Below are positions 1 to 64,000 of a DNA stretch of 64,000 nucleotides, in pieces. How positions within the stretch are numbered: the first letter of the stretch is position 1; every line of letters begins with the position of its first letter. This stretch comes from an uncultured Steroidobacteraceae bacterium (GTDB lineage: Bacteria > Pseudomonadota > Gammaproteobacteria > Steroidobacterales > Steroidobacteraceae). A model generated the notes under the pieces. The model worked only from the letters and a program-made list of their open reading frames with translations, was not told the DNA's origin and ran no database searches. Both the position numbers and the translations under genes were made by a program. The DNA is taken from contig CAZVIF010000011.1 in assembly GCA_964626745.1 (NCBI GenBank), positions 7,195 through 71,194 of the forward strand, written 5' to 3'.

Positions 1-365
1 ACCGGCAGCCCCGTGATCCACGCGTACCAGCGCTTGCCGCGCATGCGATCGAGCGCGAACTCGCGGACCAGGTGCACGACCGCGACCGCCACGAGGCCGT
101 CGGAGGCGTAGCGATGGACGCTGCGCATCACGCCGCCGGCCCAGGGCTGGGCGTTCGTGAGCGACTCGACCGAGTCGTACGCGCGCGTGATGCCGGTGTC
201 GAAGAACGCGTACAGGTAGATGCCGCTCACCGCGACGATCCAGAAGAAATACCAGCCCAGCGCCCCGAGCTGGAGCATCGGGTTCCAGGCGGGCGTGAAG
301 ACGCGCGAGCAGAACCCGTCGAGCGCGCCGAATGCCGCGCGCAGCCATTGCCGGGGCGAGGTCAT
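1..365 (-). CDS. cytochrome b-like dihaem membrane protein (N-terminal part; gene runs off the left edge)
   Basis: Minus-strand reading from ATG 365-363 gives MTSPRQWLRAAFGALDGF...RSVHRYASDGLVAVAVVHLVRE. It has the H-x13-H haem-ligand spacing of cytochrome b N-terminal domains. The ATG overlaps the TGA of the upstream SenC gene (ATGA). It is absent from the ORF track because there is no stop in the window. Confidence 0.6.
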   Translation of the reverse strand, partial: MTSPRQWLRAAFGALDGFCSRVFTPAWNPMLQLGALGWYFFWIVAVSGIYLYAFFDTGITRAYDSVESLTNAQPWAGGVMRSVHRYASDGLVAVAVVHLVREFALDRMRGKRWYAWITGLP

Positions 366-1162
366 CAGGCGGACCTGGGGAAGCTTCGCCAGAGGAAGGC
401 CGCGATCCCCGCGAAGCACAGCACGCCGATCACGAAGCTGAGCACGATGGACCAGTCGAAGCGGTAACGCCCGCTCTTGGGGTCGAACACGGTGCAGAAC
501 AGTCGCACGCCCTCGATCATCGCATCCAGGGAGTCCTCCCGCGCCGCCTGGCCGAGGGCGAGACGCTTGAGCGGGTCCACGAACTGCGGCGGCTCGGGCC
601 GCTGGCCGTACACCTGGCGGTACACGACCCCTTCGCCGTCCACGATCGTCGCCTGGATCATGTGGTCGAAGCCCTTCGGGGTCGCCGCGTAGGTGAAGCC
701 GATGCCCTCGAGCAGCAGGCCGACCGTGTCGGCGTCCGCGGCGCCGAACACCCAGCCCTCCGGGAACGACCCGCGCGACGCGGCGAAGCTGCGCATGCGC
801 TCCGGCGTGTCGTTCGCGGTGTCGAAGCCAATCGTCAGCACGCTGAAGGCGTCCGGGCCGAGCACTGCGGTCGCGATCTCCGCCAGCCGGCGCAGCTCGA
901 CCGTCGTCGTGGGGCACACGCCGAAGCAGCTCGTGTAGATCGGGCTGATGACCAGCGGACGGCCGCGGAACTCCGCCAGGCTGCGCAGCCGGCCGTTCTC
1001 GTCCACGAAGCGGAGCCCGGGGTCGAGCTCCCGGCCGATCGCCGCCTGGCTGATGCGCAGTGCGCGGTCCGCCTCGAATGCCGGCGGCGCCGGGTCCGGG
1101 CCCGACGCCTGCGCGATGCCCGCGGCCAGCAGGGCCGCGGCGATGATGGCGCGCTGCTTCAC
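365..1162 (-). CDS. SCO1/SenC family copper chaperone (thioredoxin fold), membrane anchored
   Basis: 265-aa ORF with signal MKQRAIIAAALLAAGIAQA, a CFGVCP (CxxxCP) copper-binding motif and a C-terminal TM helix. It starts 7 nt after the oxidase subunit I stop. Confidence 0.85.
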   Translation of the reverse strand: MKQRAIIAAALLAAGIAQASGPDPAPPAFEADRALRISQAAIGRELDPGLRFVDENGRLRSLAEFRGRPLVISPIYTSCFGVCPTTTVELRRLAEIATAVLGPDAFSVLTIGFDTANDTPERMRSFAASRGSFPEGWVFGAADADTVGLLLEGIGFTYAATPKGFDHMIQATIVDGEGVVYRQVYGQRPEPPQFVDPLKRLALGQAAREDSLDAMIEGVRLFCTVFDPKSGRYRFDWSIVLSFVIGVLCFAGIAAFLWRSFPRSA

Positions 1163-1169
1163 CGCCGCC

Positions 1170-2861
1170 CTACCGCATCGGCCAGATCTCGGACAGGTAC
1201 TTCCAGTTGACGAAGTAGTACAGCACGAAGGCGATGAAGAACACCGCGACCAGCGCGAGCGTGCCGGGGATGCGCAGCGTCCCGGCGCTGCCGTAGGCGG
1301 CGACCGCGCCGGATACCGGCTGGCCCGCCGGCGCGGCGAGGATGATCCTGTCGCGCACCGGCTTGCCGAAGAACACCGAGGCGACCACGACCACGATGTA
1401 CATCACCCCGCCGGTCGCGGCGGCGATCGCGGACAGCCCGTTGAGCGCCATGAGCAGCAAGGCCGTCGGCGGGTAGTTGTAGTCGAACGGCGCGGTGGCG
1501 AAGGTGATGTCCCAGTGGCGCCGCGCGACGCCGAGCGTGCCGGCGCCCATCATGAACAGCGAGATGCCGGCGACGCCGAGGCCGAACACGTAGGGCTGCC
1601 AGCGCGCCAGCCGCGGGAAGCGGATCTCGCGCTGGAAGATCAGCGGGATCAGCAGGTAGGTGATCGCCATGAAGGCGAGCGTCGTGCCCGCGACCACCGT
1701 CCCGTGAAAGTGGCCGGGGACGTAGAGCGTGTTGTGCATGATGATGTTGATCTGCTCGGTGCCCATCACCACGCCCGAGATGCCGCCCAGGAACCCGAAC
1801 ATGACGAGCGACAGGAACATGCCGGAGAACGCCGGGTTGCTCCAGGGCGCCTTGCGCAGCCACTCGAAGATGCCGCGGTCGAATCCGCGCTTGCGCTGCG
1901 CGGCCTCCATCGCGCCGGGCACGCTGAGGCCGTGGATCATGCTGCCGAGCACGGCGAGGTACATTGCGTAGCTGGTGTTGAACACCTTCCACTCGGGGCT
2001 CAGTCCCGGTTCCACCAGCAGGTGGTGGGCGCTCGCGAGCTGCAGGAACAGGATGTAGAGCAGGAAGGCGCCGCGGCTGATCTTCTCCGAAAGCGGCTTG
2101 GCGCCGAACAGCATCGCCGCGATCGCGTACCAGATCGCGACGTGCGCGGACACGTTGATCTGCTGCGAGGAGTGTCCCATGGCCCACCACACCAGCTTGT
2201 ACATCAGCGGGTCGATGGTGCTGATGAGCCCCATGGACCAGAGCCAGGTCGGGATCAGGATGATGGCGCCGGAAGCCAGCGTGAACACGGCGATGATCGC
2301 CGCCGTCAGCGCGCCGAAGGTCACGAGCGGGATCGAGCCCTCGTAGGTGCGCTCGTCGCGCGCAATGACCAGCGTGCCGAAGAACACGCCGCAGGCGATC
2401 AGGGCGCCGACCGCGAACAGGATCAGGCCGAGATAGAAGTGCTGCGCCGCCATCATCGGCGGGTAGGACGTGAACATCACGGTGGACTGGCCCTGCAGCA
2501 CGGCGAGGTTCGTGATGAGGCCGCCCGCCAGCATCAGGCCGAACGCCGCCCACGCCCAGCGCGGCGCCGCGAGCCGCGAGTTGAGCAGGATTGCCGAGGC
2601 GAAGTAGAGCACGGCGATCTCGAAGAAGATGATCCACAGCAGCAGCACGTCGAGGCCGTGCGCCGTCAGCGCGAGGTAGAACCAGTCCGCCGGCAGCAGG
2701 TGCACCGCGGGCCAGCGCGTGAGCGCCACCGACAGGCCGAACAGGCCACCGATGGCGAGGAACACGACGGCGGCGACCGCGTTCGCCTTGATGAGCGCCT
2801 GTGCGGAGAGGTCAATCTTGAAGCCGGTGGTCGGGCAGGTCCGGAATGCGGCGTGGGTCAT
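1170..2861 (-). CDS. haem-copper oxidase superfamily catalytic subunit I (atypical, B-family/NOR-like)
   Basis: 563 aa and polytopic. All six canonical His ligands are visible (LTAHG, WWAMGHSSQQ, SAHHLL, PGHFHG). The Tyr expected four residues after the first CuB His is Gln. Confidence 0.9.
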   Translation of the reverse strand: MTHAAFRTCPTTGFKIDLSAQALIKANAVAAVVFLAIGGLFGLSVALTRWPAVHLLPADWFYLALTAHGLDVLLLWIIFFEIAVLYFASAILLNSRLAAPRWAWAAFGLMLAGGLITNLAVLQGQSTVMFTSYPPMMAAQHFYLGLILFAVGALIACGVFFGTLVIARDERTYEGSIPLVTFGALTAAIIAVFTLASGAIILIPTWLWSMGLISTIDPLMYKLVWWAMGHSSQQINVSAHVAIWYAIAAMLFGAKPLSEKISRGAFLLYILFLQLASAHHLLVEPGLSPEWKVFNTSYAMYLAVLGSMIHGLSVPGAMEAAQRKRGFDRGIFEWLRKAPWSNPAFSGMFLSLVMFGFLGGISGVVMGTEQINIIMHNTLYVPGHFHGTVVAGTTLAFMAITYLLIPLIFQREIRFPRLARWQPYVFGLGVAGISLFMMGAGTLGVARRHWDITFATAPFDYNYPPTALLLMALNGLSAIAAATGGVMYIVVVVASVFFGKPVRDRIILAAPAGQPVSGAVAAYGSAGTLRIPGTLALVAVFFIAFVLYYFVNWKYLSEIWPMR

Positions 2862-2872
2862 GGCTGCCTACC

Positions 2873-3409
2873 TCACCGGTCGACGACGAAGATCTTGCCC
2901 AGCATCGAGTGGTGCCCCAGCCCGCAGTACTCGTTGCAGACGATCGAGTACTCCCCGGAGGTGTCCGGCGTCACGGTCAGGACGTGCTCATAGCCGGGGT
3001 GCACCTGCACGTTGATGTTGATGGGCTGCAGCGAGAAGCCGTGCTGCAGGTCGAGCGACGACAGGTGCAGCCGGTAGGACTGGCCGCGCTCGAGCTCGAG
3101 CACCGGGTACCAGAGCCACATGCGACCGATCAGGTACACGTCGGCGCCTGCGGGTGGCTTGACCACCGGCACGCCGTTCAGCTCGCGCACCTGCCATTCG
3201 GCAATGTTGGCTTCCACCTTCGCGTAGAAGGCGTTCGGCGTCGTCCGGTAGGTCTCGGTCGAGAGGTTCTGCTCGCCCCGCGCGTGCCACCAGATCATCA
3301 TGAAGAACATGATGAGACCCCAGACGAAGGCGATCGCGATCCAGAGCAACTCGACGCGGTCGACCGGGTGGTTCCACCAGAGTTTCTCGCCCGGAGGATG
3401 GATGGCCAT
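2873..3409 (-). CDS. haem-copper oxidase subunit II with CuA centre
   Basis: 178 aa with an N-terminal TM region and a cupredoxin domain. The CuA motif is complete: LQHGF ... CNEYCGLGHHSM (C-x-E-x-C-x3-H-x2-M). Confidence 0.9.
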   Translation of the reverse strand: MAIHPPGEKLWWNHPVDRVELLWIAIAFVWGLIMFFMMIWWHARGEQNLSTETYRTTPNAFYAKVEANIAEWQVRELNGVPVVKPPAGADVYLIGRMWLWYPVLELERGQSYRLHLSSLDLQHGFSLQPININVQVHPGYEHVLTVTPDTSGEYSIVCNEYCGLGHHSMLGKIFVVDR

Positions 3410-3428
3410 GATCGAAACTCCTCGATCT

Positions 3429-3641
3429 TCAGGGGGCGATGGGAATCTGGATCAGCTCGAGGATGCCCCAGATGATGTAGAGCACCGTCGGCATGACGAC
3501 CCCGAGGAACAGCAGCAGGAAGGGGTTGTCGAGCAGCCGCTGCATGAACGGGACCCGCTCGGGTTTCTTCTCCGGTCCGGGCTCGGTTTCGGGCATGGCT
3601 CCCCCTCCTCCAGACGCGACCAACGGCGGGAGGATCGCCAA
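3429..3641 (-). CDS. small single-pass membrane protein, possible accessory oxidase subunit
   Basis: 70 aa with one TM helix (FLLLFLGVVMPTVLYIIWGIL), 19 nt upstream of subunit II on the same strand. No motif recognised. Confidence 0.5.
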   Translation of the reverse strand: MAILPPLVASGGGGAMPETEPGPEKKPERVPFMQRLLDNPFLLLFLGVVMPTVLYIIWGILELIQIPIAP

Positions 3642-3668
3642 CCGGGGCCCCGGGGGCCTTGATCTAAG

Positions 3669-3917
3669 TCAATTCGCGGCGGGCGCCGGCAGGAAATGCC
3701 GGATGGCGGCGAACGTCACGAGGGCGAGGGCCAGCAGCAGCACGAAGAACAGCAGCGTCCGGTGCTCGAGGACCCGGCCGGCGCGCCGCTCGACCAGGAC
3801 CACCAGGCGATCGGCCACCAGGTAGAGCACGATGCCGGTCACCGTATAAAGGACAGCTTCCAGGGGCGGCTCCGGTCGGGGTTCGGGCCGCCATGATCGC
3901 GCCGCAGGGCGCGGCAT
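3669..3917 (-). CDS. small two-helix membrane protein (hypothetical)
   Basis: 82-aa ORF with two hydrophobic helices at the head of the oxidase gene string. The start codon is uncertain and no motif was recognised. Confidence 0.4.
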   Translation of the reverse strand: MPRPAARSWRPEPRPEPPLEAVLYTVTGIVLYLVADRLVVLVERRAGRVLEHRTLLFFVLLLALALVTFAAIRHFLPAPAAN

Positions 3918-3954
3918 TGCAAAATGCCCCGCGGCCGCCCCAAGCTAGCGGCCG

Positions 3955-4380
3955 ATGAAGCCCGCGACCCGCCCCCGGCTGCTGCCCGCTGCGCTCTGCC
4001 TGCTGGCTTTCCTCGCCGCCGTGCCCGCCGGCGCCCAGGAGTTCCAGCCGTACCCGCAGCCGAAGATCACTCCCGAGCAGTTCGCGCGCTACGCGGACGA
4101 GGTCCTGCAGGCGTTCGGGTATTCGACGGAGATCCTGAAGGACCAGAAGCTGATCGCGTTCTCGGACGAGCGCTCACGCACCTTCTACGTCTTCACGACC
4201 AAGGACCATCCGGCCCACCCCGCGTGGATCACGCGCCAGATGGTGGAGGAGGACGGCCAGGTCCGCGTGAAGCAGATCGGCTATTTCGCGGGGAACGAAG
4301 AAGCCTTTTCGCGGCTGTTCCGCGAGTTCCAGGGACGCAACAAGCAGCTCATGGAAGACGTCGCGCGGCGGAACCAGTAG
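3955..4380 (+). CDS. secreted hypothetical protein
   Basis: 141 aa with Sec signal MKPATRPRLLPAALCLLAFLAAVPAGAQE. Codon usage is coding-like. It lies 16 nt upstream of the next gene. Confidence 0.6.
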   Translation: MKPATRPRLLPAALCLLAFLAAVPAGAQEFQPYPQPKITPEQFARYADEVLQAFGYSTEILKDQKLIAFSDERSRTFYVFTTKDHPAHPAWITRQMVEEDGQVRVKQIGYFAGNEEAFSRLFREFQGRNKQLMEDVARRNQ

Positions 4381-4396
4381 GCCAACGGGGGACGAC

Positions 4397-5608
4397 ATGA
4401 GCGCTACCACTCGCAGGCGCATCCTCCAGGCGCTGACGGCAGCGCCCGCGCTGGCTGCCCTTGCGCCCGCACGGCGCGCCTTCGCCGCGGAAGACCCGCT
4501 GATCGACTCCGCCGCGAAAGCCCTCGACGTGTCCGACTTCGAGCGGCTCGCGCGCGCAAAGCTGCCGCCGGCGCACTGGGGATATCTCGCAACCGGCGTG
4601 GACGGCGACGCCACGCTGCACGCGAACGAGGCCGGCTTCGCCAACTACGTCCAGCGCGTGCGGCGGCTGGTGGACGTCTCGCGCATCGACACTTCCGTGA
4701 GCCTCTTCGGCACGACCTGGGACACGCCGATCGTGCTCGACCCGGTCGGCAGCCAGCGTGCTTTCCACCCGGACGGCGAGATCGCGACCGCGAAGGCCGC
4801 GCGCGCGAGGAAGCACCTGCAGATCCTCTCGACCGTCTCCTCGACCGGCGTCGAGGACGTCAATGCGGCGCGCGGCGAGCCGGTCTGGTACCAGCTCTAC
4901 CCTACGGACCACTGGCCCACGACGCAGGCGCTGGTGCGGCGCGTCGAGGCCGCCGGCTGCCCGGTGCTGGTGCTGACCGTGGACCTGCAGGGCGGCTCCA
5001 ACCGCCTCACGCTCGCGCGCGCGATCCCGCGCGACGCGCGCGACTGCACGGCCTGTCACTCGACGGGCCGTACCCAGCTCTCCGGGTTCATCGTCGGCAA
5101 GCCGATGTTCTCCGGACTCGACATCTCCGCCGTCGGCTCGCTCGAGCCCGCCGACATGACCTGGGAATACCTGAAGCGCCTGCGCGACATCTGGCCGCGT
5201 CGGCTCGTCGTCAAGGGGCTGGTCACGCGCGAGGACGCGCTGCTCGCCCTCGAGCACGGCGTCGACGGCATCGTCGTTTCGAACCACGGCGGCCGCGCCG
5301 AAGACAGCGGCCGCGCGTCGATCGACAGCCTCGCCGAGGTCGCGCCGGCCGTCGCCGGCCGCGTGCCGGTGATCGTGGACGGCGGCGTGCGCCGCGGCAG
5401 CGACATCTTCAAGGCGCTCGCGCTCGGCGCCGACGCGGTTGCCATCGGGCGGCCCTACATCTGGGGCCTCGCGTCCTTCGGCCAGGAGGGCGTCGAGCGC
5501 GTGCTCGAGATCCTGACGGCGGAACTCGCCGGCAACATGCGGCAGGCCGGCGTCCGCAACATCGCCGGAATCGACGCCTCCTACGTCGTGGACAAACGGC
5601 GGGTGTAG
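4397..5608 (+). CDS. FMN-dependent alpha-hydroxy-acid oxidase/dehydrogenase family protein with Tat signal
   Basis: 403 aa with twin-arginine leader MSATTRRRILQALTAAPALAALAPARRAFA. Family signatures VVSNHGGR and GRPYIWGL are present. Confidence 0.85.
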   Translation: MSATTRRRILQALTAAPALAALAPARRAFAAEDPLIDSAAKALDVSDFERLARAKLPPAHWGYLATGVDGDATLHANEAGFANYVQRVRRLVDVSRIDTSVSLFGTTWDTPIVLDPVGSQRAFHPDGEIATAKAARARKHLQILSTVSSTGVEDVNAARGEPVWYQLYPTDHWPTTQALVRRVEAAGCPVLVLTVDLQGGSNRLTLARAIPRDARDCTACHSTGRTQLSGFIVGKPMFSGLDISAVGSLEPADMTWEYLKRLRDIWPRRLVVKGLVTREDALLALEHGVDGIVVSNHGGRAEDSGRASIDSLAEVAPAVAGRVPVIVDGGVRRGSDIFKALALGADAVAIGRPYIWGLASFGQEGVERVLEILTAELAGNMRQAGVRNIAGIDASYVVDKRRV

Positions 5609-5638
5609 AATCGGCGCTCCCCCCGCTGGAGCGCCGTC

Positions 5639-6427
5639 ATGAAACGCTGGACACTGCCCGCCGTGCTCGCCCTCGCCGTCTCGGCATCCGCCACGGCCGA
5701 CGTCACGATCAAGGCCACCGCCACCGGCAAGGGCCTCGGCATGTCCGGCGAGACCTCGAACGTCACCTACATCAAGGGCCTCAAGATGCGTTCGGAGGCG
5801 GCCTCCGGCAAGGCCAGCAACGTCACGATCTTCGACGTCGACGCCCAGAAGATGTACATCCTCAACGAGAAGAAGAAGGAAGTGGACGTCTGGGACATGG
5901 GCGCCTTCACCCAGGAGATGAGCCAGGCGGTCTCGGTCGAGGGCGTGCGCGCCTCCATGACGCCGAACGGCCAGACCAAGACGGTGCTCGGGCATGCCGC
6001 GGACGGCTACACCGTGGAGATCGTCGTGCCGACCGTGATCGGCGGCCCCGGCGGCATGCCGGTGACGATGCTGCTGACGGGCGTCTCCTGGATCGCGAAA
6101 GGCGCGCCCGGCGCCGCGGACTACGCGGCTTTCTACCAGGGCGCCGCCGAGAAGGGCTGGATCTTCAGCGACCCGCGCGCGGCCAAGGGCGCGCCCGGGC
6201 AGGCCAAGGCGATGGCGCAGATGTACGCGGAGTTCGCGAAGATCGGCGGCATGCCGCTCGAGTCGCAGATGGACATCAAGGCCGACGGCGAAGGACCGAT
6301 CGCCGCGATGATGGCGAAGATGGGCGGCGTCTCGACTACCACGGTCATCGACTCGGTGGATACCGCGCCGCTCGACGACGCGCTGTTCCAGGTGCCGGCG
6401 GACTACACGCTCAAGGCGCGCCAGTAG
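5639..6427 (+). CDS. secreted beta-rich protein, DUF4412-like
   Basis: 262 aa with signal MKRWTLPAVLALAVSASATA. The G/K/M-rich beta-strand pattern (TYIKGLKMRSE, KMYILNEKKKEV) resembles DUF4412 periplasmic proteins, recognised from memory only. Confidence 0.65.
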   Translation: MKRWTLPAVLALAVSASATADVTIKATATGKGLGMSGETSNVTYIKGLKMRSEAASGKASNVTIFDVDAQKMYILNEKKKEVDVWDMGAFTQEMSQAVSVEGVRASMTPNGQTKTVLGHAADGYTVEIVVPTVIGGPGGMPVTMLLTGVSWIAKGAPGAADYAAFYQGAAEKGWIFSDPRAAKGAPGQAKAMAQMYAEFAKIGGMPLESQMDIKADGEGPIAAMMAKMGGVSTTTVIDSVDTAPLDDALFQVPADYTLKARQ

Positions 6428-7967
6428 GGGTGGCGGGCGGTGGGCGCAAGGCGAGGTCCTCGCGCAGCATCCGCATCAGCGACACGGCGAGCAGCACGCC
6501 GACGGCGAGCAGCGGCAGCGAGACGACGATCGTCGCCGAGAGCACGACCTTGATGCCGCCCTCGACGAACATCAGCGTGATCGGCACGATGCCGAGCGCG
6601 CAGGCCCAGAACAGCCGGTTCCAGCGTGCCGGGTTGCGGCCGGCTTCCAGGCGCCGCGTCGATACGGAAGCGAGGGTATACGACGCCGAGTCGTAGGTCG
6701 TCGCCAGCAGCACGATCGCGACCAGCGTGAAAACCGCCAGCGCTAGCTTCGTGAACGGCAGGCTGCCGATCACCGCGGCGATGGCCTCCGCCTCCCCCGC
6801 TTTCGCCATGAGACCGGTCACGTCGACGATGCCGGCCAGGTCGAGGTGCAGGGCGTAGTTGCCGAGCACCAGGTAGAAGATGCCGGCGCCGAGCGTCCCG
6901 AAGCTCAGCATGCCGAGGATGATGTCGCGCAGGCGCCGCCCGCGCGAGATGCGCGTCACGAACAGACCGACGAAGGGCCCGTAGGCGATCCACCAGGCCC
7001 AGTAAAACACCGTCCAGTTCTCGACGAAGCCGGTGGCGCGCACGGGGTCGGTCCAGGTGTTCATGCGCAGGAAGTTCTGCATGACGAGGCCGATGCCGTT
7101 GGTCGCCATCTTGGCGATGAACAGCGTCGGCCCGGCGAGCAGCACGAACGCCAGGAACAGCAACGCGACCCACATCGCCGCATCCGCCATGCGCTTGAAG
7201 CCGCGCTCGATGCCGAGGTACGCGCTGGTGCCGAAGATCGCGATGCAGCCGACGACGACCGCGACGTCCAGCGCGAGGTTCCGCTCGAGTCCCGCGAAAT
7301 CCGCGAACACCGCGGAGATCATCGGCGTCGACAGGCCGAGAGAGGTGCCTGCGCCGCCGATGATGCTCAGCATGTACAGGAAGTCGATCGCGCGGCCGCG
7401 GTATCCGGTGACCCCTTCGGGCAACAGGGCGCTGCAGCCGGTGCTGAGCCGCAGGTACGGCACGCGCCGCTGGTAATAGGCGTAGGCGATCGCGAGCCCG
7501 GGCAGGCACTGGATCGCCCAGCCGGTCGGTCCCCAGTGGAAGAGCCCGTAGCTCGCGGCCCACTCGATCGCCTCGGGACTGCGCGGCGCGAAGCCGTAGG
7601 GCGGCTTGTCGATGTAGTAGCCCCACTCGATGACCACCCAGTACAGCAGTCCCGCGCCGACGCCCGCACAGAACATCATCGCCAGCCAGCTCGGGGTGCG
7701 GAACTCGGGCGCCGTGCCCTCGCCGCCGAGCCGCACGCGCCCGTAGCGGCTCGCCGCCAGCCAGAGCAGGAAGACGAGCGTGCCGAAGCCGTACCAGAGA
7801 TAGAGCACCCCGAAGCGCTGCGTGAGCGCGTCGTAGGCGCCGGTGATCGTCTGCTCGGCCCGCGGGCCGAGTCCGAAGATCGGCACGCAGGCGATCAGGA
7901 TGACCGCGAGGGTCAGGCCGAACATCAGCCAGTCGGTTGCGGGGCGCTCTTCCGGTCGTGGGTTCAC
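6411..7967 (-). CDS. BCCT family (betaine/carnitine/choline) transporter
   Basis: 518 aa with about 12 TM helices. The BCCT tryptophan-rich signature WTVFYWAWWIAYGPFVGLFVTRISRGR is present. Confidence 0.9.
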   Translation of the reverse strand: MNPRPEERPATDWLMFGLTLAVILIACVPIFGLGPRAEQTITGAYDALTQRFGVLYLWYGFGTLVFLLWLAASRYGRVRLGGEGTAPEFRTPSWLAMMFCAGVGAGLLYWVVIEWGYYIDKPPYGFAPRSPEAIEWAASYGLFHWGPTGWAIQCLPGLAIAYAYYQRRVPYLRLSTGCSALLPEGVTGYRGRAIDFLYMLSIIGGAGTSLGLSTPMISAVFADFAGLERNLALDVAVVVGCIAIFGTSAYLGIERGFKRMADAAMWVALLFLAFVLLAGPTLFIAKMATNGIGLVMQNFLRMNTWTDPVRATGFVENWTVFYWAWWIAYGPFVGLFVTRISRGRRLRDIILGMLSFGTLGAGIFYLVLGNYALHLDLAGIVDVTGLMAKAGEAEAIAAVIGSLPFTKLALAVFTLVAIVLLATTYDSASYTLASVSTRRLEAGRNPARWNRLFWACALGIVPITLMFVEGGIKVVLSATIVVSLPLLAVGVLLAVSLMRMLREDLALRPPPATPTGAP

Positions 7968-7978
7968 GGGCGGGCTGC

Positions 7979-8962
7979 TCAGATGTCGACCACGACGCAG
8001 CCGCGCAGCTCACCCTGCTCGACGAGCTCGTTGGCGCGCGCCAGGTCCTCGAGCGGCAGCCGGTGCGCGATGCGATGCCGCAGGCGTCCTTCAGACAGGT
8101 ATCGGCCGATGTCCGCGATCGCCGCCTGCTTGGCGGCCTCGGGCATCACGTACACGAGCACCATCCGCACGGTCAGATCCATGAACATCATGCGATAGAA
8201 AGGCAGCTTCGGCTCCGGCGCCTGCATCGACGAGTAAGTCGCGATCGTGCCGCCGGTCCCGATGCACTGCAGCACCTCGGCCAGGTTGGCGCCGAACTCG
8301 ACCTCGACGACGCGATCGACGGGCGCACCGCCGTTGGCGGCCTTGACCCGTTCGCCCCAGCCCGCCTGGCGATGGTTCACGGCCGCGTCGGCGCCGACCT
8401 CCCGGCAGGTCCGCTCGTCCTCCGGCCTGCTCGCCGTCGCAATGACCCGCGCGCCCGCCGACTTCGCCCACTGGATCGCGTAGTAGCCGACCCGCCCGGC
8501 GCCGCCCGTCACGAGCAGGGACTGGCCGTCGACCGGGCCGTCGGCGAACACGCAGCGATGCGCGGTCATGACCGGAATGCCGAGGCAGGCGCCGACCTCG
8601 AAGCCCGCCGGCTCCGGCAGCGGCGCCGCCCGCCGCGCGTCGATCGCCAGGTATTCGGCGGCCGTGCCGGAGCGACGGCCGTGCTGGGCCTGGTAGACCC
8701 ACACGCGCTCGCCGATGCGCGACGACGGCACGCCGGCGCCGACGGCCTCGATGACGCCGGCACCGTCGCTGTTCGGGATCACGAAGCCCTGGTCCAGCAG
8801 CGCCGGCGAGGAGCCGGCGCGCTTCTTGACGTCGGAGGGATTCACGGCGCTCGTCTTCATGCGCACCAGCACCTCGCCGGCGGCTGCCGCCGGCGTCGGG
8901 CGCTCACCGATCCGGATCACCTGCTGCGCCTTGCCGAAAGACTCGAACCACGCCGCCTTCAT
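7979..8962 (-). CDS. quinone oxidoreductase-like MDR family NAD(P)-dependent oxidoreductase
   Basis: The track ORF extends to 9181, overlapping the SDR gene upstream (8985..9764). ATG 8962 (MKAAWFESFGKAQQV...) clears that overlap and gives a canonical 327-aa MDR protein with Rossmann motif VTGGAGRVGYYAIQWAK. It ends 11 nt upstream of the BCCT gene. Confidence 0.85.
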   Translation of the reverse strand: MKAAWFESFGKAQQVIRIGERPTPAAAAGEVLVRMKTSAVNPSDVKKRAGSSPALLDQGFVIPNSDGAGVIEAVGAGVPSSRIGERVWVYQAQHGRRSGTAAEYLAIDARRAAPLPEPAGFEVGACLGIPVMTAHRCVFADGPVDGQSLLVTGGAGRVGYYAIQWAKSAGARVIATASRPEDERTCREVGADAAVNHRQAGWGERVKAANGGAPVDRVVEVEFGANLAEVLQCIGTGGTIATYSSMQAPEPKLPFYRMMFMDLTVRMVLVYVMPEAAKQAAIADIGRYLSEGRLRHRIAHRLPLEDLARANELVEQGELRGCVVVDI

Positions 8963-8984
8963 CACATCACGCCTCACGGTCCAT

Positions 8985-9764
8985 TCAATCGAGCCAGTTC
9001 GACAGCGATTCCGTGTGGCCGTCCACGCCGAGCGCCTGGCCGGAGACCATCGCGCCCTGCGCGGAGGCCAGGAAGAAAGCCGCATTCGCGATGTCTTCGG
9101 CCGCGACGAAGGAGCGCAGCGAAGTCTGCCGCTCGTAGACGCGTCGTATCTCCGCCGCGCTGAGCCCTCGCTTCGCGGCATCGCGCTCGATGACGCCGTC
9201 GATGCGCGGGCCGCGCACGCTGCCCGGGCAGATGGCGTTGACGCGGATGCCGGCGGGGCCGAGTTCCATCGCCAGCGTTTTCATGAAGCCGATCAGCGCC
9301 CACTTGCAGGCCGTGTACGGCGTGCGCAACGGATAGCCGAAGAACGCGGCGCTGGAGGAGATGAGGACGATCGAGCCGCCGCCGGCGGCTTTCAGCATCG
9401 GCACGGCGCGGCGGGTGCAGTAGAACTGGCCGTTCAGGTCGACCGCCACCGTGCGGTCCCAGTCGGCCGTCGCGATCTCCTCCACCGGTGCCGTGGGCCC
9501 GGAGATCCCGGCGTTCGCGACCAGCAGGTCGAGGCGCCCGTGCCGCGCAGCGACCGCGTCGAAGGTCGCGTCCACGTCGGACACGCTCGAGACGTCCGCG
9601 ACGTTCGCGGTGCAGGACAGCATCTCGGCATGGAAGCGCCGTACGGCCTCGGGGTCCGCATCGCAGACGTGCACGCGCCATCCCTCGGCCGCGAAGCGGT
9701 TGGCAATCGCGCGCCCTATGCCTGCAGCGCCGCCCGTGATCAGTGCCACCCGTGGTTCGCTCAC
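8985..9764 (-). CDS. SDR family short-chain dehydrogenase/reductase
   Basis: 259 aa from GTG 9764 with a GGGAGG SD. It carries the TGGAAGIGRA cofactor motif and the YTACK (YxxxK) catalytic motif. Confidence 0.9.
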   Translation of the reverse strand: MSEPRVALITGGAAGIGRAIANRFAAEGWRVHVCDADPEAVRRFHAEMLSCTANVADVSSVSDVDATFDAVAARHGRLDLLVANAGISGPTAPVEEIATADWDRTVAVDLNGQFYCTRRAVPMLKAAGGGSIVLISSSAAFFGYPLRTPYTACKWALIGFMKTLAMELGPAGIRVNAICPGSVRGPRIDGVIERDAAKRGLSAAEIRRVYERQTSLRSFVAAEDIANAAFFLASAQGAMVSGQALGVDGHTESLSNWLD

Positions 9765-9856
9765 GCCCTGGGACCTCCCGCGTGCCCGCCATTGTATGCT
9801 GTGACGAAGATGACGGATGCCACGCGCAAACCCCTCGCCAGCACCCGGAGGCGCCC

Positions 9857-10453
9857 GTGAAGGCGCCGGTCGCGCTCGGCCTGCTGCTGCTCGTCACCGC
9901 CGGCACGGCGCGGACCTCGGAAACCGAGGTCACGCGGCTCATGGAGGACTACTGGCGCGCGTACTCGCGTTCCGATTTCGTCGCGGCCGCGGCCTACCTC
10001 GACCCGCGCGACACCGGCGCACTGAAAGAAGGCCTCCTGCCGCTCTTCCTGCGTGCCGCCGAGAGCAGGAACGTCAACGTCGTTCCCCTGGTGAACTCCT
10101 TCTTCGAGGGCATTCCCGCCGGTGCGCGCGAGGAGATGACCGAGGCGCAGGTGTTCGCGGGCATGAACCGGATGATGCGCGACGTCATGCCGCAGGTCTA
10201 TGCGGACCTGCGCCGCGCGTCCATCGGCGCGATCCGCGTCACGCCGCGCGACGACGGCACGGCCGACGTGGCTTACACGATCCGCGTGCGCGGCGAGGCG
10301 CTCGAAGAGGCCGACCGCGCCAACCTGCACGAGGGCCGCTGGTACCTGCGCACGAGGGATGCGCCGGCCGTGACCATCGAGCGGTTCCGGATGCTGTTGG
10401 GACTCGAGTTCGAAACCGGCCCCGAGGTCAAACTGAGCCCGGAGGAACCATGA
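9857..10453 (+). CDS. secreted hypothetical protein
   Basis: In-frame GTG 9857 is preceded by GGAGG, followed by a signal-like VKAPVALGLLLLVTAGTA. Its stop overlaps the next start (ATGA at 10450-10453). No domain recognised. Confidence 0.5.
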   Translation: MKAPVALGLLLLVTAGTARTSETEVTRLMEDYWRAYSRSDFVAAAAYLDPRDTGALKEGLLPLFLRAAESRNVNVVPLVNSFFEGIPAGAREEMTEAQVFAGMNRMMRDVMPQVYADLRRASIGAIRVTPRDDGTADVAYTIRVRGEALEEADRANLHEGRWYLRTRDAPAVTIERFRMLLGLEFETGPEVKLSPEEP

Positions 10454-11562
10454 TGCCGCTCGCCGCCCTTGCCGCCGCGCTGTGCCTCGCCCTGCCGCTC
10501 GCCGGTTTCTCGCCGGCATCGCTTGCGGCCGATGCGGGCACGGCACCCGCCAAGACCCGCAAGGTCGTGCTCGAAGCGACGGGGAGCGGCTACCGCTGGA
10601 AGCTCGTCGAAGCGCCGGTACCGGCGCCCGGTCAGCGCCAGGTGCTGATGCGCGTGCACGCGGTCGCCCTCAATCGCGGCGACCTCGAGATGCTGGCGCC
10701 GGGCCCGGGCGCGGACCTGTCCGGCATGACGGTGGCGTCGGATGCGGCGGGCGAAATCCTCGCCGTCGGCAGCGAAGTCAGGGACTTCAGGCCCGGCATG
10801 CGCGTCACGACGCTCTATTTCCGCAACTGGGTCGACGGGCCGATGAACGACGAGACGCTGAAAGGCGCGCACGGCGCGTCGACCAACGGCGTGCTCTCGG
10901 AGTATCTCGTGATCGACGACACCGCGATCGCCCCGGCGCCCGCTGGCCTGGGCGACGCCGAGGCTGCGGCGCTGCCGACGGCGGGCTTGACGGCCTGGAC
11001 CGCCCTGAACGCCGGCGGCCCGATCGCGCCCGGCGACGTCGTGCTGGTGCAGGGCACGGGCGGCGTTTCCACGTTCGCGCTGCAGTTCGCCGCCGCGGCC
11101 GGCGCGAAGGTGATCGTCACCAGCAGCTCGGACGAGAAGATCGCGCGCGCCAGGGCGCTGGGCGCGGCGGAAGGCATCAACTACCGGACGACGCCGGAGT
11201 GGTCGAAGCGCGTGCTCGAGCTGACCGCCGGACACGGTGCGGACGTCGTCGTCGACGTGGGCGGCAAGGCGACGCTCGCGCAGTCCGCGCAGAGCCTGGC
11301 CTGGTACGGCACGCTCTCGGTGGTCGGCGGCCTCTCGGGCTACGACGGGCAGATCCCGGCCGTGAACCTCCTCATGCGCCGCGCGCGGGCCGAGGGAATC
11401 TACGTCGGCTCGCGCGCGGATTTCCTGCAGATGAGTGCATTCATCGCGCGGCACGGGCTGAAGCCCGTCATCGAGCGCGAGTTCCCGCTGGAGCGCTACG
11501 AGGAAGCGCTGTCGCTGCTCGAGTCGGGCGGCTTCGTCGGCAAGATCATCCTGAGGCCCTGA
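10450..11562 (+). CDS. MDR family (quinone oxidoreductase-like) NAD(P)-dependent oxidoreductase with N-terminal signal peptide
   Basis: 370 aa. The leader MMPLAALAAALCLALPLAGFSPASLAADA is followed by an MDR fold (VLMRVHAVALNRGD; Rossmann VQGTGGVSTFALQFAAAAGAKV). Confidence 0.85.
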   Translation: MMPLAALAAALCLALPLAGFSPASLAADAGTAPAKTRKVVLEATGSGYRWKLVEAPVPAPGQRQVLMRVHAVALNRGDLEMLAPGPGADLSGMTVASDAAGEILAVGSEVRDFRPGMRVTTLYFRNWVDGPMNDETLKGAHGASTNGVLSEYLVIDDTAIAPAPAGLGDAEAAALPTAGLTAWTALNAGGPIAPGDVVLVQGTGGVSTFALQFAAAAGAKVIVTSSSDEKIARARALGAAEGINYRTTPEWSKRVLELTAGHGADVVVDVGGKATLAQSAQSLAWYGTLSVVGGLSGYDGQIPAVNLLMRRARAEGIYVGSRADFLQMSAFIARHGLKPVIEREFPLERYEEALSLLESGGFVGKIILRP

Positions 11563-11568
11563 GGCGCC

Positions 11569-12648
11569 TCAGTCGCAGAGGATCCTGCCCTTCTCCGTGA
11601 GCGGCCGGCCGTCGAGCAGGATCTTCGGCTGCAGCACCGTCCAGTCCCAATGCACGGATGACTTGTTGAGGATGCCGGGCGGGATGTCCGGCATCAGCCC
11701 GCCGAGCAGGCTGAAGTCGCCCATGCCGCAGGTGATGGAGCCGTAGACGCGTTCCCACTCCTGGCTCTGGGTCTGCAGGGCGTTCGGGTTGTTGCCGACG
11801 TTCAGGTGGACCGGGCCGTAGAACGCCCCCGGATCCGCGAGCTTCTCGAGCCACTGCTCGAGGCGCGACGCCAGGATCGCGTCACCGCCGATGCGCGTCA
11901 GGCGGCCGTCCTCGAAGGTCAGCCGCAGCGGCGAGTCCGGTTTCTCGTGATAGACAGGGTGGTACAGCAAGGTGCCGTCCACGTTGATCGAGCCGGTGCC
12001 GCGACCCTTGGGCACGAGAATCCCTGGCTGCGCCGGCGGCAGGAAGGCCCACCGCGACTTCCAGTCCTTGCGATCCGGGTCCCACAGGAACCCGCAGCCC
12101 GCCTCGCCCTGCACGTCCCCGATATCAATGGCGAGCTCGTCGTCGCCGGTGACGACGACGCAGGACTTCGCCTCGGTGAAGCGCTGCGCGATCCGGTCCG
12201 CGTGCCGCCGCACGGCGTGGATGTCCGTGTGCAGCATCGTGCGGATCAGCACGTCGTCCATGAACGGGCCGCCGATGCCGTCGCCCGGGCACAGGACGCG
12301 GGCGCCGGCATTGACCGCATCGACGACGAACTGCGCGTAGCCGACCGCCATGTCGATGATGAGGTCCGCCTCGCGCGCCGCGGCCGCCAGCATCGCCGGC
12401 CACTTCGAGCCCGGCTGGTAGGTGGCGCCGCCCTGCGGTATGCGGCACTCGACCGTCATCGCCTCGGCTCCGAGCGCGATCGCCATGCCCTGGAACACGG
12501 CGACGACGTCGCCGGGCGTGCGCGCGTCGCTGATGACGAGCACGTTCTCGCCCTTCTGCAGGTGGCAGACGTCCTCGTAGATCAGCTTGACGACCGCGAG
12601 GGTGTCCGGCTTCAGCCTGCTCGCCACGTCCGGGGTCAGCGCCGCCAT
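11569..12648 (-). CDS. aminopeptidase-T (M29)-fold / NicX-like metalloenzyme, paralogue 1
   Basis: 359 aa from ATG 12648 with an AGGAG SD. The architecture resembles 2,5-dihydroxypyridine dioxygenase NicX and aminopeptidase T. Candidate metal ligands are GPVHLNVG and SSVHWDW. Confidence 0.75.
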   Translation of the reverse strand: MAALTPDVASRLKPDTLAVVKLIYEDVCHLQKGENVLVISDARTPGDVVAVFQGMAIALGAEAMTVECRIPQGGATYQPGSKWPAMLAAAAREADLIIDMAVGYAQFVVDAVNAGARVLCPGDGIGGPFMDDVLIRTMLHTDIHAVRRHADRIAQRFTEAKSCVVVTGDDELAIDIGDVQGEAGCGFLWDPDRKDWKSRWAFLPPAQPGILVPKGRGTGSINVDGTLLYHPVYHEKPDSPLRLTFEDGRLTRIGGDAILASRLEQWLEKLADPGAFYGPVHLNVGNNPNALQTQSQEWERVYGSITCGMGDFSLLGGLMPDIPPGILNKSSVHWDWTVLQPKILLDGRPLTEKGRILCD

Positions 12649-12703
12649 CGCGAATCTCCTGAGCCTGCCACTCGGCCGGATTATCGTCCGGGCGCGAGTC
12701 CCG

Positions 12704-12740
12704 GGCATCTCGATTTCCGCATGCCGGCTTCACGGCATCT
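12704..12740. promoter_or_regulatory. candidate LysR operator: two GGCATCT words 30 bp apart plus GGCAT-N12-ATGCC dyad
   Basis: GGGCATCTCGA at 12703 and CGGCATCTGGA at 12733. A GGCAT(12704-12708)...ATGCC(12721-12725) inverted repeat also sits here, in the 125-bp divergent region between the NicX-like gene and the LysR gene. Confidence 0.3.
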
Positions 12741-12773
12741 GGACACCGGCAGGTGCCTGACATAGCGTACAGA

Positions 12774-13682
12774 ATGCTCGGAGCGCTCTCGGACAGCGAC
12801 ATCAAGCTGCTGCGGATCTTCTACGTGATCGCGCAGTGCGGCGGCTTCTCCGCCGCCCAGGCGCAGCTCAACCTCAGCCAGTCCGCGATCAGCACGCGGA
12901 TGGCGCAGCTCGAGGCCCGGCTCGGCTGCCGCCTGTGCGAGCGCGGTCGCGGCACCTTTCGCCTGACCCACGAAGGCAACGCCGTCATCCTCGCCTCGCG
13001 CAAGCTGTTCGCCTCGCTCGAGGACTTCCGCACGGAGATCGCCGAGGCGCAGGGCAGCGCCTCCGGCGAGCTGCGCATCGGGATCATCGACAACAGCGTG
13101 ACGCACGAGGACGAGCGCGTCTCCCGGGCCATCGCCGCCTTCGCGACGGCGGCGCCGAACGCGCGCCTGCGCATCTTCATCGGCGGGGCCGTCGAGCTCG
13201 AGCAGCAGGTGCTCGATGACCGGCTGCACCTCGCCATCGGCCTCTTCCACCACCAGCTCGAGAGTCTCGAGTACACGCCGCTCTTCAGCGAGGAGCACAC
13301 GCTCTACTGCGCACGCCAGCATCCGCTCTTCGACGTGCCGGACGGCGAAATCACCGCGGAGCGCCTGCGCGAGGCGCGCTACGTGAGCTGGGGCTACGGC
13401 GAGGGCCTGCCCGGGTGGCAACCGCCGTTCACCTTCAAGGAAGTCGCGTCCTCCCCGTACGTGGAAGGCGTCGCCTACCTCATTCTTTCCGGCGCCTACA
13501 TCGGCTACCTGCCCTCACATTACGCGCGCCAGTTTGTCGCGGAGCGCCGCATCCGGCCGATCCTCGCCCGGGAAACCTGGCGATCCGTCGAGTTCAGCCT
13601 GGTCCGCAAGCGGTCGCCGCGGATCACGCGGCTGGTGAAGACATTCCTCGACGGGCTCGGCCTGCCCGCCGTCGCCGCCTAG
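12774..13682 (+). CDS. LysR family transcriptional regulator
   Basis: N-terminal HTH IKLLRIFYVIAQCGGFSAAQAQLNLSQSAISTRMAQLEARLG followed by a LysR substrate-binding domain. GTG 12753 is an alternative start. It is divergent from NicX-like paralogue 1. Confidence 0.85.
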   Translation: MLGALSDSDIKLLRIFYVIAQCGGFSAAQAQLNLSQSAISTRMAQLEARLGCRLCERGRGTFRLTHEGNAVILASRKLFASLEDFRTEIAEAQGSASGELRIGIIDNSVTHEDERVSRAIAAFATAAPNARLRIFIGGAVELEQQVLDDRLHLAIGLFHHQLESLEYTPLFSEEHTLYCARQHPLFDVPDGEITAERLREARYVSWGYGEGLPGWQPPFTFKEVASSPYVEGVAYLILSGAYIGYLPSHYARQFVAERRIRPILARETWRSVEFSLVRKRSPRITRLVKTFLDGLGLPAVAA

Positions 13683-15307
13683 CCGAGCGGTACGCCGCCC
13701 TCGACGAGGGCCCGGCGCAGCGGCGCCAGCTCGCGTTCCAGGCTTTTCCAGCGGCCGACCGACGTTGCATACACAGGCCGGCGCACCTGGGCGGCGCTGC
13801 CGGTCATCGACGGGTTCCGGTTGGTGTGAAAATCCTCGCACTGCGGATCCCAGGGCAATCCCAGGTGCGTGATCAGCTCGCGCGCTTCGCCGCCCAGGTC
13901 CGCGACGACGGCTTCGTAACGGATGTCGTAGATGCGCCCCGGCGGCAGGACCGCGCGCCAGTGATCCATCAGCCGGTAGTACGCCGCGTAGTACGCACCG
14001 AGCTCCTCGAGGTCGTAGGAGAACGGGTAGCCGTTGCGGAACAGGTACTTGTACATCGCGTAGCAGGCGTCGAGCGGGTCGCGCACGACGTGCACGATCG
14101 CCGCGTTCGGCAGGGCGAGGTGGATCAGGCCGATGTTCAGCGAGTTGAGCGGCAGCTTGTCGATGAAGCGCGGCCGATCGTCGCGCAGCGGCGCGACCTC
14201 CCGCAGGTAACGCTCGGCCAGCGTCCGCATCGGCAGCGCGGCCGCCAGCTGCGGCAGGCGCGCGCGGTCGATTCGGGCGCCGCCCTGCCCCTGCTCGACC
14301 AGGCGCATCATCGCGAGCGACAGCGTGTTGAGCTCGCCGAGGCTCTGTACCTGCCCGTGGGAGGACAGGATCCGCTCGACGAGCGTCGACCCGGTGCGCG
14401 GCATGCCGACCACGAAGATCGGCGCCCGCGCATCGTGGCCCTCGGCAGGGGCGGACATGCGGGCCGGCGAGAACGCCTCCCGGATCGCGGGAAAGATGGC
14501 GAGATCGTCCTTCAGGTCGTAGCGCGTGTGGCGGCGCTTGATGCCGGCCCCCCGCCGCAGGCACTCGAACGACTCGGCGTGCCGGCCGAGATCTTCGTAC
14601 TCCTTGGCGAGCGCGTAGGCGAGGTGCACGGTGCCGCGCCAGGACTTGACGCCCCGAGCCTCGCGCGCGCGCAACTCGTCGACGTGGTTGTCTTCCGGCG
14701 TGAACGTCCGCAGCGACGAACGCAGGCCGATGGTCTCGTAATCCTCCGGATCGAGCCGGATGGCGGCGTCGCAGGCGGCCTCCGCCCGGGGGATGTCCCC
14801 CAGGTAGCGGTAAACGGAGGCGAGCCCGCGCTGCACGTCCGCGTTCTCCGGCGCGAGCGCTTCGGCCTGGCGGTAGACCTCGAGCGCCTGCTGCTGCCCG
14901 CCGCAGCGGACCAGCACGCCGCCCAGCACGAGCAGGTGGTCGAGCCGGGAAACGCCGATGCCGAGCGCAGTCGCCGCCGACACCGCGGCGCCCACGGTGT
15001 CGCCGGCAATGACCTGGCAGCGGGCGCGCTGCACGTGCCGTTCAGCCAGCCCCGGCTCGAGCGCCGCCGCCCGGTCGGCCGCCGCGAGCGCGTCCGGAAC
15101 ACGGCCTTCGCGAAGCGCGATCTCGCCTTCCAGGGCCCAGACGTCCCCGACCTGCGCGTGCGCAGGCTTGAGTGCCTCCACGGCTTTCTGCGCCGCCGCC
15201 AGCTCGTTGCGCTGGAGCAGCGTCACGACGGCGCGCAGCCGGTTCTCGAGGTCTGGGGGTATAGCCATGGGGTCGAGCGGCCGGCGCAGCTGCCGCCGGC
15301 CGGCCAT
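13679..15307 (-). CDS. TPR repeat-containing sulfotransferase family protein
   Basis: 542 aa. The N-terminal half has TPR repeats. The C-terminal half is a sulfotransferase domain with the PAPS-binding motif VVGMPRTGSTLV. ATG 15268 is an alternative start. It lies 25 nt downstream of the TonB receptor. Confidence 0.85.
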   Translation of the reverse strand: MAGRRQLRRPLDPMAIPPDLENRLRAVVTLLQRNELAAAQKAVEALKPAHAQVGDVWALEGEIALREGRVPDALAAADRAAALEPGLAERHVQRARCQVIAGDTVGAAVSAATALGIGVSRLDHLLVLGGVLVRCGGQQQALEVYRQAEALAPENADVQRGLASVYRYLGDIPRAEAACDAAIRLDPEDYETIGLRSSLRTFTPEDNHVDELRAREARGVKSWRGTVHLAYALAKEYEDLGRHAESFECLRRGAGIKRRHTRYDLKDDLAIFPAIREAFSPARMSAPAEGHDARAPIFVVGMPRTGSTLVERILSSHGQVQSLGELNTLSLAMMRLVEQGQGGARIDRARLPQLAAALPMRTLAERYLREVAPLRDDRPRFIDKLPLNSLNIGLIHLALPNAAIVHVVRDPLDACYAMYKYLFRNGYPFSYDLEELGAYYAAYYRLMDHWRAVLPPGRIYDIRYEAVVADLGGEARELITHLGLPWDPQCEDFHTNRNPSMTGSAAQVRRPVYATSVGRWKSLERELAPLRRALVEGGVPLG

Positions 15308-15332
15308 GCTAGCGCCCGGCCCCGGACGCCGG

Positions 15333-17744
15333 CTAGTCGTAGCCGACAGTGAACCGGATGCCGAAGGTGCGCGGCCGGATCACGCCCCAGCCCTGGTCGC
15401 GGTCGCCGTAGAAGCTGGCGGTCGTCACCTGGGTTTCGCCGCGCTCGTTGCCGAGGTTGTCGCCGAACAGGCTGACCTGGTACTTGCCGGTGTCCCAAGT
15501 GACGGCCGCGTTCACGAGCGTGAACGAGTCGAGCTCGGCGAAGCTCATGGCCGGCACCGTCGGGATGTCGCGGAAGTTGGTCAGGGTGTCGCCGTGATAC
15601 GAAACGTCCGCGTGCAGGATCAGCTCCGACCCGCCCATCGGCACGCGGTAGTTGGCCGCAACGAAGCCCTCGTGCTCGGCGGACCCCGGCAGGCGGTTGC
15701 CGTCCGGAATGACCGTAGTCGGGTCGCCCTGCACGAACTCGAAGGCCTCGGTGACGCTCGCATCGATATACGTGTAGCCGACGATGAAGTCGAAGCGGTC
15801 GTTGACGACGCCCGACAGCTCCATTTCGATGCCTTTCGACTCCGCCGACGGCACGTTGTCCACGAAGTTGATGCCGAACGGCGAGACGAGGCTTGCCTGG
15901 AAGTTCTTCCAGTCGACGAAGAATGCCGTTGCGCTGTAACTGTAACGGGACGATGCGAAGCTGCCCTTGATGCCGATCTCGTAGCTGTCCACCTCGTCCG
16001 GCTCGTACAGCAGGAACGGCCGATTGTCGTTCCCGAACGGGTCGGTCTCGGGCAGCTGGTTCGCCCCACCGGGCCGGAAACCCTGCGCGAAGGTGGCGTA
16101 CACCATCGTGTCGTCGTTCAGGTCAACCGAGGTGTTCAGCTTGAAGATGCTCTCGTCGGCGTCGTACTCGGTCGGGTTGATACCGCCCAGCAGGAAGTCG
16201 TTGGTCGCCGTGCCGTAGTAGTAGTATTCGAGCGTCCGGGACGCATACGGAAGCGGAATGCCCGCCGAGCCGGTCAGTTCCTGCGAGAAGACGCGCACGC
16301 CGCCCGTCACTTGCCAGGCGTCGGTGATATGCCAGGTCAGCTCGCCGAAGGCCGCCATGTCGGTGAACTCCTGGTCGGCGCCGCCCGTCGCGAGCACGTC
16401 CGTGAAGTCCACCGGCGCCGGCGTCCCGAAGTACGCGTTCGTGTAGTCGTTCGCCCCTGAGGCGATCTGCAGCAGGTCGAACTTCAGCTCGCGCCGCAGG
16501 TAGAAGAGGCCGGCGACCCAGTCCAGCTTGCGCTCGCCGGTGGACACCAGCCGCAGCTCCTGCGTGAACGTGTCGACGTTCTGGCGGCGATCGATCGGCG
16601 CGTAGAGGCGCGGGTTGCCGAAGTAGTACTGAGGGAGGTTGGTGCGCAGGAAGCCGGACGAGTCCGAGATGCTGTGCACGTCCACGTCGGAGACGGCGGT
16701 CGAAGACGTCAGCCGCGCGAAGCCGAGGTCGGCCTCGATGTCGAGGTCCACCATCAGGAGCTCCGCATCCTGCGGGTCCGTGAAGGCCTTGTGGGTGACG
16801 TACTCGTCGCCCGACCCGAAGAAGCGGTTGTCCTCGTAGCGGTTGTCCGCGGAGATGTCCTGGTAGTTGACATTGATGCCGAAGCGCCAGGCCTCGTCCG
16901 GCTCGAACAGGAAACTCGCGCGCGCGTAGGTGTGGTCGGACGAGTTCGAGTCCTCGCGCGGCGGCGCCGGCACGGTGCCGCTGCCCAGGATGTCGTCGGG
17001 GTCCGCCAGCACGATCTCGCCCGGGTTGCGGGCCGTGCCCGTCTGCTTGATCAGGCCGATCGCGTCGATGAACCCGGACAGGTATTCGTGGCCGACCGAG
17101 GCGCGGAAGGCCGCCGTGTCCGACAGCGGGAGGTTCACCGTCAGCCCGGCGTCCCAGGACAGGTCGTCGGCCTCGTCGGTGACAGAGGTCTCCGCCCAGG
17201 CGTCGATGCTGGCTGCCGACGGCGACGGCGCGTTGGGGATGAAGCGCAGCGTGCCGCCGACCGAGCCCGCGCCGTACAACGTGCCCTGCGGACCGCGCAG
17301 CACCTCCACGCGCTGCAGGTCCACGAGCTTCAGCGGGAAGAACACCGGCACTTCGCCGAGATAGGTGGAGACCGTCGACTGGCTGATGCCCGGGTTGTCG
17401 TCGTTGTTGTTGCGCGCGTCGACGTTCATGCCGCGCATGCTGAAGGTGTTGCGGTTGCCGGAAACGCGCGGCCCTTCGTTGACCAGCGAAAGCCCCGGGA
17501 CCACGCGGATGAGGCCGGCCGGGTCCGAGATGCCGGTTCGCAGCAGCAGCTCCGAGGAGACCACGCTGATGTTGGAGGGCACGTCCTGGACGGACTGTTC
17601 GCGGCGCGTCGCCGTCACCAGCACTTCGTCGATGCGGGTGACCTGGGGCTCCGTTTCCTGCGCAGCAGCCACCTGCGACTGCAGCGCGATCGCGATCCCG
17701 ATGGCCAGCGGCGATCGGCAGACTGAAACCAGCTTCTTGCCCAC
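15333..17744 (-). CDS. TonB-dependent receptor
   Basis: GTG 17744 has a GGAGG SD, followed by signal VGKKLVSVCRSPLAIGIAIALQSQVAAAQE. Plug motif EVLVTATRREQSVQDVPSNISVV and a long beta-barrel follow. Confidence 0.9.
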   Translation of the reverse strand: MGKKLVSVCRSPLAIGIAIALQSQVAAAQETEPQVTRIDEVLVTATRREQSVQDVPSNISVVSSELLLRTGISDPAGLIRVVPGLSLVNEGPRVSGNRNTFSMRGMNVDARNNNDDNPGISQSTVSTYLGEVPVFFPLKLVDLQRVEVLRGPQGTLYGAGSVGGTLRFIPNAPSPSAASIDAWAETSVTDEADDLSWDAGLTVNLPLSDTAAFRASVGHEYLSGFIDAIGLIKQTGTARNPGEIVLADPDDILGSGTVPAPPREDSNSSDHTYARASFLFEPDEAWRFGINVNYQDISADNRYEDNRFFGSGDEYVTHKAFTDPQDAELLMVDLDIEADLGFARLTSSTAVSDVDVHSISDSSGFLRTNLPQYYFGNPRLYAPIDRRQNVDTFTQELRLVSTGERKLDWVAGLFYLRRELKFDLLQIASGANDYTNAYFGTPAPVDFTDVLATGGADQEFTDMAAFGELTWHITDAWQVTGGVRVFSQELTGSAGIPLPYASRTLEYYYYGTATNDFLLGGINPTEYDADESIFKLNTSVDLNDDTMVYATFAQGFRPGGANQLPETDPFGNDNRPFLLYEPDEVDSYEIGIKGSFASSRYSYSATAFFVDWKNFQASLVSPFGINFVDNVPSAESKGIEMELSGVVNDRFDFIVGYTYIDASVTEAFEFVQGDPTTVIPDGNRLPGSAEHEGFVAANYRVPMGGSELILHADVSYHGDTLTNFRDIPTVPAMSFAELDSFTLVNAAVTWDTGKYQVSLFGDNLGNERGETQVTTASFYGDRDQGWGVIRPRTFGIRFTVGYD

Positions 17745-17908
17745 TTGCGTTCCCCTCCGCCCGCGACCGGGCACCCTCACGTTACTGCAGCGGGTTTCCC
17801 GCGATAAATCTGTTTTTTGCCAAGCGAGCATTGGAGAATCCGAATAGCCCGACCACCGCCGCCGGCGGCACGCTACCCGCGCGCCGGTTGGCCGCCAGGA
17901 GCTTTGCC

Positions 17909-19006
17909 ATGGCCGAGTACTCGGATGTCAGCGTCAACCTCCGCCCGGAACTGCTCAAGGCGGTGCATTTCATCTTCAGGGAGCAGTGCAACCTGCAGCC
18001 CGGCTGGCGGGTGCTGGTGATCTGCGACTCCCACACGCCGCAGCACGTTTCCACGGCATTCACGGGCGTCGCGATGCAGTTCGGGGCGGAAGTGGTGGAG
18101 CTACGCGTGCCGATGGCGCCCCACCCGGCGTACCAGCCGGGCTTCACCTGGGACCCGCTGGTTTCCAGCGCCGTGCTCGCCGCTGCCGAGCACGCGGACC
18201 TCGTGGTGGACATGGCGATCGGCTATGCCGACTTCATGGTCGAGATCGTGCGGCGCGGGCGCGCGCGGGTCATCGGCCCGGGCGACGGCACGGGCGCGCC
18301 GCACATGGACGACTCGCTGATCCGCTGCCTGCTGCTGGACGATCCGTTCCAGATCCGGCGCGAGGCGATCCTGGTGGCCGAGGCGATGACCCGCGGCAAG
18401 CTGCTGTGGGTTACGTCCCGGGAGGGCAGCGACTACACGGTGGACATCAGCGATCTCAAGGGCGACACCTTCGACGGCTTCCTGTGGGACCGGGACAGCG
18501 CGAAGTGGGTCTCCAGCTACCAGTTCACGCCCGGCGCCACGCCCGGCGTCGTGATCCCGAAAGGCCGCGGCGACGGCATGCTGGCGCTCGACGGCCTGCT
18601 GCTGTACGAGAACGTCCACCACGTCCCGAAGGAACCGGTGCTGCTCAAGATTCGGCGAGGCGTCATCACCGACATCAGCGGCGACGCCTACGTCTGCCAC
18701 CGGCTCTCCGACTGGCTCGAGAACCTCGACGACCCCGGATGCCGGAACGGCCCCATCCATGCCAACCTGGGCCTCAGCCGTCACGCGCGGCTGACCGAGC
18801 ACCTCGAGTGGGAGCGGATGCGCGGCGCCATGGTCTTCGGCATCGGCGACAACAGCCTGCTCGCGCCGTTCGTCGGCGCCGACTTCGAGACTTCGAAGTC
18901 GCGCGTGCACTGGGACGTGCAGGTGCTGCGCCCGACCGTCACCATCGACGGCCGCACGCTCGTCGAGAACGGCATCGTGAAACTCAAGCCAGGCAGTTCG
19001 CCTTGA
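17909..19006 (+). CDS. aminopeptidase-T (M29)-fold / NicX-like metalloenzyme, paralogue 2
   Basis: 365 aa from ATG 17909 with a CAGGAG SD. It is colinear with the 11569..12648 product (e.g. DLVVDMAIGYADFMV vs DLIIDMAVGYAQFVV). Candidate ligands are GPIHANLG and SRVHWDV. Confidence 0.75.
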   Translation: MAEYSDVSVNLRPELLKAVHFIFREQCNLQPGWRVLVICDSHTPQHVSTAFTGVAMQFGAEVVELRVPMAPHPAYQPGFTWDPLVSSAVLAAAEHADLVVDMAIGYADFMVEIVRRGRARVIGPGDGTGAPHMDDSLIRCLLLDDPFQIRREAILVAEAMTRGKLLWVTSREGSDYTVDISDLKGDTFDGFLWDRDSAKWVSSYQFTPGATPGVVIPKGRGDGMLALDGLLLYENVHHVPKEPVLLKIRRGVITDISGDAYVCHRLSDWLENLDDPGCRNGPIHANLGLSRHARLTEHLEWERMRGAMVFGIGDNSLLAPFVGADFETSKSRVHWDVQVLRPTVTIDGRTLVENGIVKLKPGSSP

Positions 19007-20159
19007 GGCGCTCGAATCCATCCTGGCGGCGCAGCCCGCGCATGAAAAGCGCCAGGAGAATCCAGACCACGACGAACCCGGCGACCGTCGCAAGGATCGC
19101 GGGCGTGAACCTGCCGTCCGCCACGAAGTAGGAGATCAGCAACGGGCCGGCGGAAAAGCCCGTGATGGTCGCGATGTTCGCCGCCGTCACGCCCATGCCG
19201 GAAGGCACGAGCAGCGCCAGGATCGTGACCATGTAGGGTGTCACGAACGGGATGCTTGCGTTGAAGACCGCCGCTGCGATGCCGAACTGCAGGTCGGATG
19301 GAGAGCCGAGGAAGGCCGCGGTCGCGATCGTGATGGCGGCCACGCCGATGTAGATCGGCTTCCGGTAGCCGATTCGATCGCCCAGCAACGAGGCGGCGAT
19401 CATGCCGATGATCGCGGCGGCCATCCCCGGTCCCAGGATCGCCCCCACACGCTCGGGAGTCATCCCCGAGGCCACGCCCATGCGCTCGATGTACGCCCAG
19501 ATTCCCGAGTTGAACGCGTAGTACAGCAGAAGCGCGAGCAGCATCAGCCCGGCCAGCGCGACGGGGACCGGCGTCGCGCCGGAAGCGGCCTGCTCCGGGT
19601 TCCTGCCTCCGCCCTCGACCGTCCGCGGGAACCACGGCAGCAGCACGATGGCGAACAGGTTGATCGCCGCCATGACGTAGAACGCACCGTCGATCCCGCC
19701 GGCCCGATAGACCAGCGGCAGGAGCGCCAGGCCGACGCCGCCGATCAGGAACGGTGATCCGTACAGCACGGCGTACGCCCGCTCGATGCGTTTCGTCGCG
19801 ATCACGGCCACGCAGGCGACCGTGAACCCGAGTCCCGCGCCCAGGCCGTTCAGGAGCCGCACGGCGACCAGCGCCGGGTAGCTGTCCGACACCGCGATGG
19901 ACGCGAGGCTGGTCGCGATCGCGAGCAGCAGGCAGCCGAGCATTGTCCACCTGAGATTCCAGCCCGGCCGGTGCAGCACGAAAAGCGCAACGAAGCTGGC
20001 GAGGGCGCCGCCCAGGAAGTTGAACGAAACCAGGCGTCCGGCGACCTCGACCGACATGCCCTGGTGGTCCACCATCGCGCCGAGCAGCGAGGGCGCCAGC
20101 GGCGTGAAGATATTGGCCGCCATGCCCAGCAGGACGATGGTCACGACCTGGATCGTCAC
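18984..20159 (-). CDS. MFS transporter
   Basis: 391 aa with about 12 TM helices and a typical MFS hydrophobic pattern. Its 3' end overlaps paralogue 2 by 23 nt (convergent). Confidence 0.85.
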   Translation of the reverse strand: MTIQVVTIVLLGMAANIFTPLAPSLLGAMVDHQGMSVEVAGRLVSFNFLGGALASFVALFVLHRPGWNLRWTMLGCLLLAIATSLASIAVSDSYPALVAVRLLNGLGAGLGFTVACVAVIATKRIERAYAVLYGSPFLIGGVGLALLPLVYRAGGIDGAFYVMAAINLFAIVLLPWFPRTVEGGGRNPEQAASGATPVPVALAGLMLLALLLYYAFNSGIWAYIERMGVASGMTPERVGAILGPGMAAAIIGMIAASLLGDRIGYRKPIYIGVAAITIATAAFLGSPSDLQFGIAAAVFNASIPFVTPYMVTILALLVPSGMGVTAANIATITGFSAGPLLISYFVADGRFTPAILATVAGFVVVWILLALFMRGLRRQDGFERLKANCLA

Positions 20160-20192
20160 GACTGCGGCTCCGCCGTCATCGAGCGTGCGTCG

Positions 20193-20480
20193 TCAGGGCT
20201 TCTGGTGTGACCCGAGGCGCGGCGCGGCAACCGGCCTGCGAAAGCTGATCACGAGGCCGAGCAGGCTGATGACGAGCCAGAAGAACTCCATGAGCACGGC
20301 CGACAGGTTGAAGTCATGGTATAGGGACACGAGGATCAATGCCGCCCCGATCGCGTTGACGAGGGAGTAGGCCCGGGTTTGACCCGTCGTACGTCCGAGC
20401 TGCAGCCAGAGGTAGGCCCCGATGATGCACAGGAAGCCCACGTTGCCGAGCAGGTCGTGCCACTGGTAGTCGAGGGACAT
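20193..20480 (-). CDS. small three-helix integral membrane protein
   Basis: 95 aa with three hydrophobic helices (VGFLCIIGAYLWLQL, LVNAIGAALILVSLY, FFWLVISLLGLVISF). It lies 33 nt downstream of the MFS gene. Confidence 0.6.
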   Translation of the reverse strand: MSLDYQWHDLLGNVGFLCIIGAYLWLQLGRTTGQTRAYSLVNAIGAALILVSLYHDFNLSAVLMEFFWLVISLLGLVISFRRPVAAPRLGSHQKP

Positions 20481-20587
20481 GCGCGGACTCTAGCGGACGC
20501 TTCCGGGCGGCAGGTTCAGAAAGACCGCAAGTCAGCTTCGCGATGCCGGTATTCCCGGCCGGCCCACTGCGCCTTAGCATCCGGAGC

Positions 20588-21529
20588 ATGCACAAGACCG
20601 CCGCGCTCCTGCTCTGCCTGCTGTCCACGCCGGTCGCACATGCCGGCCCGGCACCCGACGTCACCCTGACCTGGGTCGAAAAGTACCTGACCTACAGCCA
20701 GGACCACGAGGACCGGCTGACGCTGACCGATGCGCATTTCCTCGCCGAGGTCATCTTCGACAGCGACCGCGACTTCGACGCCATCCGCGCATCGCTGCGC
20801 AAGCAGGGATCCGGCGAGGTGCTCGCGACCTACGGCGGGAGCGACAAGCGCGCCTTCACCAACGGCTATTTCTATACCCGCAAGACCCGCTCCTTCGACT
20901 CCCTGGAAGCGATCGACGCACGGCACCCCGCCGACAGCACGTTCGTCTGGACCATCACCGGCCCGGCCGGGGAGTTCACGCTGGACCCGATCCGCATCGG
21001 CGGGCCCGAAGGCCGCACGCAGGTCCCGAAACCCAGCACGATCCGTCTCCACCAGGGCGGCGCCGCGGTGACGAACTACGACGCCATCGACCCGGCGGCG
21101 CCGCTCACGATCAGCTGGGACCCGTTCATCGGCGGCGGCCCGCTCGAGGGCTCCGAATGGAGCGACCTCGTGTTCGTGCTCGTATCCGACTGCCACGGCG
21201 AGGTCGCCTATACGGGCGGCGCGCCGGGCACGGACGAGGACTTCGTGGACTACCGGGACACGTCGGCCACGGTCCCGGCCGGCCGCCTGCGACCCGGCGA
21301 GCCGTATATCGTGTTCATCTCGCAGGTCAACTACGTCGACTTCAACGAGAGCCACGGCATCGGCCAGCTCGCCGCGAATTCCTTCGCGACGGAACTGACG
21401 GTCCGCACCGCCGGCACGGCCGCACCGGATGCCTGCGCCACCGACGTGAAGCCCGCCCAGTACCTGTGGACGCGCAAGACCCGCGGCGAGGCGATGGAGA
21501 GCTGGCCGACGCTGGCCGACTTCTGGTGA
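20588..21529 (+). CDS. secreted hypothetical protein
   Basis: ATG 20588 is followed by signal MHKTAALLLCLLSTPVAHA. The 313-aa product has coding-like codon usage and no domain I recognise. Confidence 0.65.
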   Translation: MHKTAALLLCLLSTPVAHAGPAPDVTLTWVEKYLTYSQDHEDRLTLTDAHFLAEVIFDSDRDFDAIRASLRKQGSGEVLATYGGSDKRAFTNGYFYTRKTRSFDSLEAIDARHPADSTFVWTITGPAGEFTLDPIRIGGPEGRTQVPKPSTIRLHQGGAAVTNYDAIDPAAPLTISWDPFIGGGPLEGSEWSDLVFVLVSDCHGEVAYTGGAPGTDEDFVDYRDTSATVPAGRLRPGEPYIVFISQVNYVDFNESHGIGQLAANSFATELTVRTAGTAAPDACATDVKPAQYLWTRKTRGEAMESWPTLADFW

Positions 21530-21536
21530 GCGGCGT

Positions 21537-21854
21537 TCAGCCGCCCGCGAGCATCTCGGTGACGATGAACCGGTAGTCGCCGAGCTTGTCGAGGTTGCGC
21601 TTGAGGTCCGCCTGGGCCTGGTCGTTGTGGAAGGCCTTCTCGAAGGTCTCGCGATCGGGCCACTCCACGGTCGACTGGAACCGGTAGCCGGCGGCGTCGC
21701 CGTTGGACCATTCGTCCACCACCCGGCCGAAGCTTGCCGCCGTGACGCCGGGCATCTTGCGGATGTACTCCGCATGCGCCGACAGCCGCCAGGCGACGTA
21801 GGCATCCTCGTCCGTGCCCGGGGCCAGGTTGTAGAGCACCGTCAATCGGATCAT
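21537..21854 (-). CDS. EthD domain protein (dimeric alpha/beta-barrel)
   Basis: 105 aa. MIRLTVLYNLAPGTDEDAYVAWRLSAHAEYIRKMPGV is typical of EthD family sequences. Confidence 0.7.
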   Translation of the reverse strand: MIRLTVLYNLAPGTDEDAYVAWRLSAHAEYIRKMPGVTAASFGRVVDEWSNGDAAGYRFQSTVEWPDRETFEKAFHNDQAQADLKRNLDKLGDYRFIVTEMLAGG

Positions 21855-21899
21855 CGGCGTCGCCTCGACTGTCGGGGCACTACCTTATACTGCGTGGCC

Positions 21900-23786
21900 A
21901 TGAAGCGCAGCGACCGCGACCTGGGCCTCGATCGCCCCATCACCCGGCGTGACTTCGTCCACGACCTCAGCCTCGCGGGTCTCGCGCTCGCGCTTCCGCT
22001 GCCTGGCATCGCGCGGGCCGACGGCAGCACGCCCTACTACCCGCCGACGCTCACCGGCCTGCGCGGCTCGCACGCGGGCGCGTTCGAGGTCGCGCACGCC
22101 CTCGCCCGCGAGGGCAAGCGCTTCGACGGTCCGCAGGCCATCGACGAGCGCTACGACCTCGTCGTGGTCGGCGGCGGCATCAGCGGGCTCGCCGCCGCGT
22201 ACTACTACCGCAAGCTGCACGGCCCGCAGTCGCGGATCCTGGTCCTCGACAACCACGACGACTTCGGCGGCCACGCCAAGCGCAACGAGTTCCACCAGGG
22301 CGGTTCGATGCGCCTCGCCTGGGGCGGGACCGTGAACATGGAGTACCCGAAGTTCAGCGACGTCGCGATGGGCCTCGTGCGCGAGCTCGGCATCGACATC
22401 CCGCGTCTGCGCGAGGACTACACCTTCAACTGGATGGGCGAGGGCGGCGACCTGCAGCCCGCCCTGCTGTTCAACCAGGGTCGCTACGGGCGCGACGTGC
22501 TGCTGCGCGGCGTGACCCTGGACGGGCTCGAGCCGGGCGAGCTCGCCGAGCACGTCGACGCCTTTCCGATCGACGCCGACGCGCGCGCCAGGCTCAAGGC
22601 ATTCCTGCTGTCGGATCGCAACGTGCTCGCCGGCAAGTCCGGCGAGGAACGCGCGGCGTGGCTGCACGGCACGCGCTACACGGATTTTCTGCGCGAGCAT
22701 TTCGGCCTGCCGGATGCCGCCATCCAGGTTTTCAGCAGCGCGCCGTCCGGTTTCTGGGGACTGCCGGCCGAGAGACTCTCGGTCATGGAGTGCCTGTGGT
22801 CCGGTCTGCCGGGTGCGCACGTCGTCGGCGGGCTCGAAGATCCCGGGCAAGCGGACAACGATCGCGCCACGGCGATGTTCCCGGACGGCAATAGCTCGAT
22901 CGCGCGCCTCCTCGTGCGCTCGCTGATCCCGGCGAGCTTCCCGGACATGGCGGCTGACGCGGACCCGCACGGCGTGGTGACCGCGCGGCTCGATTACGCC
23001 GCGCTCGACGCGCCGGCCTCGCCCGCGCGGCTGCGCCTGAACTCGACGGTCGTGCGCGTCGCGAACGGAGCCGGCGTTGACGTCGCTTACGTACAGGACG
23101 GTGCGCTCCGGCAGGTGCGGTCGAAGCAGGCCGTGCTCGCCTGCTACAACGCGATCATCCCCCACCTCGCGCCGGAGATTCCGGCGGAGCAGAAGGCGGC
23201 GCTCGCGAAGGCCGTGAAGCGGCCGATGCTGGTGGTGAACACGGTGCTGCGGAACGGCGAGGCGCTGAAGAAGCTCGGCATCAAGGGCGCGCAGCTGCCG
23301 GGCAGCTTCCTGAAGGACGTGTTCCTCGTCACGGGCATCAACGTCGGCGACTACCGCCCGAAGTGGCGGCCCGAGGACGCCTGCGTGATGCAGAGCTTCG
23401 CGAGTTTCAACGGCCCGATGCCGGCCGGCGCCAGCGTCGCGGACCAGACGCGCGCCGCGCGCGCGCAGATGCTCGCCATGCCGTTCGAGGACTACGAGCG
23501 CGAGGTGCGCGGCGTCCTCGCGAGCCTGCTCGGCTCGGGCGGCTTCGACGCGGCGCGCGACATCCTAGCCATCACCGTCAATCGCTGGCCGCACGGCTAT
23601 GCGCGCGACCACACCGATCTCGAGGACGCCGACTGGAATGCCGAGCCGCGGCCCGAAACCGTCGCGCGGCAGCGCTTCGGCAACGTCGCGATCGCGAACT
23701 CGGACGCCGCCGCCGACGCTTACACGCACGCGGCCATCGACCAGGCCTGGCGGGCGATCAACGACCTCCAGCGCGCGGGCGGCTGA
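21900..23786 (+). CDS. Tat-signal NAD(P)/FAD-dependent oxidoreductase, spermidine dehydrogenase-like
   Basis: ATG 21900 is followed by twin-arginine leader MKRSDRDLGLDRPITRRDFVHDLSLAGLALALPLPGIARA. The dinucleotide motif DLVVVGGGISGLAAAYY is present. It is a paralogue of the partial gene at 62587..64000. Confidence 0.8.
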   Translation: MKRSDRDLGLDRPITRRDFVHDLSLAGLALALPLPGIARADGSTPYYPPTLTGLRGSHAGAFEVAHALAREGKRFDGPQAIDERYDLVVVGGGISGLAAAYYYRKLHGPQSRILVLDNHDDFGGHAKRNEFHQGGSMRLAWGGTVNMEYPKFSDVAMGLVRELGIDIPRLREDYTFNWMGEGGDLQPALLFNQGRYGRDVLLRGVTLDGLEPGELAEHVDAFPIDADARARLKAFLLSDRNVLAGKSGEERAAWLHGTRYTDFLREHFGLPDAAIQVFSSAPSGFWGLPAERLSVMECLWSGLPGAHVVGGLEDPGQADNDRATAMFPDGNSSIARLLVRSLIPASFPDMAADADPHGVVTARLDYAALDAPASPARLRLNSTVVRVANGAGVDVAYVQDGALRQVRSKQAVLACYNAIIPHLAPEIPAEQKAALAKAVKRPMLVVNTVLRNGEALKKLGIKGAQLPGSFLKDVFLVTGINVGDYRPKWRPEDACVMQSFASFNGPMPAGASVADQTRAARAQMLAMPFEDYEREVRGVLASLLGSGGFDAARDILAITVNRWPHGYARDHTDLEDADWNAEPRPETVARQRFGNVAIANSDAAADAYTHAAIDQAWRAINDLQRAGG

Positions 23787-23788
23787 AG

Positions 23789-24610
23789 CTACTTCCCCAG
23801 CCACCCCGCATACAGCCCGGGCCGGCGGTGCTTCAGGAACAGCTGGCGCGCATGCGACGCGTCCGCCGCGGCCGGATCGACGTCGGCGTAGAGGATCTCC
23901 TCGGTGCCCTGCCCGGCGCGGGCAGTGACGCTGCCGTCCGGGGCGCAGACGAACGACTCGCCCGCGAAGTCCAGGCGATCCTCCCGGCCGACGCGGTTGC
24001 AGAGCGCGGTGTAGTAGCCGTTCTGGAACGCCGCGACGCGCATCTCGGCCTCGTACAGGCCCTCCGGCCATTCGCCGACCGCGCCGGCCTGCGGCACGAC
24101 GACGAGGTCCGCGCCTGCCACCGCGAGGGCGCGCATGTACTCGGGAAAGTGGCGGTCGTAACAGATGGCGACGCCGACGTTGCCGGCGCGCGTGCGATAT
24201 ACCGGCGCCCCCGTGTCGCCCGGCGTGTAGTAGCCCTGCTCGTGAAAGCAGGCGTACTCGGTGATGTGCACCATGCGCGTCACGCCGAGCAGCGCCCCGT
24301 CCGCGTCGATCACCGGCGAGGAATCGTAGGTCGCCTGCCCGTCGCGCTCGAACAGGTTCAGCACGACGACGATGCCGAGCGCACGCGCCCTTTCGCGAAA
24401 CGCGCTGACCAGCGGCCCGTCGAGCGGCTCGGCGAGGCTGCGTACGTCGCCGCTCGCCGGGTGCTGCGGATGAAACCACTCGAAGGCGAGCTCCGCATAA
24501 CAGGCGAGCTTCGCCCCGTGGCGGGCGGCGGTCTCGAGGTTCGCGAGGCCCCGGGCGATGTTCTCCCGCTTGTCGCGGCTCGCGCGCTGCTGGATGAGCG
24601 CGATCTTCAC
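23789..24610 (-). CDS. carbon-nitrogen hydrolase (nitrilase superfamily) protein, catalytic Lys position occupied by Met
   Basis: GTG 24610 overlaps the upstream stop (GTGA). The Glu (CYAELAF) and Cys (VAICYD) motifs are present. The RK-x-H motif reads TRMVH. Confidence 0.8.
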   Translation of the reverse strand: MKIALIQQRASRDKRENIARGLANLETAARHGAKLACYAELAFEWFHPQHPASGDVRSLAEPLDGPLVSAFRERARALGIVVVLNLFERDGQATYDSSPVIDADGALLGVTRMVHITEYACFHEQGYYTPGDTGAPVYRTRAGNVGVAICYDRHFPEYMRALAVAGADLVVVPQAGAVGEWPEGLYEAEMRVAAFQNGYYTALCNRVGREDRLDFAGESFVCAPDGSVTARAGQGTEEILYADVDPAAADASHARQLFLKHRRPGLYAGWLGK

Positions 24611-24987
24611 AGCGCGTCGACCAGGCGCTTCAGCTCGCCGTGGGCGCTCGCGAGCGCGCCGCTCGACTGCAGGAGCGGCCGATAGCGGCCGAGGAACGCC
24701 TCGTCGCGCGGTTCGCCGAGCCCGAAGACCAGGGCGCGCACGCGGTTCCCAGCCGCCGCGGTCGCGTTCGCCGTCAGTTCCTCGTCGCCGGCAAGCGACT
24801 CGTCGAGGTCGGCGATCAGCGTCGAGAGCGCGCGCAGCCAGGCCCATTCCGGATCCTTGATCAGCCGGTCGAGCAGTTCGAGCGCCGATCGTCCCGGCAG
24901 GTACGCGCCCTCCGCCTCCAGCACCTGCTTGTGCACGGCCTGCAGGGCGCGGCTGACCGCCTCGAGGTCCTGACGCAGCCGGCTCAA
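24607..24987 (-). CDS. hypothetical helical protein
   Basis: 126 aa with both ends overlapping neighbours (ATGA with msrB, GTGA with the CN hydrolase). No motif recognised. Confidence 0.55.
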
Positions 24988-25430
24988 GGTTCGCGCACCT
25001 GGTCCAGGTACGCCCCGTAGCCTTCCTTTTCCATGTCGTCGCGGTGAATGAACCGCAGCGAGGCCGAGTTGATGCAGTAGCGCAGGCCGCCGCGATCGCG
25101 CGGGCCGTCGGTGAACACGTGACCCAGGTGGCTGTCGCCGTGCTCCGAGCGCACCTCGGTGCGGATCATGCCGTGGCTCGCGTCCGACAGCTCCTTGACG
25201 TTAGCCGGCTCGATCGGCCTGGTGAAGCTCGGCCAGCCCGAGCCGGAGTCGTACTTGTCGGTCGAAGCGAACAACGGCTCGCCCGACACGACGTCGACGT
25301 AGATGCCCGGTTCCTTGTTGTGCAGCAGCGCCCCGGTGCCCGGCATCTCGGTGCCGCACTGCTGGGTCACGCGGCGCTGCTCGGGCGTGAGCCGGGCGAT
25401 CGCCGCGGGGTCCCTGGCGAACTTGCGCAT
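24984..25430 (-). CDS. msrB: peptide-methionine (R)-S-oxide reductase
   Basis: 148 aa with the MsrB/SelR signatures GWPSF and RYCINS (catalytic Cys). Confidence 0.95.
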
Positions 25431-25581
25431 GGTCCTGGCCTCCCGCCGGATGGGCCGCGATTATTGCAGCTAGCAACAGGCGCTGTCATTTTCAGCTTGC
25501 TTTACAGCGTTTTGCATCGCTTTCCTCAAAGGTTCCGGAAATCGTAACCAGACCGTAACGCGACGCTGGCTCACTGCCGCC

Positions 25582-26598
25582 ATGAGAATCTCCCTGGTGA
25601 CCGATGCCTGGGAACCGCAGGTGAACGGCGTGGTGCGGACGCTGAAGTCCACGACGCGCGAGCTGCAGGCGATGGGCCACGCGGTCGAGACCGTCACGCC
25701 GCTCGACTTCCGCACGCTGCCCTGCCCGACCTACCCGGACATCCGGCTCTCGCTCCTGCCGGGCGCGAAAGTGCGAAGCCGCCTCGACGCCTTCGACCCG
25801 GACGCCATCCACATCGCGACCGAGGGTCCGCTCGGGCTGGCCGCGCGGCGCTACGCGCTGAGCCACGGGATTCCGTTCACCACCGCGTACCACACCCGCT
25901 TCCCCGAGTACGTGCACGCGCGCACCGGCCTGCCGCTGGCGTGGACGTACGCGTACCTGCGCTGGTTCCACGGCCCGTCGAAGGCCGTCATGGCGCCGAC
26001 GGTCGTCGTCCAGCGGGACCTCGAGGCCAACGGCTTCACCAACGTCGTGCTCTGGTCGCGCGGCGTCGACCTCGACATCTTCCAGCCGCGCCGGCACGAC
26101 CGGCTGAAGACCGCTCCGCCGATCTACCTGTACGTCGGCCGCGTGGCCGTCGAGAAGAACATCGAGGCCTTCCTCGAGCTCGACCTGCCAGGCTCCAAGT
26201 GGGTCGCGGGCACCGGTCCCGCGCTTGCCGCGATACGCGCGCGCTACCCGCAGGTCCACTTTCTCGGCGTCCTGAGCCAGCAGGAGCTCGCGGAGGTCTA
26301 CGCCTCGGCGGACGTCTTCGTCTTCCCCAGCAAGACCGACACCTTCGGGCTCGTGCTGCTGGAAGCGATGGCCTGCGGGCTGCCGGTCGCGGCCTACCCG
26401 GTCACCGGACCGCTGGACGTGATCGGCGATTCACCGGCCGGCGTCATGCGCGAGGACCTGCGCGCGGCCTGCCTCGCCGCACTCGAGCTGAAGCGCGAGG
26501 ACGCCGCGGCGCACGCGCGGAAGTTCTCCTGGCGCGCGGCGACCGAGCAGTTCCTGAGCCACCTGCACCCGCGCGACGGTCTCCCCGTGCCCCGATAG
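25582..26598 (+). CDS. glycosyltransferase family 4 (GT-B fold)
   Basis: 338 aa. MRISLVTDAWEPQVNGVVRT at the N-terminus. The C-terminal motif is FVFPSKTDTFGLVLLEAMACGLPV. Confidence 0.85.
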   Translation: MRISLVTDAWEPQVNGVVRTLKSTTRELQAMGHAVETVTPLDFRTLPCPTYPDIRLSLLPGAKVRSRLDAFDPDAIHIATEGPLGLAARRYALSHGIPFTTAYHTRFPEYVHARTGLPLAWTYAYLRWFHGPSKAVMAPTVVVQRDLEANGFTNVVLWSRGVDLDIFQPRRHDRLKTAPPIYLYVGRVAVEKNIEAFLELDLPGSKWVAGTGPALAAIRARYPQVHFLGVLSQQELAEVYASADVFVFPSKTDTFGLVLLEAMACGLPVAAYPVTGPLDVIGDSPAGVMREDLRAACLAALELKREDAAAHARKFSWRAATEQFLSHLHPRDGLPVPR

Positions 26599-26676
26599 AC
26601 ACGAATCCCCTGCCCGCGCCGCCGCGTCTGCTCCTTCGCCCCCTACCATCGGTGACAGCCGAAGGGAGTGGGTGCG

Positions 26677-27867
26677 ATGCAGAAAACCGTTGTCCTGCCG
26701 TTGATCCTTGTCGTGCTCGCCGGCTGCGGCGGCGGAAGTGGCGGCGGGAACGCCGGCACGCCGCCCCCGCCTCCGCCACCGCCGGTCGCGATCGACATGG
26801 ACGAGGTGCTGGACGACTTCATTGCCGCCAATCCCGAGATCTCCTCGCTCGCCATGCTGGCCGTCAAGGACGGCGAGATCGTTTACAGCCACACGGCCGG
26901 TTTCGCCGATGCCGCGCGCACGCGCGCGCCGACCGAGGCGACGCTCTACAAGACATCGTCGGTCGCGAAGCTCGTCATCGCGGTCGCGGTGATGCAGCAG
27001 GTCGAACTCGGCCTGCTGGACCTCGATGCCGACGTCGGCAACTACCTGCCGTTCGCGCTCCGCAATCCCGCGTTCCCGGACACGGTCATCACGGCCCGCA
27101 TGCTCCTGCAGCATGGCGCCGGACTCGGGCTGCCGGACTTCGGGCTCGTCTCCGACAAGCTTTTCGAGCCTTTCGACCCGTCCGTGGTCGTGCAGCTCCA
27201 CCCGCTGATCGAAGACGTGCTGACGCCGGGCAGCGCCGACTACCGGGATGCGATCTGGCTCCCCGGCGAACCGGGCACCATCCACCAGAACTCCAACATC
27301 GGCATGGTGTTGCTGGCCTGGATCGTCGAGCGCCTGTCCGGCATCCACTACATCGACTACGCGAAGACGTTCATCTTCCTGCCGCTCGGCATGACGGCCA
27401 CCAGCCATTACTTCCCCGACCTCGATCCCAATGAGGTCGCACCGCTGTTCAACACCGCCAACCAGCCGGTGGGCCAGTCCTCGACCTGGTTCTACCCGAT
27501 CTCGGGCCTGTTCACCTCCACCGGCGACTGGTCGCACTTCCTGCGCGCCATCCTCGCGGGCGGCACGTACAACGGTACGCGCATCCTCGAGCAGGCGTCG
27601 GTCGACGCCATGCTGGCGATGACCACGCCCGCCAACAACCAGCTCGCCTACCAGTCCAACATCGGCCTTGTCTGGCGCGAGGCCGCGGCCAACCCGGGCT
27701 GGTTCGGGCATACGGGCGCCGGCTCGCAGATGACCCACGTCACCGAGCTCAACCCGGCGACCGGCACGGGCTACGTGCTGTTCACGAACGAAGGGCTCAT
27801 CGACGCCCTGGTCGGCCCGGGGAGCGCGCTGAATCGCAGGATCCACGAGTGGCTGGACGATCTCTAG
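26677..27867 (+). CDS. beta-lactamase-fold serine hydrolase lipoprotein
   Basis: ATG 26677 has an AAGGGAG SD. A lipobox LAGC is followed by a Gly-rich and poly-Pro linker, then the SxxK motif (SVAK). Confidence 0.8.
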   Translation: MQKTVVLPLILVVLAGCGGGSGGGNAGTPPPPPPPPVAIDMDEVLDDFIAANPEISSLAMLAVKDGEIVYSHTAGFADAARTRAPTEATLYKTSSVAKLVIAVAVMQQVELGLLDLDADVGNYLPFALRNPAFPDTVITARMLLQHGAGLGLPDFGLVSDKLFEPFDPSVVVQLHPLIEDVLTPGSADYRDAIWLPGEPGTIHQNSNIGMVLLAWIVERLSGIHYIDYAKTFIFLPLGMTATSHYFPDLDPNEVAPLFNTANQPVGQSSTWFYPISGLFTSTGDWSHFLRAILAGGTYNGTRILEQASVDAMLAMTTPANNQLAYQSNIGLVWREAAANPGWFGHTGAGSQMTHVTELNPATGTGYVLFTNEGLIDALVGPGSALNRRIHEWLDDL

Positions 27868-27890
27868 GCACGCGGTATCATTCCGGGACT

Positions 27891-28514
27891 ATGCCCAAGC
27901 TCGTCCTCACCTACTTCGACTTCGACGGCAGCCGCGGCGAGACCGCGCGCATCGCCATGCACCTCGGCGGGATTTCCTTCGAGGACCGCCGAATCTCCCA
28001 AAAGGACTGGCCGTCACACCGGGACCGCATGCCGTTCCAGCAACTGCCGGTGCTGGAGGTGGATGGCATGCCGATCGCGCAGTCGAACACGATCAACCGC
28101 TATGTCGGCCGGCTCGCGGGCCTGTATCCGCAGGACGCGCTGCAGGCGGCCCGCGTGGACGAGGTGATGGACGCGGTCGAGGATATCTCGACGAGGATCG
28201 GCCAGACGATGCGCATCGAGGACGCCGCCGCCAAGAAGGCGGCGCGCGAGGCGCTGGCGGCGGGACCCCTGCTGCGCTACCTGCAGCAGATCGAGACGCG
28301 GCTGAAGGCAGGCGGCGGCGAGTGGTTCGCCGAGAACCGCCTGACCGTCGCCGACCTCAAGTGCTACTACTGGGTGCGCTGGCTGAAGTCCGGGGCGCTC
28401 GACCACATCCCCGCCGACATCGTGGACAAGCATGCGCCGCTGCTCGCGAAGCACTTCGAGCGCGTGAAGGCCCAGCCGAAAATCGCGGCCTATTACGCGG
28501 CGCGGGCGAAGTAG
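27891..28514 (+). CDS. glutathione S-transferase
   Basis: 207 aa from ATG 27891. The pattern is GST N- and C-terminal domains (MPKLVLTYFDFDGSRGETARI..., QLPVLEVDG). Confidence 0.8.
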   Translation: MPKLVLTYFDFDGSRGETARIAMHLGGISFEDRRISQKDWPSHRDRMPFQQLPVLEVDGMPIAQSNTINRYVGRLAGLYPQDALQAARVDEVMDAVEDISTRIGQTMRIEDAAAKKAAREALAAGPLLRYLQQIETRLKAGGGEWFAENRLTVADLKCYYWVRWLKSGALDHIPADIVDKHAPLLAKHFERVKAQPKIAAYYAARAK

Positions 28515-28538
28515 CCCCGCTCCGCGAGCGCCGCTCGC

Positions 28539-30134
28539 TCAGCGCTCTCGCTTCGCGTCCCTGATCACCCGCGCCGCCGCGTTCCGCCCCGGCGCGCCGG
28601 ACACCGCGCCGCCCGGGTGCGCGCCGGATCCGCAGAGGTAGAGCCCCGGCACCGGCGTCGCGAACTGCGCCGCCTGCGGATGCGGCCGCAGGCCGAAGAT
28701 CTGGTCGAGGTCGTGGCGGCCGTGGAAGATGTCGCCCTCCGTCAGGCCGAACACGCGCTCGAGGTCGAGCGGCGTCAGGAACTGGCGGCCGACGATCAGC
28801 CGGCGCAGGTTCGGCATGAAACGCTCCAGTTCGGACACGACCCGCTCCGCTACGGAGGGTCCGACAGTGTCCCAGTCCTGCCCGTCCGCGAGCCGGTACG
28901 GGTAGTACTTCCCGATCAGGCTCATGACATGGTGCCCGGGCGGTGCAAGCGTGTCGTCGATCGCCGAGGGGATGCGGATGTCCAGGTACGGCACGTCGAT
29001 GATCCGCCCGGCGAGCGCGGCGCGATAATTCTCCTCGATCTGCGCGCGCATCGGGAAGATCGTGATCGAGCCGCCGCGGGCAAGCTCCGCCTCCGCGCCT
29101 GACAGCGCCGCGAACTCCGGCGCGCCCGACAGCGCGAGGTTCATGCGCAGCGTCGCATGGCCCATGCGCAGCCGCTCGATGCCGTCCGCGAACCCCTCCG
29201 GCAGGTGCTCGCGGCCCACGAACTTCAGGAACGTGCGCTTCGGGTCGGTGTTGGCGAGCAGGAACCGCGCGCGGAACACTTCGCCGTTCTCGATCCGCAC
29301 GCCGACTGCCCGGCCGCCCTCCACCAGGATGCGCTCGACCGGCGCGCCGGCGCGGTACTCGACGCCGTGCGCGCGGCCGGACGCCGCCATGGCCTGCGTG
29401 ATCGCGCCCATGCCGCCGCGGGCGTGGCCCCAGGCGCCGCGCTCGCCCTCGAACTCGCCGAGCGCGTGATGGAAGTACGGGATGGCCGAGCCCGGCGCGT
29501 CCAGGCTCGCGAAGTTGCCGGACACGCAGTGACCGGCCATCAGGTTGCGCATGGCTTCGCTCTCGAACCAGCGCTCGGTGATCTCGTTCGCGGGGGCCGT
29601 CATGAACTGCATGAAGAGGTGGCGATCCTCGAGCGCGAGGCCGCGGAACTCGCGCGCCGCGGGCCACAGCGCCAGCAGGTCCAGGACCCCGCCGCCCAGC
29701 GCGGGGGGCGGCTTCAGCCACTGCGCGCGGATCACCTCGCCGATGCGGTCGGTCGCGGCGTAGAAGCGCTGCATGGCATCGTAATCACGCGGCGAAAAGC
29801 GGCCCACGGCGGCGCGATCCTGCGCCTCGTCGCCGGTCATCAGCAGCGCGCGCCCGTCCTGGAAGAGACTGAGATGCGCGTGCATCTTCACCGGCTCATA
29901 GCCGTAGCGCTTGAGCTCCAGTTCCTCGATCACCTCCGGCCGCAGCAGGCTTACCGTGTAGGAGGCGACGGAGTTGCGATAGCCGGGATGGAACTCCTCG
30001 GTCACCGCGGCGCCGCCCAGCACGGGCCGGCGCTCGAGCACCACGGTCTTGAGGCCCGCGCGGCCGAGGTAGGCCGCAGCGGTGAGCCCGTTGTGGCCGC
30101 CGCCGATGACGATTGCGTCGTACGCTGCGCTCAT
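28539..30134 (-). CDS. NAD(P)/FAD-dependent oxidoreductase, phytoene desaturase (CrtI)-like family
   Basis: 531 aa. The dinucleotide motif is YDAIVIGGGHNGLTAAAYLGRAG...LERRPVLGG. It is the last gene of the minus-strand array. Confidence 0.85.
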   Translation of the reverse strand: MSAAYDAIVIGGGHNGLTAAAYLGRAGLKTVVLERRPVLGGAAVTEEFHPGYRNSVASYTVSLLRPEVIEELELKRYGYEPVKMHAHLSLFQDGRALLMTGDEAQDRAAVGRFSPRDYDAMQRFYAATDRIGEVIRAQWLKPPPALGGGVLDLLALWPAAREFRGLALEDRHLFMQFMTAPANEITERWFESEAMRNLMAGHCVSGNFASLDAPGSAIPYFHHALGEFEGERGAWGHARGGMGAITQAMAASGRAHGVEYRAGAPVERILVEGGRAVGVRIENGEVFRARFLLANTDPKRTFLKFVGREHLPEGFADGIERLRMGHATLRMNLALSGAPEFAALSGAEAELARGGSITIFPMRAQIEENYRAALAGRIIDVPYLDIRIPSAIDDTLAPPGHHVMSLIGKYYPYRLADGQDWDTVGPSVAERVVSELERFMPNLRRLIVGRQFLTPLDLERVFGLTEGDIFHGRHDLDQIFGLRPHPQAAQFATPVPGLYLCGSGAHPGGAVSGAPGRNAAARVIRDAKRER

Positions 30135-30145
30135 GGCGGGTCGGA

Positions 30146-30925
30146 TCAGCGCGGCCTGCGCGCCCGCGTGTATCCCTGCCGCAGCTCGCCCTTCTCGCAG
30201 ACGACGACCAGCGACCGCCAGTCCTCGATCATGTGTGCGGCCTGCGCTTCGCCGATCAGCGCGACGGCCTCGGGCCGGCCCGCTCCGCGCATCCTTTCAT
30301 ACTCGCGGCGCGACTCGCGCCGGTACCAGTCCGAGGCATCCTCCAGCGTGACGTCCGTGAATCCCGCGTCCTCGAGGTAGCGGCCGAGCTGCGCCAGCGT
30401 GATCAGGTTGTAGGTCAGCCCTTCCATCTTGAAGAAGTACCGCATGTCGTCGCTGATCGGCGCGTCGTTCTTCAGCCAGTCGTAGCAGGTCAGCATGCCG
30501 CCGGGCTTCAGCACCCTCAGGCACTCGGCGGCGATGCCGGCCTTGTCCTCGGTCTGCGTCAGCGCACCCGAGGTGAACACGAGGTCGAAGCTGCGGTCCG
30601 GAAAGGGCAGGTCGCCGAGCGTGACGGTCCGGAACTCCGTCTGCTCCGACAGCCCGAGTTCCGCGGCGCGGCGCGTCGCCCGCGCGATGAGCTGCGGCTC
30701 GAGGTCGATGCCGGTGACCTCCGCGCCGTACTTGCGCGCGAGCGCGAACGCCGGCCCGCCGATGCCGCAGCCGATGTCGAGCACGCGCCGGCCGGCCAGC
30801 TCGATCCCGGCGACCATCTTGTCGACGTTGCCCTCGCCGCCGGGCGCCATGTAGTCGCGTCCCCAGATCCACTCCAGGAACGCGACCATGGAATCGTGGT
30901 ACTCGCTGACGTGTGGCTCGCTCAC
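30146..30925 (-). CDS. class I SAM-dependent methyltransferase, phosphoethanolamine N-methyltransferase-like
   Basis: GTG 30925 overlaps the upstream stop (GTGA). SAM motif I is RVLDIGCGIGG. The domain is colinear with PEAMT methyltransferase domains (FLEWIWG...GG, LKPGG..YDW, LEDAGFTDV, GELRQGY). Confidence 0.75.
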   Translation of the reverse strand: MSEPHVSEYHDSMVAFLEWIWGRDYMAPGGEGNVDKMVAGIELAGRRVLDIGCGIGGPAFALARKYGAEVTGIDLEPQLIARATRRAAELGLSEQTEFRTVTLGDLPFPDRSFDLVFTSGALTQTEDKAGIAAECLRVLKPGGMLTCYDWLKNDAPISDDMRYFFKMEGLTYNLITLAQLGRYLEDAGFTDVTLEDASDWYRRESRREYERMRGAGRPEAVALIGEAQAAHMIEDWRSLVVVCEKGELRQGYTRARRPR

Positions 30926-32274
30926 GCGACCGCCCGGACCGCGGCGAGCGCCGCGTCGACCTCGCGCTCGTCGTTGACCAGGCTCGGCGCCAGGCGCGCC
31001 TTCGAGATCTTGTACGGCGAGGTCGAGGCCAGCACCTTGCGCTGATGCAGCGCATGCACCGTCTCGCCCGCCTTCTGCCCGTCCACCTCGAAGCAGGTGA
31101 TGCCGGCCGACAGCGCGGGAACCATGGGCGTGAGCACCTTCACGCCCGGGATCTTCGCGAGGCCTTCCTTGAGCTGGCTGTTGAGCGCGGCGATGCGGCC
31201 CGCGATGCGTTCGCGGCCGATGCGCTCGTGGAAATCGAAAGCCTCGCCCATCGCCCACTGGTGCTCGAAGGCCTTGAAGCCGCCGGGCGAGATCCAGGCG
31301 ATGCTGTCGGGCGCGTTCGGCGGGCGCTGGTCCTCCCACGCGGCGTAGGGCTCGAGCGCGTAGAAAGTCGGGATCGTGGGACTCAGCAGGCCCCAGTTCT
31401 TCTGCGGCACCCAGACGATGCCCGTGCCGCGCGGCGCGAAGATCCACTTGTGCGTGCCGGCAGCCACGAAGTCGGCGCCGAGGTCCGCGATGCGCTCGGC
31501 CTGGTTGCCGAAGCCGTGCACGGCGTCGAGCACGACGAGGATGCGGTCCCTGTCGCCGCGGCCCGCGTTGACCTCGGCGACGGCCTGCGTCAGCGCGCGC
31601 GCCGGGATCTTCACGCCGCTGCTCGAGTGCACCCAGGTGATGCCGACGACGCGCGTCTTCGGCCCGATGGCGCGCTTGAGATTCGCGACCATCTCGTCCG
31701 CCGTGGCGCTCGCCGAATCCGCGTACAGCGGCTCGCGCCGCCAGGACGCGCCGGACTTCTCCGCCGCCAGGCGGATCGCCTCGTGATGCACGTAGTGGTC
31801 GTGCGTCGTGCACAGGATCTCGTCGCCGGGCTTCAGGGCTAGGCCCATATAAATGAGTGCGAGCCCCTGGGTCGTGCTGTCGGTGAGCGCGATCTCCTCG
31901 GGCTTGCCGCCCGCGTAGGTCGCGGCCTTGCGCTGCGCCTGCAGCGGCAGCGGCTCGTCGCGCGACTCGGCGCCGAGGAACACGTCGAAGCCCATGCCGT
32001 GCTCGACCGTCGTGAACGGGTTCCTGTCGAGCAGGCCCCGATGCCGCTCGATCGCCTCCCGCACCGGCTTCGGGTGCGAGACGATGTAGAACTGCGAGAA
32101 GTGCAGCCACTCCGGCGTCAGCAGGTCGAACTGCGCCTTCACCGCGGCCCAGTCGGAGGCGGCGTGGACGGCAGGCGTCGCGGCGGCGGCTTCGGCCGCA
32201 GCCGCGCGCGATACCGCGCCACCGACCAGCGACAGGCCTATGGTCGCGACGAATTCCCGGCGGTTCAGGCTCAT
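30922..32274 (-). CDS. Tat-signal class V PLP-dependent aminotransferase/lyase-like enzyme
   Basis: ATG 32274 has a GGGAGA SD, followed by twin-arginine leader MSLNRREFVATIGLSLVGGAVSRAAAAEA. The PLP-lysine motif GTHKW is present. Confidence 0.8.
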   Translation of the reverse strand: MSLNRREFVATIGLSLVGGAVSRAAAAEAAAATPAVHAASDWAAVKAQFDLLTPEWLHFSQFYIVSHPKPVREAIERHRGLLDRNPFTTVEHGMGFDVFLGAESRDEPLPLQAQRKAATYAGGKPEEIALTDSTTQGLALIYMGLALKPGDEILCTTHDHYVHHEAIRLAAEKSGASWRREPLYADSASATADEMVANLKRAIGPKTRVVGITWVHSSSGVKIPARALTQAVAEVNAGRGDRDRILVVLDAVHGFGNQAERIADLGADFVAAGTHKWIFAPRGTGIVWVPQKNWGLLSPTIPTFYALEPYAAWEDQRPPNAPDSIAWISPGGFKAFEHQWAMGEAFDFHERIGRERIAGRIAALNSQLKEGLAKIPGVKVLTPMVPALSAGITCFEVDGQKAGETVHALHQRKVLASTSPYKISKARLAPSLVNDEREVDAALAAVRAVA

Positions 32275-32306
32275 GAGGCGGTCTCCCTGGTGAAACGCGT
32301 TTCTGT

Positions 32307-34667
32307 CTACACCCGCGCCAGCGCGCGGTCGAGTCCCTCGAGCAGCATCGCTGCGTGCTCCGGCGTGAACACCAGCGGCGGCCGGATCTTGACGACGTTG
32401 TTGAAAGCGCCCGTGCGCCCGAGCAGGAAACCGTCGTCGCGCAGCAGGTTCATGATGCGGTCGGCCTCCGCTTCGGCCGGGGCGCGCGTCGCGTGGTCGC
32501 GCACGATCTCGAGTCCCCAGAACAGGCCCTTGCCGCGCACGTCCGCGACCAGCGGGTACCTGCCGGCGAGCTTCGCGAGCCCCGCCTCCAGCACCTGGCC
32601 CGCCGCGATGACGTTCTGCTGGATGCCCTCGCGCTCGAGCACGTCGAGCACCGCCAGACCCACCGCGGCGGACACCGGGTTGCCGCCGAAGGTGTTGAAG
32701 TACGAGAACTTCTCCGCGAACTTCGCCGCGATCGCCGGCGTCGTGATCACCGCGCCGATCGGGTGACCATCTCCGATCGGTTTCCCCAGGGCGACAATGT
32801 CCGGAACAACGTCGGAGTAGCGGAACGCCCACATCTCGTCGCCGGTGCGGTAGAAGCCCGACTGCACCTCGTCGGCGATGAACAGGCCGCCCGCCGCGCG
32901 GATCGCTCGGACGGTGTACTCGAGATAACCTGGTGGCGGCAGGATCGTGCCGTTCGAGTCGAAGATGATGTCGCACAGCCACGCCGCCGCACCCTGCCCG
33001 CGCTGCTGCAGCTTCGCGATCGCCGTGTCGATGTGGGCCGCGTACTTCAGTCCGAGGTCCGGCGTGCCGTAGCGGTACTCGCCGCGGTAGCCGTTCGGCG
33101 CCGGCACGGTCGCGATCCACTCGGGCTGCTCCGACGCCGGGTACATGCAGGTCGAGGCCGCGCCGACCACGTTCGAGTTGCCGTGGTAGGAGTCGTCGGA
33201 GACGATCACGCCCTCGTGGCCGCTGACCACGCGCGCGATGCGGATCGCGAGGTCGTTGGCTTCCGTGCCCGTGCAGACGAAATAGCAGACGCGCAGGTCT
33301 CCCGGGAACGTGGCGGCCAGGCGCTCGGCGTAGCGAACGACGTTGTCGTGGAGGTAGCGGGTGTGCGTGTTGAGCGTCGCCGCCTGTCGCGCAAGCGCGC
33401 CGACCACGTGCGGGTGGCAGTGGCCCACCGAGGCGACGTTGTTGTAGCAGTCGAGGTAGCGGCGGCCCTCGGCGTCGAAGAGCCAGGCCCCCTCGCCGCG
33501 CACCAGGTGCACCGGGCGGTCGTAGAACAGCCGATAGCTAGGTCCCAGCGCCCGCTCGCGCCGCTCGCGCAGCCGCTCGAGGTCGACGCCCGACGGGGCG
33601 CGGCCGACGCGGCCGCAGGCGGCTCGGTAGCGCTCGTGCACCTCGTCGCGGTCGAACGCGAGAAACCGCGTCAGCGCGCGCACGATGTCCGGACGCTCCT
33701 GCGTCAGCCAGGCGGCCGGCTGCTCGGTCGCGTGGATGCGGAAGTCGTACAGCGCAAGCGCGGTCGCAAGCCGCAGCAGCGTGAGGTCGTGCAGCACCTC
33801 GAGCTCGTCGTCCATGAGCGGCACGACGGCGTTCCACGCCTCCACCTGCGCCACCGCGTTCTCCAGCGACATCTCGCCGTGCCGCGCGAAGCTCGCAAGC
33901 GTCACCGCAAGGTCCTGGACCAGCGGCGCATGCACCATGTCGCCGAAGTCGATGACGCCGACGATCTCGTCGCCGTCCGTTCCCGCGCGCAGCAGGTTGT
34001 CGCCGTGCCCATCGCTGTGCACGACCTGCGCGCGCAGGCCGGGCAGCCTCGGCAGCACCTCGCTTCCCGCGCGCCCGAGGAAGCCCGCCAGGAGCGCCTT
34101 CGCGTCGTCCGCAACCCAGGCCTGGATGCCGGGCTCCAGCAGCAGGCCGCGCTGCAGGTCCCAGGCCACGAAATGCCGCGCGTGCGGATGGAAGAGGCCG
34201 CGCAGCCCGTGCGCGAGCCGCGCCTGGAAGGCCGCGACGCTGCGCAGCGTGGCGGTCGTGAGGGGCTTGCCTTTCGACAGCGGAATGCCCGGCAGCCAGC
34301 TCAGCAGCCGCACCATGTGTCGCGTGCCGTCGGCGGCCGCGATCCACTCGCGGTCGTTGCCCGCCTGTGAGGCGATCACGCGCGGCACCGGCAGCTCCGG
34401 CGCCTGGCGCTCCAGGTGCCGGAGCGCCGCGACCTGGAAGTCCACGGCGCCCTCGCTCTCGCCCGCCGCCGAAACCTTCAGCACGAAGCTCGCGCCGTCC
34501 GCGGTCGTCACGCGGTGGTTCTGGTCACGCTCGCCGTCGAGGGGCGTGGACTGGCCCTGGACACCCCAGCGTTCGCGCGCGAACGCGGCCAGCCGCTCTA
34601 GGGGAATCTGCGGGGGATTGAAGTTCAGGTCGACGGCGCTGAACCGCGGCTGCAGGGCGACATTCAT
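32307..34667 (-). CDS. fusion protein: APH/hydroxylysine-kinase-like phosphotransferase + class III PLP enzyme of the phospholyase (ETNPPL/PHYKPL-like) type
   Basis: 786 aa. The N-terminal half has kinase motifs VVHSDGHGDNLL (HxDxxxxN) and IDFGD. The C-terminal half has YHGNS, DEVQSGFYRTG and GKPIGDGHPIG (PLP Lys). Confidence 0.85.
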   Translation of the reverse strand: MNVALQPRFSAVDLNFNPPQIPLERLAAFARERWGVQGQSTPLDGERDQNHRVTTADGASFVLKVSAAGESEGAVDFQVAALRHLERQAPELPVPRVIASQAGNDREWIAAADGTRHMVRLLSWLPGIPLSKGKPLTTATLRSVAAFQARLAHGLRGLFHPHARHFVAWDLQRGLLLEPGIQAWVADDAKALLAGFLGRAGSEVLPRLPGLRAQVVHSDGHGDNLLRAGTDGDEIVGVIDFGDMVHAPLVQDLAVTLASFARHGEMSLENAVAQVEAWNAVVPLMDDELEVLHDLTLLRLATALALYDFRIHATEQPAAWLTQERPDIVRALTRFLAFDRDEVHERYRAACGRVGRAPSGVDLERLRERRERALGPSYRLFYDRPVHLVRGEGAWLFDAEGRRYLDCYNNVASVGHCHPHVVGALARQAATLNTHTRYLHDNVVRYAERLAATFPGDLRVCYFVCTGTEANDLAIRIARVVSGHEGVIVSDDSYHGNSNVVGAASTCMYPASEQPEWIATVPAPNGYRGEYRYGTPDLGLKYAAHIDTAIAKLQQRGQGAAAWLCDIIFDSNGTILPPPGYLEYTVRAIRAAGGLFIADEVQSGFYRTGDEMWAFRYSDVVPDIVALGKPIGDGHPIGAVITTPAIAAKFAEKFSYFNTFGGNPVSAAVGLAVLDVLEREGIQQNVIAAGQVLEAGLAKLAGRYPLVADVRGKGLFWGLEIVRDHATRAPAEAEADRIMNLLRDDGFLLGRTGAFNNVVKIRPPLVFTPEHAAMLLEGLDRALARV

Positions 34668-34675
34668 GCGCTGGG

Positions 34676-34681
34676 ATTATA
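34676..34681 (-). promoter_or_regulatory. perfect TATAAT hexamer 8 nt upstream of the ATG at 34667 (possible internal promoter, leaderless start)
   Basis: The minus strand reads TGA-C-TATAAT-CCCAGCGC-ATG between the FHA gene stop and the fusion gene start. No Shine-Dalgarno is visible. Confidence 0.2.
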
Positions 34682-34682
34682 G

Positions 34683-35663
34683 TCAGTCGCCCGCATCCGC
34701 GAGCGGCGCCTCGAGCAGCGAGCGCTGGCGCTCGCGCCCGGCTTCGCGCCGCAGCCGCTCGACCTCCGCGAGGTAGTCGGCAATGTCCCGGTTCGGCACC
34801 ACGCGCGCGACCCCGATCCGCACGTCCGGGCCGAGGTCCACGCGGTTGACGTCGCTCGTGGTCATGCCGAGCGTCGCGACCCAGGCGACGGCGCTGATGA
34901 GGACCGTCCCCGCGCCCGCGAGCGCGAGCGAGATCCGGCGTCCGTACGCGGTCGCCTCGCGCAGGTGCAGGTACAGCGCGGCCAGCGCCGTCGCGCCGAC
35001 GACGGCGATGCCGACCCGGGCGAGCACGGACCATTGCGCCGTGTAGGCCACGAGCCCCGCCACCCAGTAGCCCCAGGCGCAGAAAGCGACGCCGATGGCG
35101 GCGATCGCGAGGTGGATCCGCACCTCCCACTTGCCCTTGTTGAGCTTCGACAGCAGGCACCAGCCGGCGGTCCAGACGGCGAGCACGCCGAGCGCGACGA
35201 GCGCACCCGCCAGCAGGCTCGGAAGCAGCGATGACGGCGCGCCGAGCCACTGCTGCAAGCCCGCGAAGGCGAGGCAGGCCGCGACGCCCGCCGCCGCGAG
35301 CCAGCTGCGGTGCCGGCGCACGAACTCGCGCCGGAACACGCGCTCGGGACCGAGCGGCGTGTGCCGCGTGCGCACGTGCAGCCTCGTGCGACCGACGATG
35401 ATCTCGCCCTGCGCGATGACCGCGCCGCCGTCCGCCGGCACGCGGCGGCCGTCGACCCGGGTGCCGTTCTTCGTGCCGAGATCCTCAACGCGCACGCGCC
35501 CGTCCTCGAGCAGCGTCAGCCGCGCGTGCCGCGGCGCGGCGTGCTCGTCGTCCACCACGATCTCGCAGCCGAGGTCCCGGCCAATGCAGCACTCGGCGCC
35601 CGCCCCTGCAAGGCGCTGCTGCAGGATCGGGTGGCCCTGCGGCCCGATCTGCTCGATGAGCAT
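34683..35663 (-). CDS. FHA domain-containing polytopic membrane protein
   Basis: ATG 35663 overlaps the protease stop (ATGA). The N-terminal FHA domain (CCIGRDLGCEIVVDDEHAAPRHARL...GTKNGTRVDG) is followed by about five TM helices. Confidence 0.8.
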   Translation of the reverse strand: MLIEQIGPQGHPILQQRLAGAGAECCIGRDLGCEIVVDDEHAAPRHARLTLLEDGRVRVEDLGTKNGTRVDGRRVPADGGAVIAQGEIIVGRTRLHVRTRHTPLGPERVFRREFVRRHRSWLAAAGVAACLAFAGLQQWLGAPSSLLPSLLAGALVALGVLAVWTAGWCLLSKLNKGKWEVRIHLAIAAIGVAFCAWGYWVAGLVAYTAQWSVLARVGIAVVGATALAALYLHLREATAYGRRISLALAGAGTVLISAVAWVATLGMTTSDVNRVDLGPDVRIGVARVVPNRDIADYLAEVERLRREAGRERQRSLLEAPLADAGD

Positions 35664-37084
35664 CACGGCTTCCACTGCAGGCCTCCCAGGTAGCGCTTCA
35701 GGATCCGCTCGCCGGTGTCGTAGCCGACGCCCTGCAGCGCGAGCCGGCTCACCAGCGCCTCGCTCGCGTCGTCGATGCTGACGACCGTCACGTCGAAGTC
35801 GTAGAGGTCGCCGAACAGCCGGTACTGGCGCAGGCAGGTCGAAATGCGCGCGTCGAAGCCGTCGAGCGAGACCAGGCCGTCGTGGCAGGCGAACGGCGCG
35901 ACGTGGGCCGGCGAACCGGCGCGGTGCGGCGCCGCGGCCGTGCGATTCACGATCCGCTCGAACTGCAGCGGATGGAGCCCCGACGGCTGCAGCACGCGGT
36001 GCTGCACCGTGAAGCCGGCGACATACACGCCGCCCTGCACCAGCAGCCGCGACGGCATCGCGCAGCTCACGGTCTCGACGCGCACGCGCGGGTGGCCGCC
36101 GCGCTCGTCGAACGTGCTGCATTCCAGGTGCCGGGAGAGCTGCGCCGGCAGCACGAAATGCCGCACGGTCTGCGTGCCGGCCGATTCCGGCTGCGCCTCC
36201 AGCACCTCGGATTCGTAGGCGAGCACCTGACCCGTCACGAGCTGGCGCAGCTGCAGCGCGCTGAAGCGCTGGTCCAGCGGTTCCCGCGCGCGCGCCAGCA
36301 GCGGCGGGACGTGCTTGGCCGGCACGACGAAGCCGACCAGCTGCCGCCCGAGGACGACGGACACGTTGACGCCGTACACGCGGCCGCGCCGGTCGAGCGC
36401 CGGTCCGCCCGACATGCCGCCGTTGATCGCGCCGGTGTAGTGGATGCGCTGCTCGATGCTGTTCTCGACCAGCCCGTTGGCGACGCCCTCGGTGATGGTC
36501 AGGCCGAGGTTCAGCGGGAAACCGATCGACCAGGCACGCTCGCCCTGGGCGGGAATCTCGGTGCGAAGCGTCAGCGGCGGCAGCGCGAGGTCGTCGTCCG
36601 GAGCGACGATCGCGAGGTCGTTGCGCACGTCGATGGCGAGGACGCGCAGCGGCCCCGTGCGGCCGTCGCTCGCCAGGTACTCCAGCCGGTACTGCCGCGG
36701 GTACAACACGGCCTGGGCGACGACGTGGTAGTTGGTGACGATGCGGCGGCCGTCGTCCACGGCGAAGCCGCTGCCATGGAAGGCGCTCGACGCGGAGGCA
36801 TCGAAGTAGCCGCGGATCTGCACGACGGACCCGCGCGCGGCGTCAAGCCGGTCCTTCGCCTCGTCCGACAGCTCCTGGGCCTCGATGGCGGCCTCGATGG
36901 CGGCCGCGTCGACGGCCGTCTCGTCCGCGGGGGCCTCATCGCCAGCGTCACCAGCCGCCTCGTCGGGCGCCTGTTCGGCGGGCGCCTCTGCAGGGGCCGT
37001 GGCCTCTTCCTGCGGTTCAGCGGCTCCGGTCGAGGATCCGCACAGCAGCAGGATGGCGATGAATCGAGCGGTGTTAAGGCGCAA
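35663..37084 (-). CDS. trypsin-like (S1) serine protease lipoprotein with uncharacterised C-terminal domain
   Basis: Catalytic triad motifs TNYHVV, RNDLAIV and GMSGGP are present. The probable TTG start at 37084 gives MRLNTARFIAILLLCGSS (lipobox). The ATG at 37180 would overlap the upstream gene by about 100 nt, so the start is uncertain. Confidence 0.7.
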   Translation of the reverse strand: MRLNTARFIAILLLCGSSTGAAEPQEEATAPAEAPAEQAPDEAAGDAGDEAPADETAVDAAAIEAAIEAQELSDEAKDRLDAARGSVVQIRGYFDASASSAFHGSGFAVDDGRRIVTNYHVVAQAVLYPRQYRLEYLASDGRTGPLRVLAIDVRNDLAIVAPDDDLALPPLTLRTEIPAQGERAWSIGFPLNLGLTITEGVANGLVENSIEQRIHYTGAINGGMSGGPALDRRGRVYGVNVSVVLGRQLVGFVVPAKHVPPLLARAREPLDQRFSALQLRQLVTGQVLAYESEVLEAQPESAGTQTVRHFVLPAQLSRHLECSTFDERGGHPRVRVETVSCAMPSRLLVQGGVYVAGFTVQHRVLQPSGLHPLQFERIVNRTAAAPHRAGSPAHVAPFACHDGLVSLDGFDARISTCLRQYRLFGDLYDFDVTVVSIDDASEALVSRLALQGVGYDTGERILKRYLGGLQWKP

Positions 37085-38252
37085 TGCCGGCAATGATCCT
37101 GTCGTAGAAAAGCTTGAATGCGTACTCGGACTCCACGTCCTCGTAGACGTTCCAGCCGGTGAATACCGCGATGATGCCAAGGTCCGGCACGATCAGGCCG
37201 TGTTGTCCGCCCCAGCCCCAGGTGCCGACCATGGCGGGCCGGCCGTCGCTCCCGTCGTTGAAAACCCACCATTGGTAACCGTAGCCGACGTCATCATCCG
37301 GATCGTCGGGATTCGTGTCCTTCACGTGCGGCTGGATCGAGCGCTCGACCCAGTCAGCCGGTATGACCTGCCTGCCGTTCCACTCGCCCTTGCGCTCGTA
37401 CAGCAGGGCGAGTCGCGCCAGATCGCGCGATCGGAGGTACAACCCGCCTGCCGCGTCGCGATAGCCCTCCGGTGCGGACTTCCAGTGGTAGTCGCGGATG
37501 CCGATGGGGTGAAAGAGCAGCTCCTCCGCGTACCGGTCGAGCGGCTTTCCGGTCGCGTTGGAGACGATCTCCGACATGAGCTGCGTGTTCGTGCTGTTGT
37601 AGTTGTAGGTCGTGCCCTGCGGGGCCACGAGCGGCTTCCGCAGCAGGTAACCCACCCAGTCGTCCGTCCGCTCCACGCGTATCCCGTCGTTCCTCGGATC
37701 CCAGTAGGACACCTGGTCTTCCAGCCATTCGAAGCCCGGCCGCATCGTCAGGATGTTCTCGAGCGTGATCGCCGCCTTCGCCGGATCCGCGATCTTCCGA
37801 TGCGGCAGCAGCGCGCCGAGCGTCGCTTCCGTGCCCGGCAGGTCGCCCCGGGCGATGGCGATGCCCACCAGCGCCGACATGACGCTCTTGGTGGTCGACT
37901 GCATCGTGTGCAGGTCGGTGCCCTGGTAGTACGGGTGCCAGGTGGCGTCGTAGTAGTTCCAGGGCCCCGACTCGCCGGTCATCCGGCCCGCGTTGATCGC
38001 CTTGTAATCGCGCGGATAGCGGGCTTCGAACACGATGCGCCCGTGACGGGCGATCAGCATCGAGTCGACGTAACCGTGCTTGCCGCTGCGCAGCTCGGCG
38101 TCGAGCGCCAGAATGGCTTCCTCGTCGAGCCCCTCGCGGGCAGGCGTCGAAACCTCCCAGTGCTCATCGGGCCAGGAGGGCTCCGCGGCGATCGCCAGGC
38201 AAGCCGGCAGGGCAAGCAGGCAGAACGATGCGGACAGAACGCGACCGGGCAT
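37074..38252 (-). CDS. beta-lactamase-fold serine hydrolase (exported)
   Basis: 392 aa with a strong AGGAGG SD and signal MPGRVLSASFCLLALPACLAIAA. The SxxK motif STTK is present. It is the first gene of the seven-gene minus-strand array. Confidence 0.85.
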   Translation of the reverse strand: MPGRVLSASFCLLALPACLAIAAEPSWPDEHWEVSTPAREGLDEEAILALDAELRSGKHGYVDSMLIARHGRIVFEARYPRDYKAINAGRMTGESGPWNYYDATWHPYYQGTDLHTMQSTTKSVMSALVGIAIARGDLPGTEATLGALLPHRKIADPAKAAITLENILTMRPGFEWLEDQVSYWDPRNDGIRVERTDDWVGYLLRKPLVAPQGTTYNYNSTNTQLMSEIVSNATGKPLDRYAEELLFHPIGIRDYHWKSAPEGYRDAAGGLYLRSRDLARLALLYERKGEWNGRQVIPADWVERSIQPHVKDTNPDDPDDDVGYGYQWWVFNDGSDGRPAMVGTWGWGGQHGLIVPDLGIIAVFTGWNVYEDVESEYAFKLFYDRIIAGIAP

Positions 38253-38317
38253 TTCCGTATTCCTCCTGCCGACCGGACACCGGTGTATCGTTCAGCTTAC
38301 ACGCCTGCGTAACGCTC

Positions 38318-39322
38318 ATGACGACGCACACCCTGACCCAGGCCATGCGACTGCCGGCGCCCGGCGCGGCGCTGCGCCTGCAGGAGGTCGCGCTGCGGCC
38401 GCCTGGACCTCACGAGATCGTGCTGAAGGTCCGCGCCTGCGGCGTGTGCCGCACGGACCTGCACCTGGTGGATGGCGAGCTCGCGCACGCGCGCTATCCG
38501 GTGACGCCGGGGCACGAAATCGTCGGCGAGGTGCTGGCCGCGGGCCGCGAGGTCGTCGGGATCCGGCCGGGCGATCGCGTCGGCGTGCCCTGGCTCGGCT
38601 GGACCTGCGGCGCCTGCGACTACTGCCGCTCCGGCCGCGAAAACCTCTGCGACGCCGCCGAGTTCACGGGTGCAACACGCGACGGCGGCTTTGCCCGCCA
38701 TGTCATCGCGGATGCGCGCTATGCCCTCGCCATTCCGCCCGCCTACGACGATGCCGCGGCGGCGCCGCTGCTCTGTGCCGGGCTGATCGGTTACCGCGCC
38801 TATCGGCTCGCCGGCGACGGGCCCTGCCTCGGGATCTACGGCTTCGGCGCCGCGGCCCACTTGATCGCGCAGGTCGCCGTGGCCGCGAAACGCCGGGTCT
38901 TTGCCTTCACGCGGCCCGGGGATGCCGCAGCACAGGCGTTCGCCCGTTCGCTGGGCGCCAGTTGGGCCGGTCCGTCGGACGCCCAGCCGCCCGAACCCCT
39001 GGACGCGGCCCTGCTCTTCGCGCCGGTGGGCGAGCTGGTGCCCGCCGCGCTCCGCGCCGTGCGCAAGGGCGGCCGCGTCGTCTGCGCCGGCATCCACATG
39101 AGCGACATTCCGGGATTCCCGTACTCCATTCTCTGGGGCGAGCGATCGCTGTGCTCCGTGGCCAACCTCACGCGCGAGGACGGGCGCGAGTTCATGCGCG
39201 TCGCGGCGCAAGTCCGCCTGCAGCCGTCGGTCGAGGCTTTCCCGCTCGGCGAGGCGAATGCGGCGCTCGAGCGGTTGCGGTCCGGAACTTTGCAGGGCGC
39301 TGCGGTTCTCATGCCTGACTAG
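38318..39322 (+). CDS. zinc-dependent alcohol dehydrogenase family protein
   Basis: Catalytic zinc motifs GVCRTDLH and GHEIVGEV, and structural zinc motif CGACDYCRSGRENLC. ATG 38345 is an alternative start. Confidence 0.9.
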   Translation: MTTHTLTQAMRLPAPGAALRLQEVALRPPGPHEIVLKVRACGVCRTDLHLVDGELAHARYPVTPGHEIVGEVLAAGREVVGIRPGDRVGVPWLGWTCGACDYCRSGRENLCDAAEFTGATRDGGFARHVIADARYALAIPPAYDDAAAAPLLCAGLIGYRAYRLAGDGPCLGIYGFGAAAHLIAQVAVAAKRRVFAFTRPGDAAAQAFARSLGASWAGPSDAQPPEPLDAALLFAPVGELVPAALRAVRKGGRVVCAGIHMSDIPGFPYSILWGERSLCSVANLTREDGREFMRVAAQVRLQPSVEAFPLGEANAALERLRSGTLQGAAVLMPD

Positions 39323-39389
39323 CAATCGTCACGTTGCGGCAATCCTGCAGCGCTATGCTGCGAGAGGAGGGGTCAAGGAGGGCACCGCC

Positions 39390-39572
39390 ATGCAGACGAA
39401 CGACATCACGCGAGAAATCGCATCCGGCGCTCGGCGTCGCAGTCCGGATCCGCAGGTTCTCGGCACCCGGCGTGCGGCGACGGACAAGTCCCGATCGGTC
39501 GTTGCAGTGAATCGCGTGCGTGAGAGCGGTGCAGTCCGGCCCAAACGCTGTCGCTACGGAGCGGGATTCTAG
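39390..39572 (+). CDS. small arginine-rich hypothetical protein (60 aa)
   Basis: ATG is preceded by AAGGAGGG at about 7 nt. The stop sits 2 nt before the palindrome at 39575. Third-position GC is only about two-thirds, lower than neighbours. No homology recognised. Confidence 0.3.
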   Translation: MQTNDITREIASGARRRSPDPQVLGTRRAATDKSRSVVAVNRVRESGAVRPKRCRYGAGF

Positions 39573-39574
39573 AA

Positions 39575-39592
39575 ACGTTCCGGCCGGAACGT
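39575..39592. terminator. 18-nt perfect palindrome ACGTTCCGG/CCGGAACGT followed by CTTTTG; possible bidirectional terminator
   Basis: It lies between the small ORF stop (39572) and the convergent Fic gene stop (39632). The T-tract is short. Confidence 0.4.
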
Positions 39593-39631
39593 CTTTTGCG
39601 GTGCGGAAGGCGTTTCTGCGGAGACGTTTTC

Positions 39632-40216
39632 TCAGCGGACTTCGAGAAATCGGAACAAGGGTTCGTAGTCGCGCCCGTCCGCGGCCCGCAACGCGGCGAG
39701 GTACTCGTCGCGAGGCTCGCCCGCCGCAACGAGACTGCCATCGCCCCAACGGAATCGCTCTTCGCCGTGCGCGTGCAGGAGCAGATCCGCGTACGTGCGC
39801 GCGACACGGCCATTGCCATTCGGGAAGGGATGAATGTGCACGAGGCGATGGTGAAGCCGCGCGGCGATCTCGCGTATCGGATAGCTGTGGGCTTCCACTT
39901 GAGCCTCAACGTCCAGGAGCAGTTGGCGGACAGCTTCCGGGATCCGCTCCGGCGCAATTCCGATGTTCTTCTCGGTCGTTCTCCACTCGCCCGCCCACCT
40001 CCAGGTGTCGCCGAACATCTTCCCGTGAAGCCGTTTCAGGTAGCTCTCAGTCAGCAGTTCCTTGCGGCGGCGGCCGAACGCCCATCGCTCACCGTCGACG
40101 ATGTTGGCGTGCTCCCATTCATTGAGCTCGGGCTGCGTCGTGATGTGTGCCGGGATGAGGGCGCGCGCTTCATCCGGGTCAACCGGCGTCGCGCCGGCTG
40201 GAGTCGGAGAGATCAT
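39632..40216 (-). CDS. Fic family protein (mobile mystery protein B type)
   Basis: 194 aa with Fic motif HIHPFPNGNGRVAR, i.e. HxFx(D/E)GNGRxxR with Asn at the D/E position. Its ATG overlaps the stop of the upstream HTH gene (ATGA). Confidence 0.9.
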   Translation of the reverse strand: MISPTPAGATPVDPDEARALIPAHITTQPELNEWEHANIVDGERWAFGRRRKELLTESYLKRLHGKMFGDTWRWAGEWRTTEKNIGIAPERIPEAVRQLLLDVEAQVEAHSYPIREIAARLHHRLVHIHPFPNGNGRVARTYADLLLHAHGEERFRWGDGSLVAAGEPRDEYLAALRAADGRDYEPLFRFLEVR

Positions 40217-40671
40217 TCCCAGAGCTTTCGACGGCTGCCTGCCAGCAAGCGCTCAACTTCCCGTTCCATTGCGCGCTCCCGCTCCCGCGCTCCGAGGGCC
40301 TGGCGCTCGAGCTCCATGGAGTGTCCGGTCCGCCGCAGCGTCTTGCTCGCGACCAATCGGGCCCGTTCCTCGAGAATCTCCTCAAGCGGCTTGCGCGGAA
40401 CGAACGCGTACACGAGGTCGCATTCGAGAGCGTTCGCCAGCTCACGCAAAGAGCCGAGTTGAATCGTCTGCTTGACTTCACGGGCCTGCAGATCGCTGAC
40501 TGTGTTCGGGTCGCGGCCGACACGTTGAGCGAGCTGCAAGTTGGTCATTCCAAGCGCTTGCCGAATGGCCCGGATCCACCCGCCAGCGGGCGCACCGGAG
40601 CTCGCCTCGACCGCGAGCGGTTGGAGACGATCTGTAAGCTGTTGAAGTGAAAGATCTTTATTTGTGCGCAT
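40213..40671 (-). CDS. XRE-type helix-turn-helix protein (mobile mystery protein A type)
   Basis: 152 aa. The HTH is IRAIRQALGMTNLQLAQRVGRDPNTVSDLQARE. It is translationally coupled to the Fic gene. Confidence 0.85.
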   Translation of the reverse strand: MRTNKDLSLQQLTDRLQPLAVEASSGAPAGGWIRAIRQALGMTNLQLAQRVGRDPNTVSDLQAREVKQTIQLGSLRELANALECDLVYAFVPRKPLEEILEERARLVASKTLRRTGHSMELERQALGARERERAMEREVERLLAGSRRKLWE

Positions 40672-40710
40672 TGCCGGCCTTCGGCATGGTTCGCAGACAC
40701 GATACCCGCT

Positions 40711-40760
40711 TATACACGGTGTTTATCTAAAAATAAACCGTTTATAACCGGTTTTATTGC
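40711..40760. promoter_or_regulatory. AT-rich operator/promoter-like repeat cluster upstream of the HTH-Fic cassette (and of divergent lhr)
   Basis: Three direct GTTT(T)AT words at 40721, 40740 and 40751. Dyads are GTTTAT-N6-ATAAAC (40721-40738) and AAACCG-N8-CGGTTT (40735-40754). This is the most AT-rich stretch in the window. Confidence 0.45.
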
Positions 40761-40820
40761 CTAGGGAGCAAAAGCGTCCAGGCTCGTGACCTGAGCCACC
40801 CCCACCCCCAGAATGCGCTG

Positions 40821-43800
40821 ATGCCCCCGGACGCCCTCTCCAGTTTCCACCCCGCCGTCGCCGGGTGGTTCCAGAGCCGCTTCCCCGCGCCGACCGAGGC
40901 TCAGGCCCGCGCCTGGGCAGTCACCTCGCGGCACCGCAACGCCCTGATCGCGGCCCCGACCGGTTCGGGCAAGACGCTCGCGGCCTTCCTCTCCGCCATC
41001 AATGACCTGGTGGTCGAGGGCAGCACGCGGGGCCTCTACGACGAGGTGCACGTTCTCTACGTGTCGCCGCTGAAGGCGCTCTCGAACGACATCCAGAAGA
41101 ACCTCCAGGAGCCGCTCGCCGGCATCCGCGACCGGCTGCTGGAACTCGGCCTCGACGACGTGCCGATCCGCGACGCGGTGCGCACGGGCGACACCTCGGC
41201 CTTCGAGCGCAACCGGATGCGGAAGTCCCCGCCGCACATCCTGGTCACGACGCCGGAGTCGCTCTTCATCCTGCTGACCTCCGAGTCCGGCCGGAACATG
41301 CTGAAGAGCGTGCGCAGCGTGATCGTCGACGAGCTGCACGCGGTCGCCGGCAGCAAGCGCGGCTCGCACCTGATGCTCTCGCTCGAGCGGCTCGACGCCC
41401 TCTGCGGCAAGCCGCCGGTGCGCGTCGGCCTCTCGGCGACGGTGAAGCCGCTCGAAGCCATGGCGCGCTTCCTGGTCGGCGCGCGCGGGGAGCCCGCCGA
41501 GATCGTGGACACCGGCCACGTGCGCGAGCGTGACCTCGCGCTCGAACTGCCGCGCGCGCCGCTCGAAGCGGTGATGTCGAACGAGGTCTGGGGCGAGCTC
41601 TACGACCGGCTCGCGGAACTCATCCAGTCACACAACACCACGCTCATCTTCGTCAACAACCGCCGCCTCGCGGAGCGCGCCACGCGCCACCTCGCCGAGC
41701 GCATCGGCGCCGAGCACGTCGCGACCCACCACGGCAGCCTCTCGAAGGAGCACCGCCTCTCCGCGGAGACCCGGCTCAAGGAAGGCCAATTGAAGGCGCT
41801 GATCGCCACCTCCTCGCTCGAGCTCGGCATCGACATCGGCGACATCGACCTCGTCTGCCAGATGGGCACGCCACGGCTGATCTCGGCCTTCCTGCAGCGC
41901 GTCGGCCGCGCCGGCCACGCGGTCGGCGCGACGCCGAAGGGGCGGCTGTTCCCGCTCTCGCTCGACGACCTGGTCGAGTGCACGGCGCTGCTCGACGGCG
42001 TCCGGCGCGGCGAGCTGGACCGCATCCGCGTGCCGGCGAAGCCGCTCGACGTGCTCGCGCAGCAAATCGTCGGCGAAGTGGCCTGCCGCGAGTGGGACGT
42101 GGACGAACTGTTCGAGTCGTTCCGCGGCGCGCAGCCCTACGCGGACCTGACCGCCGCCGAGTTCGAGCAGGTGCTGCAGATGCTCGCGGAGGGCTATTCG
42201 ACGCGCCGCGGCCGGCGCGGCGCCTACCTGCACTACGACACGGTCAACCGGCGCCTGCGCCCGCGAAAGGGCGCACGGCTCACCGCCGTCACCAACGCAG
42301 GCGTGATCCCGGACCAGTTCGACTACGACGTCGTGCTGAACCCGGAGGGCCTGCGCATCGGCTCGATCGGCGAGGACTTCGCCTTCGAGAGCCTGCCGGG
42401 CGACATCTTCCAGCTCGGCAACCAGTCCTACAGGGTGCAGAAGGTCGAGGTGAACCGCGTGCTGGTCGAGGACGCGCGCGGCGCGCCGCCGACCATCCCG
42501 TTCTGGTTTGGCGAGGCGCCGGCGCGCAGCGACGAGCTCTCCGCCGCCGTCTCGCGCCTGCGCGAGACCGCGATGGAAAAGCTCGACGGCGCACCCGAGG
42601 ACTGCGAGCGCTGGCTGGAGGACGAGCTGGGTCTGGCCCCCGCTGCCGCGAACCAGCTCTGCCAGTACCTCGCCGCCGGCCGGCTCGCGCTCGGCAAGCT
42701 GCCGACGCTCGGCACCGTCATCTTCGAGCGCTTCTTCGACGACGTCGGCGACACGCACCTCGTCATCCACTCCACCTTCGGCTCGCGCGTCAACCGCGCC
42801 TGGGGGCTGGCGCTGCGCAAGCGCTTCTGCCGCCAGTTCAACTTCGAGCTGCAGGCCTCCGCGCTCGAGGACAGCATCGTGCTCTCGCTCGGGCCGACGC
42901 ACAGCTTCCCGCTCGAGGACGTGAAGGGATTCCTGAAGTCCGAAACCGCGCAGGACGTGCTGGTGCAGGCCCTGCTCGACGCGCCGATGTTCGGGACGCG
43001 CTGGCGCTGGAACGCCGCGGTCGCGCTCGCCGTCAGGCGCATCCGGAACGGCAAGCGGCTGCCCGCGCCGTTCCAGCGCGCGGATTCCGAGGACCTGCTC
43101 GCGGTCGTGTTCCCCGACCAGCTCGCGTGCCTGGAGAACATCACCGGCCCGCGCGAGATCCCGGACCATCCGCTGGTGGCGCAGACGCTCCGCGACTGCC
43201 TGCACGACACGATGGACGTGGACGGCTTCCTCGCGCTGCTGCGCGGCATCGAGCAGAGCACGGTCGAGGTGCTGTGCCGCGACCTCACCGCACCCTCGCC
43301 GCTCTCGCACGCAATCCTCGGCGCGCGCCCGTTCGCGTTCCTGGACGACGGCGACGCCGAGGGCCGGCGCACGCGCTCCGTCACCACCGACCGCCTGCTC
43401 GAACCGCAGGACGCCGCCGACCTCGGCCGGCTCGATCCCCAGGCGATCGAGCGCGTGGTGCGGGAGGCCTGGCCGGAGGTCGGCAACCACGACGAGCTGC
43501 ACGACGCGCTCGTCGTGCACGGCTTCCTGACCGCGCCCGAGGTCGAACCGTGGAAGACGTCGCTCGCGCGGCTGCGCGAGGAGCGGCGCGTCGTGTATCA
43601 CGACGGGCTTTGGGTCGCCGTCGAGCGGTCCGCCGAGTTCGAGCGCGCCCGGTCCGGCGATCTCGAGGCGCTCGCGGAGATCCTGCGCAGCCGGCTCGAG
43701 CTGGCCGGCCCCGTGACCGAGGCGGCGCTCGCCGTCGTCCTCGACCTCGAGGCGAGCGCGGTCCGCGCGGCCCTGCTGATGCTCGAGTCGCAAGGCTCGG

Positions 43801-45062
43801 TGATGCGCGGACGATTCCGCGGCAACGTCGAGGAATGGTGCGACCGGCGGCTGCTGATCCGCATCCACCGCCTGACCCGTGACCGCAAGCGCAGCGAGAT
43901 CGTCGCCGTGCCGCCCGCGCAGTTCATGCGCTTCCTGTTCCGCTGGCAGCGCGTGGCGATGGAAGGCCGCGACGACCGTCGCGAGGGCGAGGCCGGGCTG
44001 CTCGCCGTGCTGCAGGAGCTGGAGGGCTTCGCCGTGCCGGCCGTCGCCTGGGAGCGCGAGATCCTGCCGCTGCGGGTCAGGAACTACCTGCCGTCGGATC
44101 TCGACAAGCTCTGCGCGGCGGGACGGATCGCGTGGCACCGGCCGTCCGAGACGGGCAACGGCGATTCTCTGCCCGCGGCCGGCCCGGTGAAGTCGACGCC
44201 CATCCTGCTGGCCGGGCGCGAGGCGCTCGGGCACTGGCAGCGGGGCGGCGAGGCGACGGACGCCGTCGAGGGACTGTCCGCGCGCGCCCTCAGGATCCTG
44301 GAAAGCCTGCGGCAGCACGGCGCGTCGTTCTTCGGCGACCTGGTGCACGACACCGGCCTGCTGCGCGCCGACGTCGAGCACGGGCTCGGGGAACTCGTCA
44401 GCCGCGGGCGCGTGACGTCGGATTCCTTCGCCGGCGTGCGCGCGCTCATCACCTCGAAGAAGCGACGCGAGAAACTGCGCCAGTACCGCCGGCCGCTGAT
44501 CGACGTGGACGATGCCGGCCGGTGGAGCCTGCCGCGGCGCGCGGCTGCGTCCGCCGCCGCGCCGGCGCTCGGCGATCCGGCCGTCGAACACATCGCGCGT
44601 GCGCTGCTGCGCCGCTACGGCGTCGTGTTCCGCGCGCTGCTGGAGCGGGAGAGCGGGCTGCCGCCCTGGCGCGAGCTGTTCTACGTGTACCGGCGCCTGG
44701 AGGCGCGCGGCGAGATCCGCGGCGGGCGCCTGGTGAGTGGCTTCGCCGGCGAGCAGTTCGCGCTGCCGGAAGCGGCGGACCTGCTGCGCGCCGTCTCGCG
44801 CGATGCGACGCCGGACCGCGTGTCGCTCTCTGCGGCGGACCCGTTGAACCTCGCCGGCCTCGTCACGCCCGGCGAGCGCGTGCCGGCACTGTCCGGCAAC
44901 CGCGTGCTGTTCGAGCAGGGCGTGCCGGTGGCCGTGCAGGCGGGCGGCGAGGTGCGTTACCTGAAGGACGTCCCGGCCGAAGCGCAGTGGGAGATCCGGA
45001 ACTTGCTGATCCGGCGGCAGGGGCCCGAGAGCTACTTGCCAGCGCCCGGCTCGTCCCAGTAG
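40821..45062 (+). CDS. lhr: ATP-dependent DNA helicase Lhr (large helicase-related protein)
   Basis: 1413 aa. It has the SF2 motif I APTGSGKT, motif II VDELH (DExH), and the long Lhr-type C-terminal extension. Confidence 0.9.
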   Translation: MPPDALSSFHPAVAGWFQSRFPAPTEAQARAWAVTSRHRNALIAAPTGSGKTLAAFLSAINDLVVEGSTRGLYDEVHVLYVSPLKALSNDIQKNLQEPLAGIRDRLLELGLDDVPIRDAVRTGDTSAFERNRMRKSPPHILVTTPESLFILLTSESGRNMLKSVRSVIVDELHAVAGSKRGSHLMLSLERLDALCGKPPVRVGLSATVKPLEAMARFLVGARGEPAEIVDTGHVRERDLALELPRAPLEAVMSNEVWGELYDRLAELIQSHNTTLIFVNNRRLAERATRHLAERIGAEHVATHHGSLSKEHRLSAETRLKEGQLKALIATSSLELGIDIGDIDLVCQMGTPRLISAFLQRVGRAGHAVGATPKGRLFPLSLDDLVECTALLDGVRRGELDRIRVPAKPLDVLAQQIVGEVACREWDVDELFESFRGAQPYADLTAAEFEQVLQMLAEGYSTRRGRRGAYLHYDTVNRRLRPRKGARLTAVTNAGVIPDQFDYDVVLNPEGLRIGSIGEDFAFESLPGDIFQLGNQSYRVQKVEVNRVLVEDARGAPPTIPFWFGEAPARSDELSAAVSRLRETAMEKLDGAPEDCERWLEDELGLAPAAANQLCQYLAAGRLALGKLPTLGTVIFERFFDDVGDTHLVIHSTFGSRVNRAWGLALRKRFCRQFNFELQASALEDSIVLSLGPTHSFPLEDVKGFLKSETAQDVLVQALLDAPMFGTRWRWNAAVALAVRRIRNGKRLPAPFQRADSEDLLAVVFPDQLACLENITGPREIPDHPLVAQTLRDCLHDTMDVDGFLALLRGIEQSTVEVLCRDLTAPSPLSHAILGARPFAFLDDGDAEGRRTRSVTTDRLLEPQDAADLGRLDPQAIERVVREAWPEVGNHDELHDALVVHGFLTAPEVEPWKTSLARLREERRVVYHDGLWVAVERSAEFERARSGDLEALAEILRSRLELAGPVTEAALAVVLDLEASAVRAALLMLESQGSVMRGRFRGNVEEWCDRRLLIRIHRLTRDRKRSEIVAVPPAQFMRFLFRWQRVAMEGRDDRREGEAGLLAVLQELEGFAVPAVAWEREILPLRVRNYLPSDLDKLCAAGRIAWHRPSETGNGDSLPAAGPVKSTPILLAGREALGHWQRGGEATDAVEGLSARALRILESLRQHGASFFGDLVHDTGLLRADVEHGLGELVSRGRVTSDSFAGVRALITSKKRREKLRQYRRPLIDVDDAGRWSLPRRAAASAAAPALGDPAVEHIARALLRRYGVVFRALLERESGLPPWRELFYVYRRLEARGEIRGGRLVSGFAGEQFALPEAADLLRAVSRDATPDRVSLSAADPLNLAGLVTPGERVPALSGNRVLFEQGVPVAVQAGGEVRYLKDVPAEAQWEIRNLLIRRQGPESYLPAPGSSQ

Positions 45063-45066
45063 GCGG

Positions 45067-45642
45067 TCAATCCGTTTTCGCAGCGACGCCCGAGAAGCGC
45101 TGGAACAGCTCGGCCACGACGGCGTCGATGGCGACGCGCGGATTGTCCATGTCCGCCTCCATGATACGGCCTTCTGCGACGCCCTCCCAGACGAGCTGCA
45201 TCCGCTCGCCGTCGACGATGTCGATGTTGGCGGTACCGACCTTGTACCGGACCGTGTCCACGTAGTCATAGTACGGCCAGGCCCCGTACAGGCCGTATCG
45301 GTAGCCGTAGTACCCGTAGCTCAGGGACATCTCCGGCGTCCTGCGCACGTCGGTGACTTCGCGGACGTTGGAGTAGAAGTTCACCAGCAGGTCGGGGTCC
45401 GTCTCGTCGTAGACGTAGCCGCGCCGCTGCATCTCGCGATCGACCGCATTCTTGAAGTACAGCGTGATGAGCGTTGAATAGCCCGCGCGGTCCGTGCCCA
45501 GCTCCTCGGGATAGCCGTAGGTCCGGTACGAGCCAAAGTCGGCCGTGCGGTCGAAATCGACCGTGATGTCCCGCCCGGCGGTGGTCGCGCAGCCCGCCAG
45601 CGCGAGCCCCGCGGCGGCGATCCATGCCGAAATCCGAATCAT
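45067..45642 (-). CDS. DUF4136-like lipoprotein
   Basis: 191 aa with lipobox LALAGC and a Tyr/Gly-rich loop (SYGYYGYRYGLYGAWPYYDY). It is recognised from memory as the DUF4136 type. Confidence 0.7.
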   Translation of the reverse strand: MIRISAWIAAAGLALAGCATTAGRDITVDFDRTADFGSYRTYGYPEELGTDRAGYSTLITLYFKNAVDREMQRRGYVYDETDPDLLVNFYSNVREVTDVRRTPEMSLSYGYYGYRYGLYGAWPYYDYVDTVRYKVGTANIDIVDGERMQLVWEGVAEGRIMEADMDNPRVAIDAVVAELFQRFSGVAAKTD

Positions 45643-45852
45643 GCAAACGCTTCCTTACCCTTGAAGGAGTTCGACAGCTCGACAGGCAATCCGTTCGCCG
45701 TGACCGGCCAATGTCGGTTCCGCGACGCCCCACTGACGCCAATTCCTGATTGCATTTGTCCGGCATCAACCGCGCTTTCTGTTGGTAGCTGGCGGTGCGT
45801 CCGTGCATGGCCACCCGCCAGATTTAATGCAAACCACCAACGGGAGACAACT

Positions 45853-46359
45853 ATGAACATGAAGCCGCGCCTTTGCACCGCCATTGCGATTGCCTGTACG
45901 GCAACGGCGACGTTCGTCGCATCGCCTGCCGCCCATGCGACCGGCAGTGCCGGCGATCGGATCGTCGGCTTGTGGAGCAATCTGGCCCAGGTGCGCCCCT
46001 GCGGAACGGACCTGCCGACGTCGCCGGCTGCACAGACACTGCTCTTTCACGGCGGAGGCACCGTGTCGGACAACCCGCTGTTCCCGCCCGGCGGGGCGCC
46101 GATCCAGGGTGGCCATTACGAGCGCAACCAGGGGCTTGGAACCTGGGAGTACAACCCGAAGACCAATCGTTACTGGATCCACCTGCAGTTCGACAACTTC
46201 ATGGACGGCGTCTTCGTCGGCCGGACGACCATCGATCGTGAAGCGAGGATCCGGAAAAACGGCACCGAGCTCGTCGGGTCCGTGTGGGGCCGACGCTACG
46301 ATGCCGCAGGAAACCTGATGTTCGAGCTCTGCGGGAGCGCGGTCGCAACGCGGTTGTGA
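45853..46359 (+). CDS. secreted hypothetical protein (paralogue family with 53919..54581)
   Basis: ATG 45853 has a GGGAGA SD and signal MNMKPRLCTAIAIACTATATFVASPAAHA. It shares motifs with the 53919..54581 product. Confidence 0.6.
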   Translation: MNMKPRLCTAIAIACTATATFVASPAAHATGSAGDRIVGLWSNLAQVRPCGTDLPTSPAAQTLLFHGGGTVSDNPLFPPGGAPIQGGHYERNQGLGTWEYNPKTNRYWIHLQFDNFMDGVFVGRTTIDREARIRKNGTELVGSVWGRRYDAAGNLMFELCGSAVATRL

Positions 46360-46371
46360 TCCTGCGCGCGC

Positions 46372-46398
46372 GGCGCCTGGAGGGTGGCCTCAGGCGCC
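46372..46398. terminator. GC-rich hairpin between convergent genes
   Basis: GGCGCCTG (46372-46379) pairs with CAGGCGCC (46391-46398) across an 11-nt loop. There is no T-tract. Confidence 0.3.
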
Positions 46399-46430
46399 GC
46401 GTTGCGCGGCGGGATGTGGCAGCGCCTGCC

Positions 46431-49325
46431 TCAGTCGAGCAACGTCCCCCAGTTGATCGCGATCTGAATATCGCTCGGCGCCGAACCCTCCGCAGGCTGC
46501 ATGAAATAGAGCCGACTGCCGTCCGGCGTCACGTCGTACTGCGTACCCCAATGCCCGAATCCCACGCGCGGTAAACCCGGATTCGTCGGCAGGCCGAACT
46601 GCGGATCGCCGCTGCCGGTCCAGCGCACCGCAACGCGATTCAGCTGTCCCTGCAGGTCGGCGAAGTAGAGCTCCCTGCCGTCCCGGCGCCATACCGGCTG
46701 CGTGCCGCCCGCTCCGGATACGGTGTATCGCCGCGACGGACCCGCAAGACTGTGGACCAGCACTTCCGGCCTGCCCGCCTCTTCCGACACGTAGGCAATC
46801 CACCGGCCGTCCGGAGAGAACCTCGCTTCCCGCTCGTCATACGCGGCGGTCAGGAGTGGCTGCGCCTTTCCGTCCGCCTCGGCCGAAAGCGTCCAGACAT
46901 TCGAGTTTCCCGATTCCAGGACCGTCAGCAGCAGCGTCGACCCGTCCGCGCTCCAGTCGGTCGGCTCGCAGTAGTCCCCGGGACAGGACAGCGTGCGGAC
47001 GACGCCCGTGCCGTCTGCAGCCGCAATGTTGAGCGCGAGATTCCCCTGCCGGTGCGGCAGGTGGCCCGTCACGAACGCAAGCTGACGACCATCCGGAGAC
47101 CACACGGGAGACATGTCCGGCTCCAGCGTCTTCAAGACGGGAAACATCGTTCCGCGCTCGAGATCCTCGACCATCATGTCCGGCTGACTGCGGGTCTCGT
47201 CCATGCGGGGACGCGCAATCAAATTCCCGTCCGGAGACACGCGCGGCCAGTTGTGAGCCAGCGCCGCCGGCCATGAGCGCGGATCCTTGCCGTCCAGGGT
47301 GATCGAAGCGAGCCGGTTCCCGCTCGGAATCGCGGATTCCGTGTAGGCCAATACGCTCTCGGAAGCCGTCACCATGACCGGGCCATTCAGCGTGAACTCG
47401 GCGGGCAGGAACTCGAGCGTGCGTGCGGTCGGAGCGGCCTTCAGGCTCGAGGTATCGAACCGGCGCGCTTCGACGTGGCCATCCACGAGGTACACCAGAT
47501 CGACTTCACGACTCCCGGCACGCGGCAGGCACGCGACGCCGGACTCGGCATAGAACAGGCGCTCCCCCGCCTCGGCCGCGGGTCGGTCGACGCGGGCCAT
47601 GTAGACCCCGCGGCGCTCGGCATGGATCGATCTCACGAAGTAGAGGAAGTGCACTCCGTCCGGCAGCGCGACCGGCCACCAGTGGGATGTCTCGCCGCGC
47701 GACGGGTCGAGGAGTGTCGCGGGCTCCGACTCGCCGCCGCCCGCCGGAACGCGGCGGAGGCCGGCCTGGATGACGTCGGGTGCGTAAACGATCACGCCGG
47801 AGGAAGTCCAGGTTCCACCACGGCCGTGCGGGACGCCGGTCAGTTCAGCCGGCGCACCGTTCGGCAGCGTCACTTTCATCAATCTGCCCCCGGCGAAATA
47901 CGCAAGCGTGCGGCCGTCCGGCGACCAGAACGGGGCCATGGCATCGCCGCTCCCTTCGATCACCTGTGGCTGCAGGGAATCGAGCGCACGAACGTAGAGC
48001 CGTACGCCGTCGGAATCCGAAACGGTGTAGGCGATGCGGCGGCCGTCCGGCGCGACGACAGGCGCGGAGTCGAGCCTCGAGCCTGCCGGCAGTTTCCAGG
48101 TGAAACGCGTCAGCTCGCCGGCGGCCGGTGCGTCCTGGAACAGGCCGGAGATCCACCAGCCGGCGCCCAGCGCTGCCGCGAGGGCCAGGGGCACCGCAGA
48201 TCGCGGCCACGCAGACTTGCGCGCGGCAGCGGCCGGGTGCACGCCGCTCCGGTCGGCGGCGGGTCGCGCCGCCGGCTCGATCGCCTGCGAGAGCGCCCAC
48301 GCGAGGTCACGCGCGGACTGGAAGCGTGCATCGGGCGATTTCTGCAGCAGGCGCATGACGATGCGCGAAAGCGCGGGGGGCACCCGGTCGTTCACGTCCA
48401 GCAGATCCGCCGGATCCCGGGTCAGGATGGCGTGCAGCGTCTCGAACACGCTGGCGCCCCGGAACGGATGCTGGCCGGCAAGCATCTCGTACATCATCAC
48501 GCCGAGCGCGAAGAGGTCCGACCGTGGATCGGAGGACTCGCCCCTCGCCTGCTCGGGCGCCATGTACGCCGCGGTCCCGGCTACCATGCTGAGCGCCGTG
48601 TCGTCGGCATCCTTGCGCCCGCCAGCGGCCGGCAGCTTCAGCTTCGCGAGGCCGAAGTCGAGCAGCTTCGCGCTTCCGTCCGCCTTCAGGAACGTGTTCT
48701 CGGGCTTCAGGTCCCGGTGGATGATCCCGCGCTCGTGCGCGGCGGCGAGTCCCTGGGCAATGCCCAGCGCGACAGACGTCGCCTCGGCGACCGACATCGG
48801 CCCGGCCTTGAGGCGATCCCGAAGGCTTCTTCCCTCGAGGCACTCGGAGACGAGATAGGGCGTGCCGTCGTGTTCGCCGACATCATGGACGGTGAGGATG
48901 TTCGGGTGATTGAGTGTGCCCGCCGCGCGCGCCTCCTCGGCGAACCGGCGCAGCTTCTCCGTGTCCGTCGACAGGTGCGGCAACAGGACCTTGATCGCAA
49001 CGTCACGGCCGAGTCGTTCGTCCTTGGCGCGCCAGACTTCGCCTGCGCCGCCGAATCCGAGCTGCCGGACGATGGTGTAGGCGCCGATGCGCCGGCCGGG
49101 TTTCAGCTTCGGCCCGTCGTCGGCCAGCGCCTGCGCAAGGCGGTCGATCGCGGGCTGCGCCATGAAATCGCCGGTTGCGTTGCTTGCGCTCAGGAGCGAC
49201 TCGGCTTCTGCCCGCAGGGCGACGTCCGCGCCGCAAGCGCGCGCGATGAACGCCGCCTGGTCGGCCGCGGGAACCTCGCGTGCCTCCGAGAATATGCGAT
49301 CGAGTTCCTGCCAGTTCGTGCTCAT
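46431..49325 (-). CDS. Ser/Thr protein kinase with TM helix and periplasmic TolB-like beta-propeller repeats
   Basis: 964 aa with Hanks kinase motifs GFGGAGEVW, VAIKVL, HRDLKPEN, DFGLAK and YMAPEQ. A TM helix (SAVPLALAAALGAGWWISGLF) follows, then repeated xSPDGxxxAY propeller blades. Confidence 0.9.
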   Translation of the reverse strand: MSTNWQELDRIFSEAREVPAADQAAFIARACGADVALRAEAESLLSASNATGDFMAQPAIDRLAQALADDGPKLKPGRRIGAYTIVRQLGFGGAGEVWRAKDERLGRDVAIKVLLPHLSTDTEKLRRFAEEARAAGTLNHPNILTVHDVGEHDGTPYLVSECLEGRSLRDRLKAGPMSVAEATSVALGIAQGLAAAHERGIIHRDLKPENTFLKADGSAKLLDFGLAKLKLPAAGGRKDADDTALSMVAGTAAYMAPEQARGESSDPRSDLFALGVMMYEMLAGQHPFRGASVFETLHAILTRDPADLLDVNDRVPPALSRIVMRLLQKSPDARFQSARDLAWALSQAIEPAARPAADRSGVHPAAAARKSAWPRSAVPLALAAALGAGWWISGLFQDAPAAGELTRFTWKLPAGSRLDSAPVVAPDGRRIAYTVSDSDGVRLYVRALDSLQPQVIEGSGDAMAPFWSPDGRTLAYFAGGRLMKVTLPNGAPAELTGVPHGRGGTWTSSGVIVYAPDVIQAGLRRVPAGGGESEPATLLDPSRGETSHWWPVALPDGVHFLYFVRSIHAERRGVYMARVDRPAAEAGERLFYAESGVACLPRAGSREVDLVYLVDGHVEARRFDTSSLKAAPTARTLEFLPAEFTLNGPVMVTASESVLAYTESAIPSGNRLASITLDGKDPRSWPAALAHNWPRVSPDGNLIARPRMDETRSQPDMMVEDLERGTMFPVLKTLEPDMSPVWSPDGRQLAFVTGHLPHRQGNLALNIAAADGTGVVRTLSCPGDYCEPTDWSADGSTLLLTVLESGNSNVWTLSAEADGKAQPLLTAAYDEREARFSPDGRWIAYVSEEAGRPEVLVHSLAGPSRRYTVSGAGGTQPVWRRDGRELYFADLQGQLNRVAVRWTGSGDPQFGLPTNPGLPRVGFGHWGTQYDVTPDGSRLYFMQPAEGSAPSDIQIAINWGTLLD

Positions 49326-49915
49326 GACAGGCCGCCGTCCCCGGCCATCCGCCGGAAGAGCCAGGCGCGGGCGAACGCCCAGTCGTTGTGCACGGTGCGC
49401 AGCGACACGCCGAGTGCCTGCGCAATCTCCTCCATCGACAAGCCACCGAAGAACTTCAGCTCCACGACCTGCGCCTTCCTCGCATCGCGCGCCGCAAGCT
49501 CCTCGAGCGCGTGATCCAGGGCTACGAGGTTCGAGTCGGGCCGCTCATCCGGTATCTCGACCTCGTCCACGGGAACGTGCACCACGCCCGCGCCTCCGCG
49601 CCGCCCGGCGCGACGGCGGCGGGCGATGTCCACGAGGACGCGGCGCATCATCTGCGCCGACACGCCGAAGAAATGCCCGCGGTTCTGCCAGCGAACGGGG
49701 TCCCAGCCGAGCAGCCTCAGGCAGACCTCGTTGACGAGCCCAGTCGCCTGCATCGAGATGTCGCCCCGTTCCCGCATGAGGTAGCGGTGGGCCATGCGGT
49801 GGAGCTCGCCGTAAACGAGCGGAGCCAGCCGGTCGAAAGCGCGCTCGTCGCCTTCGCTCCAGACCTGGAGCAAGCCCGTGATGTCCCCGCTCGCCGCCTG
49901 TTCGACTGGCGCCAT
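49322..49915 (-). CDS. ECF-type RNA polymerase sigma factor (kinase-associated, TIGR02999/ECF43-like)
   Basis: ATG 49915. ITGLLQVWSEGDERAFDRLAPLVYGELHRMAHRYL...NRGHFFGVSAQMMRRVLVD...VELKFFGGLSMEEIAQALGVSLRTVHNDWAFARAWL matches this sigma subfamily. Its stop overlaps the kinase ATG (ATGA). Confidence 0.85.
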   Translation of the reverse strand: MAPVEQAASGDITGLLQVWSEGDERAFDRLAPLVYGELHRMAHRYLMRERGDISMQATGLVNEVCLRLLGWDPVRWQNRGHFFGVSAQMMRRVLVDIARRRRAGRRGGAGVVHVPVDEVEIPDERPDSNLVALDHALEELAARDARKAQVVELKFFGGLSMEEIAQALGVSLRTVHNDWAFARAWLFRRMAGDGGLS

Positions 49916-50122
49916 CTGGCATGGGCCTTGTTGCCTGGCCGCAGCAGTGTGCCACGCCGGCAGAGGCCGGGTGTACCTCAACAGGCGCCGCCCGTTGCCT
50001 AGCGCAGAAGTTGCGATGCCCACAGGCCATAAAGGCGCAATCGGCGGCGGGAAACTGCAGAAAATGCACGATTCCGGCCCGGGCCGCGCCTTAGCTGAAT
50101 AGTTGCGGAGAGGATAAAAGTC

Positions 50123-51532
50123 ATGCGCTACGGGGTCGGAATACTGGTCTTCATCCTGATCGGAGCGGTCAGCTGCGGCGGAGGTGGCGGCGGTGGCACG
50201 GGCTCGGGCGGACCGCCAGGCCCGGTCGATCCGCCTGCCGGAAGCACGCGGGTCACGGTCGTTGCCCGCGACGCGTTCGGGTCGCCGGTACCCGGCGCGA
50301 GCATCACGCTGCTCGAGTCCAAGGGCACGGGAATCCTGGAACTCAACATGGTCACCGATGCCCACGGGCGAGCGGAGGTCGTCGGCGGTTTCGAAGACGT
50401 CTACGCCGCCATGCTCACGGCCACGGACCTGTTCGGCATTTCGTACGAACCGCGGCAACCTGCCGACGATCAGATCGAATTCGACGTGACCTTGCATCCC
50501 TCGTCGGGCCTCACGCCGGGCATCGGACGCGTGACGGTCACCGGAGGCTCCGCGGACGGCCGCAGGCTCGAATTCAGCGCCCGCCTGTACGTCGTGGAAG
50601 GCAGTGCGTCCGAGGGCCAGGATCTCGAGGCGTGGAACATCGATGCCGTCGGCGTGCTGCCCTGTGCAGCCGACTGCGTCGCGGGTCCCGCGGGCTTCGA
50701 TGCGGCTTACCAGGGTTCGACGTTGAACCAGGACTGGGTCGATCCCGAACCGTTGCCCGCTCCACTGGCGCTCGCGCTGCTGCTCGACCAGGGCATGAGC
50801 GTCGCGCTGACTGACCCGATGGATCGACGGCTGCTCGCCGCGAGATATCTCCAGACGCGGCTGGGTCCGGACGATCAGGTCGCCCTCGCGGCATTCGCGG
50901 CCGACGACGCAGGCACGGGACAGGCCGCGTCATTGCCCGAGCAGCCGGTCACCCTCTTCCCGACCGACAACCCCGGCTTCACTCCGGACGGCCGCGCCTA
51001 CTTCCCGGTCATCGACTCGCTGGCGACGCTCTCGGGCGGAAGTTCGCCGCTGCATGCCGCTCTCGCCGAGCTGATCGATTTCACCGCGACGGCCGCGCCG
51101 CCCGGCAACCGGGGAACTGTCGTCGCCCTCGCCAGCAGCGACGTCAGCGACTGCGGGAGCCCGGCGGACTGCCGGGCGGCGCAGGACGCACTGCGTGCGC
51201 AGAGCGGAGCCGCCGACGTGCCCGTGGTCGTCGCCGGACTTTCGGGCCCGTCGGCCCAGGCCGACCGTAGGCGGCTTGGGCCGTTTGCGCAGTTCGAGAA
51301 CGGGGCGGTCTTCTGGGTGCAGGACGCGAGGCAGGTCCCGACGCTGTTTGGCCGAATGCCGGAAATCGTGGCCGGGCGCCACGGCACGGTCGACGTGACG
51401 ATCCGGCTCGAGTCGCCGGTCACCGGCGCCTTCGCACCGGGAAACATGGTGGTCGGGACGCTGCAGGTCGTCATCTGCCCGTGGGACTGCACCGAACTGC
51501 TGGATGTACCATTCGGCCTGCACATCCCTTGA
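50123..51532 (+). CDS. lipoprotein with CarboxypepD_reg-like N-domain and degenerate vWA-like domain
   Basis: GGAGAGG SD and lipobox GAVSC followed by a Gly-rich linker. TRVTVVARDAFGSPVPGASITLL is CarboxypepD_reg-like. The vWA-like pattern is LLLDQGMSV...GGSSPL...VVALASSDVSD. Confidence 0.7.
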   Translation: MRYGVGILVFILIGAVSCGGGGGGGTGSGGPPGPVDPPAGSTRVTVVARDAFGSPVPGASITLLESKGTGILELNMVTDAHGRAEVVGGFEDVYAAMLTATDLFGISYEPRQPADDQIEFDVTLHPSSGLTPGIGRVTVTGGSADGRRLEFSARLYVVEGSASEGQDLEAWNIDAVGVLPCAADCVAGPAGFDAAYQGSTLNQDWVDPEPLPAPLALALLLDQGMSVALTDPMDRRLLAARYLQTRLGPDDQVALAAFAADDAGTGQAASLPEQPVTLFPTDNPGFTPDGRAYFPVIDSLATLSGGSSPLHAALAELIDFTATAAPPGNRGTVVALASSDVSDCGSPADCRAAQDALRAQSGAADVPVVVAGLSGPSAQADRRRLGPFAQFENGAVFWVQDARQVPTLFGRMPEIVAGRHGTVDVTIRLESPVTGAFAPGNMVVGTLQVVICPWDCTELLDVPFGLHIP

Positions 51533-51546
51533 GACTGGCTTCATCC

Positions 51547-53664
51547 ATGAGCCGCGAACGTGGCCGCGCTTCGACAGGGATCGGTCCCTGGCTGGCCGGC
51601 CTGTGCGCCGTTGGCGCCATGGACCCGGTGACCGCGCAGGCACAAGTGGCCGACCCGGCAGGAACGGCAACGCTTGCGGAAGTGGTCGTCACCGCGCGAA
51701 GAATCGAGGAAAACCTGCAAGCCGTGCCGATGAGCGTGCAGGCGATCTCGGGCGAGTTGCTGGAAGCCACTGGCACGACCCGGTTGCTCGACCTGCAGTT
51801 TGCCGTGCCGGGACTCGTGATCAATACGACCGGGATGTTCGGCGCGGGCTTCTCGCTGCGCGGCGTCGCCGACCAGCGCGTCGCCGGCCTGGCGGTGGCG
51901 CCCCACCTCAACGGCATCTATCTCGGGGATGCCAGCCTCGCCATCGCCCGCATGTTCGACCTGGAGCGCATCGAGGTGCTCAAGGGCCCCCAGGGCACCC
52001 TGTACGGCCGCAATTCCACGGCCGGATCGATGAACCTCATCACGCGCGCTCCGCGGGACTCGTACAGCGCCGACGTCGAAGCCAGCTACGGGAGCTTCGA
52101 TACGATGCGCACCCAGGGGCACGTCAACGTACCGGCGGGCGGAGCCGCCATCCGCGTCGCCTTCATCGCCTCCGAGGGTGACGGATACATCCGCAATACC
52201 GTCGATCGCAGGACCTTCGCGGAGGAAGATTTCTGGGGCCTGCGTGCGTCACTGCGAATCGACGCCGGCGACGACCTCCGCATCGACGTGATGGCGCAGC
52301 ACATCCGGGACGACGGCGCGAGCGGCGATCTCTGGACGCCCCGACCCGATTTTCTCGCCGATCCGGATGACATCCGGCTGACGACCGTGACGCTCGACAA
52401 TCCTTACCTGATCTCGGACACCGACAACTTCAACGTCAACTTCCAGTACGACTTCGGCGCCGCGTCCTTGCGCTCGCTCACCGGCTACGCGCGCAGCGAC
52501 GTGCGGAACCTCGACGATTGCGCGGGAATGCCGGTGCTCATCGGCTGCGTGCGGGGAGCGAGCCCTTCCGAATACGACCAGTGGAGCCAGGAGTTCCAGC
52601 TGGTCTTTCCGGGCAGGGGTCCCTGGCAGGGGATCGTTGGCGCCTATTTCGCCGACTCCGATGACTTCCTGCATTTCCACCAGTTCATCCCGCGACTCAA
52701 CGCGCAAACGCTCAACGACCACGAGTCGAGTTCCGAGGACACTGCGGCGGCCGTTTTCGGCCAGGCGACCGTACGCCTGGCCGAGAACTGGAGCCTCACC
52801 GGCGGCCTGCGGCTGAGCTGGGAAGAGCAGCGCGTGCACAGGATCGGCACGGGCGTGAATGACGTCCCTCCGGTCCTGAGCGGCGAGGACGATTCGGACG
52901 ACGTCTCCTGGCGGCTGGACCTGCAGCGCGCCGTCTCAGACGACGTGCTGCTCTATGGTAGCGTCGCGACGGGGTACAAGAGCGGCGGCTTCGTCACGTC
53001 GACCCCGGGCCAGGACGGCCCCGATCGCTATGAGCCGGAGAACCTGACCGCCTACGAATTGGGCGGCAAGACCCAGTGGCTGGGCCGGCGCCTGACGCTC
53101 AACGCCGCTGCCTTCTACTACGACTTCACGGACATGCAGGTCAGCACGACGGTCATCGGCAGCGGCGGCGTGACGGTCGATGTCGACAACGCCGCAAGCG
53201 CGGAACTGTACGGCCTGGACGTCGAGTTTCATTTCCAGGCTTCGGAGCGGTTCCTCGTTTCCGCAGCGGCGGTGTGGCTCCCGCAGCGGGAGTTCGTCGA
53301 CTTCGACGAGAACTCGACCGGCGAATCGCTGACCGGCAACGAACTCGTCCGCGCGCCGGAATGGACGGCGACCGGCGCGTTCCACTACGAGCTCCCTCTC
53401 CACGACCTGGGCGCGCTGTCGGCGAGGCTCGAGTACAACTATCGAAGCGGCTACTTCTATACGCCAGACAACGATCCGGATATTTCCCAGGACGGCTTCG
53501 GGCTGCTCAACCTGTTCCTGCGGTTCGAGGCGGCGAGCGAATCGTGGTACCTGTTCGCGTCAGGCCGCAACCTGGCGGGCGAGGACTATTTCAACCAAAT
53601 CTTCTTCCAGTCCAGCCCCGGATACCCCGCCACCTACGAGGTTGGAGCCGGTTACCGCTTCTGA
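51547..53664 (+). CDS. TonB-dependent receptor
   Basis: ATG 51547. Plug motif EVVVTARRIEENLQAVPMSVQAI, a beta-barrel, and a terminal ...GAGYRF. Confidence 0.9.
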   Translation: MSRERGRASTGIGPWLAGLCAVGAMDPVTAQAQVADPAGTATLAEVVVTARRIEENLQAVPMSVQAISGELLEATGTTRLLDLQFAVPGLVINTTGMFGAGFSLRGVADQRVAGLAVAPHLNGIYLGDASLAIARMFDLERIEVLKGPQGTLYGRNSTAGSMNLITRAPRDSYSADVEASYGSFDTMRTQGHVNVPAGGAAIRVAFIASEGDGYIRNTVDRRTFAEEDFWGLRASLRIDAGDDLRIDVMAQHIRDDGASGDLWTPRPDFLADPDDIRLTTVTLDNPYLISDTDNFNVNFQYDFGAASLRSLTGYARSDVRNLDDCAGMPVLIGCVRGASPSEYDQWSQEFQLVFPGRGPWQGIVGAYFADSDDFLHFHQFIPRLNAQTLNDHESSSEDTAAAVFGQATVRLAENWSLTGGLRLSWEEQRVHRIGTGVNDVPPVLSGEDDSDDVSWRLDLQRAVSDDVLLYGSVATGYKSGGFVTSTPGQDGPDRYEPENLTAYELGGKTQWLGRRLTLNAAAFYYDFTDMQVSTTVIGSGGVTVDVDNAASAELYGLDVEFHFQASERFLVSAAAVWLPQREFVDFDENSTGESLTGNELVRAPEWTATGAFHYELPLHDLGALSARLEYNYRSGYFYTPDNDPDISQDGFGLLNLFLRFEAASESWYLFASGRNLAGEDYFNQIFFQSSPGYPATYEVGAGYRF

Positions 53665-53850
53665 TGCGGCTGGGTTGGACAGTTCGGTGCGCGATGCGTA
53701 TCCCGGCATGCCTTTCACGCTCCAGCTGTTCGGCGTGGACGGCAACGACTACCCGGGCGTTCTCGGTTGCTCCGGGCCGAACGTCGAGATGCCGGAAGGC
53801 ACCGACGTGGTCGTCAAGGCGCGGCGCACCGGCACAGCGTCAGGTGAAAT

Positions 53851-53874
53851 GAGACCCCGCCGAAGCGGGGTCTC
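53851..53874. terminator. perfect 10-bp stem hairpin GAGACCCCGC-CGAA-GCGGGGTCTC between convergent genes
   Basis: Seen directly in the sequence. There is no clear T-tract on either strand. Confidence 0.45.
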
Positions 53875-53918
53875 TGAAGTCCTGCCGCGAACTTCCCGCC
53901 GACGCGCCTGCTTGCCTG

Positions 53919-54581
53919 TCAGTCGACGGTGATGCGCTTGCCGGTCACGACGCCTGCGGCATCGAGCGCCGGAATGTGATTGCCGTCGGTGTCGTAGTTC
54001 GTCGCCTTCCACGTGCCCCGGTAGGCGTTGCCGCTGTCATTGAGCCGCAGCCTGACCTGCAGCTCGAAGTGTCCGGCGAACGTGCCCGGCACTCCAAAGG
54101 GGCCGTTATCCGGCAACCAGTTCCACGTCATGTGACTGAGCTTGTAGGTGCCAGGGCCGGTGCGCTTCCACACGCCGACGCAGACGTTGCCCAACGCGGG
54201 CGGCAGGCCGTTACTGACGATCATCTCCGTTCCGTCGGAGTGAAACTGCTGGAAGACCTCGTCATACACGGGGCCGGACGAATCGCCGATGCGCAGGACG
54301 GCCTGCCACATGCCGACGACGGAGCCCGCTCCGGCGCCGCTGACGAGCGCGTATTCGGCGCCGTCGCCGACGAGCGACTCGTCCCCGAACACCAGGTCGG
54401 AATCGTCCACGAGCAAGTCATTCACGCGCGCCTCAGGGGCGCCAGCCATGGCCATCCTCGACGGCATGAGGCTCGGGTTCTTGCAGGCGAGCGCAGACGT
54501 GCTGACCAGCGCGGACACGAGGATCGCTGCGGGTGCAAGGGCCCGCAAGACGAGCGGGCGGTTCAGGTGATTGAAATGCAT
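53919..54581 (-). CDS. secreted hypothetical protein (paralogue family with 45853..46359)
   Basis: 220 aa with signal ...LVSALVSTSALA. It shares VVGMWQ / FHSDGT / GVWKRTGPGTY / YDTDGN motifs with the 45853 gene product. Confidence 0.65.
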   Translation of the reverse strand: MHFNHLNRPLVLRALAPAAILVSALVSTSALACKNPSLMPSRMAMAGAPEARVNDLLVDDSDLVFGDESLVGDGAEYALVSGAGAGSVVGMWQAVLRIGDSSGPVYDEVFQQFHSDGTEMIVSNGLPPALGNVCVGVWKRTGPGTYKLSHMTWNWLPDNGPFGVPGTFAGHFELQVRLRLNDSGNAYRGTWKATNYDTDGNHIPALDAAGVVTGKRITVD

Positions 54582-54738
54582 GACGATTCCCCCTTTTCAC
54601 ATAGTTGGACGCGAACGCATCGCGCCGGTGAGGCAATGTCCTCAAGCGCTCCAGGAGGAGCAACCGACGCCAAGGGACATCCGCTCCATGTCCGCTAATG
54701 TCCGGAGGCATAATCCGCGCAGGGAGGGCGCGACTGGC

Positions 54739-56484
54739 ATGTCGTCAAATGGGCCTGACGACCGGCTGGAGTCATGGAAGGCGATAGCCGGCTACCTACG
54801 GCGCACCGAGCGGACGGCGCGACGCTGGGAGAGGCATGAAGGTCTCCCGGTCCACCGGCTCTCCCACCACGACCGCAGCTCGGTGTATGCCTTCAAGAAC
54901 GAGCTGGATGCCTGGCGCGCGGCACGTTCCACCGAGCTGCCGAATGTCGAAGCCGACGCCCCGCGCGGCCACAGCCGGCGCCTGAAGCTGGCGCTGGCCG
55001 CCTCGCTCGTCGCAGCCGCCGCGGGGATCGGCGGCTATCTGTGGTGGCGCGCCCCGGATCCGCCCGTTGCAGGCGTACCCACGCTCGCCGTGCTGCCGTT
55101 CACCATCGAGTCCGCCGATACGGAGACGGAACACCTCGGCGGGGCCGTCGCTCAATCGCTGGTGGACCAGCTCGCGCGCGCTTCCGACCTGCGCGTGCGG
55201 CCGTTCGCCTCTTCGCTGCGCAACTACCGCGAGGCAGAAGAGCCAGCCGCCATCGGGCAGCGCATGGGCGTGGACATGATCGTCGCGGGCCAGGTCGAAG
55301 CGCGCGGTAACGACCTGACGATCAAGGTCTCCATGGTGGACGTTGCGGCAAACTCGCAGATCTGGGGGTCTTCGTTTGCGACGACCTTCGGGGACCTGGG
55401 CCTCCTCCAGGAACGGATGGCGCGGACCTTGTGGGAGGAGGCTTCGCGCCACCGTTACGGTGCCGACCGTCCGCTTCCCCCGTTCAACTCGACCGAGCGC
55501 CTGTCCAGAAACGCCGAGGCCGTGCGTCACTACTTGCGGGCCTCGGGGCCTTTCAGTCTTAATCGCGGGCCGATCCAGCACGTGATCAGCGAGCTTCACA
55601 GGGCCGTGGAGCTGGATCCGGATTTTGCCGCCGCACACTCGCAGCTGTCGGCGACTTACATGGCGTACGCAGTGTATGGCGACCTGCCGGCTACGGAGAC
55701 CTACCCCCTGGGGAAGACGCACGCGCTCCGGGCCCTCGCGCTCGATCCCCGCTCGGCCTTCGCCCGCAGGACCCTGGCCGCGGTCAGTCACTGGTACGAC
55801 TACGATCATGTGCTCGCCGAGCAGCAGTTCCGCGCCGCCATCGCCGCAGCGCCGAACGACGCCGGCACGCGCAACTGGTACGCCGAGTTCCTGATCGACA
55901 TGCGCAGGTTCGACGAGGCGCTCGCGTCCGCCCGGGCTTCCGAGGAGCGGGATCCGGGCTGGCTGGTACCGCTGGTCAATCGTGGCAACGTGCTGTTGTA
56001 TGCCGGTCGCCCGGAAGAGGCCATCCCCGTCTATCGGCAGGCACTCGAGATCGAGCCCGGGTTCGGGTTTGCGCGCCACCAGCTCGCCCATGCGTACGTC
56101 GTGATGGGCCGGTACGCCGAGGCGCTTCCGGAATTCGAGCGCGCAAACAAGGATAGCGGGGCTACGCCGTTCTCGATGGCATCGCTCGCGTATGGTCTCG
56201 CGCGCGCGGGACGGCCTGCAGAAGCGGAAGAAATGATCCGGGAATTCGAGCGCCGCAGGAAGGCCGGCTTTTATCCCGCGTTCACGCTCGCCAATGCCCA
56301 CATGGGACTCGGCAACGTCGAGCAGGCGCTGGACTGGCTCGAGCTCTCCGTCGATGAGAAGCTGTTCGGCTACTATTTCCCGAGCGTGGGCCAGGTGTGG
56401 GATCCTCTTCGCGGGCACCCACGATTCCGGCGTGTGCTTCAGCGGTTCGGTGTCCCGGACACGTCGAGCGACAGCAAGGCTTGA
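54739..56484 (+). CDS. membrane-anchored regulator-like protein: N-terminal HTH-like segment, one TM, TPR repeats
   Basis: ATG 54739 has a GGGAGGG SD. ESWKAIAGYLRRTERTARRWERHEGLPVHRL is HTH-like. The TM helix is LKLALAASLVAAAAGIGGYLWW and the C-terminus has TPR repeats. Confidence 0.7.
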   Translation: MSSNGPDDRLESWKAIAGYLRRTERTARRWERHEGLPVHRLSHHDRSSVYAFKNELDAWRAARSTELPNVEADAPRGHSRRLKLALAASLVAAAAGIGGYLWWRAPDPPVAGVPTLAVLPFTIESADTETEHLGGAVAQSLVDQLARASDLRVRPFASSLRNYREAEEPAAIGQRMGVDMIVAGQVEARGNDLTIKVSMVDVAANSQIWGSSFATTFGDLGLLQERMARTLWEEASRHRYGADRPLPPFNSTERLSRNAEAVRHYLRASGPFSLNRGPIQHVISELHRAVELDPDFAAAHSQLSATYMAYAVYGDLPATETYPLGKTHALRALALDPRSAFARRTLAAVSHWYDYDHVLAEQQFRAAIAAAPNDAGTRNWYAEFLIDMRRFDEALASARASEERDPGWLVPLVNRGNVLLYAGRPEEAIPVYRQALEIEPGFGFARHQLAHAYVVMGRYAEALPEFERANKDSGATPFSMASLAYGLARAGRPAEAEEMIREFERRRKAGFYPAFTLANAHMGLGNVEQALDWLELSVDEKLFGYYFPSVGQVWDPLRGHPRFRRVLQRFGVPDTSSDSKA

Positions 56485-56509
56485 GACGCGCAACTGATTG
56501 GGGGGGCAC

Positions 56510-58009
56510 ATGATCAATCGTCGTCGTTTCGTCCAGTCCTCGGTGGCCGCCGCGGTCGCGTATGCGCTTCCTGCGCCGAAGCTCCATGCGCTTGACCAGG
56601 CGGCGTCGCAGGCCGCCGGCGGGCTCGCCGCGGTCAGGCTCGACGGCTCGGCGACGGTCATCGAGCAGGCCGCGGTCGCCGAACTCAAGGGAAGCCTGCG
56701 CGGGCCGCTGCTGCTCGCCGGCGATGCGGGCTACGACTCCGCCCGCCGGATCCTGCACCCGCAGTTCGACAAGCGCCCGGCGCTCATCGTGCAGCCGACC
56801 GGCGCCGCGGACGTCCGCAACGCCGTCACCTTTGCGCGCGAGCGCGAGCTGCTGCTGGCCGTGAAGTGCGGCGGCCACAGCTTCTCGGGCAAGTCCACCT
56901 GCGACGGCGGCCTGCAGATCGACCTGTCCCGCCTGCGCGGCGTCCGGGTGGACCCGAAGGCACGTCGCGCCTACGTCGAGGGCGGCAGCCTCCTGGGCGA
57001 ACTCGATCACGAGACGATGGCGCATGGCCTCGTGACGACGGCCGGCACCGTATCCCACACGGGCGTCGGCGGCCTGACGCTCGGCGGCGGCTTCGGGCGC
57101 GTCGCGCGACGCTTTGGCCTCGCGCTCGACAACGTGAAGTCCGTGGACATCGTGACGGCCGACGGCCAGCTCCGCCACGCAAGCGCGGAGGAGAACCCCG
57201 ACCTGTTCTGGGCGGTACGCGGCGGCGGTGGCAACTTCGGCATCGTCACGGGGTTCGAGTTCGGGCTGCATCCGATGCAGCGGCAGATCGTCGGCGGCGA
57301 GATCGTCTTTCCGGTCGAGCGCGCGCGCGAGCTGCTCGAGTTCTACGCGGAGTACAGCGCGCAGGCGCCCGACGAGCTGTACGTGGACTTTGAGATGAAC
57401 TCCTCCATCAGCGGCAAGGGCGACGCGGTAGTGATTCAGGCCTGCTATTCGGGGCCGGCCTCCGAGGCCGATCGCGTGCTGGCGCCGCTGCGCAAGCTGG
57501 GCAAGCCAATCGAAGACACGATCCGGGCGCAGGATTACGTCGCGCTCCAGCGCAGCGGGGACTACACCGATGCGCGCAACACCGGCGAGTATCTCAAGGC
57601 CGGCTTCATCACCGGCTACTCCGCCGGGTTGATGGACGCGGTCTTCGACGGATTCCAGCCGGACCCCGAGCGCGGCACCTACTTCTTCCACCAGCACGGA
57701 GGCGGCGCCATCAGCCGGGTCGCGACGGACGCCACCGCGTTCCCGCACCGCCACCCGACGCTCGAGATCTTCGCCGTCGTCAGCTGGGACCTGGCCAGGG
57801 ACGGCAAGCGCCACGTCGACTACGTCAAGGACTACTGGTCGAAGCTGCTGCCCTTCACCGACGGCTACTACGTCAACGAGGTCGCGGACGAGCACCAGCC
57901 GAAGATCGACGAGAACTACCGCGGCAACATCGCGCGACTGCGACGGATCAAGCGCGAGTACGATCCCCAGAACCTGTTCCGGCTGAACGCAAACATCCAG
58001 CCGGCATAA
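56510..58009 (+). CDS. Tat-signal FAD-linked oxidase (BBE/VAO family)
   Basis: ATG 56510 is followed by twin-arginine leader MINRRRFVQSSVAAAVAYALPAPKLHA. The FAD-binding motif VKCGGHSFSG and a C-terminal BBE-like segment (NYRGNIARLRRIKREYDPQNLF) are present. Confidence 0.85.
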   Translation: MINRRRFVQSSVAAAVAYALPAPKLHALDQAASQAAGGLAAVRLDGSATVIEQAAVAELKGSLRGPLLLAGDAGYDSARRILHPQFDKRPALIVQPTGAADVRNAVTFARERELLLAVKCGGHSFSGKSTCDGGLQIDLSRLRGVRVDPKARRAYVEGGSLLGELDHETMAHGLVTTAGTVSHTGVGGLTLGGGFGRVARRFGLALDNVKSVDIVTADGQLRHASAEENPDLFWAVRGGGGNFGIVTGFEFGLHPMQRQIVGGEIVFPVERARELLEFYAEYSAQAPDELYVDFEMNSSISGKGDAVVIQACYSGPASEADRVLAPLRKLGKPIEDTIRAQDYVALQRSGDYTDARNTGEYLKAGFITGYSAGLMDAVFDGFQPDPERGTYFFHQHGGGAISRVATDATAFPHRHPTLEIFAVVSWDLARDGKRHVDYVKDYWSKLLPFTDGYYVNEVADEHQPKIDENYRGNIARLRRIKREYDPQNLFRLNANIQPA

Positions 58010-58023
58010 GGCGCTTCCGCAGG

Positions 58024-59379
58024 CTACCAGTACAGCATCGGCGACTTGTCCAACAGCTCGACGCCCGTCTCGGTGACGATGAAGTTGTTCTCGAAGCCCA
58101 CGTTCCCGACGCCGGACCGGCTTAGAAAGGCCTCCGTCGTGAGCACCATGCCCGGCGTCACGGGTTCCGAAAGGCGCCGGTAGCCAAACAAACCGATATC
58201 TTCGGCGCCCATGGTCAGGGTGTAACCGGGGAACGAGGTCGCAAGTCCGTGGCCGAAAGCATGGCCCGAATTGCCGCTCTCCGGATTCCCGCCATTGAAG
58301 TACCCCGCTTTCTTCTCGATCTTCGCCCAATGAATGCCGACTTCCGCCGGCGTGGCACCCGGTTTGATCGCGCGCATCATCTCGTCGGTGTACTTCGCGC
58401 AGTCCTCGACGAGCGAACGCTGCGCCGCCGTCGGACGGGCGCCGCAAACCGACGACCGGCCCGGATCCATCCAATAACCGGCGAAGATGGGGCCGTATAT
58501 CCAGACTGTCACCAGATCGCCGGCGGCCGGTGCGGTCATGTTGTACCCGTAGTAGTCCTTGTTCAGCACGTTCTGCATCTGAGGACCGTGGTTGACCGAG
58601 ATGCGGTGGAAGCCACCGCCGCCGGCCATCAAGACCGACGCGGCGCGCGCGGCAGCCTCGCAGCTACGCTGTCCCGCGATGATTGCCTTCATTGCCGCGT
58701 CCAGCGCAGATGACACGAGGGCGCCCGCCTCCCGGTACACCTCCAGTTCGCGCCTGCTCTTGATGAGCTGCGGCCCCTCGAGCAGCTGGTGCGTCGCTAC
58801 CCACTCAATCTGCGCGGTATGGCGACGCAGCAGACGATCTGACATTCCGGGCAGCACATCGTCGCCAACGACCGCGACGCGCCCTTCGATGCCGGCATCG
58901 CGCAGGTATTCGGCGAACCGGACCATCATGTTGGGCTTGTGCATCACGATCTTGCCGACCACGATGTTTGGCCGGTCAATGCTTTCCTCGTCCATGCCGA
59001 TGTGCAGCTCGGGCTCCTGGCCTTTGCGGATCAGCACGGCGGAGAACGTCCACGGTGCGCCGGTCGCGTCGGTGGGCGGGTCCTGTCCCGTTCCGTACGT
59101 CTGGAAGTTGGTCAGCCAGTAGACGTCACCGACCTTGTCGTAGGTGCCGGCAGAGCGCTGCCAGACGACGAGATTCTCGAACCCGGCAGCTGCCATCGCC
59201 GCTTGCACACTGGACCATCGCGCTTCGTATTCCTCGCGCGTGAAGCCGATCGGCGATCCCGGCGGCGGGCCGGAGCCATGGAGCTCCGCGCCCGCGGCAC
59301 GCGCGCCGAAGCCGGCCATCGAGGCGAACAGCGCCGAGGTGGCGCCCGACTTCAGGAATCCGCGTCGGTCGATCGTCAT
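58024..59379 (-). CDS. Tat-signal M24 family metallopeptidase (Xaa-Pro peptidase/creatinase-like)
   Basis: 451 aa with leader MTIDRRGFLKSGATSALFASMAGFGARAAGA. It has a creatinase-like N-domain and a pita-bread fold C-domain pattern. Confidence 0.75.
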   Translation of the reverse strand: MTIDRRGFLKSGATSALFASMAGFGARAAGAELHGSGPPPGSPIGFTREEYEARWSSVQAAMAAAGFENLVVWQRSAGTYDKVGDVYWLTNFQTYGTGQDPPTDATGAPWTFSAVLIRKGQEPELHIGMDEESIDRPNIVVGKIVMHKPNMMVRFAEYLRDAGIEGRVAVVGDDVLPGMSDRLLRRHTAQIEWVATHQLLEGPQLIKSRRELEVYREAGALVSSALDAAMKAIIAGQRSCEAAARAASVLMAGGGGFHRISVNHGPQMQNVLNKDYYGYNMTAPAAGDLVTVWIYGPIFAGYWMDPGRSSVCGARPTAAQRSLVEDCAKYTDEMMRAIKPGATPAEVGIHWAKIEKKAGYFNGGNPESGNSGHAFGHGLATSFPGYTLTMGAEDIGLFGYRRLSEPVTPGMVLTTEAFLSRSGVGNVGFENNFIVTETGVELLDKSPMLYW

Positions 59380-59389
59380 GCGGTCACCT

Positions 59390-60349
59390 TCACTCCGCCA
59401 GGAAGCGCGCGACGGCCTCGTTGAACGCCGCGTTCTGGTCGACCATGGTCATGTGCGCGCTGCGCGGGATCTCGACCAGCCGCGACCCGGCCAGCGCCTC
59501 GTGGGACTCCCGCGCGGTCGCGTCGCTGACCATGTCGTGGTCGCCGTAGATCACCAGCGCCGGGATCCTCAGCGTGCGCAGCCCCGGCGTGAAATCGAAG
59601 CCCTTCAGGTTGCCGTCGATGTGGAAGTCGCTCTTCGCGCCCCACACCGTGTTCAGCACGTCCCAGCCCAGCGACTCGCCCGCCTCGCTCCAGGCCGGCG
59701 GCCGCACGTGGTAACTGTAGGGTGCCAGCGCCTCGTCGGCCAGCTGCCGGTACTCCTGCAGCTGCGCGCCGTCGGGTCCGATGATGCCGCCCGCCTCCAG
59801 CGCCTCGATGCGTGCACGCAGTTTCGGGTCCAGCGCCGCCTTGATGTTCCGGAAGTCCTCGTTGACGCGTGCCGCCGACGAGCCGGTGCTCGCGAGGATC
59901 AGCCGCCGGATGCCGGCCGGGTACCGGATGGCCACTTCCTGCGCCAGGATCCCGCCGAAGGAATGCCCGAGCAAGTCAATCTGGCCGAGGCCGAGCGCAA
60001 CCCGGACCGCCTCGACATCGGACGCCATGGTTTCCAGGTTGTACTGCCCGTGATCCTCGAGCCGCTGCGACTTCCCGCTTCCGCGCTCGTCGATGAGCAC
60101 GAGCTGCCGGTCCCTCGCAAGCGGCAGCACCCAGGGCAGGAAGTAGTCATGCGTCGAGCCCGGCCCGCCGTGCAGCAGCAGGAGCGGTCGCCCGCGGCCG
60201 ATCGTCTTGTAGTAAACGACCGCGGAGCCCGTATCGACGTAGCCCTCGGTCTGCGGGAGATTCGCCGGCGTCGCGCGGTTCTCGGCCGACCACGCGACCG
60301 TCCCCGTGAGCAGCGCGGCCGTCAGCAGGCAGGCGTGGATTCGACTCAT
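59390..60349 (-). CDS. exported alpha/beta hydrolase, proline iminopeptidase-like
   Basis: ATG 60349 has an AGGAG SD and signal MSRIHACLLTAALLTGTVAWSA. HGGPG oxyanion motif and GHSFGG nucleophile elbow are present. Confidence 0.85.
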   Translation of the reverse strand: MSRIHACLLTAALLTGTVAWSAENRATPANLPQTEGYVDTGSAVVYYKTIGRGRPLLLLHGGPGSTHDYFLPWVLPLARDRQLVLIDERGSGKSQRLEDHGQYNLETMASDVEAVRVALGLGQIDLLGHSFGGILAQEVAIRYPAGIRRLILASTGSSAARVNEDFRNIKAALDPKLRARIEALEAGGIIGPDGAQLQEYRQLADEALAPYSYHVRPPAWSEAGESLGWDVLNTVWGAKSDFHIDGNLKGFDFTPGLRTLRIPALVIYGDHDMVSDATARESHEALAGSRLVEIPRSAHMTMVDQNAAFNEAVARFLAE

Positions 60350-60359
60350 GGGCGGCTCC

Positions 60360-62570
<2,211 letters not shown>

Positions 62571-62586
62571 GTGTGCGGTTCCTGTT

Positions 62587-64000: not shown

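What the first reader, a model, noticed from the sequence alone, without database searches (positions are those of the whole stretch)
28539..34667. Candidate phospho-amino-alcohol pathway: kinase-phospholyase fusion + Tat-exported class V PLP enzyme + PEAMT-like methyltransferase + CrtI-like flavoprotein
The 786-aa first gene fuses two halves. One is an APH/hydroxylysine-kinase-type phosphotransferase (HxDxxxxN, IDFGD). The other is a class III PLP domain whose PLP-lysine motif GKPIGDGHPIG matches the GKPMGNGHP signature of the animal O-phospho-amino-alcohol phospholyases (ETNPPL, PHYKPL), not ordinary transaminases. In animals, and in the mycobacterial aminopropanol system, kinase and phospholyase act in sequence: ROH-amine to phospho-ester to carbonyl + NH3 + Pi. 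Two genes downstream, overlapping by GTGA, is a methyltransferase colinear with phosphoethanolamine N-methyltransferase domains, which also act on a phospho-amino-alcohol. Between them lies a class V PLP enzyme with a clear Tat leader; PLP enzymes are rarely exported. The string ends with a CrtI-like FAD oxidoreductase. Gaps are 32, -4 and 11 nt. I do not know a described pathway combining these four activities. Both the substrate and the logic are open: degradation, or synthesis of a methylated phospho-base such as phosphocholine. Candidate substrates include ethanolamine, aminopropanol, hydroxylysine, or a sphingoid or lipid head-group amine.
Basis: partly seen in the sequence, partly recalled or inferred. 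Interest (0 to 1): 0.7.

Follow-up and report, generated by a model that had tools for sequence, protein, structure and literature searches.

The report
Four adjacent enzyme genes, not one pathway
The four genes exist and their families were named correctly, but related genomes show they are a chance, lineage-specific juxtaposition and not a conserved pathway; only the first gene, a fused kinase and phosphate-eliminating enzyme, is a self-contained two-step unit of a kind already known.

Summary
All four minus-strand ORFs, their motifs and the 32/-4/+11 nt junctions are confirmed. The family calls hold. G1 is an APH-fold kinase fused to a class III PLP domain that groups with the solved phospholyases (ETNPPL, 5G4I) at about twice the score of any transaminase. 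G2 is a full-length homologue of PvdN, the known Tat-exported periplasmic PLP enzyme. G3 is closest to PEAMT domains. G4 is CrtI/CrtO-like.

The pathway reading fails its own test. In 80 G1-centred loci, none has G2 or G3 nearby. In 79 G3-centred loci the neighbours are highly variable. In the 95%-identical relative the string is broken twice, by a toxin-antitoxin pair and by six unrelated genes. A G4 orthologue appears only in that relative.

G3 keeps the catalytic Tyr and the SAM-binding site. It has lost the catalytic His (now Gln) and every phosphate ligand (Arg179 is Glu), so it is unlikely to methylate a phospho-base.

G1-G2 proximity is conserved, but only inside a Steroidobacteraceae clade. 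The string is also co-directional with two upstream genes (a protease and an FHA-domain protein).

Verdict: an ordinary juxtaposition of members of known families, of low interest, with two modest leads.

The parts
32307..34667 (-). G1: 786-aa fusion of an N-terminal APH-fold kinase (aa ~1-350) and a C-terminal phospholyase-type class III PLP domain (aa ~360-786)
   Evidence: Pfam APH 95 bits plus Aminotran_3 233 bits. PDB best hits are ETNPPL 6TOR at 396 bits and phospholyase 5G4I at 360 bits, against 198 bits for the next hit. Motifs at aa 217-224, 239-243 and 628-638.
30922..32274 (-). G2: 450-aa Tat-exported PvdN-family class V PLP enzyme
   Evidence: NCBIfam NF051467 PvdN scores 384 bits, below its cut-off of 650. 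PDB 5I90 PvdN gives E = 2e-90 and aligns over residues 4-444, including the twin-arginine leader and the AGTHKW lysine. R5, R6 and F8 are invariant in 8 homologues.
30146..30925 (-). G3: 259-aa class I SAM methyltransferase with a PEAMT-like fold but no phosphate-binding site
   Evidence: Best PDB hits are the Arabidopsis PEAMT/PMEAMT C-terminal domain at 130 bits and PfPMT at 85 bits. Residue mapping: Tyr19 is kept; His132->Gln124, Asp128->Gly120, Tyr27->Leu17, Tyr160->Trp150, Arg179->Glu168, Tyr181->Leu170, Lys247->Leu239.
28539..30134 (-). G4: 531-aa CrtI/CrtO-like FAD oxidoreductase
   Evidence: NCBIfam CrtO NF045689 scores 260 bits (cut-off 1000) and crtI_fam 124 bits (cut-off 238). PDB 4DGK phytoene dehydrogenase gives E = 1e-22.
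34683..35663 (-). FHA-domain membrane protein gene, co-directional, ending 15 nt upstream of G1
   Evidence: Pfam FHA and Yop-YscD_cpl. The inner start gives 326 aa, as in L008. The Trypsin-FHA-G1 order recurs in L008 and L171.
35663..37180 (-). Trypsin_2-type serine protease gene, co-directional, overlapping the FHA gene start
   Evidence: Pfam Trypsin_2 at 96 bits. The same pair occurs in L008, L171 and L175.

Best explanation
The region is a lineage-specific juxtaposition of genes that work independently. It is not a four-step pathway.

G1 is a self-contained two-step catabolic enzyme. Its kinase half O-phosphorylates an amino alcohol (a hydroxy-amine) with ATP. Its PLP half then eliminates phosphate from the phospho-ester, giving an aldehyde or ketone plus NH3 and Pi, as ETNPPL and PHYKPL do. 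The domain identity is shown here. The chemistry and the substrate are inferred.

G2 is a periplasmic PvdN-family PLP enzyme, exported folded through Tat. By analogy it performs an oxidative or decarboxylative modification of an amino-acid moiety outside the cytoplasm (inferred). G1 followed by G2 is the ancestral local order in a Steroidobacteraceae clade.

G3 is a SAM methyltransferase that shares the PEAMT fold and catalytic Tyr but has no phosphate pocket. It most likely methylates a non-phosphorylated, neutral or cationic small molecule (inferred).

G4 is a CrtI/CrtO-like flavoprotein of unknown substrate.

The G3-G4 block lies next to G1-G2 only in the window's immediate lineage. The tight 32/-4/+11 nt spacing reflects local compaction, so co-transcription is possible in this genome. 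It does not reflect a conserved functional unit.
For: G1 stands alone:
- In 80 G1-centred metagenome loci (35-90% identity), none has G2, none has G3, and 2 have a G4-like gene.
- Clustering of neighbours finds no conserved partner, except a separate kinase gene where the two halves are unfused.
- Homologues at 69%, 58%, 48% and 82% identity sit in four different contexts.

G3 stands alone:
- In 79 genome loci the commonest neighbour family occurs in only 7.
- Relatives at 81-88% identity (L010, L011, L013, L014) have none of G1, G2 or G4 within 10 kb.

The 95%-identical relative L008 reads G1 - [PemK toxin-antitoxin, opposite strand] - G2 - [PEMT, hypothetical, MT, His kinase, LytTR regulator, hypothetical] - G3 - G4.

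A G4 orthologue (>=60% identity) occurs only in L008.

G1 and G2 are close in L012 and L170-L175. They are separated there by a cupin gene, by the protease and FHA genes, or by a 6.6-kb Mrp operon on the other strand. G2 is followed by a convergent GT4 gene, just as the window would read without G3-G4-GST-beta-lactamase.

Residue test on G3. Phospholyase grouping of G1. PvdN homology of G2.
Against: In this genome the four genes, plus the two upstream, are co-directional with no room for promoters or terminators. No terminator-like site was found on their strand. They may therefore be co-transcribed, which can reflect function.

G3 lies beside G1/G2 in three different arrangements: the window, L008, and L012 (MT->G1->G2).

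Weak recurrent links exist elsewhere between G3-type MTs, CrtI-like flavoproteins and kinase/phospholyase genes (L021, L052, L097, L143).

G2-centred loci carry G1 in 3 of 4 unbiased look-ups. A G1-G2 functional link is therefore not excluded.

No biochemical data exist for any of the four proteins.
Confidence: 0.7

Rival explanations
1. One reading: G1-G4 form one pathway on a phospho-amino-alcohol. Steps would be kinase, phospholyase, N-methylation of the phospho-base by G3, a periplasmic PLP step, and a flavin oxidation. The pathway would be either degradative or would make phosphocholine.
For: Tight co-directional spacing. G1 is in the phospholyase group. G3's nearest solved relatives are PEAMTs. 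IMG labels G3 homologues 'phosphoethanolamine N-methyltransferase'.
Against: The gene set is not conserved. G3 lacks His132 and all phosphate ligands, and has Glu in place of Arg179. G2 is periplasmic while the phospho-intermediates are cytoplasmic. A lyase that destroys the phospho-base and an MT that would build on it compete for the same intermediate.
Confidence: 0.06
2. G1 and G2 form a functional two-compartment pair in Steroidobacteraceae. The periplasmic PvdN-like enzyme would convert an external amino-acid-type compound into an amino alcohol or amine. That product would be imported and degraded by the kinase-phospholyase. G3 and G4 would be unrelated passengers.
For: G1 lies within about 7 kb of G2 in the window, L008, L012 and L170-L175. 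This holds despite inversions and insertions between them. Three of four unbiased G2 look-ups have G1 next door.
Against: Three of those look-ups (L171-L173) were chosen because the contigs also carried G1 or G3, which biases the count. G1 relatives at 82-90% identity (L009, L089, L091) and all of the roughly 75 more distant ones lack G2. Genes on the opposite strand and a whole Mrp operon are tolerated between the two genes. Unrelated genes (DUF899, MsrB/MsrA, GT4, and a 630-aa NAD_binding_8 protein) recur in the same neighbourhoods. This points to regional synteny by descent.
Confidence: 0.2
3. G3, G4 and G1 belong to a loosely linked metabolism of amines or N-methylated amino alcohols. This metabolism appears in fuller form in other Gammaproteobacteria: MT + two CrtI-like flavoproteins + GcvT-type folate protein + DAO oxidase + kinase + phospholyase. 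The window would hold a compact remnant or variant of it.
For: L015, L021, L036 and L060 carry the MT beside CrtIb-CrtIa-GcvT. L021 adds an unfused APH kinase plus a phospholyase-type gene. L052 has phospholyase-type AT - CrtI-like - MT. L097 and L143 have a G1-type gene beside a CrtI-like gene.
Against: Only about 7 of 79 MT loci and 2 of 80 G1 loci show this. G4 is only 31-38% identical to those flavoproteins. The window has no GcvT homologue. The role of a methyltransferase in a demethylating island is unclear.
Confidence: 0.12

Closest known systems
Animal O-phospho-amino-alcohol phospholyases ETNPPL (AGXT2L1) and PHYKPL (AGXT2L2), their kinase partner HYKK (AGPHD1), and the bacterial phospholyase A1RDF1 (PDB 5G4I)
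   Same: G1's C-terminal half aligns end to end with 6TOR and 5G4I, at 396 and 360 bits. It shares YLDCxNNVxxVGHCHP, DEVQxGFGRxG, GKPxGxGHP and FNTxGGNPVS. The logic of a kinase followed by a lyase is the same. From my own memory of Veiga-da-Cunha et al. 2012 (J Biol Chem 287:7246), bacterial kinase-lyase fusions were the clue that identified HYKK. PMC12138971 cites that paper as a gene-fusion example. PMC8154272 cites it as the only documented lyases of the class III subgroup.
   Different: In G1 the two activities are in one 786-aa polypeptide. The substrate is unknown. The gene contexts (agmatine deiminase, ornithine cyclodeaminase, deoxyhypusine-synthase-like genes) hint at amine or polyamine metabolism rather than phospholipid head groups.
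NCBIfam PRK06148 / PRK06149 (about 1000-aa APH + class III aminotransferase fusion proteins)
   Same: Both halves of G1 match the two ends of these models: N-terminal half 224 bits, whole protein 760 and 588 bits.
   Different: G1 lacks the roughly 240-residue middle region of the models (profile positions about 342-582). It scores below both curated cut-offs (1128 and 973).
PvdN, the periplasmic pyoverdine-tailoring PLP enzyme of Pseudomonas (PDB 5I90, 5HH9)
   Same: Full-length colinearity, including the twin-arginine leader and the PLP-lysine motif. PvdN is a Tat-exported fold-type I PLP enzyme. Its proposed reaction is a decarboxylation followed by an oxygenase step (PMC7497351).
   Different: The score of 384 bits is below the equivalog cut-off of 650. 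No pyoverdine or NRPS genes were seen among the window genes scanned. The natural substrate must therefore differ.
Phosphoethanolamine N-methyltransferases (PfPMT 3UJ6; Arabidopsis PMT1/PMT2 5WP4/5WP5; nematode PMT-2)
   Same: Same fold and colinearity (aa 8-251 against 245-484 of the plant enzymes). The SAM-binding Asp residues and the catalytic Tyr19 equivalent are invariant.
   Different: The catalytic His132 is Gln and Asp128 is Gly. The phosphate ligands Tyr27, Tyr160, Arg179, Tyr181 and Lys247 are Leu, Trp, Glu, Leu and Leu/Met across the bacterial family.
CrtI/CrtO phytoene-desaturase-type flavoproteins
   Same: N-terminal FAD-binding fold and full-length similarity to CrtO and CrtI models and to PDB 4DGK.
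   Different: Scores are far below the family cut-offs: 260 against 1000, and 124 against 238. There are no carotenoid genes nearby.

Membership tests
Phospholyase subgroup of class III PLP enzymes (ETNPPL/PHYKPL/5G4I) | Closer in sequence to characterised phospholyases than to any transaminase, decarboxylase or racemase of the class | tested here: met
   396 and 360 bits to 6TOR and 5G4I, against 198 bits or less for all others.
Phospholyase subgroup of class III PLP enzymes (ETNPPL/PHYKPL/5G4I) | PLP-lysine motif GKPxGxGHP | tested here: met
   GKPIGDGHPIG at aa 628-638, aligned to GKPMGNGHP of both solved enzymes.
Phospholyase subgroup of class III PLP enzymes (ETNPPL/PHYKPL/5G4I) | Catalyses 1,2-elimination of phosphate without an amino acceptor | not testable with these tools
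   Needs an enzyme assay.
Phospholyase subgroup of class III PLP enzymes (ETNPPL/PHYKPL/5G4I) | Genetic coupling to an APH-fold kinase (fusion or adjacent gene) | tested here: met
   Fused in G1 and in most of the 80 related loci. A separate kinase gene lies directly upstream in 12 loci.
Hydroxylysine-kinase-type (HYKK/AGPHD1) APH kinases | APH fold with the catalytic HxDxxxxN loop and the Mg-binding xDFGD motif | tested here: met
   PF01636 at 95 bits; HSDGHGDN and IDFGD present.
Hydroxylysine-kinase-type (HYKK/AGPHD1) APH kinases | Orthology with animal HYKK rather than other APH kinases | not tested
   No HYKK sequence or structure was available in the tools. The only PDB hit of the N-terminal half is homoserine kinase 2PPQ at 23 bits.
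Homoserine kinase type II / aminoglycoside phosphotransferases | Score above the curated family cut-off | tested here: not met
   PRK05231 45.6 bits against cut-off 271. TIGR00938 32 against 256. APH(3') 29 against 205.
NCBIfam PRK06148 / PRK06149 fusion proteins | Whole-protein score above the cut-off, with full model coverage | tested here: not met
   760 against 1128, and 588 against 973. The middle of the model is not matched.
PvdN (NF051467 equivalog) | Score above the equivalog cut-off | tested here: not met
   384 bits against 650.
PvdN (NF051467 equivalog) | Twin-arginine signal peptide and conserved PLP lysine | tested here: met
   NRREFV aligns with DRRTFL of PvdN, and AGTHKW is conserved. 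The RR motif is invariant in homologues.
PvdN (NF051467 equivalog) | Located in a pyoverdine biosynthesis or maturation context | tested here: not met
   No pvd or NRPS genes among the window genes scanned between about 13.7 and 51.5 kb, nor in L169-L175.
Phosphoethanolamine N-methyltransferase (PEAMT/PMT) | Class I SAM fold colinear with a PMT catalytic domain, with the SAM-binding Asp residues | tested here: met
   (the equivalents of Asp61 and Asp85 are kept).
Phosphoethanolamine N-methyltransferase (PEAMT/PMT) | Catalytic Tyr-His dyad (PfPMT Tyr19/His132; PvPMT Y16/H129, PMC4357015) | tested here: not met
   Tyr is kept (Tyr9). His is replaced by Gln124, which is invariant in close homologues.
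Phosphoethanolamine N-methyltransferase (PEAMT/PMT) | Phosphate-binding residues: PfPMT Tyr27, Tyr160, Arg179 and Tyr181 (PMC4357015 equivalents), plus Lys247 from memory | tested here: not met
   They are Leu17, Trp150, Glu168, Leu170 and Leu239. The same pattern holds in homologues down to 37% identity.
CrtI family (TIGR02734) / CrtO ketolase (NF045689) | Score above the family cut-off | tested here: not met
   124 against 238, and 260 against 1000.
Conserved gene cluster / operon encoding one pathway | The same gene set recurs together in related and in distant genomes | tested here: not met

The most novel reading that the evidence does not exclude
Several lineages show a loose but repeated neighbourhood. 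Its members are a PEAMT-fold methyltransferase without a phosphate pocket, CrtI/CrtO-like flavoproteins (elsewhere in tandem with a GcvT-type folate protein), and a kinase plus phospholyase. The lineages include Steroidobacteraceae, Woeseiaceae, a Lysobacterales MAG and an Alteromonadaceae MAG. This could mark an undescribed metabolism of N-methylated or other substituted amino alcohols that ends in phosphorylation and phosphate elimination. The window's compact string would be one reduced instance of it, possibly with the periplasmic PvdN-like enzyme supplying the substrate.
Probability: 0.12. Interest if true: 0.55.

Novelty: new member of a known kind. Interest (0 to 1): 0.22.

Why it matters
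The result removes a tempting but unsupported pathway prediction, and it leaves three concrete points.

1. Bacterial kinase-phospholyase fusions are abundant and mostly stand alone. They have no known substrates, so a biochemical screen on one of them, such as G1, would annotate thousands of genes.

2. A whole bacterial family is labelled 'phosphoethanolamine N-methyltransferase' in one public annotation source. It lacks the phosphate-binding residues, so the label is probably wrong.

3. PvdN-type periplasmic PLP enzymes exist outside pyoverdine producers, where they are conserved next to the kinase-phospholyase in one clade. This hints that PLP chemistry in the periplasm is broader than pyoverdine tailoring.

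Tried and rejected
- My first neighbour clustering chose ORFs greedily by length. It picked spurious antisense ORFs in these 70% G+C sequences. For example, the window's G3 was swallowed by a 654-aa overlapping ORF. I redid it with a GC3-based filter and relied on tblastn of the four proteins.
- Promoter and terminator scan of 28000-38500: no promoter-like site, and one terminator-like site on the wrong strand, below the shuffle expectation. Uninformative.
- Rfam scan of the whole window: no hit, so no riboswitch clue to a ligand.
- I tried to read Veiga-da-Cunha et al. 2012 by DOI and by PMC id. It is not held. What I say about it comes from memory and from citing papers.
- Literature searches found nothing usable on bacterial PEAMT, on the 5G4I phospholyase paper, or on the mycobacterial aminopropanol kinase/phospholyase system.
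- The PYROXD2 literature was looked at as a lead for G4 and not pursued.
- I considered that the kinase half might be a homoserine kinase. The scores are far below the cut-offs.
- I considered that G2 might mark a siderophore cluster. No such genes are nearby.

Full report
**Observation**

The window has about 70% G+C. Named hits suggest it comes from a Steroidobacteraceae-like gammaproteobacterium.
- G1, 32307-34667, 786 aa.
- G2, 30922-32274, 450 aa.
- G3, 30146-30925, 259 aa, GTG start.
- G4, 28539-30134, 531 aa.

I read the junctions directly. There are 32 nt between G1 and G2, with a GGGAGA ribosome-binding site. G2 and G3 overlap in GTGA. There are 11 nt between G3 and G4. All quoted motifs are present.

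One thing was missed. An FHA-domain gene (34683-35663) ends 15 nt upstream of G1, and a Trypsin_2 protease gene overlaps the FHA start. Judged by spacing alone, the co-directional string has six genes, two of which have no plausible role in small-molecule metabolism. Tight spacing here is therefore a property of the locus and not a signature of the four enzymes.

**What each gene is**

*G1.* It carries PF01636 (APH) and PF00202 (class III aminotransferase).
- The C-terminal half aligns end to end with human ethanolamine-phosphate phospho-lyase (6TOR, 396 bits) and the bacterial phospholyase 5G4I (360 bits). The next best solved proteins, such as dialkylglycine decarboxylase, racemases and transaminases, reach at most 198 bits.
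- The lysine motif GKPIGDGHP matches GKPMGNGHP in both phospholyases.
- The N-terminal half has the catalytic HxDxxxxN and IDFGD motifs. It scores far below the cut-offs for homoserine kinase (45.6 against 271) and APH(3') (29 against 205). It matches the N-terminal part of the NCBIfam fusion-protein models PRK06148 and PRK06149.
- G1 lacks the roughly 240-residue middle part of those models and stays below their cut-offs.

The lyase chemistry itself is inferred.

*G2.* It is a full-length homologue of PvdN: NF051467 at 384 bits against a cut-off of 650, and PDB 5I90 at E = 2e-90. The alignment includes the twin-arginine leader (NRREFV against DRRTFL) and the AGTHKW PLP-lysine motif. The RR motif is invariant in homologues. 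PvdN is the known Tat-exported periplasmic PLP enzyme of pyoverdine maturation. Its proposed reaction is a decarboxylation followed by an oxygenase step (PMC7497351). The export of G2 therefore has a direct precedent. No pyoverdine or NRPS genes are nearby.

*G3.* Its best solved relatives are indeed PEAMT catalytic domains: Arabidopsis 5WP5 and 5WP4 at about 130 bits, and Plasmodium PfPMT at 85 bits. One annotation source names its homologues 'phosphoethanolamine N-methyltransferase'.

To test this, I aligned the family with PfPMT. I had first verified that my copy of the PfPMT sequence is identical to 3UJ6. I then mapped the residues described for the Plasmodium enzymes (PMC4357015). In PfPMT numbering these are the catalytic dyad Tyr19/His132 and the phosphate ligands Tyr27, Tyr160, Arg179 and Tyr181. 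I recalled Lys247 and Asp128 from memory.

Tyr19 and the SAM-binding Asp residues are conserved. The other positions are replaced:

| PfPMT residue | Role | G3 residue |
|---|---|---|
| His132 | catalytic dyad | Gln124 |
| Asp128 | recalled from memory | Gly120 |
| Tyr27 | phosphate ligand | Leu17 |
| Tyr160 | phosphate ligand | Trp150 |
| Arg179 | phosphate ligand | Glu168 |
| Tyr181 | phosphate ligand | Leu170 |
| Lys247 | phosphate ligand (from memory) | Leu239 |

The same pattern holds in homologues down to 37% identity. G3 therefore has the PEAMT fold but no phosphate pocket. An acidic residue replaces the key arginine. G3 is unlikely to act on a phospho-base.

*G4.* It is a CrtI/CrtO-like flavoprotein, far below the family cut-offs.

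**Do the four genes belong together?**

*G1-centred evidence.*
- Homologues at 69%, 58% and 48% identity sit in three unrelated contexts: agmatine deiminase plus CN-hydrolase; coproporphyrinogen oxidase with a glyoxalase; and an overlapping PALP enzyme gene.
- An 82% relative has yet another context.
- A scan of metagenome contigs gave 80 loci at 35-90% identity. None carries G2 or G3, and two carry a distant G4-like gene.
- Neighbour clustering finds no conserved partner, other than a separate kinase gene in 12 loci where the two halves are unfused.

*G3-centred evidence.*
- 79 loci from named genomes show highly variable surroundings. The commonest neighbour family, CrtI-like, occurs in 7.
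- Relatives at 81-88% identity have none of G1, G2 or G4 within 10 kb.

*The closest relative.* L008 is 93-97% identical for all four proteins. Its order is protease - FHA - G1 - [PemK toxin-antitoxin, opposite strand] - G2 - [PEMT, hypothetical, MT, histidine kinase, LytTR regulator, hypothetical] - G3 - G4 - GST. A G4 orthologue was seen nowhere else.

*G2-centred evidence*. G1 followed by G2 is a common local order in this clade. L172 and L175 have a 57-nt gap, and L174 has 320 nt. Other arrangements occur too:

| Locus | Arrangement |
|---|---|
| L170 | G2 - cupin(-) - G1 |
| L171 | G2 - protease - FHA - G1 |
| L173 | G1 - 6.6-kb Mrp operon(-) - G2 |
| L169 | G2 without G1 |

In L172, L173 and L175, G2 is followed by a convergent GT4 gene. 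The same GT4 gene lies in the window beyond G3-G4-GST-beta-lactamase. The simplest history is an ancestral G1-G2|GT4 arrangement into which the G3-G4 block came only in the lineage of the window and L008.

Unrelated genes recur in these neighbourhoods: DUF899, MsrB/MsrA, a 630-aa NAD_binding_8 protein, the Lhr helicase, and the protease-FHA pair. This is what regional synteny with frequent local rearrangement looks like.

**What remains possible**

In this genome the genes may well be co-transcribed (one search found nothing to the contrary). Three observations keep weaker links alive:
- G2-centred look-ups chosen only for contig length carry G1 in 3 of 4 cases.
- G3 lies next to G1/G2 in three different arrangements: the window, L008, and L012 (MT->G1->G2).
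- In other lineages a G3-type MT sits beside two tandem CrtI-like genes and a GcvT-type folate protein (L015, L021, L036, L060). L021 also has an unfused kinase plus a phospholyase-type gene. L052 has phospholyase-type AT - CrtI-like - MT. L097 and L143 have a G1-type gene beside a CrtI-like gene.

These cases are few: about 7 of 79 and 2 of 80. G4 is only 31-38% identical to those flavoproteins, and the window has no GcvT homologue. I treat this as a lead and not as support for the pathway.

**Mechanism I commit to**

- G1 is a stand-alone two-step enzyme: ATP-dependent O-phosphorylation of an amino alcohol, then PLP-dependent elimination of phosphate to a carbonyl compound, NH3 and Pi. The family placement is shown; the chemistry and substrate are inferred. 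Contexts elsewhere hint at amine or polyamine-derived substrates.
- G2 is a periplasmic PvdN-type PLP enzyme with an unknown non-pyoverdine substrate.
- G3 methylates a non-phosphorylated small molecule.
- G4 is an orphan flavoprotein.

**Comparison with the known, and novelty**

- Kinase-phospholyase coupling, including bacterial fusions, has been known since the identification of HYKK, AGXT2L1 and AGXT2L2. This rests on my memory of Veiga-da-Cunha et al. 2012, which is cited as the gene-fusion example in PMC12138971 and as the only class III lyases in PMC8154272.
- PvdN is a described exported PLP enzyme.
- PEAMT and CrtI are described families, and G3 and G4 fail their defining tests.

What is present is therefore a set of uncharacterised members of known kinds, placed side by side. 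Interest is low (0.22). The useful by-products are a probable mis-annotation of a bacterial 'PEAMT' family, a clade-level G1-PvdN-like adjacency, and an unexplained MT/CrtI-like/GcvT island in other genomes.

Noticed in passing
L021:5933-19646; L015:693-6563; L036:520-10788; L060:1-10768; L052:4360-8469: In several marine or sediment Gammaproteobacteria MAGs, the G3-type methyltransferase sits beside a conserved module. The module has two tandem CrtI/CrtO-like flavoproteins and a GcvT-family folate protein, whose best NCBIfam match is the C-terminal part of TMAO demethylase. It often comes with a pipecolate-oxidase-like DAO enzyme, an AraC/SnoaL regulator and a TonB receptor. L021 adds an unfused APH kinase plus a phospholyase-type PLP gene. 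It looks like an undescribed amine or N-demethylation island.
   Followed up: partly
window 34683-37180 (minus strand): A Trypsin_2 protease gene and an FHA-domain membrane protein gene overlap each other. They run straight into G1 with a 15-nt gap. The same protease-FHA pair precedes G1 in L008 and L171 and occurs nearby in L175. Its function and its relation to G1 are unknown.
   Followed up: partly
L008:12379-12949 and L012:7584-8297: A PemK-type toxin-antitoxin pair on the opposite strand is inserted exactly between G1 and G2 in the 95% relative. A homologous spacer is present in L012. The window has only 32 nt there.
   Followed up: partly
L175:8369-9943: The gene upstream of G2 is called as a 524-aa protein with only the class III PLP domain. 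The kinase half of the G1 homologue seems to be missing or disrupted in this MAG.
   Followed up: no
G3 homologues P0121-P0240: One public source names many members of this bacterial family 'phosphoethanolamine N-methyltransferase', while others are named UbiE. The residue test suggests the PEAMT label is an over-annotation.
   Followed up: yes
L001:2231-6632 (also L002, L003); window 23789-24847: A 69%-identical G1 homologue lies directly downstream of agmatine deiminase (PAD_porph) and a CN-hydrolase (N-carbamoylputrescine-amidase-like). The window also has a CN-hydrolase gene about 7.5 kb downstream of G1's 3' end (32307). This may hint at polyamine-related substrates.
   Followed up: no
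L006:8001-11551 (and L007): In a 48%-identical relative, the stop of the kinase-phospholyase gene overlaps the start of a PALP-family (PF00291) PLP enzyme gene. This is a different candidate partner from any in the window.
   Followed up: no
L097:472-7506; L143:366-4744: G1-type genes lie next to a CrtI-like flavoprotein. In L097 the neighbours also include a Rieske oxygenase and a deoxyhypusine-synthase-like gene. In L143 there is a DAO oxidase.
   Followed up: partly
window 21627-23786 (plus strand): A protein of about 630-720 aa has only an N-terminal-third NAD_binding_8/DAO signature and no specific family. It recurs in the same neighbourhood in L170-L172, L174 and L175. It is a synteny marker of unknown function.
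   Followed up: no
window 39632-40216 and 40821-45062: A Fic/DOC-family gene and a 1413-aa Lhr-type helicase gene flank the region. The Lhr gene is syntenic in L008, L089 and L171.
   Followed up: no
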